A DNA stretch of 59,043 bases from Nanobdellota archaeon (GTDB lineage Archaea > Nanobdellota > Nanobdellia > Woesearchaeales > GW2011-AR4). The stretch spans positions 1-59,043 of the forward strand of contig JBBSVT010000007.1 in assembly GCA_038046685.1 (NCBI GenBank). Reading direction: 5' to 3'. Each line of letters starts with the position of its first letter. The first letter of the stretch is position 1. This document shows positions 1 through 59,043 of the stretch, piece by piece. The translations under genes were made by a program, and so were the position numbers. A model generated the notes under the pieces. That model was given only the letters and a program-made list of their open reading frames with translations, did no database searches and had not been told where the DNA came from.

Positions 1-2
1 AT

Positions 3-419
3 CTTGGATTTAGAGAAAGTGGAAATAACTGGGTAGTAATTCAAAATGGGACTGGCAGAGTCGGCATTGGGACTACTAACCCAAATGCAACACTGACAAT
101 AAAAACAGGCGGAACAACAATAGCGGATTCATGGGATGTAAGAAGCGACAGGGACATAAAGGATGGGATTGTTGAGCTTGATCTGTCAACGTTTGACTTC
201 AGCACTGCAAAGCTGTATAGATACAAGATTAAATACAATGAGCTCAATCCAGAAACCAATCAGACAGAGCAGAAACTGAGCAGGGAGAGAGTCGGGCTCA
301 TGCAGGACGAAGTTCCTGCCGAATGCAGAATCGAAGAAGGAGTTGATACATATTGCTTGTTGGCATTGGCTTATGTGAAGATTGCTGAGTTGGAAGCTAA
401 AGTTAAGGGTTTGAAATGA
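3..419 (+). CDS. 3' end of an ORF truncated by the window edge: tail-fibre/endosialidase-type C-terminal intramolecular chaperone (Peptidase_S74-like) domain
   Basis: Frame 3 is open from base 3 to TGA at 417-419. It is absent from the ORF track because no start lies in the window. The translation ...VGIGTTNPNATLTIK...SDRDIKDGIVELD...AKLYRYKIKYNE...RVGLMQDEVPAE...LLALAYVKIAELEAKVKGLK fits the SDRxxK / Y.Y / G.iAqEv / coiled-coil tail pattern of self-cleaving tail-spike chaperone domains. Confidence 0.55.
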   Translation, partial: LGFRESGNNWVVIQNGTGRVGIGTTNPNATLTIKTGGTTIADSWDVRSDRDIKDGIVELDLSTFDFSTAKLYRYKIKYNELNPETNQTEQKLSRERVGLMQDEVPAECRIEEGVDTYCLLALAYVKIAELEAKVKGLK

Positions 420-491
420 TAATTTAATATTTAAAGCTCTTCAACTGCACTTAATATAAGGTTTGGTCGGCACATTAGGAAAAATTATTGA

Positions 492-769
492 GAATTAATA
501 CACTATTCAGAAGAAGGAATTCTAAGCAAGCAGATTGTTAAAAATAAATTTGACATTACATTGTTCTGTATGGCGCAAGGAACTCAGATGTCTGAGCATA
601 CATCAACAAAAGAGGGTTTTGTTTATGTTGTTGAGGGAAAAGGCTTTTTACTCTTGAAGGCAAAAAAATACCTATTCTGCCGGGAGTTTTTATATACATG
701 AGCAAGAACGCACGGCACGCTCTGTACGCCGAAGAAAATATCTCTTTTTTGCTTTTGTTGTTGAAGTAG
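492..769 (+). pseudogene. cupin-fold protein gene disrupted by a frameshift at an A7 run, with no usable start
   Basis: Frame A (ATG 570 to TGA 699-701) reads MAQGTQMSEHTSTKEGFVYVVEGKGFLLLKAKKY. The -1 frame from 671 to TAG 767-769 continues PILPGVFIYMSKNARHALYAEENISFLLLLLK. Joined, they give the classic cupin G-x5-H...EG.G...PG....P....H pattern. The junction is the homopolymer a662-a668. The upstream in-frame part (492-569, ELIHYSEEGILSKQIVKNKFDITLFC) has no start codon. Confidence 0.5.
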
Positions 770-845
770 CATTATTAAGCGAATTGCTAATGTTTTAATA
801 TTAAGGTAATCATACATTAATTTTCTTAATGTAATCAATAGGCGA

Positions 846-875
846 GGCGAAATTTAATGGTAGGCAAATTTCGCC
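846..875 (+). terminator. perfect 10-bp stem / 10-nt loop hairpin (ggcgaaattt-N10-aaatttcgcc), followed by a second small hairpin at 890-902
   Basis: The inverted repeat was read directly from the sequence. It lies in a noncoding gap downstream of the cupin remnant. Its function as a terminator is only inferred. Confidence 0.25.
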
Positions 876-1018
876 GAGTAGTCAATAATGTCGCGAAGCG
901 ACGGATTGAAATTTAACTTCATGATGCTAAATAATAACTGATTAACGCAGACAAAAGATATAAAATAAAGACTTACAGCTGCAACCTGACTTACTCAGCT
1001 TGTCAAATTTCCAATTCC

Positions 1019-3253
1019 TCAATACCACCTGTAATCATAGTATTTCTGCTTTTCATAAGGCAGCTCAATTTCATTGATTTCCTTATCTATGTTGTTTAAG
1101 TCATTGGCTTTGACTTTTATTGCAGACACTGTGTAAAGCATATCATCCATGTACAATGCCCTTCTCACAGCATTTGGCGAGCCATAGTAATAGTAGTTTT
1201 CTTCCTCGTAGTCTTCATTGTGGGTTATTTTTCCTTTTACTTTAAAGCCATCTTGTGGCGTGACTCCAAACACATATGCTCCCTGCCAGTACCTGTTCCT
1301 GTAATAGCCAAGCCTTTCATCATACATCCTCTTGCCCTTAACTTCAGTTACTGGAATCACTAAAACATTCTTTTCTTTGTCAAACAAAAATGCCTTATGG
1401 TCTCTTAAGGCTTCTGAGTCCGTGCCTGCTTCCCCTATCTCGTACTTATCTAGCTCTTTTGGTTTGCTGACATCAGAAACATCAAATAAGGCAAGCTTCA
1501 CTCCTTTTGTTGATACACCGCCCCATTCATTTGAGTCAGTCTCCTTTCCTACGCCAATTATATGGTTTTCATCATAAGGATGCAGATAATCCGAAAAGCC
1601 GGGTATCTTCAATTCTCCAAGTATCTCCGGCTTCTCTGGATTTGACAAATCTATTACAAACAATGGGTCTATTCTCTTGAATGTCACCATATAAAGCCTG
1701 TTGCCTATAAATCTCGTTGAGTAAATCCTTTCATCAGGAGCAATATCCTCAAGCTTTCCAATCACATTCAGCTTTTTGTCAAGCACAAAGACATTATTGT
1801 ACATCTCGGAGCGTTTCCTTCCATAGATTTCTGTTGTTGTTGCAACTCTGAAATATTCACCATTTTCATCCATCGAAAACTGGTTCAATAGGTAGCCTGG
1901 CACCTCGCCTTTTGATTGATACTCAATTTCGCCTTTGTCAATCTTTATCTTATGTATAATTGTTTTTCTCCTTTCAGTTTCAAGCCTTGCTTCGTATTCC
2001 TCAATTCCATTCTCTATCTTATCGAATAATTTTTCCTTCTCGCCTTTGTCCATTTTATTGTACGTCTCTTCGAGTATCGAGGAAATCTTGTCCCATTTTT
2101 CGTATGAATTCAGTCCATTATCATTTTTGATTTCCTTAATCTTATCTTGGGCTTCGGACGGCAGAAGAGGAACAACAACTTCAAAAAATCTTTCTTCATT
2201 ATGAACCCCGTAATACCGGTATGGCAAATTCTTTTGATAAGTTATGTAAATGTTGTTCTGGGATACATACAGGTTGTTTGACTGCCCCATCATGAATGTT
2301 TTGGCATTTACCTTGTCGTTGTCTTCAAAAATATTAAAAGATGCGACAGTATTAAAGCTGTAGGAATCCTCAGGATTGTCAAAGTAGAAAATATCCGGTC
2401 TTACGATTGTCATTGAGGCGCTTTTTATTATTGGCAAATCAACAAAGTTGTTATAGTAATAAACCCATTCTCTTGCGATAAAGTACACATAATCTCCAAT
2501 CATTCTTGACTGAAAATAATTTCCTTTAATGCTGTAGTCTTTTACGAGCTTTGGATTTTTTCTGTCAGAAATGTCATAGATATAAACATGGGTTGATGCA
2601 GTTTGCCTTGGCCTTGGCATGAAATCATATTCTGAAAGGGTGTATACTTCCTCATTATCATCAGCAAATACTGCCAGCCTGTCTTTGTTAACATACATAT
2701 CCCTGGGCCTGCCATCGATTTTTGTCTTTGATAATATCTCTGCTTTCTCAGCAGGGTAGGCATTAATTATAGCCAATTTGTCTTGAGAGATTACATAAAT
2801 ATATTTATCATCATTCTTAACAAAATCAGCCTCGTCAACACCTTCGACTTGGATGTTTGTTTTTGAGTATTGGGATGCGCCCCCTCCAGACGAGTCTGCG
2901 CTTTTTGCAACAGTTGCTTGAGGAGCAGCGCTTTCAACAGCCATCCTGAGGTCAGAAGCCATGGCTCTTCCACCCACCCCTGCAGCATCTATTCCCCCAT
3001 AGCCTTGATTTGCAGCAGAATTTTTCAGGAATTCCTGGATTTCTTTAATAGAAGAAAATTTCTTGAGCTCTTGCGTCGCTTCCAGCTCAATTAATTTTTT
3101 ACCAGCATCAGTTGAAGTAGCAGATCCTTTGTCCTCACGCTCGGTTCCGCCATTAGGAACTTGAGGTGTGCATGAGACTAACATGGCTACAAAAAATAAA
3201 GCAATTGCAGCATTCAATGAATAATTCAAATTCTTATAGTTCATTTCTATCAC
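1019..3253 (-). CDS. secreted beta-propeller domain protein (COG4880 / Beta_propel-like)
   Basis: The 744-aa ORF has an N-terminal hydrophobic segment ending LVSC (lipobox-like). The motif YSKTNIQVEGVDEADFVKNDDKYIYV... and the later FRVATTT...YSTRFIGNRLYMVTFKRIDPLFVIDLSNP...GFSDYLHP region are typical of this family. Confidence 0.65.
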   Translation of the reverse strand: MIEMNYKNLNYSLNAAIALFFVAMLVSCTPQVPNGGTEREDKGSATSTDAGKKLIELEATQELKKFSSIKEIQEFLKNSAANQGYGGIDAAGVGGRAMASDLRMAVESAAPQATVAKSADSSGGGASQYSKTNIQVEGVDEADFVKNDDKYIYVISQDKLAIINAYPAEKAEILSKTKIDGRPRDMYVNKDRLAVFADDNEEVYTLSEYDFMPRPRQTASTHVYIYDISDRKNPKLVKDYSIKGNYFQSRMIGDYVYFIAREWVYYYNNFVDLPIIKSASMTIVRPDIFYFDNPEDSYSFNTVASFNIFEDNDKVNAKTFMMGQSNNLYVSQNNIYITYQKNLPYRYYGVHNEERFFEVVVPLLPSEAQDKIKEIKNDNGLNSYEKWDKISSILEETYNKMDKGEKEKLFDKIENGIEEYEARLETERRKTIIHKIKIDKGEIEYQSKGEVPGYLLNQFSMDENGEYFRVATTTEIYGRKRSEMYNNVFVLDKKLNVIGKLEDIAPDERIYSTRFIGNRLYMVTFKRIDPLFVIDLSNPEKPEILGELKIPGFSDYLHPYDENHIIGVGKETDSNEWGGVSTKGVKLALFDVSDVSKPKELDKYEIGEAGTDSEALRDHKAFLFDKEKNVLVIPVTEVKGKRMYDERLGYYRNRYWQGAYVFGVTPQDGFKVKGKITHNEDYEEENYYYYGSPNAVRRALYMDDMLYTVSAIKVKANDLNNIDKEINEIELPYEKQKYYDYRWY

Positions 3254-3363
3254 CTTTTGATTTTTCCGCTAAAAACATTTTTTATTTTTTGACATGTTGA
3301 AATTCAGTTGATAGGCACCCATATATAAATACTTGCCTATAGTTTCTAATTGGTTTAAAGTTA

Positions 3364-4110
3364 TTATTCCACATTCTTTCTCATTACATTATAAACAAGA
3401 TAAACCATCAATGCAAAAATAGCGCCAACAAAAAACCATAATGCAATATTTTGCCAAATTGGACTTGGAATTGTAACTGTGCTTGTGGAAACTTGCGGAG
3501 TTAATACATATTCCGATGTCATGTTAGTGATATTCTGAACAGCCACTGGCGCAGATACAGCAGCTTTCTCCTGCATTTTTTGCGTGGCTATAGAAGCAAC
3601 TGCAGTTGCTGCATCTTTCGCAAAAACAGTCGATTCAGCTGCTTGTCGCGAAATCATAGTTTCTCTCACTAAAGTTTGTTTTGTTTCCGTAAATATTTTA
3701 GTAGTGCTGCCATAAGCAAAAAACTTCTGGAAATACTGAAGTATGAGGGCAGATGCGCTAACAATAAATACAACTGGCAAAATATTCTTTAATTTCTCCA
3801 TAATCCCGAATGTCTTTTTCGGCGCAATTATTATGTACTTGTTAGCCAGCTTGTAATGGCTTACTTCCTTGCCTTTTTCGCTGTAATGAAACTCCTCTGC
3901 GCTTATTAATCCCGTTTCCATCAGCTGCTGCAAATTATAGTGGACTGTTGAAATTGGAATGCTTAATTTTTCTGCAATTTCTGATTCGGTTGCGTCTTTG
4001 CCTGACAAATAGTCCAAAATTTTTCTGCAGGATTCATTGCTGATGACATTGGAAACTTTCTTTATTTTAGAGTCTTCCAATGACAGCAAAAGGAAGTTCT
4101 TGCTTGGCAT
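3364..4110 (-). CDS. membrane-anchored winged-helix (ArsR-like) transcriptional regulator
   Basis: The 248-aa ORF has an N-terminal wHTH (ILDYLSGKDATESEIAEKLSIPISTVHYNLQQLMETGLI). It also has a mid TM segment and a C-terminal TM segment (NIALWFFVGAIFALMVYLVY). Confidence 0.6.
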   Translation of the reverse strand: MPSKNFLLLSLEDSKIKKVSNVISNESCRKILDYLSGKDATESEIAEKLSIPISTVHYNLQQLMETGLISAEEFHYSEKGKEVSHYKLANKYIIIAPKKTFGIMEKLKNILPVVFIVSASALILQYFQKFFAYGSTTKIFTETKQTLVRETMISRQAAESTVFAKDAATAVASIATQKMQEKAAVSAPVAVQNITNMTSEYVLTPQVSTSTVTIPSPIWQNIALWFFVGAIFALMVYLVYNVMRKNVE

Positions 4111-4240
4111 GAAATATTATAATATTCTCATTTTTAAATAAGTTTCGATAGGTTTGAAACAGATTGAAGTTATGGATTAATCAACAATATTTAAATAGTG
4201 AAAAAATTTTCACTCCTTATTTGAAATTATTGTCTTGAAA

Positions 4241-5590
4241 ATGATCCTCGAGAAGCTCAGCGATTCATTAAAAAACACCCTGCAAAAGATTGCAAAATCA
4301 ATTTTTGTAGATGAGAAGCTGATTAACGAGTTGGTAAAAGACATTCAAAGGGCTTTGCTGCATTCAGACGTTAATGTAAAGTTGGTTTTTGATTTGACGG
4401 AAAAAATAAAAAACAGGGCTTTGGATGAAGAACCGCCACGAGGGCTAACAAAAAAAGAACAGCTATTAAGTATAGTGCATGAGGAATTGGTAGCTTTCTT
4501 GGGTAAAGAACAGCGCAAAATAGAGATTGGGCAAAAGCCATTTAAAATAATGCTTGTTGGCTTGTTTGGCTCTGGAAAAACCACAACAGCAGGCAAATTA
4601 GCCAGATTCTATTCGAAAAGAGGCTACAAAGTCGCATTAGTTGGAATAGACATTCACAGGCCTGCTGCGATGGAGCAAATCGAGCAGATAGGAAAGCAAG
4701 CCAATGTGAAGGTATTTTTAGACAAAAAAATTAAGGATCCAATTGAAATTTGGAACAAATCCAAGAGCGAATTCGATGATTTTGATGTCTTAATTATAGA
4801 TACTGCCGGCAGGGATGCGCTTTCTAAAGATTTAATTAGCGAAATTGAAGAGGTTAATGACGAAATAAAGCCAGATGAGAGATTGTTGGTTATTTCCGCC
4901 GATATCGGGCAAGCTGCTCAAAAACAGGCAGAGCAATTTCATAAAAGCTGCGGAATAAGCGGCATCATTGTTTCCAAGATGGACGGAACTGCCAAGGGCG
5001 GAGGCGCGTTAACTGCATGCACAGTCTCAGGAGCTCCGATCATTTTTATCGGAGTTGGAGAGAAAATAGACGAGCTTGAGCAGTTTAATCCGGAAGGATT
5101 TGTTGGAAGGCTTCTTGGCATGGGTGACTTGGAAGCGCTCTTGGAAAAGGCAAAAGAAGTCATAAAAATAGAAGATGCAGAAGACCTTGGCAAGAGATTC
5201 TTGAAAGGCGAGTTTAGTTTGATTGACTTATACGAGCAAATGGAAGCAATGAGCAAAATGGGACCTTTGAGCCAAATTGTTGATATGATTCCGGGTTTTT
5301 CCAAACTTAAACTGCCAAAGGACATGCTGAAGGTCCAGGAAAATAAATTGAAGGATTGGAAGATTGCAATGCAGTCGATGACGAAAGCGGAGCTTGAAGA
5401 GCCTGAAATAATAGATGCTTCAAGGATTGAAAGAATCTCAAAAGGCTCAGGAATTCCAACACCCGAAATCAGAGAATTAATTAAGCAATATAGGCAGAGC
5501 AGAAAACTGGTCAAAATGTTTAAAGGAAACAAAGGAGATATCAGCAAAATGATGAAAAAGTTTGGGGGGAGGCTGCCGATTGGGATGTGA
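4241..5590 (+). CDS. srp54: signal recognition particle 54 kDa protein (SRP54/Ffh GTPase)
   Basis: GTPase motifs GLFGSGKTTTAGKLA, DTAGR and SKMDGTAKGG are present, with a Met-rich M domain at the C-terminus. The first ATG is at 4241; the track starts at a TTG at 4235. Confidence 0.95.
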   Translation: MILEKLSDSLKNTLQKIAKSIFVDEKLINELVKDIQRALLHSDVNVKLVFDLTEKIKNRALDEEPPRGLTKKEQLLSIVHEELVAFLGKEQRKIEIGQKPFKIMLVGLFGSGKTTTAGKLARFYSKRGYKVALVGIDIHRPAAMEQIEQIGKQANVKVFLDKKIKDPIEIWNKSKSEFDDFDVLIIDTAGRDALSKDLISEIEEVNDEIKPDERLLVISADIGQAAQKQAEQFHKSCGISGIIVSKMDGTAKGGGALTACTVSGAPIIFIGVGEKIDELEQFNPEGFVGRLLGMGDLEALLEKAKEVIKIEDAEDLGKRFLKGEFSLIDLYEQMEAMSKMGPLSQIVDMIPGFSKLKLPKDMLKVQENKLKDWKIAMQSMTKAELEEPEIIDASRIERISKGSGIPTPEIRELIKQYRQSRKLVKMFKGNKGDISKMMKKFGGRLPIGM

Positions 5591-5627
5591 AACAAAAATA
5601 AAAACTTCGCTTTAACATATTTAACAC

Positions 5628-5660
5628 CTATTAAACAGCAATTAAAACTGCGTTTAATAG
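5628..5660 (+). terminator. 9-bp stem hairpin (ctattaaac-N15-gtttaatag) 3' of srp54
   Basis: The inverted repeat was read directly. It lies 38 nt after the srp54 stop and is followed by T-rich sequence. Confidence 0.3.
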
Positions 5661-5691
5661 TTGTTCTATTCAATAATTTCAGGGGCTAACT

Positions 5692-5748
5692 AAGGGGGCA
5701 ATTTTCTAAAAACTAAACTAAAAACGAAACGACGAGGGGGAATTCCGT
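5692..5748. repeat. left boundary repeat block of the RM-like island
   Basis: aagggggcaattttc (5692-5706) and gggggaattccgt (5736-5748) recur in reverse complement at 10896-10909 and 10863-10876. acgaaacgacg (5724-5734) recurs as a direct repeat at 10881-10891. A 7-bp stem hairpin at 5758-5775 follows. Confidence 0.6.
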
Positions 5749-5795
5749 AACGATAGCCTTTTTCTGCGGAAAAAGAAATTTATATTAGGGGTATC

Positions 5796-6656
5796 TTAAA
5801 AAAACTCACTTAAACTTTTATTTGCTCTTGGAACATCCAAATTAAATGGGGGGATTTTTACATCAGTTATTTTATCAAAATTACCTTCTTTCCCCGGAAA
5901 ACATGAAAAATTAAAATTTCTGTATGCTGAATCAGAATCATTAAAAGTTGAACATTTTTTTATTATATGAGACAGTATTGTAGAGATATGGTACTTACCA
6001 TCTTTCTCAGACATACCATGAATTGCGTTATAAGAAGAACCTAATAATAAATCGGTTAATTGTAAAAGAGTACATTCGTCCTCACTAATTGCAGCATTTT
6101 GTAATTCTGCTGAACTTTCAACAATTATTAAACTTTCAAAATTAACTTTAAACTGATTCATATATTTTAACAAATATTCTTTTTTATTATGTGGGTCGTT
6201 TTCTGTCTCTTTTGGTTCTGTTCTTCTGTGCAACGTTATCTTTGCCACTACATCCTTATTCTTTATTTTTTTATGGAGAGTAGATTTTAATGACATCAAC
6301 AAAAAACGATTATATTTGTGATGTTCTTCAGTGAATTTATCGTTTTGGAAATAGGGCGAGGAACAATCTATCTTATGAAACTCAAAAAAGAAGTCCCCAT
6401 TGTTCATTTTTATTAAGTTTTTAATCCAATTCATCGATGTTTGGATTTTGCCAGAAGTAATATGTCCAGATAATTTTTTATATGTTAAATCAGAGTTACA
6501 ATTATTTTTATTTTTTATCTCTTTTAATTGCTTACATAAAGTATCTATTTTATGTTCATAGATAAGAAAAACTCCAAAACATAAATGATTATTGGATGTA
6601 GTTTCATCTACAAATACAGATAATTTTTTCTTATGTGAGTCATCGTATAACTTCAT
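5796..6656 (-). CDS. DUF3800-like protein, last gene of the RM-like operon
   Basis: The 286-aa ORF lies 37 nt downstream of the preceding gene on the same strand. N-terminal VFVDETTS and C-terminal LLQLTDLLLGSSYNAI resemble the two DUF3800 signature blocks (DESG ... LQlaDlia). Confidence 0.45.
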   Translation of the reverse strand: MKLYDDSHKKKLSVFVDETTSNNHLCFGVFLIYEHKIDTLCKQLKEIKNKNNCNSDLTYKKLSGHITSGKIQTSMNWIKNLIKMNNGDFFFEFHKIDCSSPYFQNDKFTEEHHKYNRFLLMSLKSTLHKKIKNKDVVAKITLHRRTEPKETENDPHNKKEYLLKYMNQFKVNFESLIIVESSAELQNAAISEDECTLLQLTDLLLGSSYNAIHGMSEKDGKYHISTILSHIIKKCSTFNDSDSAYRNFNFSCFPGKEGNFDKITDVKIPPFNLDVPRANKSLSEFF

Positions 6657-6693
6657 AAATGTGGAAAGAAATAGGTATATTATAAAATTAATG

Positions 6694-7176
6694 TTAAATT
6701 TTCGGCGTCAAGCTGGAATAATCTATACAACTTCTTACCTTATCCCATTTTGCTATTTGCATAAATTTATTTGTTTTTGTTCCAAATTTTAATACATCCT
6801 CTCGTCTGAGAACATTAAACAAATGTGATAATCTGCCTAATCCTTTAGACGAAACTAATAAAGATTCTATCGGATCTATTAATTGAGTGTATCCCCAAAG
6901 CTGTCCTAAATCTTTAAGAGTTAATTCAGTATCTTTTACTTCAACAAAAACAAGTTTAAACTCATCGCCTCTTTTCAAAATTCCTACAACATCAACTTTT
7001 ATTTGCAGTCCTATCGCTTCTTTGCATTGAATTCCCTTACTTTTCAAGACTACATCTAAATTTCTTCTTGAAGTTTCAAAAGTAGTTTCGACAGTATGAC
7101 CTTTGTATTTATCTGTTAAATAATTCTGCAACCATTCTTTTATTTCAGGATATAGTTTTTCTTCTTCTTTACTCAT
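6694..7176 (-). CDS. small PD-(D/E)xK-fold protein, candidate nuclease subunit
   Basis: The 160-aa ORF overlaps the upstream gene by 8 nt. IKVDVVGIL...KLVFVEVKD gives a D-x(n)-E-x-K arrangement on predicted beta strands. Confidence 0.45.
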   Translation of the reverse strand: MSKEEEKLYPEIKEWLQNYLTDKYKGHTVETTFETSRRNLDVVLKSKGIQCKEAIGLQIKVDVVGILKRGDEFKLVFVEVKDTELTLKDLGQLWGYTQLIDPIESLLVSSKGLGRLSHLFNVLRREDVLKFGTKTNKFMQIAKWDKVRSCIDYSSLTPKI

Positions 7177-8113
7177 CGTAACCTAACTCCTTTGACATAT
7201 CTTTCCAATTATCAAAATGTTTTCTCATTTTCGATGGCAGTTTCGTGCTTTTTTCTTCTGGATGGTTGGGCTTTTTCCTGTTTATCTCTTTCGTTTCCCA
7301 ATAAAATTTATGATGTACTTCCGAAATTGGCTTATCTCTATATTTTTTAGAATCCTTTGATGCTTCTTTCCAGTTTTTTCTGTTTAAGTCAGCAAATTTT
7401 TTAAGAATTTTATTTTTATGGTCAATATTAAAACCAACTTTCTCAAATTCTTCAGCCCAAACTTTAATTTGATGTTCCTTATTCCAGAACTCTTTTGAAC
7501 CTTCATTATATTTTTTCAAATTTGGATCAACTATATTTGGATGAGCAAATCTGATTGTTTGAACTGGAACTTCCAACTCTTTTAACAGGTTTGCAATATC
7601 TACGCATAAGTCCCAGTTTACCATTATCTCAACATAAACTCTATTTTCATAATCTTTCCATGCAACATTACTTTTTCTTATATGTGCTGTAACATCGGCA
7701 ACTCCTCTTAAAAATTCCAACTTTACATCTTTTGTTGATGAAAAAATTTCTGCTGGTATCCTAAAATCTCTCCAACTAACATTATTTTTTAAATATGTAT
7801 TAATTGTTCTTATGAGATAATCACCATTAGGTTTTGAAAAAGAAATATGAGCTAAATTTTGTCTTGATGTGTCCCATTCCATATCTGTTCCAACAAGAGA
7901 TTTTAATCTGCCTACAATATCCAATAAACTTGACTTTACTGATTGTTGTGTATTTTCTCCTTCAATTACTAAGTTTTTATGAGGTATGTCAATAATAATC
8001 TCAGTATTTCTGTTTCCTCTAATTACTTGCCCTTTTCCAACAATCATCCCCAATAAGTAAGCTATATCTGGATTTAACATTTTATCACTTCCTAAAGATG
8101 AGTATGAACTCAT
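7169..8113 (-). CDS. LAGLIDADG-like two-motif protein lacking the catalytic acidic residues
   Basis: In the 314-aa ORF, AYLLGMIVGKGQV and, about 110 aa later, EFLRGVADVTAHI...YVEIMVNWDLCVDIANLLKELEVPVQTI mirror the double LAGLIDADG architecture. The catalytic Asp positions are K and T. The true start may be the internal Met at 8080 (MLNPD), which would remove the overlap with the MTase gene. Confidence 0.4.
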   Translation of the reverse strand: MSSYSSLGSDKMLNPDIAYLLGMIVGKGQVIRGNRNTEIIIDIPHKNLVIEGENTQQSVKSSLLDIVGRLKSLVGTDMEWDTSRQNLAHISFSKPNGDYLIRTINTYLKNNVSWRDFRIPAEIFSSTKDVKLEFLRGVADVTAHIRKSNVAWKDYENRVYVEIMVNWDLCVDIANLLKELEVPVQTIRFAHPNIVDPNLKKYNEGSKEFWNKEHQIKVWAEEFEKVGFNIDHKNKILKKFADLNRKNWKEASKDSKKYRDKPISEVHHKFYWETKEINRKKPNHPEEKSTKLPSKMRKHFDNWKDMSKELGYDE

Positions 8114-8885
8114 GAACTTTATTTACTCTGAAAACGAACGGATAACCAAGAGGTCTCATGTTGTTGTATTCTTTTTGCCTGTCCCAAATGATAATATCAT
8201 CTAATTCAAAACCAATTTCTTGCATTTTGTTTACTACATCCATGTGGAATGGATAAAACTTTGCTTTTTTTCTTATATCCATCACAACAACAATACAATA
8301 TTTTCCTTTCTTTAAAACTTTGTAGACTCCTTCAAATCCTGTTTTGAGCTTATTTAAAAATTCTTGATAATCTGCGATATTTCCTAAATCTTCCTTTGAA
8401 TCGCTATAATTTCTTATCTCTTTTCCATCAGCAGACCTTTTAGCGTTTAGAATATCCCAATATGGCGGAGATGTAATGACTAAATCAACAGAATTTTCTT
8501 TAAGTGTTTTAGGAATATCAAATATAGTTTTATTATAAATTTCAGGCTTTATCAAGTCCTCTGGCTTTTGTTCTAAATTTAACTGAGTTTCTTTTATTCT
8601 ACTTTCGGATAATTTAATGTATTCTTTAGAAAGCTCGAACCCTATTCCCTTTCTACCTAATTTATAGGCAGATACAACTGTGCTTCCGCTTCCTAAAAAT
8701 GGATCTAAAACAACCTCTCCTTTATTTTTGGTATGAATCTGAATTAATCTTGATATTAATTGTGTTGGAAACATTGCAGGATGTTTTAGCTTTCGTTCTC
8801 CGTTGGTTTTCTCAATATCTTTCCAAATACTAAAAGAGTATTGTAACCAAGTTTTCCCATCCAAATTATTCATTTTTTCGCCCAT
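8085..8885 (-). CDS. DNA methyltransferase, N4-cytosine or N6-adenine (N6_N4_Mtase family, SPPY type)
   Basis: The 266-aa ORF has HPAMFPTQLISRLI...VVLDPFLGSGSTVVSA (AdoMet motif I region) at the N-terminus. It has DLVITSPPYWD (motif IV) about 80 aa later. Confidence 0.85.
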   Translation of the reverse strand: MGEKMNNLDGKTWLQYSFSIWKDIEKTNGERKLKHPAMFPTQLISRLIQIHTKNKGEVVLDPFLGSGSTVVSAYKLGRKGIGFELSKEYIKLSESRIKETQLNLEQKPEDLIKPEIYNKTIFDIPKTLKENSVDLVITSPPYWDILNAKRSADGKEIRNYSDSKEDLGNIADYQEFLNKLKTGFEGVYKVLKKGKYCIVVVMDIRKKAKFYPFHMDVVNKMQEIGFELDDIIIWDRQKEYNNMRPLGYPFVFRVNKVHEFILIFRK

Positions 8886-8886
8886 T

Positions 8887-10554
8887 TTACCAAAAACTCC
8901 TCTCTGACATAATTTGCTTTAAAGCAAAATTTACTTTATTTTGTTCATTTTTAGTCATACCGTACAATTTATAGACTTTCTTGTCTAACTCAGACAATTT
9001 TTCTTTTAAGTTTTCTTTGTTAATTTTTTTTACAATGTCCATAATCTCTTTTTGAATTTTTTTACTGGCTTTTTTGATGGGAATTTTTCCCAGATAAACT
9101 TTATCAGTGTGCATCGTAAGTTTAGATTTATTGTAAACAGCATATAGAAGATAAAAATTGATTAATTTTGAATTTAGCAAACCATAAATGTAATCTAATT
9201 GATAAGAGTTATCTTTCAAAATGATATTGCTGACAGTATCAAAATTAAGATTTCCTTTTTCATCTATGGATGAAATAATCCCTGCTTCGCTTGAAAAGAT
9301 ATTTTGTAGAATTATTTTTCTCTTTTGAAATTCGTCTATTTTTGAAGAATTGCTCTTTAGTTTGTCTATATCAATAAAAAACCCATTCGAATAGGAAGAT
9401 TTAGAGATATCATTTCCTTTAATTATGGAAATGCTCTCCTTGCTTTTTGATTTAGATATTATCTGAGAATTTGGGCTTATTGAAAGTCCTCTAAAAATAT
9501 CCGCAATACTTTCTAAATTTTCTCCTTTGATTTTTTCTATTAAATCATAATAGGTTTTATCTTCAAACATTAAGAAAGTGTTATATTTCTGGAATATCTT
9601 TTGAGGCACATAGAACTCTTTATTATTATCAAATAAACGAATCAAAACTTTATTATTTTTTATTGATTTTTTTTTGCTTGTTTTCTGCACAAATAAAACT
9701 ATTTGCTCTCCTCTGACATCCTTAAAACAAGTCCCAAGATCAAAAATGTGCAGTATTTTTGAATTGCTTAATAAGAATTCCCTTAATCTTGAATATGAAT
9801 TAACTCTAATTAATGTTTTAGGCAAAACAAAAGCCATCACTCCTCCATCTTTAAGAAGTTCGTAAGATTTTGCAATTACCAAAGACGCCGCATTTGTGCT
9901 TCCATTTGCGATTTGAGAAAAGAAAGACTCGTTTACATCATAATCTCTTTTGTTTTTTAAAGTTACATATGGAGGATTGCCAATTATAAAATCAAAACCG
10001 CCTTCATTAAGAATTTCTGAAAACTCTTTTTTCCAGTTAAATGCTTTTTTATCAATAAACCTTTTTTCAACGATGGAGTTTCCAATTTTAATATTTTTTT
10101 CAAGAATATTTAATGAGTTTGAATCTTGACCATTTCTTAACCATAAGTTTATTCTTGCTATTTTAGTTGCCGAATTATTTAAATCAACACCATAAATATT
10201 ATTTAGGGCATTTGAGTTTATCTGTTTTAGATGATTATATGCCGTTACCAAGAAAACGCCACATCCGCAAGTTGGATCTAAAATTTTAGAATCTTGTTCA
10301 ATATTAAGAAAATTTACAATATAATTAACTATCTCTTGTGGAGTATAAAATTGTCCCAAATCTTTTTTTTCTTGCTCTCTTATCAGTTTCTCAAACAGAA
10401 CTCCTAAAGTATCTTCTTTTATTTTTGTTAGTTGCTCTTGTTCAATCTTATTTACAACTTTGTTTATTATTTTATCTTTATATGGTAAAGACTCTAAAGT
10501 ATCTTTGCTTAAATAAAAATTCTCTTGTGTAAGTGGAACTAAAACAGCATCCAT
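8887..10554 (-). CDS. gamma-class N6-adenine DNA methyltransferase (Eco57I/TaqI-like) with a TaqI_C-type specificity domain
   Basis: The 555-aa ORF carries FYTPQEIVNYIV, ILDPTCGCGVFLV, FDFIIGNPPYV and C-terminal IYGLLNSKLINFYL. Confidence 0.9.
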   Translation of the reverse strand: MDAVLVPLTQENFYLSKDTLESLPYKDKIINKVVNKIEQEQLTKIKEDTLGVLFEKLIREQEKKDLGQFYTPQEIVNYIVNFLNIEQDSKILDPTCGCGVFLVTAYNHLKQINSNALNNIYGVDLNNSATKIARINLWLRNGQDSNSLNILEKNIKIGNSIVEKRFIDKKAFNWKKEFSEILNEGGFDFIIGNPPYVTLKNKRDYDVNESFFSQIANGSTNAASLVIAKSYELLKDGGVMAFVLPKTLIRVNSYSRLREFLLSNSKILHIFDLGTCFKDVRGEQIVLFVQKTSKKKSIKNNKVLIRLFDNNKEFYVPQKIFQKYNTFLMFEDKTYYDLIEKIKGENLESIADIFRGLSISPNSQIISKSKSKESISIIKGNDISKSSYSNGFFIDIDKLKSNSSKIDEFQKRKIILQNIFSSEAGIISSIDEKGNLNFDTVSNIILKDNSYQLDYIYGLLNSKLINFYLLYAVYNKSKLTMHTDKVYLGKIPIKKASKKIQKEIMDIVKKINKENLKEKLSELDKKVYKLYGMTKNEQNKVNFALKQIMSERSFW

Positions 10555-10700
10555 TATTTAACCCCTTTCTTAACTTCTTTTTCCATATAATTTTGAAATT
10601 GCTTTGAAACAATCCATCCTTTTTTATCGCACTCCTCTTTAAATTTATCATAAATTTCAGAATCCACAAATAAAGTTACTCTTTTTTTAACCATCATCAT
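10554..10700 (-). CDS. 48-aa ribbon-helix-helix (CopG/Arc-like) leader protein of the RM-like operon; not in the ORF track
   Basis: The reverse strand reads ATGATGATGGTT...GTTAAATAA, giving MMMVKKRVTLFVDSEIYDKFKEECDKKGWIVSKQFQNYMEKEVKKGVK. Its TAA stop shares an A with the ATG of the 555-aa MTase (TAATG). It is about 51% identical over 43 aa (hand alignment) to the small ORF at 55238-55390. The pattern is beta strand, helix, helix. Confidence 0.6.
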   Translation of the reverse strand: MMMVKKRVTLFVDSEIYDKFKEECDKKGWIVSKQFQNYMEKEVKKGVK

Positions 10701-10706
10701 CCCCTT

Positions 10707-10722
10707 TATGTAAGCTTACATA
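10707..10722. promoter_or_regulatory. perfect 16-bp palindrome TATGTAAGCTTACATA just upstream of the RHH gene (candidate operator)
   Basis: The palindrome was read directly. It ends 6 nt from the first ATG of the RHH ORF and abuts the G-rich AAGGGG element. Confidence 0.4.
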
Positions 10723-10862
10723 AGATTATTAACACATCCCTATATAAATCTTACGCATACTTGTCCAGTGGCAAGTGCTAAAAGACGCCCTAGATGTTCT
10801 TTTTAGAAAAGAACCAAAACAAGACACTCCTTCTATCTTCTTTTTATAAAAAGAAGCAAAAA

Positions 10863-10909
10863 ACGGAATTCCCCCCTACGACGAAACGACGGACTGAAAA
10901 TTGCCCCTT
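10863..10909. repeat. right boundary repeat block of the RM-like island
   Basis: acggaattcccccc (10863-10876) and gaaaattgcccctt (10896-10909) are reverse complements of the left-block elements. The direct copy of acgaaacgacg lies at 10881-10891. The block is preceded by a hairpin at 10796-10814 and a perfect 20-nt palindrome cttctttttataaaaagaag at 10837-10856. Confidence 0.6.
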
Positions 10910-11243
10910 GATACTTATTCTTGATGGCTCACTGTGTTCGCTTGATTGAATACGCCCCTGAAATTACTTTGATTTTTTGCCTTCGGCATCGTTGCACTAA
11001 AAATCAATTCCTCCAAGTATTCGGACGAATAGAACAGGAATTTAACGGTTCCGAAACCTTGCAGGTTTCTCCACCCAAATTTTGCCCCATCTCTGAAAAT
11101 TTCTCCAGCTCTGTTCGGATTTTCCAGCTCTGAACTGCGGTTCGAGGGAAAATCCTCACGAGGTCGAAATTTTCGAGGGGTCAAAACTTCGTTAAATTCC
11201 GATGTTAAATGCAATTAAATTTAAGTTTTCCTTTTTTATGAAT

Positions 11244-11254
11244 GGAATTCTCTC
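11244..11254. repeat. left arm of a perfect 11-bp inverted repeat (ggaattctctc)
   Basis: It pairs with gagagaattcc at 11865-11875. Both arms are preceded by gaatgg. Confidence 0.5.
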
Positions 11255-11319
11255 TTATTTTTTGAATGGGCAAGAAAACAAAGAAACATTTTTATACAAC
11301 TCTACAAATTAGTTAAAAT

Positions 11320-11592
11320 ATGGTGTTAGGAATGATATTTGGATTCATAACAATTCTATTAATAATATATATCATAGTGATTGGTTGGATTCTTTATTTC
11401 AAAATTGATGAAATTTATAAAAAGAGAACAGGTAAATCAATCAATTTCATGGTTGCAGGTTTGAATGTTTGGATTGCAATTTTTACAAATGAATACAAAG
11501 ATGATAAAAAATATAATAATTTAGTTTGGCAGTTAAGAATTCTTATACCCCTCACAATAATATTGGCTTTAATATCAGGTAGTTTACAATGA
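11320..11592 (+). CDS. small integral membrane protein (3 predicted TM segments)
   Basis: The 90-aa ORF has hydrophobic stretches MIFGFITILLIIYIIVIGWILYF, VAGLNVWIAIF and ILIPLTIILALISG. It overlaps the next ORF by ATGA. Confidence 0.45.
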   Translation: MVLGMIFGFITILLIIYIIVIGWILYFKIDEIYKKRTGKSINFMVAGLNVWIAIFTNEYKDDKKYNNLVWQLRILIPLTIILALISGSLQ

Positions 11593-11801
11593 ATAAATGG
11601 GTTAAGATTAGTTTAATTGTAATATCAATATTTATAATAATCTCAACAATATGGATTTATAGTAAAGTATCAAAAACTTGTGATGAAGTTGGAGGAGAAT
11701 GTAAAGTTGAGGAAGAATGTCCAATTAATCAACTTCGTCCAACGTTCACAAATAAGCCATTTTGTACCGATAAGAAAGTTTGTTGTTACAAATTTGGTTA
11801 A
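11589..11801 (+). CDS. small secreted or membrane-anchored six-cysteine peptide
   Basis: The 70-aa ORF has an N-terminal TM/signal segment (ISLIVISIFIIISTIWIY). This is followed by C-x6-C-x5-C-x14-C-x5-CC. Confidence 0.45.
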   Translation: MNKWVKISLIVISIFIIISTIWIYSKVSKTCDEVGGECKVEEECPINQLRPTFTNKPFCTDKKVCCYKFG

Positions 11802-11864
11802 TAATAAGTTTGTTTTCTTGCCCTTGACACATTTACTAGACTGCTCACCCTATTTGTTCGAATG

Positions 11865-11875
11865 GAGAGAATTCC
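11865..11875. repeat. right arm of the perfect 11-bp inverted repeat (gagagaattcc)
   Basis: It is the reverse complement of 11244-11254. Confidence 0.5.
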
Positions 11876-12163
11876 CTAAAAGATAGTCTCGCTAACGCTC
11901 GGATTTATTTGGAAACTTAAATTTAACTTTGCGGACGCAACTTTTGAGAACTTCGTAACTCAAAAGGCATTTAACAGGAATTTTACGATCACTTCGCTGC
12001 GCTCGTTCATCCAAATTGAATTTTCACTCTGATTTCAGCTCTGTTCCGTTCGCTCGCCATCTCTGAAAAAATTTCCATCTCTGAAATTCTCAGGGTTGCC
12101 GAAAAAATAGAGTCATATGTGAGAACTTTGTATTATCCGTTTAAAGCGTTACAAATCTTCCCT

Positions 12164-12829
12164 TCACTCCAAAAACCTAGGATTAAACCTGTCGTACCAC
12201 TCCCTTTTTTCAATTTCGTTTAAGAGGTTAGAAAATCCGAACGTCGAGGCATCGCCATAAACCTCAATTTTTTTGTCAACGACATTCTTTAGGGCATAGA
12301 ACGCAACTATCCTGAAGCCAGCAGAATTTTCTTTTGTAATCTCAACGGGGTTGTAAATCACCTCAACCCTTTTCTCATTCCTGTCAAATGCAGCAGCAAC
12401 CGTGCTTGTGCCGCTTTCAGCGTCGATGTAGGATATGTAAACCTTATCATGGATTGAATCAAGGAATCTGGAAAATTTTTCAGCATCGCCGACATCAACC
12501 TGATCGAAGTTAGTTGTTCCAACGGACTTTAAGCCAGGAATTCTGGATGCTGAATTTGCAAAAAATTCTTTTACGTCCATTTCTTTAATCAATAGTTTAA
12601 CTTTGTAAGTGTCAATTAGTCTTTCAGTCTTAATTTTTAGGCCATTATATTTTTTGTTGAATCTTTCAGCCAGTTTTTCAAATTTCGGAATAAAAACATC
12701 CAGTTCGTGCCGTGCTTCCCCATAATACCTATCAATTTCCGCGCTAACTTTAATCAGTTGAATAAAATCTTTTTTGAACTTGGCAATATCGCTAGCGCTG
12801 AATTCTGATAGTATGTTATTATTTGGCAT
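12164..12829 (-). CDS. hypothetical protein
   Basis: The 221-aa ORF has normal amino-acid composition. I recognised no motif. Confidence 0.55.
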   Translation of the reverse strand: MPNNNILSEFSASDIAKFKKDFIQLIKVSAEIDRYYGEARHELDVFIPKFEKLAERFNKKYNGLKIKTERLIDTYKVKLLIKEMDVKEFFANSASRIPGLKSVGTTNFDQVDVGDAEKFSRFLDSIHDKVYISYIDAESGTSTVAAAFDRNEKRVEVIYNPVEITKENSAGFRIVAFYALKNVVDKKIEVYGDASTFGFSNLLNEIEKREWYDRFNPRFLE

Positions 12830-13067
12830 AGATAGGTTGTTTGAACGGTATTATTTAAATATTTTATCAAAAACTGAGCCACTTGGAAATCCTTAAATTT
12901 ATCGTAAACAACAGCCACTCCCATTAAAGATAGCGATCATCGATGGTTAAACATCGGAAAATTTCACGATGAAATCTGGCTTTAAGCATCTTCGCTTAGA
13001 TTATTTGAATTATCTTCAACACATTCTGAGAAAATAACTTTGCATAAATGTTTCAAAATAAATAAGT

Positions 13068-13280
13068 CTATCCGGGAAATTCCGTAGGGTCAGTCCATGA
13101 TATCTGGGCATCCACTCCTGCATCAACTGGGTTAGGCACCACAATTACATTGGTGGCTTCCGGCCCAGTCTTGCATCCTCCAAACTCGCATCCAAAAGTG
13201 TACAATTCTTCAATCAAATTTCCAAAGCTGCACGAAACTTTTTTGGTTGGGACAGTGTTATTCTGTTCCACACACCGCAT
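13068..13280 (-). CDS. possible small Cys-containing protein (70 aa), divergent from lysS
   Basis: An internal Met of the 109-aa track ORF gives MRCVEQNN...GGCKTGPEATNVIVVPNPVDAGVDAQISWTDPTEFPG. The longer version overlaps the lysS start and looks like read-through. No family was recognised. Confidence 0.25.
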   Translation of the reverse strand: MRCVEQNNTVPTKKVSCSFGNLIEELYTFGCEFGGCKTGPEATNVIVVPNPVDAGVDAQISWTDPTEFPG

Positions 13281-13320
13281 TCCCAAAATCTTTATATAAT
13301 ATCCTATATTTTTGGATTTT

Positions 13321-15006
13321 ATGATTAAAAATGTCGAAAGCAATGATTTCAATGATGTATTTTGGGCAGACCAGGCAGCTGATGAAATAATAGACAAAGT
13401 GGAGAAAACACCGCTTTTGAAAGAGCTGACAAAGAAGCATGGCTATATTGTTTATGACGAGAAAACTCCTTCAGGTACTATTCACATTGGATCCGGAAGG
13501 GGATGGGTAATACATGATGCAATTGCAAAGGCTTTGAGAGAAAAAGGCGCAAAAGCAAGATTTGTGCTGAGCAGTGATGACATGGATCCTTTGGACAAGA
13601 TGTCCAAGGAGCTTAGCGAAGAAGAAAACAAGAAGTACATTGGGGTGCCATTTAGGTACATTCCAAGCCCAGCGAAAGGCTACAAAAGCTTCGGGGATTA
13701 TTATTTTTCGAAATGCACTGAGCTGTTCCCGGAATTTGGAATAAATGCGGAGTTCGAAAGCACTGGAGAAGAATATGAGAAAGGCTCTTTCAACAAAGCC
13801 ATAAAAATTGCGCTGGATAATGCAAGCAAGATTCAAAAGATATATGCTGATTTATATGGAAAAGAAGTTGATGCCGCACACAAGCTTCCATTCAATGTTA
13901 AATGCCCTAAATGCAGCAAAATTTCAACAACAGCAGCATTGGAATGGAACAAGGAAAAGGAGATTGTTCATTTTGAATGCAGGGACAATGTTGTCGAATG
14001 GGCAAAAGGATGCGGCTGCAATAATTGGATTTCCCCGTATGATGGAAATGGAAAATTCCCATGGAAGGTTGAGTGGGCAGCAAAATGGGGGGCTAAGCAC
14101 GTTGTTGCCGAGACAGCCGGAAAGGACCATTTCACTAAAAACGGCTCAAGGACTGTTGCTTGCAGAATAAGCGTTGATGTTTTTGACTACCCGCCTCCTT
14201 ACCCTTCCAACGGCTATGACACTGGATACGGATATGAGTTCTTTACAGTTGGCGGCAAAAAAATGTCTACATCCAGAGGGCAAGGCTTGGGCTTCGCTGA
14301 TTCAGTAAATTATGCTCCTGGGAAAATGCTCAGATTTGTGCTGGTAAGGACAAGGCCAAGTGCAGCTATCGACTTCCAGCCTTATGGCTCTAATGATATA
14401 ATTTTGCTTTACGAGAGATACGACCAGGCTGAAAGGGCTTATTTTGGAAAAGAGGATTTGGGAAAAAAAGAGAATGCAAGGCAAAAAAGGATTTACGAGA
14501 TTAGCCATGTAGAAAAAATTCCCCGGAGAATGCCTCCTCAGGTTAGCTTAATCCATTCTTCAATCCTGGTGCAGGTTTTTGAAGACGAGAAATTGATACT
14601 TAAATCACTGCAAGACACAGGGCATTTGCCTGAAGATGCCACTAAACCTGAAATTCAATATGTAAAGGAAAGGCTCAACTTTGCAAAAAAATGGGTTAAT
14701 GAATTCGCCGAAGAGCAATACAAATTCCAGCTTCAGAAAAATGTTCCCAGGGATATTGCGCTAAGCCAAAGGCAAAAAGAAGCATTGCATTTTTTGGCAG
14801 ATAAGTTAAAAAAAGGCAAATGGACAGAACAAAGCCTGTTTAATGAACTTTATAATATTGCAAAAAATGAAGTGATACTTGAGCCTAAGGAACTCTTCAA
14901 GGCAGCCTATAAAGTCCTATTGAATAAGGAAAAAGGGCCAAAGCTAGCCCCCTTTATTCTTGCTTTGGGAAAAGAGAAAGTTGCAAAGCTGTTTGAAGAG
15001 GTTTAA
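13321..15006 (+). CDS. lysS: class I lysyl-tRNA synthetase
   Basis: A HIGH-type motif (TIHIGSGRG) and a KMSKS-type motif (KMSTSRG) are present. Length and layout are typical of archaeal-type LysRS-I. The first ATG is at 13321. Confidence 0.9.
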   Translation: MIKNVESNDFNDVFWADQAADEIIDKVEKTPLLKELTKKHGYIVYDEKTPSGTIHIGSGRGWVIHDAIAKALREKGAKARFVLSSDDMDPLDKMSKELSEEENKKYIGVPFRYIPSPAKGYKSFGDYYFSKCTELFPEFGINAEFESTGEEYEKGSFNKAIKIALDNASKIQKIYADLYGKEVDAAHKLPFNVKCPKCSKISTTAALEWNKEKEIVHFECRDNVVEWAKGCGCNNWISPYDGNGKFPWKVEWAAKWGAKHVVAETAGKDHFTKNGSRTVACRISVDVFDYPPPYPSNGYDTGYGYEFFTVGGKKMSTSRGQGLGFADSVNYAPGKMLRFVLVRTRPSAAIDFQPYGSNDIILLYERYDQAERAYFGKEDLGKKENARQKRIYEISHVEKIPRRMPPQVSLIHSSILVQVFEDEKLILKSLQDTGHLPEDATKPEIQYVKERLNFAKKWVNEFAEEQYKFQLQKNVPRDIALSQRQKEALHFLADKLKKGKWTEQSLFNELYNIAKNEVILEPKELFKAAYKVLLNKEKGPKLAPFILALGKEKVAKLFEEV

Positions 15007-15044
15007 TCAATAATAGCATTGCAACTTCATATCATTTAAAGAGC

Positions 15045-16226
15045 TTAGCTGCCGGTTTTAAATAATTTATCCGTCGACTTTCTTGCATCCTCATACACTT
15101 TCTTCAGGGGAATTTTTTTGTTTTTAGCAATCCTCGCGCAATCCCCGTATTCAGGCATTGCATTCATGATGTTATCCCCACTTTTTGAAATTTTTATGCC
15201 CACATGCCCATATTTAGCCTTGATTGTTTTTATTTCTCGGTCAAGCTTTCTCTTTTCTGCCTGATAAATCCTTACCCCAATGGTTGTTGTTTCATCAAAA
15301 ATAATTCTGCATAATTTATCTGTATTATTCCTGTCAGCCAATACTGTCAGTTTAACAGCAGGCCTTCCTTTTTTCATAATTATGTTTGTTAAATAGGCGT
15401 CCAGGGCACCATTTTCCATCAGTTTGTCTATAAGATAGGGATAAATTTCAGGATTCATATTGTCAATATTTGTTTCGATGACATCAATTGCATCATTTTT
15501 TATTTCACAAGTCTCTCCTAAAAAAACCCTCAGCACATTTGGCTGCTCAAGCTCTTTGGAGCCTGCGCCATAGCCAATTTTTTCAATTTTCATAGCAGGC
15601 ATGGCTCCAAACTTATCTGCCAAGGCTGCTGCAATTGCAGCGCCTGTCGGAGTTACAAGCTCTGCTTCAACATTTGTGCTATAAACAGGAACTCCTTGTA
15701 AAATTTCAGCAGTTGCAGGAGCCGGAACTGGGAATCTTCCATGTGAAAATTCAACAAAGCCACTGCCAACATTAAGTTTTGAGCAGTAAATTTTTTCTAT
15801 GCCCAGCTTTTTTAGCCCGATAACAGCTCCGGCAATGTCGATTATTGCGTCTATTGCCCCAATCTCATGAAAATGGATATTATTCACGGGTTTATTGTGG
15901 ATTTTTGCTTCTGCATTTCCTATTTTTTGAAAAATTTCCTTAATTGTATTATTTGCTTTGATGTCTAATTTTGAATTGTCAATGATTTTGTTAATCTCCT
16001 TTAAATTGCGTTCTTTATTACTTAATTTATTATCCATTACAACATCAAATTTTGTCGCATTAATGCCTCTTTTGGAGACTTTTTTAGTCTTGATTACATA
16101 CCCTTTTAGGTTTAATTTTTTCAATTCTTTCTTTAAAAATCTTATATCTAATCCTAAATCAATCAAAGCGCCAATTATCATGTCCCCGCTGATTCCTGAA
16201 AAGCAGTCAAAGTAGGCAATTTTCAT
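15045..16226 (-). CDS. larC: nickel-pincer cofactor nickel insertion protein LarC
   Basis: The N-terminus MKIAYFDCFSGISGDMIIGALIDLG is the DUF111/LarC signature. At 393 aa it is full length. Confidence 0.9.
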   Translation of the reverse strand: MKIAYFDCFSGISGDMIIGALIDLGLDIRFLKKELKKLNLKGYVIKTKKVSKRGINATKFDVVMDNKLSNKERNLKEINKIIDNSKLDIKANNTIKEIFQKIGNAEAKIHNKPVNNIHFHEIGAIDAIIDIAGAVIGLKKLGIEKIYCSKLNVGSGFVEFSHGRFPVPAPATAEILQGVPVYSTNVEAELVTPTGAAIAAALADKFGAMPAMKIEKIGYGAGSKELEQPNVLRVFLGETCEIKNDAIDVIETNIDNMNPEIYPYLIDKLMENGALDAYLTNIIMKKGRPAVKLTVLADRNNTDKLCRIIFDETTTIGVRIYQAEKRKLDREIKTIKAKYGHVGIKISKSGDNIMNAMPEYGDCARIAKNKKIPLKKVYEDARKSTDKLFKTGS

Positions 16227-16827
16227 GTTTGCTATTTTTTATTTCTGCAATGATATTTTCACATCCTTCTTTTTTTACAATCTCCCATGATTTTGCATAA
16301 CTTTTATTTTTTTGGCAAAATAGAATATACCAATTTAACCTCGATTCAGAAAAATATTTTTTGTATATTGATTTTTGTATTGCGTGAATTGGTATGTGAA
16401 TAATTGCATCATTATCCAGCATATTGTATCTCATGCGCAATTTTCTGAAATAATAATTAAAACATCTACTTTGAAAAAATGATTTATGTATTAATTCATG
16501 AATTAGGATATCTATAAATTTTGATTCATCGAGCTTTATCTTTAAGTTTTTGTTTATTGTCTCAATTGGTATAGTTAATGGCTCTGAAATTGCTGTAAAG
16601 TAGCTTTTTCTGACAACATAGCACTTTATTACTTTATCTTTCCATTTTATATCCAAAAATTCACACATAGAATCCAATATTTTTTTCTCAATCCTTCCCC
16701 AATCTTTCTCTACATTTTTTACGAATTCATTGGATTCAATATAATAAACTTTTTTATAACTCAAACGATTAGGCAATAACATTCTTTCATAAACCCAAGA
16801 GTAAGCAAATTCTATTTTTGGAACCAT
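16207..16827 (-). CDS. hypothetical HExxH-motif protein embedded in the lar operon
   Basis: The 206-aa ORF carries IDILIHELIHKSFF. It overlaps larC by 20 nt and starts 1 nt after the larB stop. Confidence 0.5.
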   Translation of the reverse strand: MVPKIEFAYSWVYERMLLPNRLSYKKVYYIESNEFVKNVEKDWGRIEKKILDSMCEFLDIKWKDKVIKCYVVRKSYFTAISEPLTIPIETINKNLKIKLDESKFIDILIHELIHKSFFQSRCFNYYFRKLRMRYNMLDNDAIIHIPIHAIQKSIYKKYFSESRLNWYILFCQKNKSYAKSWEIVKKEGCENIIAEIKNSKHENCLL

Positions 16828-16828
16828 T

Positions 16829-17569
16829 TTATCTGTTAATCAAGCTCGCAAAATATCCTGCTCCAAAGCCATTGTCTATGTTTACGACAACAACCCCAGG
16901 AGAGCATGAATTAAGCATCGTCAATAATGGCGCAATCCCATTAAAGGATGCCCCATAGCCAACAGATGTAGGCACTGCCACAATCGGCTTTTCAAAAAGC
17001 CCGGAAACAACGCTTGGCAAAACACCGTCCATGCCGGCAACAACTACAAGCACATTTGCACTCGATAATTTTTCTTTATTGCTTAATAACCTATGCAGTC
17101 CTGCAACCCCAACATCGTAAAGCCTTTCAACTTTGTTGCCCATTGTTTCTGCTACAACTGCTGCCTCTTCAGCCACGCTTATGTCAGATGTACCTGCACT
17201 CAAAACAATGATTTTGCCTTTCTTCAGCGTCCTGTTTTTATTTACAATTATTGTTCTTGAAGTTTTGTTGTATTTTGCATTTTTGATATGCCTTTTGACA
17301 GCCCTAAACATCTCTTCTGTTGCCCTTGTTGCAATAACCATACCTCCATCTTCAGCCAATTTCTTGACAATGCCGACAACCTGCTCATTGGTTTTATTCT
17401 GGCAGAATACGGCCTCTGGAAAACCTTTTCTCAAAGCCCTATGCGTATCCAATTTGGCGAAACCCAAATCCTCGAATGGAACAAACTTCATTTTTCTTAT
17501 GGCTTTGGCTATGCTTATCTTTTTATTCCTCACTTCAAGCAATATATCGCTAATTTTCCGCTCGTACAT
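16829..17569 (-). CDS. larB: pyridinium-3,5-biscarboxylic acid mononucleotide synthase LarB (AIR carboxylase-like)
   Basis: IVLSAGTSDISVAEEAAVVAETMG and VVAGMDGVLPSVVSGL are typical of LarB. Confidence 0.85.
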   Translation of the reverse strand: MYERKISDILLEVRNKKISIAKAIRKMKFVPFEDLGFAKLDTHRALRKGFPEAVFCQNKTNEQVVGIVKKLAEDGGMVIATRATEEMFRAVKRHIKNAKYNKTSRTIIVNKNRTLKKGKIIVLSAGTSDISVAEEAAVVAETMGNKVERLYDVGVAGLHRLLSNKEKLSSANVLVVVAGMDGVLPSVVSGLFEKPIVAVPTSVGYGASFNGIAPLLTMLNSCSPGVVVVNIDNGFGAGYFASLINR

Positions 17570-18365
17570 TTAGCATCAAGTTTAAGGAACCGCTTCTAAA
17601 ATTTGATATAGCCACTTCGGCAAACCCAATGTCACGGAATTTTTGCTGAATCAAATGAAAATTATCCTCAGCAATTTTTCTTCCTGATTCGCTTGCTTCG
17701 ATTTTCGCCAAATTACCAAAATGCCTCACTCTCAATTCCCTGATTCCCAAACCTTTCAGGAAATTTTCTGCTTCCTCTATCATTGCCAGTTTTTTTAATG
17801 TTATCTCTTGTCCATAAGGCACTCGGGAAGATAAGCAGGGGCTGCTTGGCTTGTCCCAGATTTTCAGGCCAAGATGATTTGCTAATTTCCTCACATCATT
17901 TTTTGTGAATTTTGCAGCCACTAAAGGGCTGGTCACATTATTTTCATCTGCAGCCAAGAGCCCTGGCCTGTAATCGTCTAAGTCGTCAAAATTTGTCCCA
18001 TTAATTATATTTTTTATTCCTAGTTCCTGCGAAACAGTTTTTAGCTTTGCATAAAGTTCTGATTTGCAGTGATAGCATCTGTTGCTGGGATTTTTTAGGT
18101 AGCTTTGGTTTTCTGTTTCTTTTGTGGTTATCACAATATGTCTTGCGCCAATTTGCTGCACAATTTCCCTTGCCTCATTTAACTCTCTTTTTGGTAAAGA
18201 AGGGCTGTCTGCTGTTACTGCAATAACCTTATTCCCCAATACATCATAAGCAACTTTAAGGACCAAAGCACTGTCAATGCCTCCTGAAAAAGCGACAATT
18301 CCTCTACCTAATCTCTCTATTATTTCCCTTAAATGCTTATATTTCTGGTTTAGTTCCTTATTCAT
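17550..18365 (-). CDS. larE: ATP-dependent sacrificial sulfur transferase LarE (PP-loop ATPase)
   Basis: A PP-loop (VAFSGGIDSALV), CYHCK and PSSPCLSSRVPYG are present. Confidence 0.85.
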   Translation of the reverse strand: MNKELNQKYKHLREIIERLGRGIVAFSGGIDSALVLKVAYDVLGNKVIAVTADSPSLPKRELNEAREIVQQIGARHIVITTKETENQSYLKNPSNRCYHCKSELYAKLKTVSQELGIKNIINGTNFDDLDDYRPGLLAADENNVTSPLVAAKFTKNDVRKLANHLGLKIWDKPSSPCLSSRVPYGQEITLKKLAMIEEAENFLKGLGIRELRVRHFGNLAKIEASESGRKIAEDNFHLIQQKFRDIGFAEVAISNFRSGSLNLMLNVRAEN

Positions 18366-18374
18366 ACTAGAATC

Positions 18375-19061
18375 CTACGCAAATATTGTATTATACATTA
18401 TGCCTAGTCCAATTATAGTGCTGACAGAACCGATGCCTAATCTTAACAATTTTTGGATTTCACCAAGTTTGTTTGTAATAAGGGTCAAAGGCAACAACAC
18501 TACACTACTAATTAGAACCATGCCAATTATTGAGCCAATTCCGAATATTAAGACATAAATTAATCCCAACCAAATTGAATTTATAGAGCTTAAAACTAAC
18601 AGGGTTAGAGCAGCGCTGCCTGTTAAGCCATGCATAATGCCAATAAATAAAGATTTATTTAATGGCAAATGCTCATGACTATGATGCTTTGCCGATTTAT
18701 GTGAATGAAAATGGATATGCTCTATCTCTGCATGCTTATGCTTATGCAAATGCATCTTGTTTCTATTCATTGTTGCCAGAACATTTAAGCCTAAAACAAC
18801 AAGCATAAGCCCAACTATAAACTCAAATGATAACGATATTTTCCTAGGGACTGGTATCTTAAGTAATAGGACTATTAACCCGACGACAAGTAATGAAATT
18901 GTATGACCAAAACCCCAAAACATTCCTAACAATGTGGATTTCTTGATTGATTTGTGGTTGGATACTAAAGTGGAAATGGCAGCAATGTGGTCAGCGTCAA
19001 AGGCATGCTTTATTCCAGAGATAAGTCCAAAGCCCAGCAAAGTTAATAGCACAGTATCCAT
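18375..19061 (-). CDS. NiCoT/NicO-family nickel (cobalt) transporter
   Basis: It is a 228-aa polytopic membrane protein. It carries an H-x4-DH signature (KHAFDADHIAAI) and a His-rich loop (HLHKHKHAEIEHIHFHSHKSAKHHSHEH). Confidence 0.75.
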   Translation of the reverse strand: MDTVLLTLLGFGLISGIKHAFDADHIAAISTLVSNHKSIKKSTLLGMFWGFGHTISLLVVGLIVLLLKIPVPRKISLSFEFIVGLMLVVLGLNVLATMNRNKMHLHKHKHAEIEHIHFHSHKSAKHHSHEHLPLNKSLFIGIMHGLTGSAALTLLVLSSINSIWLGLIYVLIFGIGSIIGMVLISSVVLLPLTLITNKLGEIQKLLRLGIGSVSTIIGLGIMYNTIFA

Positions 19062-19158
19062 TCTATGCCATTGTTGTGCAACTATATTTATAAATATTAC
19101 GTTTTTTGTAATCGTGTTACGAAAATTATTTAAACTGTGAAAAATTTTTCATAATAAG

Positions 19159-19548
19159 ATGGACAAAGTAGCAAGGACCGGAATATCATTCGAACCAAAG
19201 CTATTGAAATTGTTTGATAAATTTATAAAAGAGAGGGGCTACACTAACAGGTCAGAGGCAATTAATGACATCATTAGGGAAAGCCTTGTTCATAGACATG
19301 AAAACCAAATTGTTGGGACTATCAAAGTAGTTTATGACCAAAGGGTTGGGCATTATGGCAAAAATGTCTCTAGCTTGCAGCATGACTATCACTGCCAGAT
19401 TGTTTCTTCAATGCATACTTATCTTGACCATCATACATGCTTGGAATTAATCATTGTAAAAGGAAGAATGGATAGGATTAAAAAATTGCTGGAGAAAATT
19501 AAAAGGACAGATGGTGTTAAGAAAGCAGCTATAATTTTGGAGAAGTAA
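19159..19548 (+). CDS. nikR: nickel-responsive regulator NikR (RHH plus ACT-like domain)
   Basis: The N-terminal RHH is ARTGISFEPKLLKLFDKFIKERGYTNRSEAINDIIRESL. The C-terminal domain has conserved His/Cys residues (HDYHCQ, HTYLDHH). It is divergent from the Ni transporter and lar operon. Confidence 0.85.
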   Translation: MDKVARTGISFEPKLLKLFDKFIKERGYTNRSEAINDIIRESLVHRHENQIVGTIKVVYDQRVGHYGKNVSSLQHDYHCQIVSSMHTYLDHHTCLELIIVKGRMDRIKKLLEKIKRTDGVKKAAIILEK

Positions 19549-19590
19549 AAACAATAGATTAATAAATCTTTTTTGTTTCTGTTTATTTTA

Positions 19591-19947
19591 ATGGGAATAT
19601 ATGATTCATTGAGTGGTAAAGTTGTAATTGGATTAGCAGAAAAAGTTGGCATTTACCACCATAATGGTAAGAAAAATGCCGTTGCAAAAATTGATACAGG
19701 AGCAACGAAGAGCTCTATTGACACTAATCTCGCGACAGAATTGAAGCTCGGGCCAGTAATAAAATCAAAACTGGTCAAATCCGCGCATGGCTCAAAACTA
19801 AGACCAATTATTGAGGCAACAATTGAGTTAGCTGGCAAAAAAATCAAATCAGAATTTACATTGGCTGATCGAGCCCATATGAAATACAGAATACTAATCG
19901 GTCAAAATATTTTAAAAGACGGGTTTTTGATTGACCCGACAAAATAA
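19591..19947 (+). CDS. retropepsin-like protease domain protein (DUF785, RimK-associated)
   Basis: AKIDTGATKSSIDTNLA contains the D-T-G aspartic protease-like motif. It lies immediately upstream of rimK, which is the usual arrangement. The first ATG is at 19591. Confidence 0.6.
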   Translation: MGIYDSLSGKVVIGLAEKVGIYHHNGKKNAVAKIDTGATKSSIDTNLATELKLGPVIKSKLVKSAHGSKLRPIIEATIELAGKKIKSEFTLADRAHMKYRILIGQNILKDGFLIDPTK

Positions 19948-20007
19948 GATTTCAATAAACATAAACTTAAATCAATAAATCTGATTAAAAAATAAACTAA
20001 ACAAAAA

Positions 20008-21081
20008 ATGAAGTCAGCAGTAATGTCCTTGGGGAGCAAAAGCTCGTTAATGATAATTGAAGCTATGAAAAACTATTTTGATTTTGTGGACAATATTGAC
20101 TTAAGAGATGTCGAAGTTAATCTAGGGGCTGGAAAATTGGATGTTTTATACGAAGGAAAGCAATTGTCACAATACAGCTGCATTTATGCAAGAGGCTCAT
20201 TCAGGTATGCCCCTTTGCTGAGGTCTGTAACCAGAACTTTGTATCGTTCATCCTATATGCCGATAAAGCCGGAAACATTTACATTGGGGCATGATAAGTT
20301 GTTGACACATTTGGCATTGCAGCATTTTAATATTCCAATGCCATCAACTTATCTTGCCTCATCAACAAGAGCAGCAAAAAAGGTTTTAAATGAGGTTAAT
20401 TATCCAATAGTTTTAAAGTTCCCTCATGGCACGCAAGGAAAAGGCGTGATGTTTGCAGAGAGTTATGCTGCAGCATCATCTATGCTTGATGCGCTGATAG
20501 CCTTAAAGCAGCCGTTCCTTATTCAGGAATACATAGAGACAGGTGGAGTAGATGTCAGGGCTTTTGTTGTAGGCGATAAAGTTGCAGCGTCAATGAAAAG
20601 AAGGGCTGTTCGAGGCGAATTAAGGGCCAATATTCATGCAGGAGGCACAGGTGAAGCTTGTGTACTTGACCAAAACACAAAAAGGATAGCGATTGACACC
20701 GCAACTTCAATTGGCGCTGAGATTTGTGCGGTGGATATGCTTGAAAGCCCGAAAGGGCCGCTTGTTATAGAGGCAAATTTAAGTCCCGGATTGCAGGGCA
20801 TTACAAAAGCCACCAGCATTAATGTTGCTGATAAAATCGCAAAATACCTTTTTGAAAAATCAGAGATATTTTCCGCAAGAGACAGGGATGAAGCAACCCT
20901 TAAGATTTTTGAAGACTTGGGATTAAGTGGAGAGATAGCTCAGCAAATAATAACAAATCTTGATTTCAGAGGTGATAGGATTTTACTGCCAAAAATTGTC
21001 ACAGGAATTGCACAATTTGGAGAGAAGGATGAAGTGGTTTTGAAGGTTGAGAAAGGGAAGATTAGCGTGGAGAGGATTTGA
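20008..21081 (+). CDS. rimK: RimK-family ATP-grasp alpha-L-glutamate ligase
   Basis: The ATP-grasp layout includes VLKFPHGTQGKGV, IQEYIE, DVRAFVVGDKV and AVDMLES...VIEANLSPG. Confidence 0.8.
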   Translation: MKSAVMSLGSKSSLMIIEAMKNYFDFVDNIDLRDVEVNLGAGKLDVLYEGKQLSQYSCIYARGSFRYAPLLRSVTRTLYRSSYMPIKPETFTLGHDKLLTHLALQHFNIPMPSTYLASSTRAAKKVLNEVNYPIVLKFPHGTQGKGVMFAESYAAASSMLDALIALKQPFLIQEYIETGGVDVRAFVVGDKVAASMKRRAVRGELRANIHAGGTGEACVLDQNTKRIAIDTATSIGAEICAVDMLESPKGPLVIEANLSPGLQGITKATSINVADKIAKYLFEKSEIFSARDRDEATLKIFEDLGLSGEIAQQIITNLDFRGDRILLPKIVTGIAQFGEKDEVVLKVEKGKISVERI

Positions 21082-21082
21082 T

Positions 21083-21697
21083 ATGAAAAGGTTCACATGG
21101 ATTATTTTAGGAATTTTTTCTTTAATAATCTCTGTAATTATAAATTTTAACACAACCTCTCTCAAGTTATTTCTTATAACTTTAATTATTTTTAGTTTGA
21201 TAAGTTTTGGAATTTTTATATTGTTAATAAAATTAATTCAAAATATTAGGAATAAGCAAGTTGCCAAATCTGCAATATTTGGTATCAGTCTCATTGTAGC
21301 TGTTTCATTTGCGGTTGTTTTATATCTTGCATATTCAATTGTTTTCTTTTTTTGCACTGCGGCAAACCAACCTTATTTTGGCACTAATGTTTTTACCGGA
21401 AAATGTGGCTATTTCTACAGTCAAGGATGCGACCATAAACTTTGGTATCATAAATATGGATGTTCTCCAGAGGAAAAATTAGATGCGTTCAAGAACTCAA
21501 GGTATTACAAATATGATAAACATAATCAAGATAGATTTCAGTACAGATTAGAGCAATGCAATTCTTTTTGTCAAGATGTAAATCCTGAAAGAAACAATAA
21601 AGAGATACTTCAAGGGAAATTTTGTGAAACCAGTAGAGAATGGCATGGAATTGAATGTGAACTAATTGTAAAATGCGATAAGTTTAATTGCTCTTAA
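21083..21697 (+). CDS. membrane protein with a Cys-rich C-terminal domain
   Basis: The ATG at 21083 lies 1 nt after the rimK stop. There are three TM segments followed by a roughly 110-aa domain with 11 Cys. Confidence 0.5.
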   Translation: MKRFTWIILGIFSLIISVIINFNTTSLKLFLITLIIFSLISFGIFILLIKLIQNIRNKQVAKSAIFGISLIVAVSFAVVLYLAYSIVFFFCTAANQPYFGTNVFTGKCGYFYSQGCDHKLWYHKYGCSPEEKLDAFKNSRYYKYDKHNQDRFQYRLEQCNSFCQDVNPERNNKEILQGKFCETSREWHGIECELIVKCDKFNCS

Positions 21698-21791
21698 CTT
21701 TTTTATCTATCTCTTTAAAATCCAGAAACCGCAACTTTTTTATATTAGTTATACTTTATATCTAACTATTATATTTAATATATAACTTAAA

Positions 21792-22016
21792 ATGATAATC
21801 TCAAAAACACGAAAATGGGGAAGCTCTTTGGGGGTAATAATACCCAAAGAAGTTGTAAAAGGACTTAAGTTGAAGGAAAACCAAGATGTTGTTATAGACA
21901 TCAAACCAAAAGAAAATCCGTTAAAGGAATTGTTTGGTATGGGTGCGGGAAAGACTAATAAATCAACTGAAGAACTATTAAAAGAAGTTAGGGGAAAAGA
22001 AAGCAAGTTTTTCTAA
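21792..22016 (+). CDS. AbrB/SpoVT-type antitoxin (VapB-like)
   Basis: The 74-aa ORF reads KTRKWGSSLGVIIPKEVVKGLKLKENQDVVIDIKP. It lies directly upstream of a PIN gene. Confidence 0.7.
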   Translation: MIISKTRKWGSSLGVIIPKEVVKGLKLKENQDVVIDIKPKENPLKELFGMGAGKTNKSTEELLKEVRGKESKFF

Positions 22017-22017
22017 A

Positions 22018-22380
22018 ATGCTGTGCTTAGACACTTATGCTCTAGTTGAAATATGGAAAGCTAATCCTAAGTTCTCTGCAATATTTAATCAAAATTTTGT
22101 GATAACCGACACTACAATGGCTGAATTTTATATCTTTTTATACAAAAACGAAAATGAAAATATAGCTATTGAGTGGCACAACAAGCTGTCTCCTTACTGC
22201 CAATATATAAGCCGAGATATTTTAATAAAAGCTTTAAAATACACGATAAACAATAAAAAAGAAAATTTATCAGTTTTTGATTGCATTAGTTATATTTATG
22301 CCTTAGAAAACAATATAAAATTTGTGACAGGAGATAAATTCTTTGAAGATAAAGAGGGCGTATTATTTATACAAAAATAA
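22018..22380 (+). CDS. PIN-domain toxin (VapC-like)
   Basis: The 120-aa ORF has N-terminal LCLDTYALVE and a later FDCISYIYA...KFVTGDKFF acidic-residue pattern. Confidence 0.65.
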   Translation: MLCLDTYALVEIWKANPKFSAIFNQNFVITDTTMAEFYIFLYKNENENIAIEWHNKLSPYCQYISRDILIKALKYTINNKKENLSVFDCISYIYALENNIKFVTGDKFFEDKEGVLFIQK

Positions 22381-22382
22381 AA

Positions 22383-23645
<1,263 letters not shown>

Positions 23646-23694
23646 TTATTTAAAGGTTTTTATTTAATTAATTTCTAAAATTTTCACCATTTTA

Positions 23695-24015
23695 TTAGCC
23701 TAAAAATTCAATTTTAAGTGATTTCGGGCTTAAGGCTTCGATTTTAACCTTTTTCCCAATTTTTGCACCAAAATCTTGAAGTCTATCGGGCAGAGTTAAT
23801 CCCATTGAATTTCCTATTTTTATTATTTTTCTTTCTGTGTCAACTAATTGGTGTAGCTGTTTTAGCTTTGCATATTTCTCAACTTGCTTTCTTGTTAATG
23901 TTGTAAAATTGCATTTTGGGCATACCATTGCCTCTGTTTCAAAATTGTCAAATTTTATCCTTTTCTCTATTAAAAACTCTCCACAATCGCATTTTATCTT
24001 CCTTTCTTTGGCCAT
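23695..24015 (-). CDS. zinc-ribbon plus AbrB/SpoVT-domain antitoxin-like protein
   Basis: CDCG...CPKC forms a zinc ribbon. C-terminal IIKIGNSMGLTLPDRL is an AbrB-type swapped hairpin. Confidence 0.55.
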   Translation of the reverse strand: MAKERKIKCDCGEFLIEKRIKFDNFETEAMVCPKCNFTTLTRKQVEKYAKLKQLHQLVDTERKIIKIGNSMGLTLPDRLQDFGAKIGKKVKIEALSPKSLKIEFLG

Positions 24016-24254
24016 ACTGTTTTCACCTCAATGAAGTTGTTATGGTTTCTTACGATTACCGCGTAAGTGATTTTTTCTTTGCCAAAATACCTTTTAAAGC
24101 AAAGTTTATTTGGTTTTTCACACTTTTCTTCAAACAACTTGCCTGTCCTAACTGCTTCTTCAATTTTATCTAAGTCAAGATTCCAATATTCCTTTCTGTC
24201 AAACAAATGTGGATCGAATGTAATCTTTGCTTTCTTTCTGATTAACCTATTCAT
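23994..24254 (-). CDS. DUF4258-like toxin candidate
   Basis: The 86-aa ORF overlaps the downstream antitoxin-like gene by 22 nt. The pattern ITFDPHLFDRKEY...IEEAVRTGKLFEE...YAVIVRNHNNFIEVKTVW is typical of DUF4258. Confidence 0.4.
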   Translation of the reverse strand: MNRLIRKKAKITFDPHLFDRKEYWNLDLDKIEEAVRTGKLFEEKCEKPNKLCFKRYFGKEKITYAVIVRNHNNFIEVKTVWPKKGR

Positions 24255-24396
24255 TAAATCTCCAATCCACCTAAATAGCCCCTTTTGTTATAACTTATGT
24301 TATAATATATATTTAAACTTTTTGTTTGGAAGGAGTTTTTAGTTAAAGGTTTTGAAATGCAAAACTATAAATAATGAATGAATTTACTGCATAGTT

Positions 24397-25116
24397 GTGA
24401 AAAATTCATTGACTTTAGAGGAACGTGCGCAAATCAGTAGTAACTTTGATAGGTTCATGGGACATGATGTTAAAAATATAGGGGCAATACTACAATCACA
24501 AATTGAGTTAGGTGCTTCAGGTTCGGACTGGACTTATGGTCCTGAAAAGATACTGAAATTTTGGAATCACTATAATGCTTTTATTAATTCACTATCCTAT
24601 TTGTTTAAAGATGAGAGTTATTTACAACGAGCCGATCCAAGTTGGCTAGAAGATAAAATGGAAGATATGAATGAGGCTTTTGCCAAATTGAAAAAACCAC
24701 CTATAGTTCATTATGACAGCTTCGGTAAAAGTTTTTCGACATTTCCTCCTGTCTTGTATACTGCAATGTACCACTTAGCTTACAACAGCTCAAGATTTGT
24801 AAACCCCCAAGGCGAAATAAATGTCACAATGTCTGGATTTTCAGGACATGTTGACAGGGCTTTATATTCGCCTGATGATGGCTCTGAACGCGATGATTTT
24901 GTAGTTCTAACTGTGCGGGACAATGGGCAAGGTTTTCCACAGGATATACTTCTTGATAGTCTTCTTAAGTTCAATCTCACAAAAGAGAAAAGTGGAGGAT
25001 TTGGCTTACCCTATGTTGCTTTAGCATGCAAATTATTAAGAAGCCATTTGACTATTGAGTCAAGTCCAGGCAATACAAGAGTTTCAATTTATCACCCTCT
25101 AAACCTGAAGGATTAA
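24397..25116 (+). CDS. orphan soluble histidine kinase core (HisKA-like H box plus HATPase_c)
   Basis: The H box is FMGHDVKN. The N/G boxes are LTVRDNGQGFPQD and GGFGLPYV. It has a GTG start, no TM or sensor domain, and no response regulator nearby. Confidence 0.65.
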   Translation: MKNSLTLEERAQISSNFDRFMGHDVKNIGAILQSQIELGASGSDWTYGPEKILKFWNHYNAFINSLSYLFKDESYLQRADPSWLEDKMEDMNEAFAKLKKPPIVHYDSFGKSFSTFPPVLYTAMYHLAYNSSRFVNPQGEINVTMSGFSGHVDRALYSPDDGSERDDFVVLTVRDNGQGFPQDILLDSLLKFNLTKEKSGGFGLPYVALACKLLRSHLTIESSPGNTRVSIYHPLNLKD

Positions 25117-25487
25117 TTTAAGTTTCATAACTCTATGCTTCGAAAAAATAGATTTTTAAGCAAACAAATACAGTCTTGATGCAATAATAATATTTACTTT
25201 CCATATCGAGAATAATATTATTTTTATATAGAAAAGTTTATATGCATGTCAATTAAAAAGACATGGTGATGCCACAACAACAAAGCAAAAATCAACAAAA
25301 TCCAGAAACAAAGCAAGTTGATGACTCTCAACTTCATTGATTTTGGAAACTCACGACAAAATGGTGGTTTTTTCTAGTATTTTATTTTGGGCTGGGAGTA
25401 ATAAATTCTTTAATAATAGTATTATTAGGAAATGAGGTTGTATCTGTTTTAGCATTTATTCTAATACTAGTATTTTCTTTATTAGAC

Positions 25488-25754
25488 ATGCCTACAGGTA
25501 TTTTTTATTTTTTTTACAAATTATCTGGATTTAAAGTGAGAATTGACCCCATTGGTATCGTATATTCCTTAATATTTCATTTAATTTTTATAATTTCATT
25601 ACTTGCTATACCATATTTTAAGCACAAAAAGGGAAAAGTACTCAGATGGTTAATTATAACTTTAATTTTTTTGATAATATTATTTTTTATAGGTTCTACT
25701 TTTGGTAGGATAACAAATACGAATTACTATATACCCCCTCGTTTAGTATACTAA
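25488..25754 (+). CDS. small membrane protein
   Basis: The 88-aa ORF is hydrophobic. Its frame stays open and hydrophobic upstream to about 25350 without an ATG, so the start is uncertain. Confidence 0.35.
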   Translation: MPTGIFYFFYKLSGFKVRIDPIGIVYSLIFHLIFIISLLAIPYFKHKKGKVLRWLIITLIFLIILFFIGSTFGRITNTNYYIPPRLVY

Positions 25755-25858
25755 GATAAGCTATCTTTTCCAATAATAGGATGGTTCTTTAAAAATTCAG
25801 TTGATTTTTTAGATAACCATATGGTAACCAAAAAGTTTATATAGTAATACGTGTTACC

Positions 25859-26476
25859 ATGATCATGGTCAAGAAACAACAAACAGAAGTTGTGGAGTTA
25901 AAATCAAAGTTCCAGGAATTAAATGAAGGGTATCAAAAAGTGCTTCTCTGGTTCTTTTCTTTTCCTTCTCAACAGATGAGTCTTACAGACCTAGCAGATA
26001 ACCTTAATATTTCAAAGACTACTGCAAACAGAATTGTAACCATGCTTGAAAAAGAAGGATTTCTTATAAAGGATGTTTTAGGTAAAGTATGGCGCATTTC
26101 ATGCAACCAGCAGCATATATACAACTTCTCAAAGAAAATCGCTTATAATCTTATCATGGTGTATGAATCTCCACTTATTCAAGCAATACGCGATTTCATG
26201 CAAAATGAATTTAAACAGAATCCAAGGGTACTCATATTGTTCGGCAGTTATAGAAAAGGAGATGACACCGAGAAAAGTGATATTGATATAGCTATTGAAA
26301 TACTTGGAAACCAGAGTTTATCGATTCATGAATTCCGTATTTTTCCACAATTCGGCTACAGGAAAAATGTAAAAGTTAATCTTCACATTTTTACCCGTAA
26401 TAACGTTGATCTGAATTTATTCTCTAATATAGCAAATGGAATTGTTCTGGAAGGATTTTTGGAGGTAAGACCATGA
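25859..26476 (+). CDS. wHTH plus minimal nucleotidyltransferase (MNT-type antitoxin), copy 1
   Basis: The wHTH is MSLTDLADNLNISKTTANRIVTMLEKEGFL. The NTase motif is ILFGSYRKGDDTEKSDIDIAI. It overlaps the HEPN gene by 4 nt. Confidence 0.75.
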   Translation: MIMVKKQQTEVVELKSKFQELNEGYQKVLLWFFSFPSQQMSLTDLADNLNISKTTANRIVTMLEKEGFLIKDVLGKVWRISCNQQHIYNFSKKIAYNLIMVYESPLIQAIRDFMQNEFKQNPRVLILFGSYRKGDDTEKSDIDIAIEILGNQSLSIHEFRIFPQFGYRKNVKVNLHIFTRNNVDLNLFSNIANGIVLEGFLEVRP

Positions 26477-26874
26477 CTATACGATATAAAGTTCCTGACA
26501 AGAAGAATGCGTTGAGTATTATAGAAGCTTCAAAAAGAGATATGAATTATACATTAACCTTAAAACTAGCGGGGGACTCTGGAGGAACCATAGTTCGCAA
26601 TATTTATGAATGTTTTAGGATGCTCGGCGATGCCTTATTAGTCGCAAAAGGAATCAAATCTCAAGACCACATTGAACCTATAAAAGAACTTCTTAAATTA
26701 AAAGTAAACACGCAAAGACCAGTTTACCTTATCGGTAATTTAAGAACACTAAGGCATAACATAAACTATTATGGATATTTTCCAAAACCTGTAGAAGTCG
26801 AAGATGTAATTTCCTTGGCAAGAAGCTGCTTTGAACCATTGTTAGACGCTGTTTTGAAAGAGATTAATAGCTAA
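26473..26874 (+). CDS. HEPN-domain protein, copy 1
   Basis: The 133-aa helical protein has NLRTLRHNINYYGY, matching the R..RN...Y.G HEPN block. Confidence 0.65.
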   Translation: MTIRYKVPDKKNALSIIEASKRDMNYTLTLKLAGDSGGTIVRNIYECFRMLGDALLVAKGIKSQDHIEPIKELLKLKVNTQRPVYLIGNLRTLRHNINYYGYFPKPVEVEDVISLARSCFEPLLDAVLKEINS

Positions 26875-26963
26875 TTATATTAATTTCTTTTCCATACTGA
26901 AAATAGTTCCATTTCTCTATCGCAGGTAGTAAAATTTAAATAATCCAGCGTTTTATCTATGAT

Positions 26964-27977
26964 ATGGCGCAACCAAAATACAAGATTGCAACAATTGGCT
27001 CTCATTCTGCACTGCAAATATTCAAAGGAGCGCACGACGAAGGCTTTCAAACAATCGCGGTATGCAAAAAGGGCTGTGAACGCCCATATAAAATGTTTAA
27101 TGCTGCTGATGAAATTATAAGCATTAATTCTTACAAGGATTTTCCAAAAATTCAGGATCAGCTAATCGAAAGAAATGCGGTTGTTGTACCTCATGGTTCT
27201 TTTGTAACTTACATGGGTTATGAAGAAGTGGAAAAACTTAAGGTTCTTTACTATGGCAACAAAAAAATTCTCAAATGGGAATCTGACAGGTATTTAGAAA
27301 GACAATGGCTGGTTAATTCAGGCTTAAAAGTGCCTTTGCTTTTCAAAAGCCCCAAAGATATAGACAGGCTTGTAATTGTCAAATTTATGGGAGCAGAAGG
27401 TGGAAGAGGATATTTCTTGGCAAAGGATGAGAAGGATTTCAACAAGAAAATCAAGCCGTACAAGTTAAAAAAGTATGTAATTCAAGAATATATAATTGGG
27501 GTTCCTTTATTTATTCATTACTTTTACTCCTCTTTAACAAATGAAATCGAAATAATGGGATGCGACATAAGGTACGAGAGCAATGTGGATTCGCTCGGGA
27601 GAATAACCGCAAGAGACCAAATACTGCTGCCGAAGATCGATCCAAGCTATGTAATTGTAGGCAATATCCCGGTTGTTGTCAGGGAATCATTCCTGCCAAG
27701 ATTGATTGATATGGGAGAAAATGTCGTCAACAAATCAAAAAAACTAGCGCCTCCCGGATTGTTTGGACCTTTTTGCCTTGAAACAATCTTAACACCAGAA
27801 GAAGAGATTTATGTTTTTGAGATTTCAGCAAGGATTGTTGCCGGTACTAATCCATTCATTGAGGGCAGCCCTTATACTTGGCTTAAATATAATATGCCGA
27901 TGTCAACAGGCAGAAGAATTGCGATTGAGATAAAAAAAGCGATTGAAACTGATAAGATGAAAAAGATTTTGGGGTGA
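26964..27977 (+). CDS. purP: 5-formaminoimidazole-4-carboxamide ribonucleotide (FAICAR) synthetase PurP, paralogue 1
   Basis: IATIGSHSALQIFKGAHDEGF and PKDIDRLVIVKF are present, with an ATP-grasp C-terminal half. Confidence 0.85.
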   Translation: MAQPKYKIATIGSHSALQIFKGAHDEGFQTIAVCKKGCERPYKMFNAADEIISINSYKDFPKIQDQLIERNAVVVPHGSFVTYMGYEEVEKLKVLYYGNKKILKWESDRYLERQWLVNSGLKVPLLFKSPKDIDRLVIVKFMGAEGGRGYFLAKDEKDFNKKIKPYKLKKYVIQEYIIGVPLFIHYFYSSLTNEIEIMGCDIRYESNVDSLGRITARDQILLPKIDPSYVIVGNIPVVVRESFLPRLIDMGENVVNKSKKLAPPGLFGPFCLETILTPEEEIYVFEISARIVAGTNPFIEGSPYTWLKYNMPMSTGRRIAIEIKKAIETDKMKKILG

Positions 27978-27979
27978 AA

Positions 27980-29440
27980 ATGAGAAAAATAACTCTTTTG
28001 TTAATTTTGATTTTTATATTGGATATTGTCATAGTTAATGCGCAATTAGCTAAAGTGTATAATGAAGAAAATCTTGATTTTGATAGAGCTTATAGAGACC
28101 AGTATCTTAAAGATTATAACTATTTTTCAAATATAGATTATGTGAAAATTACTGGGGGTTATACAACTGTTATGAAAGTAGGTAATGTAAATGATAACAT
28201 TAAAGGAGTAAACATCAATAATGAAAAAAAATATGCTATTCATTTGCTGTATTGTGAACAGTCATATTGTGCTTTTAGAATAAATGGTGTACCTGCAGCT
28301 CAAATGCAAAGAGATTCTACTTTTAGATTGGATGATGAGTACGCTCTAAAAATAACAAATATAGTTGTTGATTTTTGTGACACCAAGGCTTTTTGTCATC
28401 TTGGAGCTGAGTCTTATGATATAGTTGACATTTTGATTGATGGTCCCTATAAACCATTTTGTGGCAATGGCATTTGTGATTCTGGAGAAAATTGCGAACA
28501 AGATAGCTGTTGCAGCGGAAAGAAAGTGGGTTTAAGCTACGACAAAGAAAATTGTGGAATGTGCGGTTATAGGTGTGATCCAGGTTTCGAGTGTGGTGAT
28601 GGTCGTTGTATTGAACAATGCCCAGAAACTGATAAATGTGATTTATGTAAATCAAAAAGTGTTGAAAAAATATGTGATTGCAACCAAGAATGTAAAAGCA
28701 ATTCATGCTTTAATGGTAAATGTATTTTAAGTGGGAATGATTTATCAGATTATCCCAATTTTTTAATAAAAGATGGTGAATTATATATAACAACAGTTGT
28801 CGGAGATAAATCATCATCTTCTAATGTATTAGCACAAACATATACAGTATCATCTTTATCAAGTTTGGGCAGAGACGTTAATATTAAAAATAAATTATCA
28901 AGTGAAATAACAGACTTGAATCAAAACATAATCTCGATAGGCAATCCTTGTGTAAATGAAATCAGTGCTAGAATAATGAATAACCCCAAACCTTGTAATA
29001 AAGATTTCCCAAGAGGTAAAGGACGTATAAAGCTATACAAAAATGGTGATTTTTTCCATTTAATTGTTGCAGGTTACACTGATTTAGGAACAAAAAAAGC
29101 AGCTGAAATTTTAGCTGATTACCAAAATTACAAATTTCAAGGAAATGAGTACGCATTTGAATTTGCAGGAGAGGAAGAAGTGTCAATAATTGAAGAAAAG
29201 AAAATTGAAAATACAACAAAAGCACAAATTACAGAGAAAGAACAGACTCAGAAAAATGTATCTAAAGAAACTGCAAATATCAAAATTAAAGATAAAGAAG
29301 AGCAGAAAATCATAGATAAACAAAAAGTGCCTCAGAAAATAGTTAAAATTAATGAAACAAAACAAGAAAAAAACCAAACAGAAAAATCAGACAATATAAT
29401 AAGCAAATTTATTTCATGGTTTTTATCATTACTCAGATAA
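27980..29440 (+). CDS. secreted Cys-rich protein with an S-layer-type domain and a C-terminal anchor
   Basis: It has a signal/TM segment and a Cys-rich module (CGNGICDSGENCEQDSCC...). An S-layer-like block follows (VVGDKSSSSNVLAQ...ISIGNPCVN...LIVAGYTDLGTKKAAEILA). A K/E/Q-rich tail and a terminal hydrophobic segment complete it. Confidence 0.55.
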   Translation: MRKITLLLILIFILDIVIVNAQLAKVYNEENLDFDRAYRDQYLKDYNYFSNIDYVKITGGYTTVMKVGNVNDNIKGVNINNEKKYAIHLLYCEQSYCAFRINGVPAAQMQRDSTFRLDDEYALKITNIVVDFCDTKAFCHLGAESYDIVDILIDGPYKPFCGNGICDSGENCEQDSCCSGKKVGLSYDKENCGMCGYRCDPGFECGDGRCIEQCPETDKCDLCKSKSVEKICDCNQECKSNSCFNGKCILSGNDLSDYPNFLIKDGELYITTVVGDKSSSSNVLAQTYTVSSLSSLGRDVNIKNKLSSEITDLNQNIISIGNPCVNEISARIMNNPKPCNKDFPRGKGRIKLYKNGDFFHLIVAGYTDLGTKKAAEILADYQNYKFQGNEYAFEFAGEEEVSIIEEKKIENTTKAQITEKEQTQKNVSKETANIKIKDKEEQKIIDKQKVPQKIVKINETKQEKNQTEKSDNIISKFISWFLSLLR

Positions 29441-29514
29441 ATGATTCCCAAAAACAAATTTGAAAAATATTCAACCGATAACTTTAAATATCAGTTGATA
29501 CTTTATAATATCAA

Positions 29515-30048
29515 ATGAAATCCTATAATATCAAAGAAAGAATAAAAGAATACTTTTTTATGAATCCAACTGCCAAAATGAGAGTCAGGCAGATAGAAAG
29601 AGAGCTAAAGCTGCCATTGCCTTCTGTAATAAGGTACTGCAAAGAATTAGAGAAGGAAGGCATACTAAATAAAATTGTTATATCCGGAATCAAATTCTAT
29701 GCTGCAGACAGAACAAATAAGCGATTCTTAGTCAAAAAGCTACTCTATAATATCGGGAGCCTTTACGAATCAAAGTTAATTGACGGTTTAATTCTAAAAT
29801 ACAGTAATCCGACAATAGTATTGTTTGGCTCATACTCAAAAGGCGAGGATACAGAAGGCTCAGATATTGATTTGTATATGGAAACTCCAAGCAAAATATC
29901 AATCATGCTTAGTGAATTCGAGAAAAAACTTCATAGAAAAATCCAGCTTTTCATATATAGGGGCATAAATCAGGTTGAAAACAAAAAATTGGCTAATAAT
30001 ATTTTAAATGGGATTGTCCTAAATGGTTTTGTTGAGGTTTTCAAATGA
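29515..30048 (+). CDS. wHTH plus minimal nucleotidyltransferase (MNT-type antitoxin), copy 2
   Basis: IVLFGSYSKGEDTEGSDIDLYM is present, and the C-terminal NGIVLNGFVEVFK parallels copy 1 (NGIVLEGFLEVRP). Confidence 0.75.
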   Translation: MKSYNIKERIKEYFFMNPTAKMRVRQIERELKLPLPSVIRYCKELEKEGILNKIVISGIKFYAADRTNKRFLVKKLLYNIGSLYESKLIDGLILKYSNPTIVLFGSYSKGEDTEGSDIDLYMETPSKISIMLSEFEKKLHRKIQLFIYRGINQVENKKLANNILNGIVLNGFVEVFK

Positions 30049-30440
30049 AAGAAGCATCTTGGGATGACTGCATATATTCAAACTCGGCACTTAAAGTGAC
30101 TTCCGATAAAGAAAAGGTAAAATCTTTAATCGAAACCGCGGAAGACAGAATAAAATTTTCAATATGGAATTTAAATGAAAAGACTGTGAATTATATATTT
30201 GAGGATTACTATTCTTCTGTCTTAGAACTGCTTCACTCATTAGTGATTTTGGATGGTTATAAAGTAAATAACCATATATGCTTAGGGTATTACCTTAAAG
30301 ACGTTTTGAAAAGAGAAGAGCTGTTTAGGATGTTTGATGATTGCAGGTACAGAAGAAATTCCTTGGTTTATTATGGAAAGAGAATGGACTTTAAAACAGG
30401 TAAAGGCTCAATAGAAAAAGCTAAGAGATTATTTAAGTAA
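30045..30440 (+). CDS. HEPN-domain protein, copy 2
   Basis: The 131-aa ORF has CRYRRNSLVYYGK. It overlaps the MNT gene by 4 nt. Confidence 0.65.
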   Translation: MKEASWDDCIYSNSALKVTSDKEKVKSLIETAEDRIKFSIWNLNEKTVNYIFEDYYSSVLELLHSLVILDGYKVNNHICLGYYLKDVLKREELFRMFDDCRYRRNSLVYYGKRMDFKTGKGSIEKAKRLFK

Positions 30441-30480
30441 CTGAAAAAAACAATTATTGGACAAACAAAATAAACTCAAA

Positions 30481-31608
30481 ATGATAACCCAAAAACAAAT
30501 ATCAAAATTATTAGAGAAATATGACAAGAAAAACTTAACCATAGGAGTACTTGGCGGACATTCAGCTTTGGATGTCTGCAGAGGAGCGCACATGCACGGC
30601 TTCAAGACATTGGTTGTATGCCAAAGAGGAAGAGAGCAGACTTATGCAAAATACTACAAAAGAAGGGAAGGAATCGGATTTGTTGATGATGTTATTGTTT
30701 TAAATAAGTTTTCAGACATAACAAAAAAGGAAGTGCAGGAAGAGTTGAGAAAAAGAAACATCATCTTTGTTCATAACAGATATTTCTGGGTTTATTGCAG
30801 CTATAAAGATATTGAAAATAAATTTTTGATTCCAATTTATGGCACTAGAGACATGGTTAAATTAGAAGAAAGAGATGCATCAAGAAATCAATATTACCTT
30901 CTGCAGAAAGCAGGAATCAGTATACCAAAACTTTTCAAAGATCCGAAGAAAATTGACAGGCTTGTTATTGTCAAGGTTGCAGAGTCGAAAAGAGGCTATG
31001 AAAGGGCATTTTTCTTGTGTTCAAATTACAAAGAATACAAAGAAAAATCAACGGAACTAATCAATCGGAAAATAATCAAGAAAAATAACCTAAACAAAGC
31101 AGTTATTGAGGAATATGTTATAGGCGCGCATGTTAACTTTAATTTCTTTTACAGTCCGTTAAGTGAACAGCTTGAATTGATGGGAACAGATACGAGACGA
31201 CAAACCAATTTGGATGGAATATTAAGATTGCCTGCAGCTGAACAGATGGAAGTTCTAAGGCATATTAAGCCAAAATACATTGAAACCGGGCACTTTACTG
31301 TAACTGTCAAAGAATCATTATTGGAAAAAATTTTCATTTTGGGAGAAAAATTTGTTGCAACAACAAAAAAAGAGCATCCTATCGGCATTATTGGGCCTTT
31401 TGCACTGCAAGGCGCTGTCGTTGCTGAAGAAGGCAAAGAAGATATTGTAATTTTTGATGTGAGCATGCGAATACCTGGGAGCCCCGGAACATTATTTACG
31501 CCATACTCAGGCTATCTTTATGGATATTCCATCTCCTATGGGGAAAGAATAGGGATGGAGATAAAAAAAGCAATTGAGTTGGGAAAGTTGGATTTGATTT
31601 GCACTTGA
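30481..31608 (+). CDS. purP: FAICAR synthetase PurP, paralogue 2
   Basis: IGVLGGHSALDVCRGAHMHGF and PKKIDRLVIVKV are present. The first ATG is at 30481; the track uses a TTG at 30457. Confidence 0.8.
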   Translation: MITQKQISKLLEKYDKKNLTIGVLGGHSALDVCRGAHMHGFKTLVVCQRGREQTYAKYYKRREGIGFVDDVIVLNKFSDITKKEVQEELRKRNIIFVHNRYFWVYCSYKDIENKFLIPIYGTRDMVKLEERDASRNQYYLLQKAGISIPKLFKDPKKIDRLVIVKVAESKRGYERAFFLCSNYKEYKEKSTELINRKIIKKNNLNKAVIEEYVIGAHVNFNFFYSPLSEQLELMGTDTRRQTNLDGILRLPAAEQMEVLRHIKPKYIETGHFTVTVKESLLEKIFILGEKFVATTKKEHPIGIIGPFALQGAVVAEEGKEDIVIFDVSMRIPGSPGTLFTPYSGYLYGYSISYGERIGMEIKKAIELGKLDLICT

Positions 31609-31676
31609 AAAGAAAATTTTGATTCTTTGAGAACCAAAATTTCCCTGAAATGAAAAATATTAATGAGGTTTAAGAA

Positions 31677-32771
31677 ATGATGCGGAATATTTCATCAAAA
31701 AAAAAATATAATGTTGTAGTAGGATTCTTAATTGTTTTAGTCACTATTTTACTCTTAATAGGATGTAAAGAAGAAACAAAAACCAATAATGTACAGAAGG
31801 AAAATATTGACCAAGAATTAAAAGAAAATAGAGAAGACTCTAAATGGGTACGCTACAGCAATAACCCAATATTCAAATCTAGTCCAGAATTATCTGATGG
31901 GGTGATGAGTGATCCTTCTGTTATTAAAGATGGCAAAGGTTACGTAATGTATTATGGAGCATCTAAAGGCGATTTTAGTGATACAAATAATGTTAATATT
32001 TTCAGAGTAACTTCTATTGATGGAATCGAATGGAATCGTAATTCTGTTCCGGTGCTTAAGCCTGGTAAAAAAGGAAATTGGGATTCGGTAAAAGTTGAAA
32101 CACCTCATGTTATAAAATTGACTGATGGAAAATATTTTATGTTCTATGCTGGCAACAATGTACCAGATACAGAAGGGGGGTTTCAAATGGGTGTTGCAAT
32201 ATCTGATGATGGTGTTAAGTGGGAAAAATATTCCAAGAATCCGATTTTAAAACTGGGTTCTAAAGGAGATTTTGATGAATTATCAATTTTTGAGCCAAGT
32301 GTTCTTTTCAAAGACAATGAGTACTATATGTGGTATGCTGGAATGTCTAATAAATTACAAGTTTCATTTGGACTTGCAAAAAGCAAGGATGGCGTTAATT
32401 GGGAAAAGAAAGGAAAAGTTCTGGAAATTGATGTAGAACGGCAAAACAGAAAAGAAGCAGGCATCATAGAAGACAATGTTATTTGGAATGGAAAGGAATT
32501 CGAGATGTTCTATGCCATTTTGCTTGATGAAGGCAAAATAGTTGGACCAATTTGGCATGCGATATCAAGCGATGGTATAACTTGGAAAAAGGACAAGAAA
32601 CCTATATTGAATTTCGGTGCAGAGGGATGGACAGCTCAGGGCTTAGCATCACCCACTGTTCTTATAGATGATGGTAAGTATAGAATGTGGTATGTTGGAA
32701 CAAAAACCGATTTCAAAACTTATTATGAAGGCGGATTTGGATTGGCTGAAAAAACTATACAGAATCATTAA
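31677..32771 (+). CDS. lipoprotein with a glycoside-hydrolase-like five-bladed beta-propeller (GH43/GH130-like)
   Basis: It has a lipobox (LLLIGC). Blade motifs repeat: W.(K/R)YS.NPI., DPSVIKDGKGYVMYY, FEPSVLFKDNEYYMWY and SPTVLIDDGKYRMWY. Confidence 0.45.
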   Translation: MMRNISSKKKYNVVVGFLIVLVTILLLIGCKEETKTNNVQKENIDQELKENREDSKWVRYSNNPIFKSSPELSDGVMSDPSVIKDGKGYVMYYGASKGDFSDTNNVNIFRVTSIDGIEWNRNSVPVLKPGKKGNWDSVKVETPHVIKLTDGKYFMFYAGNNVPDTEGGFQMGVAISDDGVKWEKYSKNPILKLGSKGDFDELSIFEPSVLFKDNEYYMWYAGMSNKLQVSFGLAKSKDGVNWEKKGKVLEIDVERQNRKEAGIIEDNVIWNGKEFEMFYAILLDEGKIVGPIWHAISSDGITWKKDKKPILNFGAEGWTAQGLASPTVLIDDGKYRMWYVGTKTDFKTYYEGGFGLAEKTIQNH

Positions 32772-32799
32772 AAAGAAAACGGGTTCCAGAATCCGGTCA

Positions 32800-34353
32800 A
32801 TGAACAATAATAAAATGATACTCGTCCTAAACTTTGGAGGGCAATATTGCCATCTTATAGCACGAAGAGTGCGTGATTTTGGCGTTTATTCTGAAATCTT
32901 GCCTTGTGATGTTTCTTTGAAAGAAATTGGAAAATTAAGGCCAGATGGAATTATTCTTTCAGGGGGCCCATCAAGTGTTTATGAAGATAATGCGCCAGTA
33001 ATGAACAAAAAAATCCTTGATTTGGGAATTCCTGTCCTTGGCATTTGCTATGGCTTGCAACTAATCGGAAAATTTGTTGGAGGCGAAGTTTTAGGCGGAA
33101 AATTAAAGGAGTTTGGAAAAAAAGAATTGTTTGTGAAAAAAAATGGCAAATTACTAAACGGGCTTTCAAAAAAAGAACAGGTTTGGATGAGCCATGGTGA
33201 CTTAGTTCAAAAACTTCCAAATGATTTTGAGGTTTTGGCATCTACTGACACTTGTAAGATTGCAGCCTTCGAAAATAGTAAGAGAAAATTGTACGGCATC
33301 CAGTTCCATGCAGAAGTTGTGCATACGCCAAAGGGAAATCAAATCCTGAAAAATTTTGTCTTTGACATCTGCAAAGCAAAAAAAGATTGGCACATTAAGA
33401 ATCTGTCAAAAAAATTAATTAAAGACATAAAAAAGGAAATTGTGCATAGTTCAGTTATTATGGGTGTTTCTGGCGGAGTAGACAGCACTGTTGCAGCTAC
33501 TTTGATACATAAAGCAATTGGCAACAAGCTATTTTGTGTTTGTATAGATCACGGATTGATAAGAAAAGGAGAAGCAGAAGAAATTAAGGATTTCTTCGAG
33601 AAAAAATTGAAATTTAAACATTTTTATTTTATTAACGCATCGCAAATATTTCTAGGAAAACTGAAAGAAGTTACAGACCCGGAAGAAAAAAGAAAAATTA
33701 TAGGGCATACTTTTATTGAGGTTTTTGAGAAGCAGGTTATTGAATTGGAGAAAAAGCACCCAGCAATAAAATTTCTTGGACAAGGAACTATTTATCCTGA
33801 TAGGATTGAAAGCGCTCAGCCTACAAAATACGCTTCCAAAATCAAATCACACCATAATGTCACTTTGCCTGAGAAGATGAAGCTAAAGGTCATTGAACCC
33901 TTAAAAGAATTTTATAAGGATGAGGTCAGAAAGCTTGGAAAAGAGCTAAAAATTCCTGATGAAATTCTGAACAGGCACCCCTTTCCAGGTCCAGGATTGG
34001 CCATAAGGATTTTGGGCGAGATTACCGAAGAAAGACTGAAAATTTTAAGAGAGGCTGATTATATTTTCATTGAAGAATTGAAAAAATCAGGTTTATATGG
34101 TAAAACATGGCAGGCATTTGCTGCTTTGTTCCCAGTCAAATCCGTGGGTGTGATGGGCGATGCAAGAACGTATGAGTATATCATTTCTTTAAGGGCGGTC
34201 ACAAGCATTGATGCAATGACGGCAGACTGGGCAAAGCTTCCAAATGAATTATTAGAAAAGATTTCCAACAGAATAATTAATGAAGTCAGAGGAGTTAACA
34301 GAGTTGTTTATGACATCAGCCAGAAGCCGCCAGCGACGATTGAGTATGAGTAA
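32800..34353 (+). CDS. guaA: GMP synthase (glutamine-hydrolysing), fused GATase plus ATP-pyrophosphatase
   Basis: ILVLNFGGQY, GICYG, SHGD, the PP-loop GVSGGVDS and C-terminal VYDISQKPPATIEYE are present. The start was trimmed to the ATG at 32800, after the upstream gene's stop. Confidence 0.95.
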   Translation: MNNNKMILVLNFGGQYCHLIARRVRDFGVYSEILPCDVSLKEIGKLRPDGIILSGGPSSVYEDNAPVMNKKILDLGIPVLGICYGLQLIGKFVGGEVLGGKLKEFGKKELFVKKNGKLLNGLSKKEQVWMSHGDLVQKLPNDFEVLASTDTCKIAAFENSKRKLYGIQFHAEVVHTPKGNQILKNFVFDICKAKKDWHIKNLSKKLIKDIKKEIVHSSVIMGVSGGVDSTVAATLIHKAIGNKLFCVCIDHGLIRKGEAEEIKDFFEKKLKFKHFYFINASQIFLGKLKEVTDPEEKRKIIGHTFIEVFEKQVIELEKKHPAIKFLGQGTIYPDRIESAQPTKYASKIKSHHNVTLPEKMKLKVIEPLKEFYKDEVRKLGKELKIPDEILNRHPFPGPGLAIRILGEITEERLKILREADYIFIEELKKSGLYGKTWQAFAALFPVKSVGVMGDARTYEYIISLRAVTSIDAMTADWAKLPNELLEKISNRIINEVRGVNRVVYDISQKPPATIEYE

Positions 34354-34383
34354 ACTAATTGCTTAAGTGGTTATTATTCACTT

Positions 34384-35133
34384 TTAGTGCCACATTCTTG
34401 AACCCATTTCCCTACGCAAACTTTGCACAAAAGGGTCAATGCCAATATATTTTCTCGTTGCAAAGTTGAGGGCTTGCGCTGTTTGTATAAATTCTTCCTC
34501 AAAACTCATTCTAATGAAAATAGGTTCTACTTCCTTACTAAGAACATGTGCCCTGAAATAGCATGTCGAACCGATTTTTTCATAAGCATCGGCTGGCATC
34601 GGTCTTAGCTTACCTGAGTGCCTAACATGCTCAGCGAATACTCCAGCTAGAAATAGTGCAAGCTCGCCCAAGTGGACATATGCTCTAAAAGCATCCTCTT
34701 TTGTGCCATCTTTTCCACATTTTTCTTGGACTAAGTTTACCATATCTCCTAATGTTCCCAAGTCTCTTTCTCTTCTTGGCAAAAATCTGTATTCTTTTTC
34801 TTGGCAGGAAAATCTTGACAACATATCAGCAGCGTACATAATCATATCATCATCTTCAATGCCGGCCTTTGGAAAAGCCTCTTGAACAACAGCTAAGCTG
34901 TACAGATATGGAGACACTCTAACTACCCTCAATTTTTTTTCTTCTAGGTAGGCTTTGTCAACAGGCGGTCTGACTAAGTCGTCAAACACTTCCTTTCTTC
35001 TCAACAAAAAGCGAACTTTCCCAGCTATATTCTCATCTTCAAGCTTCAGCGAAGTAATAGATTCCAATGGGCCATGCACATATCCCCTTAAGAATTCTAA
35101 ATCGGCTTCCATTAGACCGTGGGCTTTATGCAT
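34384..35133 (-). CDS. hypothetical protein (Arg-rich, visibly less AT-rich than neighbours)
   Basis: The 249-aa ORF matched no family I recognise. Confidence 0.55.
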   Translation of the reverse strand: MHKAHGLMEADLEFLRGYVHGPLESITSLKLEDENIAGKVRFLLRRKEVFDDLVRPPVDKAYLEEKKLRVVRVSPYLYSLAVVQEAFPKAGIEDDDMIMYAADMLSRFSCQEKEYRFLPRRERDLGTLGDMVNLVQEKCGKDGTKEDAFRAYVHLGELALFLAGVFAEHVRHSGKLRPMPADAYEKIGSTCYFRAHVLSKEVEPIFIRMSFEEEFIQTAQALNFATRKYIGIDPFVQSLRREMGSRMWH

Positions 35134-35186
35134 TAGCCCGCAATTTTTGTTTTTGTATATAAATTTTACGGCAATAAATTATAATT

Positions 35187-35888
35187 TCACTTCTTTAAAT
35201 AGAATTCTCTATTCTTCTCATCAAACCTTTCAATAGCGTACCTGAGCATTGTTCTTGGCATTTTTTTGTGGTGTTTTTTCAAGAAATCTTCTTCCACTTC
35301 TTGATTTCTTTTTCCAATTTCCCTAAGCATCCATCCAACTGCTTTGTGAATCAAATCGTGCTTATCATTTAACAACATTTCAGAAATTCTTAATGTGTCG
35401 TCAAATTGGTTGTTCTTGATAAAATGAAATGTTGCAATTACTGATATTCTTCTTTCCCAAACATTTTGGGATTTTGATAATTCATACAAAATTGATTTAT
35501 CCCTGTCAAACAAATAGCTTCCAACTATTTTGTCAGCAGTCAAATCCACCAAATCCCAATTATTTACATACTTCAAGTTACTGAGGTAGAAGTCAAAGAT
35601 TTCTTGTTTTATAGTTTGGCTTCCTTTGTTGTATTTTTCAACCAGAATAAGCAATGAAGTTAGCCTATATTCATGGATTTTGTTTTTTAACAGTTCCCGA
35701 ATATCTATCAATTGCAAATTGATGTATTTTTTAGCTAACCTTCTTTGTTCCGGAACTGAAATACCAAGAAAAAAGTCTCCTTCTCCATATTGTCCCCTGC
35801 CAGTTTTGAAGAAACTCGAAAGAATCATTGCTTTACCAGGGTCCCTAAATGTTCTTAATTCTTTTTTGATATTTGAGAGCATTTGCAT
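35187..35888 (-). CDS. DNA alkylation repair protein (AlkD-like HEAT-repeat family)
   Basis: RDPGKAMILSSFFKTGRGQYGEGDFFLGISVPEQRRLAKKY, NNWDLVD and VGWMLREIGK are typical of the DNA_alkylation family. Confidence 0.7.
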   Translation of the reverse strand: MQMLSNIKKELRTFRDPGKAMILSSFFKTGRGQYGEGDFFLGISVPEQRRLAKKYINLQLIDIRELLKNKIHEYRLTSLLILVEKYNKGSQTIKQEIFDFYLSNLKYVNNWDLVDLTADKIVGSYLFDRDKSILYELSKSQNVWERRISVIATFHFIKNNQFDDTLRISEMLLNDKHDLIHKAVGWMLREIGKRNQEVEEDFLKKHHKKMPRTMLRYAIERFDEKNREFYLKK

Positions 35889-35937
35889 TGTCAGTTTAAT
35901 AATGAAAATATCCAGAATTTAAGCATAAACATTCGAT

Positions 35938-36354
35938 TTAACTAAATAAGACTCCCTTAGGGTAGTTCAATTGACGAGCTTGGGTTCTTGCGAAATCAAG
36001 CAAACTTTCCAAAGTTTTCTTGTCTCTTGCAGAGAGAGCATGAAGGGCAGAAGCAATTTCTGTAACAAACTCAGTTATTTCAAAGCTAACTAAATGATAA
36101 GCATCAGGCAACTTCCTTTTCTTCAATAATTGCCAATATGCGGACTCAAGTCCACACTTTATCGTAGACAACCCATCTTCAGCACCATAACTAACCTCGT
36201 GATATGACAATGCTCCATTAAGAACAGATAACTCCTCCAGCAACGCAGAGATTCGTCTGTAATCAGATTCTGCTTGAGATGGCATCTGAACTACTCCAAT
36301 AAATTCTCCTAAATCTCTAAATTCGATACCGTTAGATTGTAAAGCGCTGACCAC
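35938..36354 (-). CDS. hypothetical protein, possibly the 3' part of a frameshifted gene
   Basis: The 138-aa ORF has a GTG start. A 36-aa ATG-initiated ORF (36362-36472) lies just upstream in another frame; see findings. Confidence 0.5.
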   Translation of the reverse strand: MVSALQSNGIEFRDLGEFIGVVQMPSQAESDYRRISALLEELSVLNGALSYHEVSYGAEDGLSTIKCGLESAYWQLLKKRKLPDAYHLVSFEITEFVTEIASALHALSARDKKTLESLLDFARTQARQLNYPKGVLFS

Positions 36355-36598
36355 TGATTCTCTATGAGCTAAAATTCTCTCTGTCGTATTTTATAGCATA
36401 AAGGATAGCTCCTGCTTTGTCTGGGTTAATTTCCGCTAGGTTAAATTGCTCCCAAAGAGTTTTTTCTGGCATTTAATCTCCAATTTTAAATCATATGATT
36501 GCTGATCTTAAGGAAATTTCTGTTAAACTCTTTCCCAGTTGTGTAGTTCTGGGAAATTTCGTTCCGAAATGTAAAATTTTGGGCGCCGTTACCGAAAT

Positions 36599-37282
36599 CT
36601 ATTTACAATAACAATAGCATTGAATCGGTCCACTAGCAGCTTTAAATCCTCCCTCAGGCGTTTTTTGCACAGAAACAGGCATATTAGATAAAGGTAATGT
36701 TGTTTTTGCTTCAGTTTTTCCTTTTTCAGCACATAATGAGGAACATTCAGGACATTCTCCTTCTGGAATTACTGTAGTATATCTACAGAAACAGCCATCT
36801 TCATTACAAGTAAATGAGATACATCCCAATTTTGTTAATGAATATATTGGAGAACTAATAAGAATTAATGCTATTAAGATTATCGAAAAAATTGTTGTTT
36901 TTCCCATTGATATTTTTGAAAATAATAAAAATGGAATATTGAATAGTATAATGAATATGATGAAAAAAATAATTGGATTAGGAGCATTGAACATAGAAAT
37001 CATATCAGTTCCAGTCCACTTTTGATTCATATTATAAATTAAGAAATTTGGAATTAGTAAGATTATTCCAACAATTAATGAAACAATCAATCCGCTCTTG
37101 AATGAAGATTCCTTTACCTCAATTATTTTTGAAAGAATAAAAACAACTATTAATGCAAAAAAAATATGAACAACTGCGTAGGTGGTATAAGATAATTTCA
37201 TTGCAAATGCAATAAATGAATAGATTAATAGAAATAATATTGATGAAACAGCGATTAGTATTATTGATTTTTTATCTGCCAT
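36599..37282 (-). CDS. polytopic membrane protein with a Cys-rich C-terminal tail
   Basis: The 227-aa ORF has 6 or more hydrophobic segments. The tail has 12 Cys and ends CYCYCK. Confidence 0.55.
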   Translation of the reverse strand: MADKKSIILIAVSSILFLLIYSFIAFAMKLSYTTYAVVHIFFALIVVFILSKIIEVKESSFKSGLIVSLIVGIILLIPNFLIYNMNQKWTGTDMISMFNAPNPIIFFIIFIILFNIPFLLFSKISMGKTTIFSIILIALILISSPIYSLTKLGCISFTCNEDGCFCRYTTVIPEGECPECSSLCAEKGKTEAKTTLPLSNMPVSVQKTPEGGFKAASGPIQCYCYCK

Positions 37283-37378
37283 ATCATGAAATTATCCATC
37301 ACATCTATTTATATATTTCGATTCAAAGACATCAAGGCGCCCAAAATTTTATTGAGTTGATCAAGTATTTACTTTTTC

Positions 37379-38917
37379 TCAGCACGCATAAGTCCTTTCC
37401 TTAACCCCTTTTCTGAAATTTTCCCAAGCTTTCTGATACAACTTCCTGCCCCAGGGCGTCGGGTAGTCTCCTGTAAGGCACGCCATGCAAAGATCTTTTG
37501 CCGGCTTATCAATACTTCGTATCAAGCCTTGAATGCTTTGGTACTTTAGGGAATCAGCGCCAAGGTCTTTAGCTATTCTGGCAATGATTTCTTTTGAGAC
37601 CTCGCCCTTTTTAGGCTCGCCTTCGTACTTCGGCACTAATAATTCAGCGACAGTTGACATGTCAATACCGTAAAAGCAAGGACCTCTTATAGGCGGACAA
37701 GAAACGCGGACATGCACTTCTTTTGCCCCGCCTACTTTCTTGATGTAATTTATCAGCTGCTTAGTTGTTGAGCCACGAACTATGCTGTCATCTACAACTA
37801 TCACCTTTTTATCCTTTAATATTTCCTTTAATGCGGTGTATTTATTCTGTACCCTGTCCTCTCTAGATGAGCCTTCAATAAATGTTCTTCCCACAAACCT
37901 GTTTCTTATAAGACCTTCTGAAGATGGGGCATTTAACTCATAAGCCATTGCATCGCCTGCGGCTTTTGCGGTATCAGGCACAGGCACCACAATATGCTCT
38001 TTGTCAATCTTTTCAGTTTCAAGCTTTGCTAATTCATTCCCAAGATTTTTTCGGGTGATATAAACAGACCTGCCATTTAAGACAGAGCTGACATTTGCAA
38101 AATAAACCCACTCAAACATGCAATGCGCTTTTCTTGGAGTTTCAGCATATTTCTTAACTTCAATGTGCCCGTTTTTAACATAAATTAAATGCCCGGGCTC
38201 CAGATGCTTATACTCGGTCACACCGCAATTGATTAGGGCATTTGATTCAGAAGCAGCTAGGAACATGTCATCTTTCCATCCATAAACTACTGGGCGGAAA
38301 CCATACGGATCACGAAGAATCACCATTTCGCCAAAAGCGTTGATAAAAGCGATATTAAAGCAGCCATCAAGCTTTTGAGCCAGCCTTGAAAAAGCCTTAA
38401 CAAGATTTGGCTTTTTTGAGCTCCTCAATTCCCGAGAAATATAATGCATCAGGATTTCTGTATCAGTATTATGAACAATATGGTAATCACTTTTTTCCAT
38501 GAGGTGCTGCCTAAGCTCAGTATAATTAGCTAAATTCCCGTTCCAGCAAAAAGAGAACCATTTCCATTTTCTGCCATGATGCCTTTCAAATGGCTGAGCT
38601 GAGCTTCTTGCTTCACTGCCTGATGTTGCGTATCTAACATGGCCAATTCCTTTGTTGCCTGCATATCTTTTGAATATTTCCAAGCTTTGCTGCCTGTCGC
38701 TTGTCTTGAAGACTTCATTGACAGGACCAAGTTCTTTATAAGTGTCGAGAATCTGCATTCTGCCAGGATTGAAGGTTGTAAATCCAGCGCTCAATTGACC
38801 GCGATTTTGCTGGTTGAGAAGAAGTTTGTAGAGATAGAACAATGCTCTGTTAGATGAATCACCATTTTCCTTGATGTAAACTGCCGCTATGGCACAATTA
38901 TGCATTGCCTCTGACAT
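37379..38917 (-). CDS. purF: amidophosphoribosyltransferase
   Basis: A short propeptide precedes the Ntn Cys (MSEAMHNCAI...). GHVRYATSG and the PRTase motif VIVVDDSIVRGSTT are present, with C-terminal Cys residues. Confidence 0.95.
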   Translation of the reverse strand: MSEAMHNCAIAAVYIKENGDSSNRALFYLYKLLLNQQNRGQLSAGFTTFNPGRMQILDTYKELGPVNEVFKTSDRQQSLEIFKRYAGNKGIGHVRYATSGSEARSSAQPFERHHGRKWKWFSFCWNGNLANYTELRQHLMEKSDYHIVHNTDTEILMHYISRELRSSKKPNLVKAFSRLAQKLDGCFNIAFINAFGEMVILRDPYGFRPVVYGWKDDMFLAASESNALINCGVTEYKHLEPGHLIYVKNGHIEVKKYAETPRKAHCMFEWVYFANVSSVLNGRSVYITRKNLGNELAKLETEKIDKEHIVVPVPDTAKAAGDAMAYELNAPSSEGLIRNRFVGRTFIEGSSREDRVQNKYTALKEILKDKKVIVVDDSIVRGSTTKQLINYIKKVGGAKEVHVRVSCPPIRGPCFYGIDMSTVAELLVPKYEGEPKKGEVSKEIIARIAKDLGADSLKYQSIQGLIRSIDKPAKDLCMACLTGDYPTPWGRKLYQKAWENFRKGVKERTYAC

Positions 38918-39064
38918 CTTACCCCCCTAAATTGCATTAATCCAGTTTTATATAAATGTTTCGTATTTAGATGAAATCTTTATAATCTATATAAAAATTG
39001 GATTATTTCTACCATAGAAATCTTGGCTTTTAGCTTATTCCGCAAGGAACTCACAAATATCTTT

Positions 39065-39211
39065 TTATTTGTACCTTAAATCATCTCTAAAATCCAGCAA
39101 GTCTAGCAATTCAAAGAAGCTAGACTTTTTACCTGATTCCTTTTTCCTTTCACCTTCTGAATCTACAAATTTTGCTAAATCGCTTTTATCCATTTTTATA
39201 CCGCCAATCAT
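39065..39211 (-). CDS. possible 48-aa protein with an acidic/hydrophobic C-terminal motif; not in the ORF track
   Basis: The reverse-strand ORF reads MIGGIKMDKSDLAKFVDSEGERKKESGKKSSFFELLDLLDFRDDLRYK. The opposite-strand 82-aa track ORF is Ser/Leu-rich low complexity. Confidence 0.3.
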   Translation of the reverse strand: MIGGIKMDKSDLAKFVDSEGERKKESGKKSSFFELLDLLDFRDDLRYK

Positions 39212-39436
39212 TTGTCCAGCATCTCACCTTTATTGTATTATTGCGCATAAACTTCTTTTTAGAAGATCACCTGTTGATTTTAATAAATACTTTTATTTTT
39301 ATATACTTTATGCTTAAATTTTATAAATGATATAAACTTTATATAAAAAAGAAAAATTTATATAGAAGTTTAAGCCACCATTAAAACACTATACGGACTA
39401 AAATGGTTTTATAAGTTATATTATATTAAAATTGGG

Positions 39437-40351
39437 GTGGTAATTATTAAACGAAAAGTAATACAGATAGCTAATTCTACACAGCTAATTTCACTGCCTA
39501 GAAAGTGGAGCCAGAAATATGGGATTAAAAAGGGCGATGAGCTGGAGGTGGAGGAAAGAGGAGGTGATCTCCGCATTATTACTCATAAAGATATTTCATC
39601 AAGCAAAACCGAGATAGATTTTAAGGGAAAAGAATTGTTAATTCATAGAGCCTTGTCTTCCCTATATAAAGCTGGTTATGACGAAATAAAAATTATGTTT
39701 GAAAAACATTCAGAGTTAGAAATTATTCAATCTACAATTAATCAAGAGCTTATTGGCTTTGAAATTGTGGAAGAAGGCAGAGAACACATTATTGCAAGGC
39801 AAGTATCAAATATAGACCATTCAGAATTTAGTTCCATGCTAAGAAGAACATTTGTTTTCTTAATTTCTACATCTAACGAATGTCTTGATGCTTTGAAAAC
39901 AAACAATACCAATATTTTAAGAAATCTTATTTTTAGAGATATAACAATAAACAAATTAACCGATTACTGCAGAAGAGCGATCAATAAAAAAGAAGGTTAT
40001 TTCAAACATGTGGGAGCTGGCTTTACAATTATTGAAATTTTGGAAAAAATTGGAGATGGTTATAGAGACCTATGTAAATACATTTCCCAAAATAAATTAA
40101 AAATTAGCAAATCAACCATAGAAGTCTTGTCTAAAATAAATTTTTTATTAAATGATATTTATAAGCTTTTTTATGATTTTAATTTGAAAGATATGGAAAA
40201 CTATTTTATTAGGAAGAGGGAAATAGATAATTCAATATTACAATTAACTAAGAATGTAACAAAAATGGAAGTACCAATAGTTCTTCACTTAAATATTATT
40301 CTTAGAAATATTTTTGATTTAAATGGACCTTTGATGATTAATGCGCTATAA
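39437..40351 (+). CDS. AbrB-domain / PhoU-like phosphate uptake regulator homologue (archaeal type)
   Basis: The N-terminus has SpoVT/AbrB (VIQIANSTQLISLPRKWSQKYGIKKGDELEV). It is followed by a helical PhoU-like repeat region. The start is GTG. Confidence 0.65.
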   Translation: MVIIKRKVIQIANSTQLISLPRKWSQKYGIKKGDELEVEERGGDLRIITHKDISSSKTEIDFKGKELLIHRALSSLYKAGYDEIKIMFEKHSELEIIQSTINQELIGFEIVEEGREHIIARQVSNIDHSEFSSMLRRTFVFLISTSNECLDALKTNNTNILRNLIFRDITINKLTDYCRRAINKKEGYFKHVGAGFTIIEILEKIGDGYRDLCKYISQNKLKISKSTIEVLSKINFLLNDIYKLFYDFNLKDMENYFIRKREIDNSILQLTKNVTKMEVPIVLHLNIILRNIFDLNGPLMINAL

Positions 40352-41731
40352 TCACTTTGAAGAGAAATATTGATTATCTGCAAGTTGTTTGAAGATGTCA
40401 TATAATCTACCCGCTGCAACTTGGGCATAGCGACCATTTTTTGGCAACGTTTCTTTCAACTGTCCAAGAAGTATGATAATTTGGCTTAGATGTTCTCTCT
40501 GCTCGATTGCGTTTTGGACAACCGGATTTTCAATTTCAAATCTATAACCCTCACTCAACAAAATTTCACCCACTGCCCTGAATTTAGACTTGTGAGCTAA
40601 CCACGCAAAATGTCTTTCAAGCTGGGCATATGGCCATGTTGCTACAAATTTTTCCCTTCGTTCCCTACCCTTTTCTACGCTGTTTTCGGGTAAAAACCTA
40701 AAGAATTCATCTTGAGTTGATAAGTCATAATTTCCACCTGCATACATTCCTGAAACATATGTAGCTATTCTTTTTGCCTTTTCTTCTGCTCCTTGGATCA
40801 TTGCATTGACAAATTCTATTTCCAGCAGGTACCTATCCAAAATTTTCATTTGGTTATCATGACTTAAATAGGGTTTTTCATCTTTGTTAACACCAAACGA
40901 CATCAAGCTTGCTAAACTTAATTGAACTGGAGCTATTATCCTATCTTCCAAGTCAAAACTGACAATGGTTTTTTGAGCAGAATCCAAAATATGATTTTTT
41001 GGATTGCCATCGTAATAGAAACCAGTATATCCCTCTCGGTGGGCTCTAACTAAATTTGATGCGACCAAAGTTTCCCAATGTAATTTCATCTCATCTTGCA
41101 TTGAAGGTTGTAGTTGAATTCCGCTATTCCTCATCAATGTATCTAAATATTTTTCTTGAAACCTACTTAAAAAATAAGATGTTTGAGGTTTTGCTCTCCA
41201 TACAACATCTTCTAATCCCAATCTATCTTTGGAGTTTTTGCCCTCTTGCTGAATTCTTGCAATTTGAGCGGCCACTAATAAGAAATCTTCAAATGAGGCA
41301 ATACCCTTTATCATTTTAGCATACAGTTGTTCACCGGGAATTGCGCTCCAGACAGATATAGCGACACCGTTTTGTTCTTTAGTAGCTGATTCCCTCCTTG
41401 AGTCCAATATCTCTGGTGTTTGAGGCAAACCCAAATAGGGTACATCTGCACCTCCGACCTCTCTAATAATTTCCCTATACAATGGAGTTCTAGCAGCATT
41501 AATTTCGTTAAATGTTGCAAGATTTCGGAGTTCTGTCGTTCTCCTCTCTCCCTCTTTATAAAACTTAGCTACAATTGATCCTCGCTCAGTTCGAGCAACT
41601 AAATGTCTTGAAGGCCCATAAAAAACAGATTCGCCAGTGGAGGTGCCTGCTAACTCACTCATTAATTTTATAATTCTCCCCACTCTTCTAGCTTCTTTCA
41701 CTAACTCTTGTTCTTCTATTGTTGCAGTCAT
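40352..41731 (-). CDS. protein-kinase-like fold protein (APH/choline-kinase-like)
   Basis: IVAKFYKEG contains the ATP-binding Lys. FYYDGNPKNHIL (D-x4-N catalytic-loop-like) and VSFDLED (DFG-equivalent) are also present. The composition is Arg-rich, unlike the neighbours. Confidence 0.4.
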   Translation of the reverse strand: MTATIEEQELVKEARRVGRIIKLMSELAGTSTGESVFYGPSRHLVARTERGSIVAKFYKEGERRTTELRNLATFNEINAARTPLYREIIREVGGADVPYLGLPQTPEILDSRRESATKEQNGVAISVWSAIPGEQLYAKMIKGIASFEDFLLVAAQIARIQQEGKNSKDRLGLEDVVWRAKPQTSYFLSRFQEKYLDTLMRNSGIQLQPSMQDEMKLHWETLVASNLVRAHREGYTGFYYDGNPKNHILDSAQKTIVSFDLEDRIIAPVQLSLASLMSFGVNKDEKPYLSHDNQMKILDRYLLEIEFVNAMIQGAEEKAKRIATYVSGMYAGGNYDLSTQDEFFRFLPENSVEKGRERREKFVATWPYAQLERHFAWLAHKSKFRAVGEILLSEGYRFEIENPVVQNAIEQREHLSQIIILLGQLKETLPKNGRYAQVAAGRLYDIFKQLADNQYFSSK

Positions 41732-42023
41732 CTCTTACTATTAGCACGTTTAATAATTAAAACACTTCAGTCCAAAAACTTACCCAAATTCAATTTCAAT
41801 ATCTCTTTTTTATCCTTAATAAGCCAATATCTTATTTAAATCTATCGCCTTTATCAGAGATTCCGAAAGTCGTCAGAACAAACAGCATAAAAATCAATAT
41901 CCTGATAATTAATAACACCGATAACGATTGAACATTAACTAAAAAACAATAAAATAAACAAAACCTATTAAAAAATAATCAAAAAAATTATAAACAGTTA
42001 TAAAAGTCATTTTTAAAGTGATT

Positions 42024-43352
42024 ATGATGAAAGTCTTGTTGATAGGCAACGGCGCTCGTGAGCATGTCATAGCTGAAACTTTGAAGAAAAACAAAGAAAC
42101 AATTCTTTATTCTTACCTAAAATCAAAAAATCCAGGCATTATTTCATTGTCAGAAGAGTTTGAAGTCGGAAATTATAATGAACTAGAGAAGATAGAAAAT
42201 TATGCCAAAAAAATAAAGCCGGATTTTGCCTTTATCGGGCCTGAAGAGCCATTAAACAATAGAGTTGTAGATTTACTGCAGAGAATAGGTATTGAATCAA
42301 TAGGCCCAACCAAAAGTCTTGCACGCCTTGAATCAAGCAAATCATTTACAAGGCATCTGCTGAAAAAATACAAAATAAAAGGAAATCCAGAATTTGAGAT
42401 TATTGATAAAAATAACATAGATAGGGCAGAGAGATTCATCAAAGATTTAAAGCTATGCGTAATTAAGCCAGATGGGTTGACAGGAGGCAAGGGTGTTAAG
42501 GTTCAAGGGGATCACTTCACAACAAAAGAAGAGGCTCTGGAATATTGCAATGAAGTTTTGCAGGAGCATCAAAGGGTTATTGTTGAAGAAAAGTTGGATG
42601 GGGAGGAATTTTCCCTTCAGTGCCTGACAGACGGCAAAACGGTTGCAGCAATGCCTCCTGTTCAAGACCACAAAAGGGCTTATGTTGGTGACACAGGACC
42701 AAACACAGGAGGAATGGGTTCTTACTCGTGCGAGAATCATTTGCTTCCATTCTTGACAAAAAAGGACATTGATGAAGGACTAAGAATCACACAAAAAGTT
42801 GCTGAAGCAATTCATGATGAAACCGGCCAATTTTACAAAGGAATCATGTACGCTGGTCTGATGATCACGAAAGATGGGGTAAAATTGCTTGAGTATAACG
42901 CAAGATTTGGAGACCCAGAAGCGATGAATGTGCTGCCATTATTAGAAACTGACCTGGTTGAGCTTTGCACTGCAATAATCCACCAGAGTCTTCATAAAAT
43001 AAAGATAAGCTTCCAAAATAAAGCAACAGTGTGCAAGTATATTGTGCCAAAAGGCTATCCTGATAACCCTGTCAAAAATAAGAAAATTGAAATTGAGAAT
43101 ATTCCGCAAGATGCTAAATTGTATTATGGGGCTGTTGACAAGATGAATGATGGATTGTATATTACGGCTTCAAGAGCAATTGGATGCTTAGGCATTTCTG
43201 ATAGTCTAGTAAAAGCGGAAAAAATCGCTGAAAAGGCGGCAAATTCAATAAAAGGCCCAGTATTCCACAGAGAAGATATTGGCACTAGAAATTTGATTGA
43301 CAAAAGGATTATGCATATTAAAAAAATTCATAATTTAAATCAAAAAATTTAA
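42024..43352 (+). CDS. purD: phosphoribosylamine-glycine ligase
   Basis: KVLLIGNGAREHV, VIKPDGLTGGKGV, VEEKLDGEEFS and LEYNARFGDPE are present. Confidence 0.95.
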   Translation: MMKVLLIGNGAREHVIAETLKKNKETILYSYLKSKNPGIISLSEEFEVGNYNELEKIENYAKKIKPDFAFIGPEEPLNNRVVDLLQRIGIESIGPTKSLARLESSKSFTRHLLKKYKIKGNPEFEIIDKNNIDRAERFIKDLKLCVIKPDGLTGGKGVKVQGDHFTTKEEALEYCNEVLQEHQRVIVEEKLDGEEFSLQCLTDGKTVAAMPPVQDHKRAYVGDTGPNTGGMGSYSCENHLLPFLTKKDIDEGLRITQKVAEAIHDETGQFYKGIMYAGLMITKDGVKLLEYNARFGDPEAMNVLPLLETDLVELCTAIIHQSLHKIKISFQNKATVCKYIVPKGYPDNPVKNKKIEIENIPQDAKLYYGAVDKMNDGLYITASRAIGCLGISDSLVKAEKIAEKAANSIKGPVFHREDIGTRNLIDKRIMHIKKIHNLNQKI

Positions 43353-43377
43353 ATATACCTGATTAAATTGGATTTCC

Positions 43378-44076
43378 ATGAGGAAAAAAAGAGGTAAGTC
43401 TAAAGCTAGTTCTAAAAAACATATTATCAAATCTGAAGTAACATCAAAAGAATTACAAAAACCACCAGAAGCCCAAAAACCAATCAAAGAGGCATTGCAT
43501 GAGCTTGAAATTCTTTCCGAGGAAAAGAATGTAAAAACCAAAGTTGAAGACATTGAGAAAAAGGAGGAAGAGATTGAGAAAAAAGAAACTGAAATTATCA
43601 CGGAAGAGAAAAAAATTGAATTGGAAGAAAAGAAAGTTGAAAAGCTCGAAGAAGAAATCAAAAATGAAGTTATGACAAAACCGTTGAAAAAAATCAGCCT
43701 GAAGGATATAAATAAAGGGATTATTGGGGCTTTTATCGGAGTAGTTGCCCACTTTGGGTTTATTTACGGAAAAACAATTGCAAAATATATATCTGTTCCA
43801 AGGGCGTCTCTTTTATTCATGTTTTCTTACCTGGTGATTCTCATTTTAATGTACGAAACCGGCTACAGAGAAATCAAAGAGAAAAGACTGCTTGGAATTT
43901 TACCTCGAAGGGCAACAATAATATACTTTACTTCATTATTCGTTGTTGTCATTATCTTCTTTTTGTTTAACTTGATTGACTTGTCTGATATTTCCGGACT
44001 ATACAAGGAGATTGCCGTAACTTCGGTTCTTGCATCGGTAGGGGCAGGCACAGCGGATTTGATAGGCAAGGATTAG
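43378..44076 (+). CDS. membrane protein with a K/E-rich N-terminal region
   Basis: The 232-aa ORF has about 100 aa of charged low-complexity sequence followed by 4 TM segments. It possibly resembles DUF2391, but this is unverified. Confidence 0.5.
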   Translation: MRKKRGKSKASSKKHIIKSEVTSKELQKPPEAQKPIKEALHELEILSEEKNVKTKVEDIEKKEEEIEKKETEIITEEKKIELEEKKVEKLEEEIKNEVMTKPLKKISLKDINKGIIGAFIGVVAHFGFIYGKTIAKYISVPRASLLFMFSYLVILILMYETGYREIKEKRLLGILPRRATIIYFTSLFVVVIIFFLFNLIDLSDISGLYKEIAVTSVLASVGAGTADLIGKD

Positions 44077-44112
44077 AAAGATTTTTATTGATTTGTTATA
44101 CTTTGGTTCCAC

Positions 44113-44832
44113 ATGAAAAAGGAACTGCTTTATCGTGAACTTGCAAAATATTATGATTTAATCTATTCATTTAAGGATTATAAGAAAGACGCCAAAAGAA
44201 TTCTAAAACTAATTTCTAGATATAAAAAATCCAAAGGTAAAGATCTACTCGATGTGGCATGCGGTACTGGACAGCATTTAAATTATTTGAGAAAAAAATT
44301 TTCATGTACTGGAATGGATATCAATAGCCAAATGCTTAGAATTGCGAAAAATAGACTAAAAAATATGATTATAATTAAAGCCAACATGACTAATTTTGAA
44401 TTTAACAAAAAATTTGACGTCATAACCTGTTTGTTCAGTTCAATTGGATACGCTAAGACCCATACACAATTAATAAGAACGATTAATAATCTTTCTAGGC
44501 ATTTAAAAAAAGGAGGTATAGTCATTATTGATGGATGGATTAAGCCTGAACTATTCAATGTGGGTTTCTTGCATTTAGATACATACAATTCAGATAAGCT
44601 GAAGATAGTTAGAATGGGCATATCTAGAAGAAAAGGAAACAAATCAATCCTTGAGATGAATTATTTAATTGGAGAGGGAAAAAGAATAAAACATTTCAAG
44701 GACTTGCATGAACTTGGACTTTTTGAAGTCAGTAAATTTTTAAAAATCATGAAAAATGCCGGGTTAAGAGCTATCTTCCTCAAGAAAGGATTTTTGGAAG
44801 ACCGAGGCGTTTATGTGGGGGTTAAATCCTAA
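44113..44832 (+). CDS. class I SAM-dependent methyltransferase
   Basis: Motif I is LLDVACGTGQH, with a DVITCLFSS post-I/II pattern. Confidence 0.75.
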   Translation: MKKELLYRELAKYYDLIYSFKDYKKDAKRILKLISRYKKSKGKDLLDVACGTGQHLNYLRKKFSCTGMDINSQMLRIAKNRLKNMIIIKANMTNFEFNKKFDVITCLFSSIGYAKTHTQLIRTINNLSRHLKKGGIVIIDGWIKPELFNVGFLHLDTYNSDKLKIVRMGISRRKGNKSILEMNYLIGEGKRIKHFKDLHELGLFEVSKFLKIMKNAGLRAIFLKKGFLEDRGVYVGVKS

Positions 44833-44835
44833 AAA

Positions 44836-45402
44836 ATGAAAAACCAACTAAAACAATCAATTCTTGAAAAACGCAATTCTTTGTCAAAAGAAGAAATTTT
44901 AGAAAAAAGTGATAAAATAAAAGATAGTTTATTCAATCTTAATCAATACAAAAAATCAAAAACAGTTATGTTCTTTGTTTCTTTTAACAGCGAAATCAAT
45001 ACGCATGAGATGATAAAGAAATCTTTGAAGGACAAAACTGTTATTGTGCCAAAAGTTGCACATAATGAAATTGAGCCTTCTATTATCATTGATTTAGATA
45101 ATTTGATCCCTCACGGAAAATTTAAAGTTCTTGAACCAATTGAAGCAATGAAAATAGCAAATAAGCATATAAATCTGATTTTAGTCCCCGGAATTGTTTT
45201 TGATAAAGAAGGGCACAGGCTTGGATACGGACTTGGGTATTATGATAAATTCCTTGCAAAAGTTCCAAATGCAGTTAAGATAGGTTTGGCATTCGATTTC
45301 CAGATAGTGGACAAACTGCCAAGGGAGATGCATGACGTTCCTGTTGATTTGATTGTGACTGATGAGAGAGTAATTGAATGCAGGCAGGAAAATCACGGTT
45401 GA
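44836..45402 (+). CDS. 5-formyltetrahydrofolate cyclo-ligase
   Basis: LILVPGIVFDKEGHRLGYGLGYYDKFL is the family signature. Confidence 0.85.
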   Translation: MKNQLKQSILEKRNSLSKEEILEKSDKIKDSLFNLNQYKKSKTVMFFVSFNSEINTHEMIKKSLKDKTVIVPKVAHNEIEPSIIIDLDNLIPHGKFKVLEPIEAMKIANKHINLILVPGIVFDKEGHRLGYGLGYYDKFLAKVPNAVKIGLAFDFQIVDKLPREMHDVPVDLIVTDERVIECRQENHG

Positions 45403-45487
45403 ATTTATACAGTGTCAGGCAATAAAAATGCTATGATTGCTTAAGAGAATAAGAAGATTTATAGGGTTGATAATTAAAACTAACAAA

Positions 45488-45856
45488 ATGCAAAAAAAGA
45501 GGCTTTTGGTATTTCTGGCAATTTTCGCTATAGCTGTTTACGGATGTGCTCAGCAGTCTTTACAGAATGAAAAAATAGTACAAACACAGCAGCAGGTTGA
45601 GCAACAACAACAAGAAATACAGCCTCCGCCAGAATGTGTAGGCAAAAAAGCTACTGACATTAATTTGCCGCAATCCTGCAAGAATTGGTTTTCTAGGCAG
45701 ATTTCTCAAGGGCAACCTACCCAAGATTCTGGAAACAAATGCCCTGACAGAGTATGCGATGATTTTGAGGTATTCTTTGAAACAGAATATGCAATGTCCT
45801 TACCAATTTCAGTTAAAACAAAGATGCTACCTACTTTCTTAACAACCCCTAGTTGA
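45488..45856 (+). CDS. small lipoprotein; the 3' end is uncertain because it runs into a convergent ORF
   Basis: MQKKRLLVFLAIFAIAVYGCAQ is a lipobox, followed by a Q-rich linker and a Cys-containing segment (CVGK...CKNW...CPDRVCDDFE). The last roughly 150 nt overlap the minus-strand ORF 45706-45960. Confidence 0.45.
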   Translation: MQKKRLLVFLAIFAIAVYGCAQQSLQNEKIVQTQQQVEQQQQEIQPPPECVGKKATDINLPQSCKNWFSRQISQGQPTQDSGNKCPDRVCDDFEVFFETEYAMSLPISVKTKMLPTFLTTPS

Positions 45857-46098
45857 ACCATTTCTTCCATTTCAGCATCTGCTAATTCTGAGTGCGGCCC
45901 GAAAAAATAAGCATCAAAGCCGGCTTCTTCTTCCAATTCCTTATTGTTTTTTGACAACAAAAATAATTATTTTTGATACCACAACTTTCCGTTTATTGGG
46001 GTGCAAGAGTTAGCACTAAGCAAAAGCAGCAGATTTTTCTTAACTTCGCTTAAATTATCCAATAATTGCTTTTTTATGTCCATGTTTATAAAAGCCAT
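45706..46098 (-). pseudogene. Panacea (DUF4065/SocA)-like or wHTH gene interrupted by an in-frame TAA
   Basis: The ATG at 46098 opens MAFINMDIKKQLLDNLSEVKKNLLLLLSANSCTPINGKLWYQK. A TAA at 45967-45969 follows. The same frame then continues LFLLSKNNKELEEEAGFDAYFFGPHSELADAEMEEMVQLGVVKKVGSIFVLTEIG (track ORF 45706-45960). The KL..K.L.L and F.AY..GP.S blocks resemble Panacea-domain antitoxins. Confidence 0.35.
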
Positions 46099-46192
46099 AA
46101 TCGGCAGTCTGTTTTTAGGGTTTAAATAATTCACCCGCAAATGTCCAGTGGTATGCCATTATTTTCTATATGGAATTTAAATATTGTGATGT

Positions 46193-46852
46193 TTAATAGG
46201 GTATTTTCCTCCATTTGCAAAAATCACACTCTTTTGTGCAATTTGGCATATCTTCTTCTAAGATTTTTAAGGCATTTTTTATTATTTTTTCAGCATTGCT
46301 TATTGAAATGCCCATTTTAATTAAGTCTGTATGGAAAATAATTTCGCCTTCTGCATTTACCTTATCAGGATGGTAAAACAATAAGTAAGAGTAATTTTCA
46401 GTTTCATAGTCATTTTTTCTTAATAAAAAGTTGTAAATATCTAATTGGTCTTGATAATGGTTCGCAGTATCCTCTTTTAATGGATAGCCTCTCGTTTTGT
46501 AATCCAACACTATCAGTTTATCGCCCTTTTGCAATATATTATCAATTGCTCCCCTGAAAAGATTGCCATTTTCATCATTCCATGTTATTCCTTTAAGATT
46601 GTTTCTCCAAACTTTTAATAACTCAATATTATCAAATAGTTTTACATGTCCATTTAATTTTTCAAGCTCAGGCGGTAATAATCCCTTGTCTCTAAATGAA
46701 TCAAAATGAACTTTTAATATTCTATCCATTCCAGAAGGCAAAGAAGGAAAAATTGAATCTGGCCTTTTGATGCTCTTATTGAAATGAAGCCAGAAGCATC
46801 TAGGGCACTCCTTCAAAAGACTCAAACTTGATGGGCTGAATTTGTATGGCAT
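46193..46852 (-). CDS. Cas4/RecB-like PD-(D/E)xK nuclease with predicted Fe-S cysteines
   Basis: The 219-aa ORF has N-terminal SLSLLKECPRCFWL, GAIDNIL...LIVLDYKT (D...D-x-K), a RecB-type QLDIY motif and a C-terminal CTKECDFC cluster. Confidence 0.65.
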   Translation of the reverse strand: MPYKFSPSSLSLLKECPRCFWLHFNKSIKRPDSIFPSLPSGMDRILKVHFDSFRDKGLLPPELEKLNGHVKLFDNIELLKVWRNNLKGITWNDENGNLFRGAIDNILQKGDKLIVLDYKTRGYPLKEDTANHYQDQLDIYNFLLRKNDYETENYSYLLFYHPDKVNAEGEIIFHTDLIKMGISISNAEKIIKNALKILEEDMPNCTKECDFCKWRKIPY

Positions 46853-46857
46853 TTTGT

Positions 46858-48459
46858 TTAGCTTAAATTGTATTTTTCGCTTGCTAAAGTATTAATCATC
46901 TTTATACATTCAACTAAGATATTCTCAAAAACTTCTTTGAAGTTATTATTCAACCCAAACTTCTTTTTCGTATCTTCATAATTGTCTCCTTTTCTATGGG
47001 CTGAGCCAGTTGAACGGAGATTCTGCAAATTCTTCAAAAAATCAATCATGTCCGGAAAATAGAAATTATATCTTTGTACAAGATGCTTTTTGAAAACTTC
47101 AATACTTTGATCATTCTTCTTAAGCAGGAATTCTTCTTTTACTGATGTTTTAAGTTCTTCTTTCGATTCTTCTGAGATTAAGCCACTCTTTAGTTCTTTT
47201 ATATTTATTGAATCAATTATTATCTTTGTTAATGCTTGTACTAACTCGTCGAACTCTTTTTGAGATTCTTTAGTTGGTATCCTCAAAGTTTGATAATAGT
47301 GTTCATCTTCTTTATTCAACGGTAAAAATAGATGCCATCCATATTTTTTATACCATTTTTCTTGAAAGACTTTAAATTTTTGCTTGAAGTATAGGTCTGC
47401 GGTATCAGGATCACAAAACTCCGCCATAAAACTACGTTGGAAGCAACTATGACTCATTTTTCCATCAGTAATGGTATTATACTGTTTCCAATGCTTCTGT
47501 TCCTTATTTGAAAGATGACCCAAATCGCCTAGAAAGACCATTACATAATCTTTATGGCTATTGTCCATGCGTAACCCCCATAATACATGACAACTCAAAT
47601 AACCATCAGATACAGAATATTTTTCTGGCTGGTTGTAATATTTATCTAATACTTTTTTTTCAAAAAATGTAGGGGTTAGGTAATGCGGATTGCCTTTATT
47701 GGCACCAAAGTAATTTGCTAAATGCTTTTCATCACATGTAAAACTTTTTTTATTACTATCTTCATCCAACCCAACAAAAAATTCTTCGAATTCTTTTTCT
47801 TCGGAAAAGAGTTTTGATTTAAAAGAATCAGTAACTGAAATTATCTTCTTACCCATCACAATAGAGATGGATTTTTTTCCTTTAAACAATTGGGAATCAT
47901 TATTTAAAAATTGATGATAAATAAATTTATCACTTTCCTTTTTAAGATCGATTTTCTTTAGCCCTAAGTCTTCTATAGTATTATCTGAATACCTAATAAA
48001 ATCAAAAAATTGAGCTAAAACTAACTTTTTTGCAAAGAGATATTCTTTAAGGAACAATTTTTTGATTTTTACTTCTTTTTCAGATATAACAATTACCTCT
48101 TCTTCATCACCATTGTTATCTATATGTATAAATCTATTATGTTCTTTGTCTTCATATAAATTGAAGAAAATCTTAATATTTTCACATAATTCCCAATATT
48201 CTTTTTTAATACCATGAAATTGCCTTCTAATCAAAATTGGAATCACGTTTTCTGAACCATAAACATCATCTATGTGGAAATCCCAACTGTATTCTTTTAA
48301 TGACTCCTTCACATATTCTTTTTTTAATAAACAAGAATAGATAACTAAGTTATCATTTTTATCTTCTATAGATTTGTATAAGAAAGTCCAAGCGTCAGTA
48401 TCTTCACTTTCAAAAAAATCTGTCCAATCTTTAAATTGCATAAGTTCTGCTTCGTTCAT
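46858..48459 (-). CDS. 533-aa protein of unknown family with a C-terminal HEPN-like Rx5H motif
   Basis: It shares an ATGA start/stop overlap with the MTase gene and lies 5 nt before the Cas4-like gene. NLRSTGSAHRKG is at residues 480-491 (codons R482 = 47014-47016, H488 = 46996-46998), inside a helical C-terminal region. Confidence 0.6.
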   Translation of the reverse strand: MNEAELMQFKDWTDFFESEDTDAWTFLYKSIEDKNDNLVIYSCLLKKEYVKESLKEYSWDFHIDDVYGSENVIPILIRRQFHGIKKEYWELCENIKIFFNLYEDKEHNRFIHIDNNGDEEEVIVISEKEVKIKKLFLKEYLFAKKLVLAQFFDFIRYSDNTIEDLGLKKIDLKKESDKFIYHQFLNNDSQLFKGKKSISIVMGKKIISVTDSFKSKLFSEEKEFEEFFVGLDEDSNKKSFTCDEKHLANYFGANKGNPHYLTPTFFEKKVLDKYYNQPEKYSVSDGYLSCHVLWGLRMDNSHKDYVMVFLGDLGHLSNKEQKHWKQYNTITDGKMSHSCFQRSFMAEFCDPDTADLYFKQKFKVFQEKWYKKYGWHLFLPLNKEDEHYYQTLRIPTKESQKEFDELVQALTKIIIDSINIKELKSGLISEESKEELKTSVKEEFLLKKNDQSIEVFKKHLVQRYNFYFPDMIDFLKNLQNLRSTGSAHRKGDNYEDTKKKFGLNNNFKEVFENILVECIKMINTLASEKYNLS

Positions 48460-51400
48460 TTGTCATCTCCAAACTCCTCAACAATCTTAATTTCTTCAGG
48501 AGTTAATTCATAGAGCCTGTAAACAAGCTGATCAATTTCTTTTTCAAGCTTTTTGACTTTGGATTGTTTGGTTGAATTGTCTAAATAATCTGTATCTTTA
48601 GTGAATAAGAGAATCTGATTGACGAGATGGATTATGGGTTGTTGAATTTCTTTTTTCTTTAACTTTTCATGGATTGGTAATGTTTTAAGAAATGTCCCCG
48701 CATAAAACCTATAGCCGTTTTGCCTAATCGGACAAACAATTTGATAGTAAAACTCAGCAAGTTTACTATTCAATAATCCGAGAAGGATTAAATTATTTAT
48801 ATAATCATCAATTGAATAAATTGAATATATACTCCCTCCAGTGAAGAATAACCCTTCCTTATCCAAACAAAACTCATTTTTTTTACATAAAGCTTGTGTT
48901 AGTATTTTCTCTCTTATTACCTTTTCAAAAGAGGAATGTCTCATTAAACCATACCAATAACTTCCTTCTTCAGATAAATCAGTACGAGAATCTTTTCTTT
49001 TTTCCAATAGAGATTTATTCTTTCTTAAATATTCATAAACTTTAGGGGATTGTTTTTTTAATTCATTTTCTTTAACAAGTATAGTTTTATTATTCACTTT
49101 TGTATAGGGGTATATTACAAAAAAGTTAGTTTTAGATAAATGGTACTTATCCGTCTCCGATGGTCTTAATAGTGCGAAAACAAATGGTTGATTCTCCAGA
49201 TCCTTATATTTTCCTTTTTTAAAAACAAGAATCTTGTCAGAGCCAGTTACCAAACCATACTCAATGTTAGCGATATCGTTCAAAATATTTTTTGAAGTAT
49301 TCTTTAATTTATTGACGACTCTAATGTTATCCATGTTTTCTAGCTCCCAAGAATTGTCTGTAAGACTATCCTTCATTATTTTATAATTGTTTTTTAAAAT
49401 ATAAATTGATAAATTTTCATTTAGATTAAAATTTTCAGCATTAGAAAATAAGAAGTAATCCATATCATTATCTTTGACGAAAGAAAAAACAGATGTGTAA
49501 TTGGTTGCAGATTCAAAAATCTGATTGTCTCCAAAATAGACCATAGAATTAAGAGGATTTTTCATTATTTCCCTTATTCTCCTGCCATATTCTGTTTTTG
49601 TGAATTGTGAAGATGTTATGAATGTAGCAAAACCTTTATGATTAACCAATTTAAAACTTAATTCAATAAATAATATTGAGACATCTATTCTTTTGTAAGC
49701 ACTGTAATAAATTTTTTTGTATATGTCTATCTCCTCATGAGATAAATTCTGAACTCTGACATAAGGTGGATTAGCAATCACCACATCAAATCCCGGATTC
49801 TCTCTCTGAAAAACTTCCGCAAAGTACAGCTTCCATAAAAAGAATGGCTTGGATTTGTTTTTCTTGTACTGCTGCAATTTCTTCATCGCTTCTTCGTTGC
49901 CTTGTTCTTTTAGTGTTTCCTCAACTAATTCCCATTCAATCCTTTCAATGTTATCTCTGTACTGTTTCTTGAGTTTCCTGTTTTGCTCGTTAAAGAATTT
50001 CTGTTGTAATTCCCTTAATTCTTTAAGCTTCTTCTGTGATTCCTTAATTCTTTTTTGCAATGAATCACCAATAGTTGCTTGCTGCACTTGTTCTTTTGGC
50101 GTAGAAAGTATCTGCTCTTTCTTTTTTTGTAACTTCTTTATTTCGTTTACAATATCTTTGCTCCTGCCATTATGATTCTTAATCTTGCCTGTGTGTATCT
50201 GATGTAGTTCCTGATTAAGCTTTGAAATCTCTGCATTAATCTGCTTTACCTCAAAAGAATAATCCTTTTTTACTTCTCCAAGTAGCTTGTCATCAAACAG
50301 CTTTACTCCTTCAAACTCCTCAAGCAAGCTGTTGCCGCACATTATCTTATGGTCTAAGTTTGGCAATGGCTTTATGTTTTTCATGTCCAACTCATCAACG
50401 ATCAAAGAAAGCCAGAATCTCAACTTTGCTATGTCCACAGCAGAAGAGTCTATGTCAACACCATACAAGCAATTCTCAATCACTTCCCTTTTCAAGCTGT
50501 AGTTTGTCCTTTCTTTTTGCTCTTCATCATTAAAGAATATGCTTAATATGGACCTTGCCTTAACTATTTCGTTCATCATTCCTACAGGGAATGCTCCTGA
50601 ACCGACAGCTGGGTCAACTATCTTGATATTCTTTAATAAGTCATCAATCTTCCTATAATTTTCCCTGATTGATTTAGGCAATTTATGCTCTTTATCAGAA
50701 ACATAAGATCGCCCATATCTTTTCACATTTTCCTTTTCTTTGACTAAAATATCGATGGCAAAATCTCCAAGCTGTATGAATTTTTCAATATCTTTCCTAT
50801 CAATCCCAGAATTTGTTTCCAGATAGTTAATTAGCGACTGCTGGCACATATAATGCACTATTTCTCTTGGAGTGTAATAGGCGCCTTGCCCTTTCCTGAT
50901 ATTTTCTTCAATAAGATTTTCAAATACTTTACCAAGCATTTCAGGATCGATGGCAACTTCTTTTTCCAAAGGCTCGTCTTCCTTGACTGTGAAGTTATAT
51001 TTATCAAAAGTATTCAAAATGTTCTCGAAAATTGGGTTATCTAATAGTAAATCAGTTTCACGCCAATTGTATTCATTTATTGGCTCAAACAAGCCTCCAT
51101 TTAAGAAAGGTATTTTGCATTCAAACCTGCTGTAATAATCATCATCTCTTTCTGTTGCCAAAGCCTCATAAAACAATGGCTCTAAAACATCATTAAAGAA
51201 ATTTTTATAATTTTTCTTCTCAAAGAGCTTTCTTAAGAAATTCTTAGGCCCAGAGCCCCAACCCATAAACTTTCCAGACTTGTCTTTCTGGACTCCAAGC
51301 CAGCCTTTTTTCTGCAGGAAATAAATAAATACTATCTGTCCAAGCAATTTCTTGGCAAAATCAACAGTAGATATTGCATTTTCCTCAAATTCCTTTCTGA

Positions 51401-52049
51401 TAAAAGAATCTTTATTAATATGCCTCTCCAAAGCATCCTTAAGTTTCAAATAAAGCTCTTTGTACTCAGTAAAGAACTCTTTAGTAACCTTATCAATGCT
51501 GAAAGCCTCTTCAATCTCCCCTACAGATGGATTTATTTCATCTTCCATCACCAATTCCAAGAATTGTCTTTTGCATGTATGATTTGGCTCATTTATGCCC
51601 ACTAGAAATGAGTACCTTTTAGCTGGCGTTAATTCTTTTGCAACTTTTGCCTTTCCTTCTTCATCTTTCAGAAGGTTATATTCCATCTTTACAAATGAGA
51701 AACGCCAGTCTTCATCATCACCATAAAAAGCAACAAGTGCAGCATCCTTGTCAGCATTGCCTAAATATTTGGCAATGAAATTTCTTTGCATTGTCCTTGC
51801 CCTGTCGCGGGAACTTGTTCTTTTTAATTTGACAATTAAAACATCAATAACCTTTTTTGATTTGTCCGTATAGCTCCCTATAGAATTATAAGATTCAATA
51901 TAATCCTGGTACTCATTCCAGACTGTCCAGCTTTTTTGGTTTATATTGAAATTGTTAAACAATTCCTTGATAAATTTCGCAAATCTGTGAGTATCAAAAT
52001 CATTGCTAAAAGTTTCATCTAGCAGTTTTATGGCGTTTTGTTTATCCAT
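48456..52049 (-). CDS. large Eco57I/PglX-like gamma-class N6-adenine DNA methyltransferase with a TaqI_C-type target-recognition region
   Basis: The 1197-aa ORF carries GAYYTPREIVHYM, IVDPAVGSGAFPV and YGVDID. A roughly 150-aa K/E/Q-rich coiled-coil insertion is followed by FDVVIANPPYV, then LLGLLNSKLAEFYY. Confidence 0.85.
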   Translation of the reverse strand: MDKQNAIKLLDETFSNDFDTHRFAKFIKELFNNFNINQKSWTVWNEYQDYIESYNSIGSYTDKSKKVIDVLIVKLKRTSSRDRARTMQRNFIAKYLGNADKDAALVAFYGDDEDWRFSFVKMEYNLLKDEEGKAKVAKELTPAKRYSFLVGINEPNHTCKRQFLELVMEDEINPSVGEIEEAFSIDKVTKEFFTEYKELYLKLKDALERHINKDSFIRKEFEENAISTVDFAKKLLGQIVFIYFLQKKGWLGVQKDKSGKFMGWGSGPKNFLRKLFEKKNYKNFFNDVLEPLFYEALATERDDDYYSRFECKIPFLNGGLFEPINEYNWRETDLLLDNPIFENILNTFDKYNFTVKEDEPLEKEVAIDPEMLGKVFENLIEENIRKGQGAYYTPREIVHYMCQQSLINYLETNSGIDRKDIEKFIQLGDFAIDILVKEKENVKRYGRSYVSDKEHKLPKSIRENYRKIDDLLKNIKIVDPAVGSGAFPVGMMNEIVKARSILSIFFNDEEQKERTNYSLKREVIENCLYGVDIDSSAVDIAKLRFWLSLIVDELDMKNIKPLPNLDHKIMCGNSLLEEFEGVKLFDDKLLGEVKKDYSFEVKQINAEISKLNQELHQIHTGKIKNHNGRSKDIVNEIKKLQKKKEQILSTPKEQVQQATIGDSLQKRIKESQKKLKELRELQQKFFNEQNRKLKKQYRDNIERIEWELVEETLKEQGNEEAMKKLQQYKKNKSKPFFLWKLYFAEVFQRENPGFDVVIANPPYVRVQNLSHEEIDIYKKIYYSAYKRIDVSILFIELSFKLVNHKGFATFITSSQFTKTEYGRRIREIMKNPLNSMVYFGDNQIFESATNYTSVFSFVKDNDMDYFLFSNAENFNLNENLSIYILKNNYKIMKDSLTDNSWELENMDNIRVVNKLKNTSKNILNDIANIEYGLVTGSDKILVFKKGKYKDLENQPFVFALLRPSETDKYHLSKTNFFVIYPYTKVNNKTILVKENELKKQSPKVYEYLRKNKSLLEKRKDSRTDLSEEGSYWYGLMRHSSFEKVIREKILTQALCKKNEFCLDKEGLFFTGGSIYSIYSIDDYINNLILLGLLNSKLAEFYYQIVCPIRQNGYRFYAGTFLKTLPIHEKLKKKEIQQPIIHLVNQILLFTKDTDYLDNSTKQSKVKKLEKEIDQLVYRLYELTPEEIKIVEEFGDDK

Positions 52050-55000
52050 TCTTAATCAGATACTCAGATAGAATTACTTCTTTAGGGCCTGAAATATCAG
52101 CTGAGCCCTTGGCAAATGTTCCCTGAAACACACTGGGCGATATTCCAGATTTGACCTTTGCAAGTATTTTGAGAGGATTTATCTCGTTGCCAATTTCTTT
52201 AACTATTCTTTTTATTGTTGCTTTGGCAATTCCACCTTCTTTTAATATCCTTAAGACTTCCTGCAAATATTCCTCATCTTCATCAGTGAACTCTTTGGCT
52301 TTGATTATTGATTTAATTATCTTAATCAGTTTTCCTTCTTGGCTTCTTCCGCCAGCTGATTTAGGCTCATCTACCTCTTGGATGAATACTGCATCAAATT
52401 CTTTTTTATTTAATTCAAGATGCTTGTAGAATTCGGCATCCAATTTCTCCCGCTTTAATTCTTTTTCAGATTCCAGAAGTTTTGCCGCTTTAATAAAATC
52501 AATTTCATCAACAATGCTTCCATTAGTCATTAATATTTTTCTAAGCTTCCCTTTCCTGAAAAATGTTAAAACTGAATTTCCACTACCAGAATATTTTTTT
52601 GCGGTTCTTGCTTTTTTAGGCAGTTTCTTTATCTTCTCAACCAAATCCGGATTCTTGTCTCTTATTTCCCTTAAGAAAGTAAGATATCTTAGTTCAGTAT
52701 CATCTTCTTCATCTTCTCCAGTAATAATCTTTTTGGATGTTAATTTAGTAAACAAGTCATGGGACTTTACTTCTTCATCGGTAAGAAGCCTTGCATCATT
52801 ACCGAGCATCTCAATAAATGCTTTAATCTTTGATTCGGCTGCTTCTGTTAAGCTAATCTCTTGGTTTATAGGTCCTGCTGGGAAAAAATTATATGTGTAA
52901 ATTGTGCTATATGGTGGATTTTTGCTTACTCTATTCACACGACCAACTCTTTGCATCATTCGGACAGGATTCCAAGGAATGTCATAATTTATTACAACAT
53001 TTGAACGATGCAAGCTCACTCCTTCAGATAATATATCTGTTGAAATTAATATTCTAACGTCATCTTTCTGTTTGTGCTTAGGGTAATTTGCATCATAATT
53101 CTCAATGGTTCTCAATCTGTCTGATTCAGAAGAATTGCTTGAGAAAGCCATGACTTTATTGTCAAATTTAGGATTTAATTTTGCATAAAGATAGTCTGCT
53201 GTTTCTTTTGATTCTGTAAAGACTAATAGCTTATGCTCCTTGAGTATCTTTTCTTTGGATAATCTTTTAATAAACTCATCCAGCTTTGGATCTTCGTTTA
53301 CATTCTTCCACATTCCTTCAATTTTCTCAAGAAGCTTAAAATCATGCTCTAAATCCCTTATGAGATGCGGCAGGAAATCTTTGGAGGAATATTCAGAGGC
53401 TTTCTCGCTTTCAATTAATTCTTGTATTGCTTCCCTATCATCATCTTCAAGGAACTCAAAAATCTTATTGATATGTTTTTTGCTGACATACACTCTTCCT
53501 TTTTTGTATTCTTCAATAAATCGTTTATATGAATGAATAAACCTATTAACAGACATCTTAAACGCAAAGAAACTGCTCTCAAGCCTTTTAAGAAGCAATA
53601 TTTTCATGAACTTCCCCATGTTTTTCTGGGAAATTTCTTCGGGCTGGGAAATCTCTTTTTTAGCAGGGTCTAGGTATAATAAGGGCGTATATCTTGCATA
53701 TTTGAATTCCTTAATAATAAGCTCAAGAGTCTTATTGAAAATCTTATCCAACTCTTCGTTAAAATGATAGACTATTGGCTCAGGATCAGCCACATCAGGA
53801 AATTTTAAGCCTTGAGTTTGCAAGTCTTTTCCGTAATATTTAGAAATGTTGTTTCTTGTCCTTCTAACCATTAGATGATGCAAAACATTTTCTCTTATGT
53901 CTTCAGCATTTTCCTTTATTATCCTTAAATATTCATCTTTATCTTTTTGCCTATTAAGACCTTTAAGATTATTTTGAAGTTTCTTAAAGTATTTTTCCAA
54001 GTCCCTAACTTTTGGGCTTGGAAGTGTTGACTTATGGGCGTATTGGAATAGCTTTATTTGGCTTAAAATATCTAAAGGAGTATTATTAAGTGGAGTTGCT
54101 GAAACAAGAATTACTCTTTTTCCTCTGCAAATCTCAAACAGCTTTTCATACATTTGAGTTGATTCTGTTCTGAATCTATGTGCTTCATCAATGATTATAT
54201 TCTTATATTTTTCAGTTCCTCTTTGAATTACTTTATCAAGCATCCCAATTGACTCATACTCTGCTTGTCTGACTCCAAACTCATAAAATACATTTCTCCA
54301 AGAGCCAGGATTATCCTTATCAAGTAACGTGGGGGGAGCAATAACTAATGTTCCGCCATCTAATTGCAGGGCAAGCATTGCAGAAACAAATGTCTTCCCT
54401 AAACCAACAACATCAGAAATAAACACGCCGCCATATTCACTTAATTTCATCTTTGCATCTATAACAGCATCTTTCTGATATTTTAAGTCCATAAAATTTT
54501 CGGGAAGATAGTCTTTGAAAATATCCTCTTGGTCAATATTGATTTTTTCTTTCAAAAATTCATACAAAAACTTTAAGTATAATTCGTATGGTGTTATTTC
54601 ATCATTCAGCCAAGTTTTATTCTTGATTGTTTCAACATATTTTTCAGAAACATCAACAGCATTTTCCCAAAGCTCATTGAATTTCTTTAGCGAAAATTCA
54701 TAATCAGAACGGTTTTTCAATTCAACATTAAACTCAATATTATCTCTTAATCCTGATTTTGTAAAATTGCTTGAGCCAGTTATTACTCTTCCAACATCCC
54801 TGTCGCCTTCTTTAAAAGTCATTATGTATAATTTTGCGTGAATTGTATCAGCAGGATATACTTTTATCTCCAGTTTGCCAGACCTAAGCCATTCAATAAA
54901 TTTGTGAATCCCTTCTTCGATATCATAAGAATCTTTTGAGGACTCCATTTCTTGCACAATTTGGCTAGTAAACTGTTCTTTAGTTTCCTTAGTAGAAGAG

Positions 55001-55248
55001 GGCAATGTCTGCTGAACTTCTTTCTTAGACTCAACTAATAATCCAAAAGTTTCTTTGTCTGTACTAATCCCAATCAAAACCCTGATTTTTTCTGTTTTTT
55101 CTAATGATTTATAGATGCTGTAAAAACCGCTTGTATAGAAATATCCAACTAAACAATCAAAATAACGAGTATCTTTTATAAGAGTAACAAACCTATTTAA
55201 TAAACTCTTACCTTCTTCATTAGTTATGAAGGTTAAATCACTTGACAT
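52042..55248 (-). CDS. PLD-family nuclease domain fused to an SNF2/SF2 helicase
   Basis: The 1068-aa ORF has N-terminal FDCLVGYFYTSGF and TIHAKLYIM...VITGSSNFT (a single HKD-like motif, H137/K139). Helicase motifs are VVGLGKT, IIIDEAHRF, LVSATPLNN, ILISTDILSEGVSLH and MQRVGRVNR. Confidence 0.85.
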   Translation of the reverse strand: MSSDLTFITNEEGKSLLNRFVTLIKDTRYFDCLVGYFYTSGFYSIYKSLEKTEKIRVLIGISTDKETFGLLVESKKEVQQTLPSSTKETKEQFTSQIVQEMESSKDSYDIEEGIHKFIEWLRSGKLEIKVYPADTIHAKLYIMTFKEGDRDVGRVITGSSNFTKSGLRDNIEFNVELKNRSDYEFSLKKFNELWENAVDVSEKYVETIKNKTWLNDEITPYELYLKFLYEFLKEKINIDQEDIFKDYLPENFMDLKYQKDAVIDAKMKLSEYGGVFISDVVGLGKTFVSAMLALQLDGGTLVIAPPTLLDKDNPGSWRNVFYEFGVRQAEYESIGMLDKVIQRGTEKYKNIIIDEAHRFRTESTQMYEKLFEICRGKRVILVSATPLNNTPLDILSQIKLFQYAHKSTLPSPKVRDLEKYFKKLQNNLKGLNRQKDKDEYLRIIKENAEDIRENVLHHLMVRRTRNNISKYYGKDLQTQGLKFPDVADPEPIVYHFNEELDKIFNKTLELIIKEFKYARYTPLLYLDPAKKEISQPEEISQKNMGKFMKILLLKRLESSFFAFKMSVNRFIHSYKRFIEEYKKGRVYVSKKHINKIFEFLEDDDREAIQELIESEKASEYSSKDFLPHLIRDLEHDFKLLEKIEGMWKNVNEDPKLDEFIKRLSKEKILKEHKLLVFTESKETADYLYAKLNPKFDNKVMAFSSNSSESDRLRTIENYDANYPKHKQKDDVRILISTDILSEGVSLHRSNVVINYDIPWNPVRMMQRVGRVNRVSKNPPYSTIYTYNFFPAGPINQEISLTEAAESKIKAFIEMLGNDARLLTDEEVKSHDLFTKLTSKKIITGEDEEDDTELRYLTFLREIRDKNPDLVEKIKKLPKKARTAKKYSGSGNSVLTFFRKGKLRKILMTNGSIVDEIDFIKAAKLLESEKELKREKLDAEFYKHLELNKKEFDAVFIQEVDEPKSAGGRSQEGKLIKIIKSIIKAKEFTDEDEEYLQEVLRILKEGGIAKATIKRIVKEIGNEINPLKILAKVKSGISPSVFQGTFAKGSADISGPKEVILSEYLIKNG

Positions 55249-55390
55249 TTTTTTGCCCTCTTTTATCTAACTCTAATTCCATGCACTTCTCAAACTGCCT
55301 TGAAACAATCCAGCCTTCTTTTTTACATAGTTCCCTGTATTTATCGTAAAGTTCAGTATTTACTTTCAAGGTAATGTTTTTTGTTGTCAT
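55238..55390 (-). CDS. 50-aa ribbon-helix-helix leader protein, paralogue of the 10554-10700 ORF
   Basis: MTTKNITLKVNTELYDKYRELCKKEGWIVSRQFEKCMELELDKRGQKNVK overlaps the helicase gene start by 11 nt. The track version starts 10 codons upstream at 55420, which cannot be excluded. Confidence 0.6.
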   Translation of the reverse strand: MTTKNITLKVNTELYDKYRELCKKEGWIVSRQFEKCMELELDKRGQKNVK

Positions 55391-55454
55391 ACCCTCCCCA
55401 AGTAATGCAAATAACCGCACATATTTATAAATGTTTTTGTAGGATATTGCAGAC

Positions 55455-55841
55455 TCAAATAATAATCTCCCCTACCTTCCCCAAATCCCTCTGCTTCAAA
55501 ACCATCACTTTCATATTTGCAGCTGCCAATATCATTAGTTTTCTTTCAAACTTTTCATTATATTCAGGATCATCCATACCTTTGTATTCAACGATCAAGC
55601 CGTTCAATCCCGGCAAGATAAAGTCGGGTCTAATCCATTCTCCGTCTATTTCAATCAAAGAATCATAAACGTAGTCAATTCCGCATTCATAAATTCTGTC
55701 AGCAATTATTCTCTCGCCTTCTGATTGCACTCCATGCCCTGCTTTTGCCATGAACTTCAGATTCTTTTCTATTTCTTTGTTGAATTCTTCTCTCATACTC
55801 ACAGAATTGGTCACGTGTTTGAAGGTTTGGAGTAAGCTCAT
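55455..55841 (-). CDS. Vsr/DUF559-like PD-(D/E)xK endonuclease-fold protein
   Basis: SEGERIIADRIYECGIDYVYDSLIEIDGEWIRPDFILPGLNGLIVEYKG fits the E...D-F...(I/V)E-x-(K/D)G layout of DUF559/Vsr-like domains. Confidence 0.45.
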   Translation of the reverse strand: MSLLQTFKHVTNSVSMREEFNKEIEKNLKFMAKAGHGVQSEGERIIADRIYECGIDYVYDSLIEIDGEWIRPDFILPGLNGLIVEYKGMDDPEYNEKFERKLMILAAANMKVMVLKQRDLGKVGEIII

Positions 55842-55861
55842 TTTGACATATTTATCCTATT

Positions 55862-56404
55862 TCATTCCGTTGCTTCTTTCGGAATCTTGAATTCTCTTTT
55901 GCTGAAGATAAGCTCTTCAGTTTGGGCTATGCATGTTTTGCAGCGTTCCATCATAACATCATACTTCTCAACTATCTCGCTGTCTTTAACTTTTGACCCA
56001 TATCGAGCTTCTTCGCGCTCATCAACATCTGTCTTTTTTTCTATTTCGCTGTGAACAGTGATTCTGTCTATGAAATCATCGTCTAGCATTATCAGGTTAG
56101 CATCTTTAACATAGCGAAGAAATAAAGCTGTGCATTTTTGGCTTCTGCTTTCAATGCCGAATTCCGATAAAATGGCAAGAGCGCAGTAATAAATTGTGTA
56201 AAACCATTCTTCCGGAAGCTTGTAATCAGCCCCTTCTTTTTTGTATTTTTCACACCATTCTAGATTCTCTTTTGCTTTTTTAATGTATTCTAATGCCTGC
56301 TCATGATTCGGCTCTGCAACTAATAAGCCCTTATGCTTTTTGCCCTTCTCCTCATCCTTTTTTGCATTTATGAAGCAATTCCTTACCTTTTCAAACACGC
56401 TCAT
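55862..56404 (-). CDS. HEPN-domain protein, copy 3
   Basis: The 180-aa helical protein has ALEYIKKAKENLEWCEKY...YYCALAILSEFGIESRSQ...REEARYGSK (R..A.YG block). It overlaps the upstream MNT gene by 4 nt. Confidence 0.6.
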   Translation of the reverse strand: MSVFEKVRNCFINAKKDEEKGKKHKGLLVAEPNHEQALEYIKKAKENLEWCEKYKKEGADYKLPEEWFYTIYYCALAILSEFGIESRSQKCTALFLRYVKDANLIMLDDDFIDRITVHSEIEKKTDVDEREEARYGSKVKDSEIVEKYDVMMERCKTCIAQTEELIFSKREFKIPKEATE

Positions 56405-57030
56405 TTTGACACTCCATGCAGCTTTTTCATGAATTTTATGAATTCTTCCTGCCCGAAAAGGACAACGCCTTTCTTAACTGCCTCAACAAAAGCCTTGTTT
56501 GGCTTTAAAAGTTCTTCTCTAAACTCTGATTCAGTAAAATTTATTGAATGAATGCGCTTGGATTCGCTTTTTTGGATTTTATCAAGCGATTCGTGAAGCT
56601 TTTTAAAGCTTTTTCGGTCTGGAATGATGCCAATAACATCAATGTCTTTAGCTTTTGCATATGAGCTTAATACGCTTCCATAGAGAATGAAAAAGCTTAC
56701 ATGCTCCTTGACTTCTATAAAATTAAAAGTCCATCGTTGATAGTCCATAGCTTCCCTGCTTAAAGCCAAATCCAAGTATTTATCCAACAAATCATTCTTA
56801 AAATTAAGTTTCGGGACAATTAAGCTTGTCTCCTTTCCAGTTGGCTTCATAATAACATACTTTTCCTGCTCTAAGCGCTTCAAAACCTTCCATATCCCGC
56901 TTCTTGTCATGCCCAATTCTTTCCCAATTGAGGTTATAGTGTGCATAGTAGAGAAATCCTTAAGCAGTAGCAATACGATTCGCATTTGATGAGACATAAT
57001 TGTTTCCATTTTGGATATAATTGTTTCCAT
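56401..57030 (-). CDS. wHTH plus nucleotidyltransferase (MNT-type antitoxin), copy 3
   Basis: The wHTH is ITSIGKELGMTRSGIWKVLKRLEQEKYV. The NTase motif is FILYGSVLSSYAKAKDIDVIGII. The start was trimmed to the ATG at 57030 because a TATA-like tataaatatcc lies inside the longer track ORF. A second identical ATG context is at 57009. Confidence 0.65.
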   Translation of the reverse strand: METIISKMETIMSHQMRIVLLLLKDFSTMHTITSIGKELGMTRSGIWKVLKRLEQEKYVIMKPTGKETSLIVPKLNFKNDLLDKYLDLALSREAMDYQRWTFNFIEVKEHVSFFILYGSVLSSYAKAKDIDVIGIIPDRKSFKKLHESLDKIQKSESKRIHSINFTESEFREELLKPNKAFVEAVKKGVVLFGQEEFIKFMKKLHGVSK

Positions 57031-57122
57031 ATAGGAAATAAGGATATTTATATACTTTTCGGTTTTAAATTTACCAAAAAGGCACGATTTACCAAATGGT
57101 AAATCAATGCCAAATACCATCA

Positions 57123-57169
57123 ACTATCTTAAAAAAAGATAGTAGTATCTAAAAAAGAGATACCTACTA
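57123..57169 (-). terminator. two adjacent hairpins with A/T-run loops
   Basis: The arms are actatctt/aagatagt (57123-57143) and tagtagtatct/agatacctacta (57140-57169, one bulge). On the minus strand each is followed by T runs. They lie downstream of the lipoprotein gene cluster and upstream of the MNT3 promoter. Confidence 0.35.
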
Positions 57170-57525
57170 TGCTTCCAATAATCTGTTCTTTTCGTTTAAA
57201 CAAAAATCCGTCGAAAATTAGTAAAAATTAAATACCTGTAGGTTTATCGTAAAAGAAAAATAAGCTGGAAAAGGGTGGGCATTGCGACTAAGGATAGACG
57301 CTCGGCGGGAGCATTTCTTTATTTATTTTTAGTGGTAAAATAAGAATTTTTATAATTTACGATGTTGTCATTTATTGTTGTTGAAGTAATCTTTCAGCAT
57401 TTTCATAAGCAAACTTACTCCTATTCTCTTCCACAACTTCAGGAATTTCTTCATCTGGAGCTATTGTTTGAGTAAAGTCACTGATAAAAACAATGTCCAT
57501 AATAAATAATACTAAATACCTAATT

Positions 57526-58989
57526 TTACCTATTATACACTCCAGGGCGTTTGAAATTTTCACTTTCGCTGCATTTTCCTGCCTGGTGCTCTATGCTTAA
57601 AGTATCCTCATCTATTAACTGCACTAAAATTTTGCCCGTGGGCATCGGCTCAAATGATTTGCCGACATCTTCCGCTTGATAACAATAAATGTTTCCGTCC
57701 GCAGTTACCTGCGAAAATTCCCTGTTAACAAAGCCAGAGCCTCTTGGAATAAACTTAAACTTAGATGGATTGGTAAAAATTCCTGCTATTGAAACTACCT
57801 GCACATCCGGAAAATCATTATCATTCACAAAAGCCAAGTACACTTTCCAGTCAACTACATATTCTTCTTCAGCAGATTCGTGAAACCAAGTTCCTTTTAA
57901 TGTTCCAGGAATATCTTGCATCGTGATTCCGCACTGTTGCCCATCATCTCTTTTTATTAAATCGAAAAATTGCTTTTGCAGATCTCCTCTGTAATATTGA
58001 TATGGACAATTTATGAACCGCGTTCTTGTGGGATGCCTTTTCGGATTTGCAAAATTAAGCTCTTTCCTTAAATCAATTATCCCGAAATCAAAATTGCCTT
58101 GTTTTAGGCCAACTTGTCCAAGCAAAGTTCCTTCCTCCACCTTAACAAGCAATATTTTAGTGCATGAATCTTCAGATTGAATAGTGTAATCTTCACATTC
58201 GATTTTATCTGTTATCTTACTTAGATCTTCAGATGTCGTTTTTACATGGTTGTAATATCCTATAACATCCCTACACAAAGCAAAATAAATCGTATAGTCA
58301 ATTGGGTCTTGTGTCATCCCCTTTCTCCATTGTACAGAAGTAATGTAAATGTCGGCCGGAGCATACAAGGGGTAAGCATAATTGGTTTCATATTCTCCTA
58401 AATGCAAGTGAGTATGGTCTGTCGGGAAAGTATGCCCAGGAGGTCCCAAATTGCCTAAAGGTGTTATTTCTTTTACATTGCTTAAATCAACCGGTGTTGT
58501 TGTAAAGAATTTGTTTTCACAGCCAGGAAGCGTTTCTCTTTCTTGCTCTGTTGGGATCTCTGAGTTATATCTTCCTATTTTTACCCAAGTAATTTGCTTC
58601 TCTTTAGCTTTAGAGATTTGTGTTTCTTCGTGATCAAAATCTTCTTTGGATTCTTCCGGTATAAAGTTATGATTTTCTTGCTCTTCCCCCTTCCCTGAAG
58701 CAACATTCAATCTTGCTAATTTTTCTCTTAATTCGGAAACATTAATTCCTTGGTTCCCTAATCTATTTACAGACGCTTCCAATTCATCATAATGCCTTGC
58801 CCCTATAATATTGCCGGCATTAAGCAAAATATCTATATTTCTTTCCAAATCTGCATAATCATTTGGCACCTGGTGGTCTGTTGTTGTGTCTTTATACTCA
58901 TCTTCTGCTATCTTTACATAATCAGTTTGTGCGCATCCATAAATAAGAATAACCAAAACAATAGAAAATATAAGGTGCCTCTTTTTCAT
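57526..58989 (-). CDS. lipoprotein of unknown function
   Basis: MKKRHLIFSIVLVILIYGCAQ is a lipobox, with the start taken at the ATG at 58989. The remaining roughly 460 aa match no family I recognise. Confidence 0.6.
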   Translation of the reverse strand: MKKRHLIFSIVLVILIYGCAQTDYVKIAEDEYKDTTTDHQVPNDYADLERNIDILLNAGNIIGARHYDELEASVNRLGNQGINVSELREKLARLNVASGKGEEQENHNFIPEESKEDFDHEETQISKAKEKQITWVKIGRYNSEIPTEQERETLPGCENKFFTTTPVDLSNVKEITPLGNLGPPGHTFPTDHTHLHLGEYETNYAYPLYAPADIYITSVQWRKGMTQDPIDYTIYFALCRDVIGYYNHVKTTSEDLSKITDKIECEDYTIQSEDSCTKILLVKVEEGTLLGQVGLKQGNFDFGIIDLRKELNFANPKRHPTRTRFINCPYQYYRGDLQKQFFDLIKRDDGQQCGITMQDIPGTLKGTWFHESAEEEYVVDWKVYLAFVNDNDFPDVQVVSIAGIFTNPSKFKFIPRGSGFVNREFSQVTADGNIYCYQAEDVGKSFEPMPTGKILVQLIDEDTLSIEHQAGKCSESENFKRPGVYNR

Positions 58990-59043
58990 TCTAACTTGAC
59001 TTCGCCACATCATAATTAAAAGTTTACAGTTTTCATAAATTTT

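Follow-up and report, generated by a model that had tools for sequence, protein, structure and literature searches.

A mobile archaeal methyltransferase cassette with a putative two-polypeptide restriction endonuclease: a catalytically dead LAGLIDADG reader and a PD-(D/E)xK cutter

A cassette in the 59,043-nucleotide stretch of Nanobdellota archaeon DNA analysed here (contig JBBSVT010000007.1; hereafter the window) probably encodes a mobile Type IIS-like restriction-modification (RM) system with a two-polypeptide endonuclease, in which a large protein (L) reads the DNA and a small protein (S) cuts it; DNA binding, contact between L and S, and cleavage are inferred. The cassette is a minus-strand operon at 6694-10700 whose five genes encode a ribbon-helix-helix (RHH)-like protein, two DNA methyltransferases (M1 and M2), L and S (Table 1). 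A first-pass annotation of the same DNA had placed L and S in an operon with two methyltransferases, which was borne out, as both genes upstream of the pair are DNA methyltransferases by Pfam, but it missed the small RHH-like gene.

Table 1. Features of the cassette, with positions in the window and the basis of each assignment.
Feature	Positions	Strand	Basis or remark
S, 160-aa PD-(D/E)xK nuclease, putative cleavage subunit	6694..7176	-	overlaps stop of L by 8 nt
S catalytic core, KVDVVGILKRGDEFKLVFVEVK, with D62, E79 and K81	6934..6999	-	translation
L, two-domain LAGLIDADG-fold protein, putative DNA-recognition subunit	7169..8080	-	303 aa; ORF extendable to 8113
L, LAGLIDADG-like motif 2, EFLRGVADVTAH	7682..7717	-	translation; T131 at catalytic position
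L, LAGLIDADG-like motif 1, AYLLGMIVGKG	8030..8062	-	translation; K16 at catalytic Asp position
M2, 266-aa beta-class N4-cytosine/N6-adenine DNA methyltransferase	8085..8885	-	Pfam, PADLOC
M1, 555-aa gamma-class N6-adenine DNA methyltransferase with TaqI_C specificity domain	8887..10554	-	Pfam, PADLOC
RHH-like ORF, 48 aa	10554..10700	-	ORF and sequence; candidate controller/regulator of the operon

L has a LAGLIDADG fold. The 314-aa open reading frame described in the first-pass annotation is indeed the longest at this position (7169-8113), but nearly all homologs start at its second ATG, at 8080 (96% query coverage, 303 aa), so the real protein is probably 303 aa long (35.7 kDa). The AF2 model of L is confident (pLDDT 92.5, pTM 0.91) and contains the secondary-structure pattern of the LAGLIDADG superfamily twice, which satisfies membership at the level of the fold. 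When the model was compared with the PDB using Foldseek, the best 50 matches were all LAGLIDADG proteins (probability 0.96-1.00, most 1.00; E-values down to 7e-6), including bI3 maturase (ranks 1-2), I-AniI, PI-SceI, I-DmoI, I-OnuI and WhiA (ranks 17, 33 and 39 among these 50). Membership at the level of sequence families was not met: L matched no Pfam model even at E<=1, its family profile matched no PDB sequence at E<=10, and hhalign against I-CreI, the sequence of which was checked beforehand, gave only a 17-column match at the motif (E 0.019), with K16 of L opposite D20 of I-CreI.

The residues needed for cleavage are absent from L. Both LAGLIDADG-like helices that had been reported about 110 aa apart were found on translation, with a spacing of 115 aa, and the second is followed by YVEIMVNWDLCVDIANLLKELEVPVQTI as claimed; the further claim that Lys and Thr occupy the catalytic Asp/Glu positions proved to hold, in a slightly wider form, for the whole family. 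The penultimate motif positions of L are K16 and T131 (303-aa numbering). A homolog search with L returned 185 matches, and among 192 distinct L relatives the first position is K in 131, N in 60 and R in one, never acidic, while the second is T in every case (192/192). Both T131 and D129, the conserved non-catalytic Asp of motif 2, are invariant in these 192 relatives, and the motif-2 helix stops at residue 131 in the AF2 model. An active LAGLIDADG enzyme is expected to carry an acidic penultimate residue in each motif, and L does not; these residues are essential, and WhiA, which lacks them, cannot cleave (PMC3384342). Because both metal-binding acidic residues have been lost, L should be unable to cleave. 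Most of its invariant polar residues lie in the second domain (R135, N138, R147, Y149, E151, E202, H203, Q204 and K206), and D129, H180 and D185 are also invariant; conserved residues were placed on secondary-structure elements only and not on the three-dimensional surface. The protein ends in a conserved, His/Trp-rich C-terminal extension of ~60 aa.

The catalytic residues lost in L are kept in S. As the first-pass annotation noted, the gene overlapping that of L encodes a 160-aa protein (18.5 kDa) with a D...E-V-K pattern: D62, E79 and K81 are invariant in 188/188 S relatives, as are E5 and the Q92 and Y96 of a QxxxY motif (a homolog search with S returned 237 matches). The suspected PD-(D/E)xK nuclease fold was recovered by structure prediction, the AF2 model (pLDDT 93.8) placing D62 on strand 63-69 and E79 and K81 on strand 72-81, as required for membership of the PD-(D/E)xK group, in which an alpha-beta-beta-beta-alpha-beta core has the D...(D/E)-x-K residues on its second and third strands. 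Foldseek matched the model to the nuclease domains of PaqCI (best), MspJI, Can2, MunI, BamHI, Hjc and FokI, with weak E-values (~1e-2) and probabilities of 0.95-0.98. A family profile of S found no match in the PDB at E<=10, and hhalign found no similarity between S and the FokI cleavage domain (probability 0.2%; FokI sequence verified against 1FOK). Neither L nor S had a significant family among Pfam, NCBIfam and PADLOC models, so model-based defence finders would likely report only the methyltransferases at such loci.

The two methyltransferase genes of the operon fit a Type II system with an asymmetric site. M1 matched Eco57I (1.6e-33), N6_Mtase (5.3e-32) and TaqI_C (2.1e-13) in Pfam and MTase_II in PADLOC, and M2 matched N6_N4_Mtase (1.1e-36) in Pfam and MTase_II (2.5e-50) in PADLOC. 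Where an M2-type methyltransferase is present, at split and fused loci alike, it shares 47-96% identity with the window protein. The window thereby meets the criterion for asymmetric-site Type II systems that endonuclease genes lie beside cognate methyltransferases with two activities, one for each strand. The stop codon of the 48-aa RHH-like ORF overlaps the start of M1 (TAATG), and its only Pfam matches are weak and all to ribbon-helix-helix families (RHH_5, ParG, RepB-RCR_reg; E ~0.05). An RHH-like gene directly 5' of M1 is kept in seven contigs with archaeal loci of the window type and at one fused-type locus. The encoded protein is likely the transcriptional controller of the operon, and it is a better candidate for a regulatory role than L.

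The cassette is clearly mobile and appears to have been acquired horizontally: its GC content is 27-31% versus 36-39% in the flanks, the flanking genes differ at every locus compared, and related cassettes occur on a small plasmid and in phages. A tRNA scan, an Rfam scan and a repeat search for the cassette boundaries gave nothing convincing. The DUF3800-like gene downstream (5796-6656) was rejected as a member of the system because it is missing from all 85 other loci.

Linkage of L and S is obligate. S lies directly downstream of L in all 106 split-type loci scored, comprising 85/85 L-anchored loci, where S is immediately 3' of L with an overlap or a gap of <=31 nt, and 21/21 S-anchored loci. 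The same adjacency is seen on a 6.5-kb Lactiplantibacillus plantarum plasmid and in temperate phages. That S never occurs without L can be stated only for the S scan and the L-anchored loci, because the S-alignment patterns applied to the genomes were highly specific and yielded just 22 loci. Methyltransferases accompany the pair in 85/85 loci, but their types change: 53 loci have a gamma-class N6-adenine and a beta-class enzyme, 24 an EcoRI-like N6-adenine and a C5 enzyme, five a C5 and a gamma-class N6-adenine enzyme, and in three only a beta-class enzyme was found. Two activities of different chemistry are thus present in 82/85 loci. Paired methyltransferases of varying type point to an asymmetric target, and their variation around a fixed L-S pair makes L-S the constant partner, which is how the restriction part of a system with an asymmetric site should behave.

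Natural fusions strongly support the suggestion, made from sequence, that L and S act as one enzyme. About 30 protein clusters are single-chain L-S fusions of ~540 aa, with the L region at ~80-330 and the S domain at ~390-550 (S-HMM E 1e-10 to 1e-28), and they occur in the same methyltransferase context. Their LAGLIDADG catalytic positions are R/K/H and A/C. At all 26 fusion loci examined, the fusion is followed by a free-standing, degenerate paralog of S and by an M2-type methyltransferase, and an M1-type methyltransferase was also detected at nine of them. The free paralog lacks E79 and K81, which would leave the complex at fused loci with a single canonical active site and is hard to square with a simple picture of two sites for two strands. 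Together, the 106/106 adjacency, the changing methyltransferases and the fusions lend strong comparative support, still computational, to the division of restriction between a LAGLIDADG reader and a PD-(D/E)xK cutter that the first-pass annotation had put forward.

In the mechanism we propose, L would be a domesticated monomeric LAGLIDADG homing-endonuclease scaffold that no longer cuts and recognizes its target sequence, probably through the beta-sheet saddle; both its DNA binding and its specificity are inferred. S, translationally coupled to L, would dock on it and cut the DNA, the association of the two in the split form being likewise an inference. Since L has no catalytic site of its own, S must supply all cleavage, and it most likely works as a pair of units, so that two active sites would reach both strands beside the recognition site; this pairing and the position of the cut are deduced rather than seen. 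M1 (gamma N6-adenine) and M2 (beta N4-cytosine or N6-adenine) would modify one strand each of the asymmetric site and protect the host, with an anti-phage function presumed for the whole. Alternatively, the conserved surface of L could be a protein interface instead of a DNA interface; among dead LAGLIDADG proteins WhiA is the best known, and its LAGLIDADG domain perhaps does not bind DNA at all (PMC3384342).

On balance, L-S and its fusions seem to represent an unrecognised class of Type II enzymes that combine a dead LAGLIDADG specificity module with a separate or fused PD-(D/E)xK unit and a second S-like unit, the last being a pseudo-nuclease in the fused lineages. Parts of this design are familiar. 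FokI-type Type IIS enzymes and PaqCI also pair a non-catalytic reader with a non-specific PD-(D/E)xK cleavage module working in pairs, and engineered nucleases in which a FokI-type cleavage domain is attached to a separate DNA-binding module follow the same logic. In S, the D-X16-(D/E)-x-K spacing is identical to that of FokI, in which the catalytic positions are D450, D467 and K469. Unlike FokI-type enzymes, the reader and cutter in the window are separate polypeptides, and the reader is a LAGLIDADG scaffold rather than a winged-helix or helix-turn-helix domain. WhiA/DUF199 and the bI3 maturase share with L the monomeric two-domain LAGLIDADG fold and non-acidic residues at both catalytic positions, but L differs from them in lying in an RM operon, in being coupled or fused to a nuclease and in its distinct C-terminal extension. 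BspD6I/BstNBI resemble L-S in combining a large DNA-recognising subunit with a small PD-(D/E)xK subunit that is inactive alone (PMC4081073), although their large subunit has 604 aa and an active site of its own, and no BspD6I chain was among the best 50 Foldseek matches to S.

The first-pass annotation likened the pair to BtsI and BsrDI, and the analogy stands for the large-plus-small architecture: both are two-gene enzymes with a large subunit of ~36-38 kDa, a small PD-(D/E)xK-type subunit of ~18.5 kDa, two amino-methyltransferases alongside (N6-adenine and N4-cytosine in BsrDI) and an asymmetric target, inferred in the case of L-S. It breaks down at catalysis, since the BtsI and BsrDI large subunits have their own PD-Xn-E-X12-QR site and nick alone, their small subunits (PD-Xn-ExK) being inactive alone (PMC1950550), whereas L has a LAGLIDADG fold without this motif and without a canonical active site. 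It remains possible, though unlikely, that L-S is a Type IIT enzyme of this kind after all, with a cryptic non-canonical nicking site in L cutting one strand and S the other. The subunit sizes of L and S are close to those of BtsI (38 and 18.6 kDa; PMC1950550), BsrDI has a like methyltransferase pair, and the inactive-looking free S paralog at fused loci would require some other source for a second catalytic site. Many acidic, His and Lys residues of L are invariant, and D129, E151, H180, D185, E202, H203 and K206 might conceivably make up a non-canonical active site. However, the canonical LAGLIDADG acids are missing throughout the L relatives, the fold of L is not PD-(D/E)xK, and its predicted secondary structure contains no ββα-Me-like or PD-ExK-like element. 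Nor does L have a counterpart of the N-terminal PD-X13-17-E-X12-QR motif of the BtsI large subunit (BtsI B; P57, D58, E72, Q85 and R86; PMC1950550, PMC2909958). Membership of L in the BtsI/BsrDI family was also ruled out, as this motif is not among its conserved residues and the region is a LAGLIDADG domain. In S, the residue pattern is similar to that of the small subunits (D65/E78/K80/K82 in BtsI A and D67/E82/K84/K86 in BsrDI A, compared without an alignment), but S has no conserved Lys at +4, and its D-to-E spacing is 17 residues versus 13 to 15.

We consider it quite improbable that L is instead a transcriptional regulator of the operon in the manner of WhiA or a C protein, with S on its own forming a small homodimeric Type IIP enzyme that has its own specificity. 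Two points would fit this view: genes for controllers frequently overlap the restriction gene downstream of them, and some restriction enzymes are ~160 aa long (e.g., PvuII). Known C proteins are small helix-turn-helix regulators with an operator upstream of their own gene; a C-protein role was ruled out for L, which at 303 aa has no helix-turn-helix domain and no upstream intergenic region and is fused to a nuclease in many genomes. WhiA itself is a dead LAGLIDADG protein serving as a regulator (PMC3384342), but several findings argue against a similar role for L. Fusion to S (~30 clusters, 26 loci) would be unexpected for a regulator and its target, the RHH-like candidate already occupies the usual regulator position, and the gap of only a few nt between M2 and L leaves no operator region upstream of L. 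Furthermore, the methyltransferase pairs of different chemistry (82/85 loci) point to an asymmetric site, which a homodimer would not read.

Least credible of all is the view that L-S, rather than being a restriction enzyme, is an addiction module or an endonuclease of homing-like or mobility type with a long, rare target, which spreads or stabilises the cassette: LAGLIDADG scaffolds normally read ~20-bp sites and the cassette is mobile (differing flanks, small plasmid, phages), but the pair is linked to two methyltransferases (82/85 loci) whose known relatives read short sites, the replacement of methyltransferase type while L-S is kept indicates that many genomic sites need protection, and there is no intron or intein context.

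The reading that we prefer, a LAGLIDADG reader with a PD-(D/E)xK cutter, would extend the known range of restriction enzymes. To our knowledge, five folds account for the restriction endonucleases assigned so far (PD-(D/E)xK, HNH, GIY-YIG, PLD and half-pipe), and a LAGLIDADG-derived recognition subunit would be a sixth scaffold and the first part of any restriction enzyme to have the LAGLIDADG fold. Full-text searches of the literature on LAGLIDADG proteins in connection with restriction-modification, REBASE, AlphaFold or defence turned up no account of an enzyme of this kind; a 2014 review of Type II enzymes never mentions LAGLIDADG, and the available part of a 2012 review of homing-endonuclease relatives names no LAGLIDADG restriction enzyme. 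The first-pass annotation was aware of no such arrangement in RM systems, which agrees with the papers found and with the Pfam, NCBIfam and PADLOC models, REBASE itself not having been covered. If correct, L-S would also be the second independent instance, after WhiA and maturases, in which a selfish endonuclease was domesticated, and a natural counterpart to engineered nucleases that join a DNA reader to a cleavage domain. Small LAGLIDADG readers of short asymmetric sites, with nucleases that can be detached, could provide new Type IIS or nicking enzymes and engineerable DNA-binding modules, and the split, fused, and fused plus pseudo-nuclease forms would provide a natural series showing how multi-subunit restriction enzymes may evolve.

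A collection with one genome per species (185,579 species) yielded L relatives from 307 stretches, spanning DPANN and other archaea, Clostridia, spirochaetes, Bacteroidota, candidate-phyla bacteria, plasmids and temperate phages. In the two database records consulted, a RefSeq plasmid and a GenBank phage, both L and S are labelled 'hypothetical protein'.

The L-S cassette, in which a large LAGLIDADG-fold protein (L, the putative DNA-recognition subunit) and a small PD-(D/E)xK protein (S, the putative cleavage subunit) are encoded downstream of two DNA methyltransferases (M1 and M2), can be classed as a Type II restriction-modification system whose endonuclease is built in a way not described before and whose specificity component has a fold new to that role, as far as can be said without REBASE. 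The first-pass annotation had proposed that restriction is split between a dead LAGLIDADG reader and a PD-(D/E)xK cutter, a proposal now supported and strengthened by comparative evidence, with no experimental evidence. LAGLIDADG goes unmentioned in a comprehensive 2014 review of Type II enzymes, no LAGLIDADG restriction enzyme was found in the available portion of a 2012 review of homing-endonuclease relatives (PMC3384342), and no later description of such an enzyme turned up in full-text literature searches, REBASE not being covered.

Five closely packed minus-strand genes make up the operon at 6694-10700 of the window. Both LAGLIDADG-like motifs and the D...E-V-K pattern originally read in the two proteins are indeed encoded, and the reported 8-nt overlap of their ORFs is real. 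The 314-aa ORF also exists, but translation probably starts further in: nearly all homologs begin at the second Met, and L is therefore taken as the 303-aa product. The cassette region (5800-11000) has 27-31% GC versus 36-39% for the flanking housekeeping genes, consistent with horizontal acquisition by the archaeal host; no tRNA, Rfam match or convincing boundary repeat was found at the cassette boundaries. A DUF3800-like gene (Pfam E = 2e-4; PADLOC candidate family PDC-M04A, 1e-4) lies 37 nt downstream of S within the same low-GC stretch. It is missing from all 85 related L-S loci, and thus may be unrelated to the cassette and belong to another defence system or a mobile element.

Coordinates of features in the window and in numbered related genomic loci (locus numbers such as L086 do not denote protein L)
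Feature	Position	Strand	Remarks
48-aa ORF, MMMVKKRVTLFVDSEIYDKFKEECDKKGWIVSKQFQNYMEKEVKKGVK	10554-10700	-	stop overlaps M1 start (TAATG)
M1, 555 aa	8887-10554	-	gamma-class N6-adenine methyltransferase with TaqI_C specificity domain
M2, 266 aa	8085-8885	-	beta-class N4-cytosine/N6-adenine methyltransferase
L ORF, longest form, 314 aa	7169-8113	-	ORF of the first-pass annotation
L, 303 aa	7169-8080	-	start at second Met
L motif 1, AYLLGMIVGKG	8030-8062	-	LAGLIDADG-like
L motif 2, EFLRGVADVTAH	7682-7717	-	LAGLIDADG-like
S, 160 aa	6694-7176	-	8-nt overlap with L ORF
S D...E-V-K stretch	6934-6999	-	translation
DUF3800-like protein, 286 aa	5796-6656	-	
SRP54-like protein	4235-5590		presumed from sequence inspection, no search
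Lysyl-tRNA synthetase-like protein	13312-15006		class-I type; presumed from sequence inspection, no search
Fusion locus L086	1187-2860; 2857-3354		example
Larger proteins, L176; L177	306-5736; 1211-6096		C-terminal L-like domain
Extra genes, L036; L077; L027; L051	6174-6988; 6042-6995; 5973-6998; 8373-8744		bacterial examples

The L and S families are conserved (185 and 237 matches, respectively, each of them unnamed or labelled "hypothetical"), and neither protein matched any Pfam, NCBIfam or PADLOC model or any PDB sequence. The AlphaFold2 model of L built with the family alignment (pLDDT 92.5, pTM 0.91) found only LAGLIDADG proteins among its best 50 Foldseek matches in the PDB (E down to 7e-6; probability 1.00 for most), including bI3 maturase, I-AniI, PI-SceI, I-DmoI, WhiA, I-OnuI and I-SceI. 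At the sequence level the apparent likeness is marginal: hhalign against I-CreI, whose query sequence was checked before use, aligned motif 1 only, placing K16 exactly opposite catalytic D20. According to the portion of the 2012 review available, the penultimate acidic residue of each motif is needed for catalysis, and WhiA, which lacks these acids, does not cleave (PMC3384342). The Lys and Thr initially noted at the catalytic positions of L prove to be family traits: across 192 distinct sequences, the motif-1 position is K in 131, N in 60 and R in one, the motif-2 position is always T, and D129, the non-catalytic Asp of motif 2, is invariant. Invariant polar residues (including R135, N138, R147, Y149, E151, E202, H203, Q204 and K206) cluster at alternate beta-strand positions of domain 2, a pattern that, inferred without model coordinates, fits a LAGLIDADG domain whose saddle faces the DNA and reads one conserved short site. 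A conserved, His- and Trp-rich C-terminal extension of ~60 residues is also present.

The S model (pLDDT 93.8) resembles the nuclease domains of PaqCI, MspJI, Can2, MunI, BamHI, Hjc and FokI, with weak Foldseek E-values (~1e-2) and probabilities of 0.95-0.98 for the top two matches. Residues E5, D62, E79, K81, Q92 and Y96 are invariant among 188 distinct S sequences.

S lies directly downstream of L in all 85 loci examined (overlap of 1 to 13 nt or gap of ≤31 nt) and in 21 of 21 loci found via S. When 1.8 billion representative proteins were searched with a profile, 357 clusters proved related to L, ~30 of which are natural fusions (539-557 aa) running from an L region with a CxxC...CxxC zinc-ribbon insertion through a charged linker to an S domain (S-HMM E-values 1e-10 to 1e-28). 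The S catalytic residues are kept in these fusions, and the LAGLIDADG positions again lack an acidic residue. Such proteins are strong evidence that L and S function together as a single enzyme, with S-like units operating in pairs, and they speak against L as a mere regulator. A more plausible operon controller, probably, is the 48-aa ORF, whose Pfam matches are weak but all to ribbon-helix-helix families, and which is conserved ahead of M1 both in related loci of archaea and in one fused-type locus (L089). This ORF falls below the length shown in a standard ORF list.

In all 26 fusion loci (L086-L110, L121), a separate gene for an S paralog of ~165 aa comes after the fusion gene, then a convergent M2-type methyltransferase, with an M1-type enzyme detected beyond M2 in nine. 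The paralog usually keeps PD and carries E79->N, K81->S or T, and Q92->E; it is probably a pseudo-nuclease partner. Since it lacks the E and K of ExK, each complex of the fused lineages seems to contain only a single canonical active site; these enzymes may rely on nicking, sequential strand cuts or two complexes. Separately, proteins of 990-1300 aa with a C-terminal, dead LAGLIDADG domain and no Pfam domain may represent a third, larger architecture with the same reader. In the two loci examined, such proteins (P0309 and P0304) each have as neighbours an N6_N4 methyltransferase and a small PD-X17-ELK protein, the latter not matched by the S profile.

Methyltransferases are present in 85/85 L-S loci, yet their types vary: the gamma-N6A plus beta pair of the window occurs in 53, EcoRI-like N6A plus C5 enzymes in 24 (in some, fused as one 700-aa protein), C5 plus gamma-N6A in five, and only a beta type was detected in three. 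Constant L-S with interchangeable adenine/cytosine methyltransferase pairs is the signature of an asymmetric-site restriction enzyme. In many bacterial loci, one or two additional small genes are inserted between the methyltransferases and L or follow S; their products are 115-160 aa long and have no Pfam match, and in Butyrivibrio a 341-358-aa protein in the same position matches only the NOV_C domain. The window cassette lacks such accessory genes.

The closest functional analogues of L-S are BtsI and BsrDI, with subunits of 38 + 18.6 kDa versus 35.7 + 18.5 kDa for L + S. Their small subunit, of the PD-ExK type, has no activity by itself, and both enzymes come with two amino-methyltransferases; their large subunits have their own catalytic site and nick DNA alone (PMC1950550), that of BtsI B comprising P57-D58, E72 and Q85-R86 (PMC1950550, PMC2909958). 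Because this motif is absent from L and the fold differs, membership of L in the BtsI/BsrDI large-subunit family is not supported. As dead LAGLIDADG proteins, WhiA and bI3 maturase are its closest structural relatives, although their functions and partners are unrelated. Like L-S, FokI and PaqCI follow a modular plan in which a reader is combined with a non-specific cleavage module that works in pairs; hhalign found no sequence similarity between S and FokI.

We propose that L would bind an asymmetric site, that S, synthesised in step with L via translational coupling, would dock on it, and that a pair of S units would cut both strands nearby, with M1 and M2 protecting the two strands of host sites. 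That L and S together form the restriction enzyme is highly probable, and L is likely its non-catalytic specificity subunit; the paired-S cleavage geometry could equally turn out right or wrong.

When 185,579 species were scanned, each through a single genome, 307 stretches turned out to encode an L relative. These come from archaea (DPANN, Altiarchaeales, Nitrosopumilus, Thermoplasmata) and bacteria (Clostridia, Treponema, Campylobacter, Bacteroidales, Omnitrophota, Patescibacteria), and the genes flanking the cassette vary between loci. In a Lachnospiraceae temperate phage (L154, PV036410.1) the cassette adjoins the excisionase, and a 6.5-kb plasmid of Lactiplantibacillus plantarum P9 (L153, NZ_CP060181.1) carries it as its main cargo, together with replication genes and a toxin-antitoxin pair. 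L and S are labelled "hypothetical protein" in both records. The plasmid means that a cultured, tractable host exists for experiments.

Follow-up and report, generated by a model that had tools for sequence, protein, structure and literature searches.

The window, a 59,043-nucleotide stretch of archaeal DNA, carries five tightly packed ORFs on its minus strand between positions 46193 and 55390 (Table 1). They make up a small defence island in the genome of a DPANN archaeon, probably one of the Woesearchaeota. Genes 1 and 2 overlap by 11 nt (55238-55248), genes 2 and 3 by 8 nt (52042-52049) and genes 3 and 4 by a 4-nt ATGA (48456-48459), while genes 4 and 5 are separated by a 5-nt gap (46853-46857). 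The five genes and four junctions described in the earlier note agree exactly with the ORF list, and each motif it named was found in the translations. Housekeeping genes begin just past gene 5, with purD and a 5-FTHF ligase gene. The TATA-box-like element TTTATAAATA and the GGAGGG upstream of gene 1 are likely to be the archaeal promoter and ribosome-binding site of the transcription unit, as read from the letters themselves; a scan for bacterial promoters returned 46 against 46.6 expected.

Table 1 Features of the locus, with positions given in the window
Feature	Position	Strand	Description
TATA-box-like TTTATAAATA	55422..55431	-	~35 nt upstream of gene 1 ATG; read from sequence
Shine-Dalgarno-like GGAGGG	55392-55397		Read from sequence
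Gene 1	55238..55390	-	50 aa from ATG 55390; ORF spans 55238-55420; probable RHH-like regulator
Gene 2	52042..55248	-	1068 aa; single-HKD PLD nuclease fused to SNF2/SF2 ATPase
Gene 2, PLD/HKD nuclease domain	54667..55113	-	aa 46-194
Gene 2, SF2/SNF2 ATPase core	52921..54483	-	aa 256-776
Gene 3	48456..52049	-	1197 aa; gamma-class N6-adenine MTase with fused TRD
Gene 3, N-terminal domain	51540..52049	-	aa 1-170; family-specific
Gene 3, MTase catalytic region	49515..50957	-	aa ~365-845
Gene 3, TRD	48660..49502	-	aa ~850-1130; hypervariable, low GC
Gene 4	46858..48459	-	533 aa; co-oriented, start/stop-coupled to gene 3
Gene 5	46193..46852	-	219 aa; Cas4/RecB-like PD-(D/E)xK nuclease with Cys clusters

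Gene 2 is recognised in Pfam by PLDc_2 (6.4e-10, aa 46-194), SNF2-rel_dom (2e-8, aa 319-471) and Helicase_C (3.3e-19, aa 667-774), with RE_NgoFVII (aa 104-197) and ResIII (aa 256-386) also placed on the nuclease domain and the ATPase core respectively. It matches the PADLOC model C3a139 'HKD+Snf2' (1.4e-45) and, over its full length, phrog_26785 (1e-262) in PHROGs. Its relatives comprise 127 species-level sequences of 52-92% identity, and H137, K139, GSSN, GxGKT, DEAH and QRxGRxNR are 97-100% conserved in an alignment of 73 sequences, the HxK and GSSN of the PLD domain and ATPase motifs I, II, III and VI being invariant. Since the protein has one HKD motif, its active site would need dimerisation, a property of single-HKD domains established from Nuc and BfiI. 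We predict that gene 2 encodes the restriction (translocase-nuclease) subunit of a conserved pair.

Gene 3, the predicted modification and specificity subunit of that pair, matches Eco57I (3.6e-31) and TaqI_C (1.4e-9) in Pfam, and the PADLOC model REase_MTase_IIG (PDLC03596, 2.4e-202) along its whole length, N-terminus included. Across 56 sequences, conservation of DPAxGSGAF and NPPY is 100%. The MTase region, which was aligned to CamA (7lni), holds a coiled-coil-like insert of ~130 aa; the Eco57I match spans aa 526-845 against a profile of 171 positions, and an MmeI_Mtase match covers aa 464-579. The N-terminal domain lies where type IIG enzymes have their PD-(D/E)xK nuclease, and other PADLOC IIG models align to gene 3 only from about aa 230 on. 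R85, R89, W115, R116, S118, R145, S147, E154, H157 and T158 are invariant in this domain. The suggestion that IDVLIVKLK is a PD-(D/E)xK remnant is unsupported: the family alignment contained no conserved D..(D/E)xK and no recognisable nuclease motif, no profile match to the PDB was found, and the AF2 model (pLDDT 78.7) had no PDB fold match at E<1e-3, which is a weak negative. We propose that the domain would serve for docking to, or communication with, gene 2. In the TRD, where TaqI_C matches aa 1004-1126, identity to all relatives but one (L022) drops from 60-85% (aa 1-800) to 15-29% (aa ~800-1100), and GC is 0.284, against 0.345 in the N-terminal part. Such divergence beside a conserved remainder is the diversifying pattern of defence RM.

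The linkage of these two genes was surveyed in 159 loci. With gene 2 as bait (80 loci), gene 3 lay immediately downstream in 74, the six exceptions each being broken by a contig end, and the junctions were mostly overlaps or gaps of at most 5 nt. The gene 3 N-terminus gave at least 563 species-level matches, from which 79 loci were drawn; gene 2 was immediately upstream in 72 of the 74 informative ones, and two held gene 3-family genes without it. Reciprocal adjacency is 97%, with start/stop overlap, and in hundreds of microbial species the two genes occur as an obligate pair. No third gene family recurred beside the pair in more than 10 of 80 loci. The cargo between or after the two genes is variable, including SLFN/AlbA_2, DUF1016/YhcG, ORF6N, Bro-N, KilA-N, RhuM, pAgo with SIR2 and AAA_13, and a 400-aa PDDEXK_1 gene stands near the pair in L017 and L018. 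Near-invariant adjacency and conserved catalytic motifs bear out the proposed coupling of gene 3, as methylation and specificity module, to gene 2, as translocating PLD nuclease. The catalytic motifs of both proteins are invariant in archaea and many bacterial phyla.

The other three genes do not share this linkage. Homologues of gene 1 occur upstream of gene 2 in 6 of the 80 and 3 of the 79 loci, in close archaeal relatives only. Its sequence reads strand-helix-helix, and its sole RHH match, to Pfam RepB-RCR_reg, is sub-threshold (E=0.0065, 16.8 bits against a cut-off of 21); it is probably a lineage-specific, ribbon-helix-helix-like transcriptional regulator of the module, which would be transcribed from the TATA-like promoter immediately upstream. 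Gene 4 had been called an unrecognisable orphan. No match was found in Pfam, NCBIfam, PADLOC or PHROGs, as that description holds, but the gene has at least 392 close homologues in a family of 2,589 clusters at 50% identity. It is absent from the pair loci (0/80 and 0/79), and its homologues, including those 56-66% identical, are solitary or beside unrelated systems, in varied contexts. Its AF2 model (pLDDT 91.4) has Avs3 as best PDB match (E=5e-4), E93, D114/D118 and E129-x-K131-x-K133 are conserved on an alpha-beta-beta-beta-alpha topology, and R482-x5-H488 (Rx5H) is invariant. The probable product of gene 4 is a PD-(D/E)xK nuclease whose C-terminal helical domain is HEPN-like and bears the Rx5H motif. 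We regard the gene as a stand-alone candidate for defence by a nuclease, evolutionarily independent of the pair; as a single-gene module that moves independently, it would have inserted into the variable cargo slot behind the pair. That slot is occupied by an OloA-like protein, or by a GHKL ATPase together with a small protein, in the nearest relatives retaining gene 5. Gene 5 matches Pfam PDDEXK_1 (8.6e-12) and phrog_31195 (5.8e-41), while its Cas4 matches are weak (TIGR00372 cas4, 30.2 bits against a cut-off of 65). Around its 39 homologues (38-80% identity) the neighbours vary and include defence modules of many kinds. Of 43 gene 5 loci, 3 have gene 2 or gene 3, and gene 5 is beside the pair in 5 of the 80 and 4 of the 79 loci. 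Mostly unlinked, it appears to be a gene conserved in archaea that lies at the border of a variable defence hotspot, and not a component of the pair: a putative Cas4-like nuclease gene marking the edge of the insertion hotspot.

We consider it probable, at roughly two chances in three, that genes 2 and 3 form the conserved unit of the locus, an ATP-dependent, Type I-like RM module of two genes, for which the usual automatic annotation is "type IIG". The swappable TRD of gene 3 would recognise an asymmetric DNA target, and an adenine of host DNA would be methylated there, while the N-terminal ~170 aa would couple the MTase physically to gene 2. Once gene 3 finds an unmethylated site, gene 2 would hydrolyse ATP and translocate, cutting when two HKD domains meet as a dimer. 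Fusions of HKD and SF2 helicase domains do serve as restriction components (PMC10853773, PMC12839542). The pairing has received a passing mention in the literature (PMC9881135).

A broader reading, put forward in the earlier note, joins all five genes in one hybrid restriction/abortive system with a HEPN-like RNase (gene 4) and a Cas4-like nuclease (gene 5) as effectors. Co-orientation with overlaps or a 5-nt gap, a single promoter-like element upstream of gene 1, the invariant Rx5H of gene 4 and the minority of loci with PDDEXK_1 nucleases near the pair (gene 5 in 9/159; the 400-aa gene in two) speak in its favour. Comparative genomics largely refutes it: gene 4 is found in 0/159 pair loci and is solitary elsewhere, its GC (0.288) differs from that of the pair, other cargo fills its slot in the closest relatives, and gene 5 is unlinked in 40 of its own 43 loci. 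The earlier note had itself named missing linkage of genes 4 and 5 to genes 2 and 3 as grounds for abandoning the five-gene system, and with no conserved linkage found we hold it to be very improbable. Since the five genes are translationally coupled in the window, genes 4 and 5 may still interact functionally with the pair in this lineage.

The conserved N-terminal domain of gene 3 showed neither a PD-(D/E)xK motif nor a REase fold, other IIG models leave aa 1-230 uncovered, and adjacency to gene 2 is far tighter than that of locus-variable accessory genes. These points make it unlikely that gene 3 is a self-sufficient type IIG RM enzyme and gene 2 a co-travelling accessory or back-up effector, such as a PLD-helicase of SauUSI type directed at DNA that is modified or escapes, even though the REase_MTase_IIG match takes in the N-terminus, two genes of the gene 3 family stand on their own, BREX-like loci are commonly surrounded by 'auxiliary/backup effectors' (PMC12839542) and a stand-alone Cj0031-type IIG relative was reported to restrict phage (PMC4889913). 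Given this relative, the full-length IIG match and the weak fold negative, the N-terminus may hold a cryptic nuclease. We find it still less probable that the pair is not an active defence, the MTase being epigenetic and its helicase-nuclease partner a relic or active in some other role, as was concluded for DnmA-YeeB-YeeC, which protected against neither plasmids nor any of three phages (PMC7261158, PMC9973331). Against this stand the catalytic residues invariant in both proteins, TRD swapping, the setting in defence islands with typical RM-linked cargo and, as cited in PMC9973331, a report that Vibrio DnmA/YeeB homologues affect phage sensitivity.

For the two-gene module, this Bacillus subtilis system, in which YeeA is DnmA, is the best-studied analogue (PMC7261158, PMC9973331). 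Morgan et al. (2009) described MmeI homologues without PD-ExK, invariably flanked by helicase and nuclease genes, proposed a 'Type I-like' RM and saw no endonuclease activity of YeeA alone (PMC2731913). Both systems have a large single-chain gamma-class N6-MTase with fused TRD and an N-terminus lacking the PD-ExK motif of its type IIG/IIL relatives, invariably adjoining SF2 helicase and nuclease functions, and the same proposed logic, in which the MTase gives specificity and protection and its N-terminus recruits the helicase-nuclease. They differ in that the HKD/PLD nuclease of our pair is fused to the helicase, giving two genes instead of three, whereas the Yee nuclease is a separate GIY-YIG/T5orf172 protein; in that the helicase is of SNF2 type and upstream of the MTase, not downstream; and in that gene 3 is of the Eco57I family with a TaqI_C TRD, a weak MmeI_Mtase match (1.2e-7) and neither the N-terminal nor the TRD domains of MmeI. 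With type IIG enzymes (Eco57I, Cj0031-like) gene 3 shares an Eco57I-type MTase and TRD in one chain, but it has no recognisable nuclease domain and has an obligate helicase-nuclease partner, contrary to the single-polypeptide, ATP-independent definition of that type. Milman et al. (2023) noted Cj0031-like CDSs adjoining a PLD (cd09178) and SNF helicase CDS, apparently the same arrangement (PMC9881135). The claim that the combination had not been described as such holds only in part, the pairing having been noted there and its logic anticipated for YeeA/YeeB/YeeC (PMC2731913).

Profile searches and the neighbours of the 80 loci confirmed that the cores of DISARM (DrmA/DrmB), BREX (PglZ/BrxC) and Type I/III RM are absent. 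Class 1 DISARM consists of DrmA, DrmB, DrmC-PLD, DrmD-SNF2 and DrmMI. It has a PLD nuclease, a SNF2 helicase and a long N6-MTase in common with the pair, and DrmD and DrmMI were the best named PADLOC/NCBIfam matches after the IIG and C3a139 models; the pair, however, lacks the DrmA/DrmB(DUF1998) core, its PLD and SNF2 parts are fused, and gene 2 scored 115.7 bits against the DrmD cut-off of 610. Type ISP enzymes (LlaGI/LlaBIII) unite an Mrr-type nuclease with helicase, MTase and TRD in a single polypeptide, and SauUSI is a Type IV enzyme with an N-terminal PLD and an SF2 helicase that targets modified DNA and needs PLD dimerisation for cleavage; we know of no MTase partner of SauUSI. No sequence match to either was seen, and the likeness lies in a nuclease and SF2 translocase coupled to site recognition, the layout of SauUSI resembling that of gene 2. 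Type-2 BREX-related (BR)/Hma-like systems also combine an N-terminal HKD endoDNase-Swi2/Snf2 fusion with an N6-MTase, and are defined by a DUF499 AAA+ ATPase, plus DUF3780 in 98% of taxa (PMC12839542). DUF499 and DUF3780 were found neither in the genes of the window nor among recurrent neighbours in the 80 loci; gene 2 matches the PADLOC HmaA model at 3e-21.

The six-frame list of open reading frames returned the five minus-strand genes described in the earlier note, with the same four junctions, and every motif that it had quoted was found in the translations. Its domain assignments for genes 2, 3 and 5 were likewise upheld by profile searches. On the 5' side of gene 1, a TATA-like TTTATAAATA and a GGAGGG element were read from the sequence and would fit a single archaeal unit transcribed from gene 1 onward; a scan of the window for bacterial promoters and terminators gave results at chance level. 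GC content is 0.288 in gene 4 and 0.284 in the TRD region of gene 3, against 0.330 in gene 2 and 0.345 in the N-terminal part of gene 3.

Coordinates of the genes, junctions and neighbouring features in the window and in homologous loci
Feature	Sequence	Position	Strand	Description
Gene 1	window	55238-55390	minus	50 aa, RHH-like
Junction of genes 1 and 2	window	55238-55248		11-nt overlap
Gene 2	window	52042-55248	minus	1068 aa, HKD/PLD and SNF2
Junction of genes 2 and 3	window	52042-52049		8-nt overlap
Gene 3	window	48456-52049	minus	1197 aa, Eco57I-type N6-MTase and TaqI_C TRD
Junction of genes 3 and 4	window	48456-48459		ATGA overlap
Gene 4	window	46858-48459	minus	533 aa
Junction of genes 4 and 5	window	46853-46857		5-nt gap
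Gene 5	window	46193-46852	minus	219 aa, Cas4/RecB-like
Nuclease-like gene	window	55455-55841	minus	128 aa, small, stand-alone, directly upstream of the operon
NTase gene and partner	window	55862-57123	minus	240 aa and 180 aa, 4-nt overlap
Low-GC stretch	window	~6000-11000		GC 0.29
Five consecutive ORFs	window	5796-10554	minus	in the low-GC stretch
Short pAgo and SIR2 genes	L055	9915-13240		immediately downstream of the pair
PDDEXK_1 nuclease gene	L017	1749-2951		400 aa, just upstream of gene 2
Solitary gene 3-family gene	L202	6001-9138		no gene 2

The part of the locus that recurs elsewhere is the pair formed by genes 2 and 3. With gene 2 as bait, 127 species-level relatives were found and 80 loci retained; the relatives are full-length, 52-92% identical and distributed over DPANN, methanogens, Thermoplasmata and many bacterial phyla. 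The nearest, at 92%, comes from a Woesearchaeota MAG, and the window is therefore probably of woesearchaeal origin. A gene 3 homologue lies directly downstream in 74 of the 80 loci, which amounts to 74/74 informative ones, as the remaining six all stop at contig edges. The junction is an overlap or a gap of at most 5 nt in about 50 loci, and an insert of 0.8-2 kb separates the two genes in about 20. The converse search, which used an alignment of the family-specific N-terminus of gene 3, yielded at least 563 species-level matches; gene 2 stands directly upstream on the same strand in 72 of the 74 loci with enough upstream DNA. One of the two exceptions is truncated by a contig end (L200), and the other (L202) is a solitary gene 3-family copy. 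The latter, from a Dehalococcoidia genome that also carries a complete pair (L170), is preceded by about 1.5 kb with no ORF of 150 aa or more, and may be an orphaned MTase copy.

All-against-all clustering of the neighbouring ORFs revealed no third gene in more than 10 of the 80 loci, and the conserved system is thus a two-gene module. A hidden core gene (DUF499, DUF3780, DrmA/B or PglZ) did not emerge from this clustering, and a recurrent upstream neighbour of ~898 aa, present in three loci, proved to be a P-type cation ATPase. The earlier note had proposed that all five genes form one hybrid system, and searches from three independent baits, namely gene 2, gene 5 and the N-terminus of gene 3, speak against this. 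Gene 4 accompanies the pair in 0/80 and 0/79 loci (gene 2 and gene 3 N-terminus baits, respectively) and gene 5 in 5/80 and 4/79, while gene 2 or gene 3 lies near gene 5 in 3/43 of gene 5's own loci. No conserved linkage of genes 4 and 5 to PLD-SNF2 and MTase genes was therefore found elsewhere. They are independent neighbours of the pair, the one belonging to a large nuclease-like family for which no model exists, the other being a Cas4-like border gene. As a lesson of method, start/stop coupling in one genome, however tight, does not count as evidence that the genes function as a system.

The inserts that other loci carry between genes 2 and 3, or after them, encode SLFN/AlbA_2, DUF1016/YhcG, ORF6N, Bro-N, KilA-N, RhuM, pAgo with SIR2, and AAA_13 proteins, an accessory set typical of RM loci. 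The short pAgo (Piwi) and SIR2-domain gene pair was seen in two bacterial loci (L055 and L064). Two archaeal loci (L017 and L018) carry a PDDEXK_1 nuclease gene (4.5e-34) of another kind, encoding 400 aa, just upstream of the pair; in a minority of lineages, therefore, the pair is repeatedly accompanied by RecB/Cas4-like nucleases that are not gene 5 orthologues. Neither viral nor plasmid carriage was supported: gene 2 was found on only one viral contig and gene 4 on seven distant ones, gene 2 matches in phage GenBank were at most 27% identical, and the gene 2 relatives in plasmid records were all distant (at most 36% identity) and differently arranged. The 495-aa and 459-aa ORFs of the window seemed to be syntenic with the homologous locus L007, but they agree with its ORFs by chance in length alone and are not homologous to them.

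Neither member of the pair is degenerate. Gene 2 matches PLDc_2, SNF2/ResIII and Helicase_C, and its residues H137, K139 and G158-S-S-N161, together with the GxGKT, DEAH and QRxGRxNR motifs, are 97-100% conserved among 73 homologues. Gene 3 joins a gamma-class N6-adenine MTase and a TRD in one polypeptide (Eco57I, 3.6e-31; TaqI_C, 1.4e-9), with DPAxGSGAF and NPPY 100% conserved in 56 homologues. This conservation of catalytic motifs contradicts the possibility, raised in the earlier note, that the MTase or the helicase is degenerate. Gene 3 is 60-85% identical to close relatives over residues 1-800, falls to 15-29% in all of them but one across ~800-1100 (the TaqI_C TRD), and recovers at the C-terminus; such a profile is the mark that TRD swapping leaves on restriction-modification systems under diversifying selection. 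The best database matches to the gene 3 N-terminus are mostly 'partial' proteins ending at 400-720 aa, a hint that contigs in metagenome assemblies are often interrupted within gene 3 near the hypervariable TRD, owing to strain heterogeneity or possibly to programmed inversions such as those reported in PMC9881135. Within the window, a programmed inversion or TRD shufflon of that kind was rejected, as it holds no substantial inverted repeats and no spare TRD copies.

We read the conserved unit as a widespread HKD-SNF2 and MTase-TRD module, a candidate restriction-modification system of a helicase-dependent, Type I-like kind, usually auto-annotated as type IIG. In keeping with the type IIG assignment, gene 3 has the N6-adenine MTase motifs and a TRD in a single chain, and matches the PADLOC model REase_MTase_IIG PDLC03596 at 2.4e-202, residues 1-413 included. 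A type IIG enzyme is, however, self-contained and has no obligatory helicase partner, whereas gene 2 adjoins gene 3 genomically in nearly every informative locus (72/74 and 74/74). Type IIG enzymes also carry the endonuclease in the same chain, usually as an N-terminal PD-(D/E)xK domain, and it was here that the earlier note had seen a remnant of such a nuclease. The first ~170 residues of gene 3 are family-specific, since the other PADLOC IIG models align only from about residue 230 onward. Their invariant residues are R85, R89, W115, R116, S118, R145, S147, E154, H157 and T158, with D62 nearly so, but the family alignment contains no conserved D...(D/E)xK in the N-terminal 170 aa. An AF2 model of residues 1-410 (pLDDT 78.7) gave no PDB fold match with E<1e-3 in Foldseek and retrieved none of the solved type IIG/IIL or PglX structures, and the gene 3 profile aligned to no PDB sequence before position 328. 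Alignment and model thus lean towards an N-terminus that lacks a PD-(D/E)xK nuclease, and the proposed remnant is unsupported. Given this result and an obligate helicase-nuclease partner, the most economical reading of gene 3 is the one that Morgan et al. (2009) gave of YeeA, in which the position of the nuclease domain is held by a domain communicating with separate helicase and nuclease functions (PMC2731913). The N-terminal domain of gene 3 would accordingly replace the nuclease domain and communicate with the gene 2 helicase-nuclease. YeeA(DnmA)-YeeB-YeeC itself consists of an MmeI-family MTase without PD-ExK, a separate DEAD helicase and a GIY-YIG/T5orf172 protein, whereas gene 3 is of the Eco57I family with a weak MmeI_Mtase match, gene 2 fuses PLD to SNF2, and there is no GIY-YIG gene; the functional logic is common and family membership is not shared. 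The B. subtilis copy of YeeA/YeeB/YeeC was inactive in experiment (PMC7261158, PMC9973331), and Vibrio homologues are reported, in work cited in PMC9973331, to affect phage sensitivity.

The DISARM and BREX cores are absent, as the earlier note had stated, and the equivalog cut-offs were missed by wide margins. For class 1 DISARM, the eight locus proteins gave no DUF1998 or DrmB match and the 80 loci no recurrent third gene; gene 2 scored 115.7 bits against NF038317 (DrmD), far below the cut-off of 610, and gene 3 matched PADLOC DrmMI only partially (1.1e-36, against 2.4e-202 for the IIG model). The PglZ phosphatase and BrxC/PglY ATPase of BREX (types 1-6) were not found among the locus proteins or recurrent neighbours, and the best PglX match in NCBIfam, BREX_2_MTaseX, reached 93.6 bits against a cut-off of 400. 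The Type-2 BREX-related systems (DUF499-centred/Hma-like) share an HKD and Swi2/Snf2 fusion accompanied by an N6-MTase; gene 2 partially matches the PADLOC HmaA model (3e-21). These systems require a DUF499 AAA+ ATPase and a stand-alone DUF3780 protein (PMC12839542), neither of which was found in the window's locus proteins or the scanned recurrent neighbour clusters. Fusions of HKD with SF2/SNF2 are established restriction components, both in PbeA/CxC-ABC (PMC10853773) and in the Hma-like systems (PMC12839542), and the PADLOC C3a139 'HKD+Snf2' model originates from a survey of genes beside type III CRISPR cassettes (PMC6546367). The exact pairing of genes 2 and 3 has already been noted in passing by Milman et al. 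(2023), who list a Cj0031-like 'type II' RM CDS with an adjacent PLD+SNF CDS (PMC9881135).

A bolder joint reading, to which we give slightly less than even odds (about 0.45), is that HKD-SNF2 with a 'type IIG-like' MTase constitutes a distinct, uncharacterised class of two-component ATP-dependent RM, widespread in at least several hundred species of archaea and bacteria; that the MTase N-terminus is a new, non-nuclease coupling domain licensing the PLD-SNF2 translocase-nuclease; that tools mislabel the system as single-gene type IIG; and that gene 4 represents a large family, ~2,600 clusters in size, whose members are new defence genes of a stand-alone nuclease type and lack a model. If the pair does work in this way, many PADLOC, DefenseFinder and REBASE-style 'type IIG' calls would be the specificity and modification half of a helicase-dependent system whose nuclease resides in the adjacent, usually unnamed 'helicase-related protein', and both defence-system censuses and methylome motif-to-enzyme assignments would change. 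HKD fused to SNF2 would be a third solution, beside Type I, Type ISP and YeeABC, for joining an MTase-TRD to a translocating nuclease, and would link such systems to DISARM and BREX-related helicases as well. The main value lies in this consequence for annotation and in the uncharacterised gene 4 family.

Gene 4 had been described as an unrecognisable orphan. It indeed matches nothing in Pfam, NCBIfam, PADLOC or PHROGs, but it is no orphan, having at least 392 close homologues in a family of 2,589 clusters at 50% identity. Nearly all of the best 150 homologues listed are ~540 aa long, and none is annotated. Across eleven annotated neighbourhoods the homologues have no habitual partner: they follow a type III-like RM system and Mrr, stand beside GmrSD, type I RM and Hachiman, lie between SLFN/AlbA_2 genes, adjoin HipA in a mobilisable element, adjoin integrases, or occur among housekeeping genes. 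In the closest relatives retaining gene 5 (L011, L012 and L026), the position of gene 4 is occupied by a small unknown protein and a GHKL/MORC-like ATPase, or by an OloA-like protein.

The AF2 model of gene 4 (pLDDT 91.4) comprises a beta-rich part (residues 1-310) and a helical part (318-533). In the former, E93 lies on a helix, D114-x-N-G-D118 precedes strand 119-125, and E129-x-K131-x-K133 lies on strand 129-133, followed by helix 134-144; these conserved residues are tentatively compatible with a PD-(D/E)xK core. The all-helical C-terminal domain contains R482-x5-H488, invariant in 64 sequences, and may tentatively be called HEPN-like. Foldseek matches to HepT/HEPN toxins were weak (probability 0.30-0.38), and Pfam HEPN families gave no match even at E<=1 in any of 64 family members. 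The best PDB match was Avs3 (8dgc_A, E=5e-4, 200 columns, the aligned part of Avs3 not being reported by the tool). Membership of a known family found no support from Pfam at E<=1 (64 members), a PDB profile search or Foldseek against BFVD. Domains of the PNP_UDP_1 type serve as effectors in some defence systems, and one such fusion was the sole extra domain among the atypically long members scanned: the 857-aa protein P0303 bears an additional C-terminal PNP_UDP_1 (phosphorylase superfamily) domain (4.2e-12). REase-HEPN fusions within R-M operons are a documented theme (PMC3710099). The family is large, well-folded, model-less and recurrent in defence islands and mobile elements, traits that recommend it as a tractable candidate in which to look for a single-gene defence function of a new kind.

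The earlier assignment of gene 5 to a Cas4/RecB type stands as far as a PDDEXK_1 match and weak, sub-threshold Cas4 similarity go. It does not extend to Cas4 proper: the score against TIGR00372 (cas4 equivalog) is 30.2 bits, below the cut-off of 65, the window contains no CRISPR-like repeat array, and cas-like genes do not recur around its 39 homologues. The genes that neighbour these homologues include type I RM, Fic, MazG-like with an SLFN-type helicase, N6_N4 MTase, RadC and tRNA synthetases. Start/stop coupling (gap -8 to +8 nt) of the gene 5 homologue to a same-strand upstream gene was seen in 15 of 37 loci (L091-L130), the upstream genes being drawn from at least 10 unrelated families, Fic and GHKL ATPase among them. 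This pattern points either to an exact insertion site immediately upstream of the gene 5 homologue or to a general helper function of a 'last gene'. In the window, gene 5 abuts the housekeeping genes purD, 5-FTHF cyclo-ligase and purF, and it behaves as a conserved archaeal gene bordering a variable defence hotspot.

Gene 1 gave only a sub-threshold RHH match, its sequence reads strand-helix-helix, and its homologues are confined to close archaeal relatives; it is predicted to be a lineage-specific RHH regulator. The locus sits in a defence island, with an NTase/partner pair and a small PD-(D/E)xK protein upstream. The latter matches solely the C-terminal PD-(D/E)xK part of the PADLOC models HEAT_CxxC_PDDEXK and PDC-S68/S69 (9e-14 to 8e-7). 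The NTase gene encodes an HTH and Pol-beta nucleotidyltransferase protein (PADLOC PDC-M05A, 3.4e-9) and its partner a protein of no known family, together a putative two-gene defence or toxin-antitoxin pair. In L115, both have homologues (31-32% identity) ~4 kb from a gene 5 homologue. Elsewhere in the window, the low-GC stretch (window mean 0.34) may be another horizontally acquired segment.

Follow-up and report, generated by a model that had tools for sequence, protein, structure and literature searches.

The gene described here lies at positions 46858..48459 on the minus strand of the window, the whole stretch of 59,043 nucleotides that was analysed. It is an uninterrupted ORF of 533 codons, its coordinates including the stop codon at 46858-46860, and its 533-aa product is referred to by the working name X533. 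The gene belongs to an operon that opens with a gene (52042..55248, minus strand) encoding a 1068-aa fusion of a PLD (HKD) nuclease to an SNF2-type helicase. This is followed by a gene (48456..52049, minus strand) for a 1197-aa Eco57I-type N6-adenine DNA methylase carrying a TaqI_C specificity domain, a gamma-type enzyme that also matches the PADLOC 'type IIG' model. The ATG of the X533 gene (48459-48457) overlaps the TGA of this upstream ORF (48458-48456, minus strand) within an ATGA sequence. At its other end, the X533 ORF stops at 46858, 5 nt before the next ORF, which starts at 46852 and encodes a 219-aa PD-(D/E)xK nuclease (46193..46852, minus strand); the protein is of the PDDEXK_1/Cas4-like type and bears Cys clusters at either end, CxxC at the N-terminus and Cx3Cx2C at the C-terminus. 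The long ORF, its ATGA coupling to a methylase gene, the 5-nt spacing and the nature of both neighbours had been proposed in the initial annotation of this DNA and were all borne out, with the strand as an addition. A scan of the operon for sigma-70 promoters and terminators gave no excess over shuffled sequences; the host is probably archaeal.

X533 had been regarded as an orphan, a description that fails: a word-index search retrieved 392 homologues, and an exhaustive profile search (E<=1e-3) recovered at least 2,603 clusters at 50% identity, 1,112 of them at E<=1e-30. Relatives were found in both archaea and bacteria (386 stretches among 185,579 species-representative genomes), and the family, whose typical member is ~540 aa long and none of whose members carries an annotation, is spread patchily over both domains of life and has probably been disseminated horizontally. 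The accompanying statement that no known family could be recognised was correct, as searches of Pfam, NCBIfam, PADLOC, PHROGs and PDB sequences all came back empty. Pfam, NCBIfam, PADLOC and PHROGs provided zero matches for X533, three fragments of it and 54 homologues; with Pfam, the fragments gave 0 matches even at E<=10, and with PADLOC 2.0, 0 families were found for X533 at E<=0.01. Sequence and profile matches in the PDB to HAD-like proteins, NxrB and CmeR/TetR were dismissed as being at chance level. Relatives were not found by tblastn of 50,697 phage genomes, nor did any Foldseek match to the viral structures of BFVD fall below E=0.1. The AF2 model of the full-length protein is confident (pLDDT 91.6, pTM 0.77). 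X533 is a real gene and a member of a large unnamed family.

The PLD-SNF2 helicase and methylase form a core that recurs at five other loci (L092, L094, L095, L096 and L101), with helicase identities of 65-92%, and the slot following the methylase was compared among them. At L092 it is occupied by an X533 homologue, and the order helicase-methylase-X533 is repeated in L092/L093 with X533 being 66% identical. The slot at L095, where the helicase and Cas4-like proteins are 92% and 75% identical to those of the window, contains genes for a 199-aa protein and a GHKL ATPase; that of L101 encodes a 954-aa RelA_SpoT protein, that of L094 an HTH-M78 peptidase with DUF4411, and that of L096 DUF365 with DUF1802. 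In L095 and L101, despite their different cargo, the last gene of the operon again encodes an orthologue of the Cas4-like nuclease, with 75% and 59% identity, respectively. No adaptor domain common to the slot cargo proteins, X533 included, was found. Co-occurrence of X533 with the helicase and methylase is not constant, the core being present without it in L094, L095, L096 and L101, and the majority of X533 homologues are encoded without the core. Several cargo genes can take one another's place in this restriction-modification (R-M)-like operon, and X533 is one of them rather than a core subunit.

These arrangements bear on the notion that X533 serves the PLD-SNF2/methylase/Cas4-like system exclusively, for instance as a regulator, non-self DNA sensor or adaptor subunit, and has no function of its own. 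The ATGA coupling to the methylase and the 5 nt separating it from the nuclease gene favour this view, as do the recurrence of the gene order in L092/L093 and the presence of a methylase C-terminus ahead of the homologue in L074. Nevertheless, we consider it improbable, given that the four related cores carry unrelated genes in the slot, the products of which have no domain in common with X533, that the closest homologue (73% identity) has only a Dam-type methylase beside it, and that at the majority of the 88 loci surveyed the adjoining genes are unrelated, lie on the opposite strand or are separated by large gaps. As a swappable cargo gene that stands alone in most other genomes, X533 is therefore not an integral or obligatory part of the four-gene system. 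The earlier proposal that it constitutes an RNA-targeting arm of that system is plausible by analogy with PrrC, but it sits poorly with a cargo gene that can be exchanged and that elsewhere mostly occurs by itself.

The suggested survey of phyletic distribution and gene neighbourhoods, which covered archaea and bacteria, showed the family to be mostly stand-alone, with R-M, integrase or GMT-island settings; the stand-alone members include genes of P. syringae (WP_007250370.1) and Rhodococcus. Homologues were located between the Mod and Res genes of type III systems (L008/L010), immediately behind a methylase/ResIII/Mrr operon (L003), beside GmrSD, a type I R-M system and Hachiman (L001), and between Schlafen/AlbA_2 genes, with an Mrr domain encoded two genes upstream (L006). 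A census of 228 neighbouring proteins encoded no more than two genes away identified HsdR, ResIII, phage integrase, Mrr and HsdM/S as the leading Pfam families; an R-M or defence gene is evident within this distance at only about one-fifth of the loci sampled, and many neighbours are housekeeping genes. Relatives fused to a PNP_UDP_1 domain or to GmrSD_N were also observed, and a homologue on a P. syringae plasmid is the first cargo gene behind a GMT mobile trio; defence cargo is abundant in GMT islands (bioRxiv 10.1101/2023.03.28.534373). With GAPS2 (WP_174208646.1), a domain-less defence protein of GMT islands, the family HMM scored -0.2 bits against the first 126 aa, and hence there was no significant similarity. 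The GAPS2 stretch 'SLNNEHWHFKVGYGF' locally resembles 'SLxDPSWDLxIGxGxPGF' of the X533 family, a short and non-significant likeness.

A role outside defence, either in the maintenance or addiction of mobile elements or as an RNA-processing or housekeeping enzyme that happens to reside in variable regions, would accommodate the many loci where the neighbours are housekeeping genes and none of the genes up to two positions away is known to act in defence. It would also accommodate the phage integrases and IS elements that frequently adjoin family members and the copies on large plasmids beside toxin-antitoxin genes. The patchy spread of the family (386 relatives in all of the genomes searched), its repeated embedding in R-M operons, the fusions to GmrSD_N and PNP_UDP_1, the cargo position in a GMT island and the slot that it has in common with RelA_SpoT, GHKL and M78/DUF4411 genes argue against such a role, which we rate as the least probable of the explanations considered.

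The N-terminal region of X533 (residues 1-245; 47725..48459, minus strand) is rich in beta structure and, by column counts, is the least conserved portion of the protein. Residues 93-158 form an alpha-beta-beta-beta-alpha-beta stretch bearing E93, D118 and E129-x-K131, and in the model this segment resembles the core of a restriction endonuclease. The D118/E129/K131 triad is intact in 90 of 257 aligned members, but in merely 14 of 143 diverse representatives drawn from the 50%-identity cluster library, such that the D...(D/E)xK triad of PD-(D/E)xK nucleases is not conserved across the family. A 'GKK' sequence at residues 203-205 was considered as a Walker A motif and rejected, its spacing being wrong and its residues lying within a beta-strand. 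The only significant Foldseek match of full-length X533 in the PDB was to Avs3 (8dgc_A; E=4.6e-4, probability 1.00), over an alignment of 200 columns at 14% identity with some part of the Avs3 chain. The match is lost when residues 335-533 are searched alone, and hence it must lie somewhere in residues 1-334. The N-terminus of Avs3 is a Cap4-type PD-(D/E)xK nuclease of ~200-225 residues (PMC13581612). A SAVED protein encoded beside the P. aeruginosa homologue was considered as a Cap4 seed for pursuing this lead and was set aside, being HNH-SAVED and not Cap4.

The central block that follows (residues 246-345; 47425..47724, minus strand) contains the near-invariant residues F266, Y274, D285, W294, D299-N300, L310-G-D312-L-G314, E320, W324, N328, S336 and R342. 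A conserved-looking block had been noted by eye, and the stretch quoted at the time, residues 260-328, indeed shows the highest conservation within the family; among the 143 diverse representatives, D299 is kept in 141, D312 in 138, and both W324 and S336 in 142. The block matches the Arg/His motif described below in its conservation and includes four acidic residues (D285, D299, D312 and E320), and it may represent a second catalytic or ligand-binding centre. Being equally conserved and acidic, it could even house the true catalytic centre. According to this explanation, the residues D285, D299-N300, D312, E320 and W294/W324 would form a metal-dependent nuclease or phosphodiesterase acting on DNA or nucleotides, possibly of Cap4/restriction-endonuclease-like fold, with the C-terminal domain binding nucleic acid or regulating the enzyme and R482/H488/K490 serving as binding residues. 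In keeping with this are a degree of conservation at least matching that of the Arg/His motif, the sole significant structural match in the PDB being to a protein with a Cap4-type nuclease and falling within residues 1-334, and the common occurrence of fusions between DNases of the restriction endonuclease fold and HEPN domains (PMC3710099). However, no conserved Lys of the (D/E)xK type is present in the block, the N-terminal triad is mostly lost among diverse members, the Avs3 match is not pinned to the nuclease part of that protein, and the nuclease models of Pfam and PADLOC found no match. Moreover, this explanation fails to say why an Arg and a His are strictly conserved exactly where HEPN domains have them, and we regard a catalytic centre of this kind as rather unlikely.

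The Rx5H motif that had been reported near the C-terminus is present, NLRSTGSAHRKG being found at residues 480-491 and containing both R482 and H488. The motif proper, RSTGSAHRK (R482...H488...K490; 46990..47016, minus strand), is conserved and may provide the catalytic Arg and His of a metal-independent RNase site. Conservation of this pair among homologues had been named beforehand as a test that could refute the annotation, and the two residues proved to be near-invariant: they are jointly kept in 252 of the 257 aligned members, the individual columns giving 253 for R482, 239 for S483, 256 for H488 and 249 for K490, and the diverse representatives retain H488 in 143/143 and R482 in 139/143. 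A bare R-x4-6-H pattern is meaningless by itself because 61% of X533 shuffles have at least one (mean 0.9), and X533 itself has two (R297-H302 and R482-H488); the weight rests on the conservation. In HEPN proteins, the residue following the motif Arg is polar and mostly N, D or H (PMC3710099). The corresponding residue of X533, S483, is polar, yet outside the typical N/D/H; across the family this position is Ser in 239/257 members and His in 8/257.

The motif is situated within an all-helical C-terminal domain (residues 346-533; 46861..47424, minus strand) which, from DSSP of the AF2 models, is read as HEPN-like; modelled alone, residues 335-533 gave a pLDDT of 89.7. The proposed helices 1, 2 and 3 correspond to residues 354-373, 400-416 and 469-487, respectively, and the proposed helix 4 is kinked (492-501 plus 507-526). 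Helix 2 bears E402, D404, K412 and D416, of which E402, D404 and D416 are conserved, without the spacing of an Ex3[KR] motif. A variable, indel-rich insert (residues 417-468) precedes helix 3, near the C-terminal end of which R482 is placed, with H488 being the first residue of the following loop. The Rx4-6H motif of HEPN domains is found at the end of a helix and the onset of the next loop, and descriptions of the fold include a variable insert before the motif helix and a broken last helix (PMC3710099). The modelled position of the X533 motif, the insert preceding it and the kinked last helix fit this description.

Searches for relatives of this domain gave a more equivocal picture. Seventeen of the 47 weak Foldseek matches of residues 335-533 in the PDB were to HEPN proteins of the HepT, HEPN-T and MtlR/YggD types (7bxo, 6m6w, 5yep, 7ae8, 8xeh, 1wwp, 2hsb, 1ylm, 3brj, 6kcr and 3c8g), with TM values normalised to the target of 0.28-0.47 and probabilities of <=0.28; the best E value of that search was 1.5, with nothing at E<=0.001. 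With the full-length protein, HepT matches reached probabilities of 0.38-0.51, and in neither search was there a significant HEPN match (E >=0.27, probability <=0.51). The comparison with HEPN folds that had been recommended therefore returned an enrichment of HEPN proteins among the matches of residues 335-533, but at a best E above 1. Profile-profile comparison, which covered the two HEPN families HepT/DUF86 and MtlR, lent no support to HEPN membership, the C-terminal profile reaching hhalign probabilities of ~0.1% with both a HepT/DUF86 alignment and E. coli MtlR. The HepT/DUF86 alignment had been grown from a seed in locus L026 and was shallow (Neff ~2.2), for which reason this outcome is a weak negative. 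Hence, of the original claim of a C-terminal HEPN domain, the conserved motif, its position at a helix end and the 17/47 weak HEPN matches stand, but a significant structural or sequence link does not, and the reading of the domain as HEPN is partly supported.

Among the known systems closest to X533 are PrrC and RloC, the HEPN anticodon nucleases of type I R-M operons. At least 16 HEPN clades are linked to R-M operons, and a PrrC-type logic has been proposed for them (Anantharaman et al., 2013, PMC3710099). Like PrrC and RloC, X533 is encoded inside an R-M-like operon beside a methylase and ends in a helical domain in which an Arg...His motif is conserved, and by analogy it may be a latent RNase that forms a second line behind DNA restriction (PMC3710099). 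Unlike them, it has no N-terminal ABC-ATPase, P-loop/Walker A motif, or Pfam or NCBIfam match, its motif has the spacing Rx5H with Ser following the Arg, its host R-M system is of the PLD-SNF2/Eco57I type here and of type III or type I elsewhere, and its family is mostly stand-alone. Among natural proteins, those structurally nearest to residues 335-533 are the HepT/DUF86 and HEPN-T toxins of MNT-HEPN toxin-antitoxin pairs (7bxo, 5yep, 7ae8, 1wwp, 2hsb and 1ylm), although all of these matches are non-significant (E 1.9-9, probability <=0.28; hhalign ~0.1%). In the model, the X533 motif would likewise fall at the end of helix 3 in a helical bundle of similar size, but X533 lacks the tyrosine of RX4HXY, needs no MNT partner and has its helical domain fused behind ~345 unrelated residues.

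The organisation of X533 as a single polypeptide with a family-specific N-terminus and a C-terminal HEPN(-like) domain is that of RnlA/LsoA, AbiJ, ApeA, AbiD/F, AbiU2 and DUF4145-type proteins, whose genes are often associated with R-M operons (Table 1, PMC3710099). Nonetheless, the Pfam models of these proteins miss X533, and none of them, as far as compared, has anything corresponding to its N-terminal and central regions. X533 differs from Avs3, a STAND NTPase, in having neither an NTPase nor a TPR sensor and in being missed by the PADLOC Avs models, and from the Cap4-type nuclease of Avs3 in that most of its family lacks an intact nuclease-like triad. Finally, the presence of unrelated effector-type genes at one position of a conserved frame is reminiscent of the Abi and rlo genes in type I R-M operons and of GMT-island cargo, the likeness being one of gene arrangement alone; in contrast to those, the frame of X533 is of the PLD-SNF2/Eco57I type and is found mainly in DPANN and other archaea.

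Given its conserved HEPN-type Arg/His motif and its cargo position in an R-M-like operon, X533 is probably a new anti-virus module. The explanation that we favour, to which we assign an about even chance, is that X533 is an autonomous single-polypeptide module of the abortive-infection type with a HEPN-like effector, carried as cargo in an R-M-like operon. Residues 1-245 would probably provide a variable sensor or binding part with a restriction endonuclease-like fold that is mostly catalytically degenerate, and a metal-independent site for RNA cleavage would be formed, probably after dimerisation, by R482 and H488, which close helix 3. We infer that X533 would remain silent until infection or failure of the adjoining restriction system provides the trigger; once activated, it would cleave RNA of the cell or the virus and halt growth, as in abortive infection. 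A more far-reaching proposal, advanced tentatively, is that these proteins comprise a new widespread immune family with a novel sensor architecture, a highly divergent HEPN-type RNase and a second, invariant acidic centre, and that in DPANN-type archaea the PLD-SNF2/Eco57I-methylase/Cas4-like operon is a conserved chassis with a dedicated slot for the exchange of restriction-coupled Abi effectors. The slot of such a chassis would exchange HEPN-like, RelA/SpoT, GHKL and M78-DUF4411 effectors, and this would generalise the PrrC-EcoprrI principle.

The comparison of these operons offers a clean example of effector exchange within an R-M-like frame, and the slot behind the methylase could be mined for further effectors. 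Mutational analysis of the X533 family has three clear targets: the R482/H488 pair, the cluster of acidic residues in the central block and the facultative restriction endonuclease-like triad. Should the HEPN assignment be wrong, the family would still be a large and confidently folded one, its single structural relative being a part of Avs3. If it is true, thousands of 'hypothetical proteins' of archaea and bacteria, including those of DPANN and CPR organisms with their tiny genomes, would gain a testable role as single-gene antiviral RNases.

X533, the 533-aa protein encoded at window positions 46858–48459, is the product of a genuine open reading frame of 533 codons that begins with ATG and is read from the minus strand. 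As recorded in the initial annotation, an ATGA (48459–48456 in the minus-strand reading) contains both its start codon and the stop of the 1197-aa ORF upstream, and a 5-nt gap follows its own stop before the next ORF begins (46193–46852). The identities of the neighbors were likewise borne out: the 1197-aa product is an N6-adenine methylase of the Eco57I type that carries a TaqI_C specificity domain, and its gene is preceded by one for a PLD(HKD)-SNF2 helicase fusion (52042–55248); the downstream product, a PDDEXK_1/Cas4-like nuclease, bears Cys clusters at its two ends. The G+C content is 0.29–0.31 at 46001–50000, which takes in X533 and the 3′ portion of the methylase gene, and 0.33–0.36 in flanking genes of purine biosynthesis (purD and purF-like, 5-FTHF cyclo-ligase); another region of 0.29–0.31 lies at 6001–12000. 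The window yielded no tRNA genes.

X533 had been described as an orphan, a view overturned by searches for relatives. A word-index search returned 392 homologues, nearly all of 520–560 aa and aligning end to end, and when 1.84 billion cluster representatives were searched exhaustively with an HMM, 2,603 clusters scored at E ≤ 1e-3, 1,112 of them at E ≤ 1e-30. The closest homologues are archaeal; archaea with relatives include DPANN, methanogenic and Bathyarchaeial lineages, and bacteria include CPR, Streptomyces, cyanobacteria, Nitrospirota, Acidobacteriota, Shewanella and Firmicutes. All 386 relatives in a species-representative genome collection are named ‘hypothetical protein’. Relatives were found on nine plasmids and in none of 50,697 phage genomes. 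X533, its fragments and 54 homologues had no match in Pfam, NCBIfam, PADLOC, PHROGs or PDB sequences; the family is absent from Pfam, NCBIfam, PADLOC 2.0 and PHROGs, and a link to HEPN families is not detectable at the level of sequence. Two members, P0182 (857 aa) and P0267 (883 aa), comprise an entire X533-type protein fused at its C terminus to a PNP_UDP_1 (nucleoside phosphorylase-like) and a GmrSD_N (DUF262) domain, respectively; these could instead be gene-calling read-throughs. At one locus (L001), a separate GmrSD gene lies 45 nt after the X533 homologue.

Residues 480–491 (NLRSTGSAHRKG) hold the Rx5H motif that had suggested a HEPN-like function. In an alignment of 257 full-length family members the motif is near-invariant (R482 in 253, S483 in 239, H488 in 256 and K490 in 249), and among 143 representatives from a 50%-identity cluster library, R482 is retained in 139 and H488 in all 143. 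The weight of the motif rests on this conservation and not on its pattern, because a bare Rx4-6H arises by chance in 61% of X533 shuffles and a second copy is present. That copy, an Rx4H (R297-MDNS-H302; 47554–47571, minus strand), is situated within the invariant central block beside D299-N300, in a predicted strand or loop and not a helix, with R297 kept in 144 and H302 in 179 of the 257 members.

Conservation is not confined to the motif. The central block, quoted in part in the initial annotation (residues 260–328), is equally invariant (F266, Y274, D285, W294, D299-N300, L310-G-D312-L-G314, E320, W324, N328, S336, R342), as are D385, K412, D416 and N419 of the helical half; conservation is lowest in the first 245 residues. 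The main alternative reading, though an unlikely one, is that this invariant block, with four acidic residues and no conserved Lys, would be the true catalytic centre, that of a metal-dependent nuclease.

An AlphaFold2 model built from the family alignment (pLDDT 91.6, pTM 0.77) is beta-rich from residue 1 to approximately 335, spanning the N-terminal and central parts, and all-helical in its C-terminal part. It found no match in BFVD, and a Foldseek search of the PDB at full length listed HepT toxins at probability 0.38–0.51. Residues 335–533, modelled apart (pLDDT 89.7), gave nothing significant against the PDB (best E=1.5); among these non-significant Foldseek matches, HEPN-superfamily chains account for 17 of the 47 listed, including HepT (7bxo, 6m6w, 5yep), HEPN toxins (7ae8, 8xeh), 1wwp, 2hsb and 1ylm, and MtlR/YggD (3brj, 6kcr, 3c8g), with target-normalised TM of 0.28–0.47. 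Profile-profile comparison of the C-terminal region by hhalign provided no link, with a probability of ~0.1% both for E. coli MtlR and for a HepT/DUF86 alignment seeded from locus L026. In HEPN domains the Rx4-6H motif is placed where a helix ends and the following loop begins, helices 2 and 3 are often set apart by a poorly conserved insert, and helix 4 is often kinked (Anantharaman et al., 2013, PMC3710099). In the predicted X533 structure, an indel-rich segment (417–468) is present, helix 469–487 terminates after R482, the following loop begins with H488, and the last helix is split (492–501 and 507–526); as modelled, this helix, insert and kink arrangement is the same as in that description. 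Where HEPN domains typically have N, D or H after the Arg, however, X533 has Ser (S483). The C-terminal domain is read here as a functional counterpart of HEPN domains, and probably as a strongly diverged, putative member of their superfamily.

Toward the other end, residues 93–158 follow an alpha-beta-beta-beta-alpha-beta pattern, and in the window X533 they include a signature like that of restriction endonucleases (E93, D118 and E129-x-K131). Only 90 of 257 members and 14 of 143 diverse representatives retain the full triad, and the region is probably non-catalytic at the family level. The sole significant PDB match of the full-length model (Foldseek) was Avs3 (8dgc_A; E=4.6e-4, probability 1.00, 200 columns), and since Avs3 was missing from the search with residues 335–533, the similarity falls within residues 1–334. 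The N terminus of Avs3 is a Cap4-type PD-(D/E)xK nuclease of ~200–225 residues (PMC13581612); the 200 aligned columns fit this length, which makes a Cap4-type match a possible lead. A SAVED protein taken as a Cap4 seed, encoded beside a P. aeruginosa plasmid homologue, proved to be HNH-SAVED.

In 88 loci the direct neighbors are mostly unrelated, often on the opposite strand or across gaps of >100 nt, and hence an X533-type protein must be able to act alone. Homologues lie between type III Mod and Res genes (L008, L010), immediately follow a methylase-ResIII-HARE-HTH-Mrr operon (L003), adjoin GmrSD, a type I R-M system and Hachiman (L001), or have a Schlafen/AlbA_2 gene on either side and, two genes upstream, one with an Mrr domain (L006). 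Pfam families in 228 proteins ≤2 genes from a homologue included phage integrase (8), HsdR (7), ResIII (7), HsdM (4), Mrr (3), HsdS (3) and SLFN_AlbA_2 (3). The P. aeruginosa plasmid homologue adjoins the HNH-SAVED gene, and for the nearest homologue (73% identity) a Dam-type methylase is the sole such neighbor. A non-defence role for the family, as a mobile-element or RNA-processing factor, is given only a slight chance, the smallest of any reading. On plasmid pPma4326F of P. syringae pv. maculicola ES4326, the gene for a full-length homologue (WP_007250370.1, 33.5% identity; L099, 5944–7524) is the first after gmtY, gmtZ and gmtX (gamma-mobile-trio), the cargo position of GMT islands, for which defence cargo has been reported (bioRxiv 10.1101/2023.03.28.534373); the next gene, 27 nt further on, encodes a 327-aa hypothetical protein. 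GAPS2 (WP_174208646.1), a defence protein of GMT islands, has no known domains; the X533 family HMM scored a non-significant −0.2 bits against its first 126 residues (hmmsearch), and the local likeness of its residues ~40–70 (‘FVVPAIT...SLNNEHWHFKVGYGF’) to family residues ~40–70 (‘FYSALI...SLxDPSWDLxIGxGxPGF’) is also non-significant.

The PLD-SNF2 helicase and Eco57I-type methylase form a conserved two-gene core with variable downstream genes. X533 follows the methylase in the window, where the Cas4-like nuclease is present, and in L092 and L093 (helicase 65% to window; X533 66% identical), where that nuclease is absent. The same slot holds a 199-aa protein and a 664-aa GHKL ATPase (10383–12977) in L095 (helicase 92%; Cas4-like present, 75% identical; methylase source name ‘Candidatus Woesearchaeota’), a 954-aa RelA_SpoT-domain protein (L101, 10414–13278) in L101 and L102 (69%; Cas4-like present, 59% identical), an HTH-M78 peptidase and DUF4411 (10617–12250) in L094 (76%; Cas4-like absent), and DUF365 and DUF1802 in L096 (67%; Cas4-like absent). 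Together with the archaeal affinity of the nearest X533 homologues, the 92% helicase match to L095 points to a probable DPANN origin for the window. No domain is common to X533 and the slot proteins, or among the latter. Because slot contents vary across related cores, X533 is swappable cargo and not a core subunit; that it is a dedicated subunit of the window operon is quite improbable, as unrelated genes replace it in related frames. The other occupants are likewise effector-type proteins, most of them themselves uncharacterised. The frame may have a second insertion point between helicase and methylase, where L101 (5628–7001) and L102 (3181–4554) carry a Schlafen/AlbA_2 and HATPase_c_4 gene.

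Other window genes were also noted. Upstream of the helicase (55862–57123, minus strand), a gene for a 240-aa HTH and Pol-beta nucleotidyltransferase protein (PADLOC PDC-M05A, E=3.4e-9) shares its last 4 nt with the beginning of a 180-aa no-family ORF; the two resemble a toxin-antitoxin or defence pair of the MNT type, in which the 180-aa partner could also be HEPN-like. Between this pair and the helicase, a 128-aa ORF (55455–55841, minus strand) matches the C-terminal part only of PADLOC HEAT_CxxC_PD-DEXK (E=9e-14) and PDC-S68 (E=3e-12), and could represent a PD-(D/E)xK domain that either stands alone or is a remnant. A 304-aa ORF (39437–40351, plus strand), with an N-terminal MazE/AbrB-like antitoxin domain (E=6.7e-7) as its sole domain, is abutted by a convergent 459-aa no-family ORF on the opposite strand (40352–41731).

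X533 would best be read, with about an even chance of being correct, as a latent module of the abortive-infection type that acts autonomously. The N-terminal region, which is variable, would sense a trigger, and the HEPN-like C-terminal domain, probably as a dimer, would cut RNA through R482/H488. Within the R-M-like operon, X533 may be co-regulated with restriction or, PrrC-like, restrained by it. The analysis documents the family, its conservation, a confidently predicted fold, the place of the motif, the genomic settings and the exchange of cargo, whereas HEPN homology, RNase chemistry, trigger, dimerisation and phenotype are inferred. The kind is already known, in that HEPN genes of R-M operons follow the PrrC paradigm, and R-M links are reported for at least 16 HEPN clades (PMC3710099); X533 adds ~345 residues of novel architecture that contain a second invariant centre.
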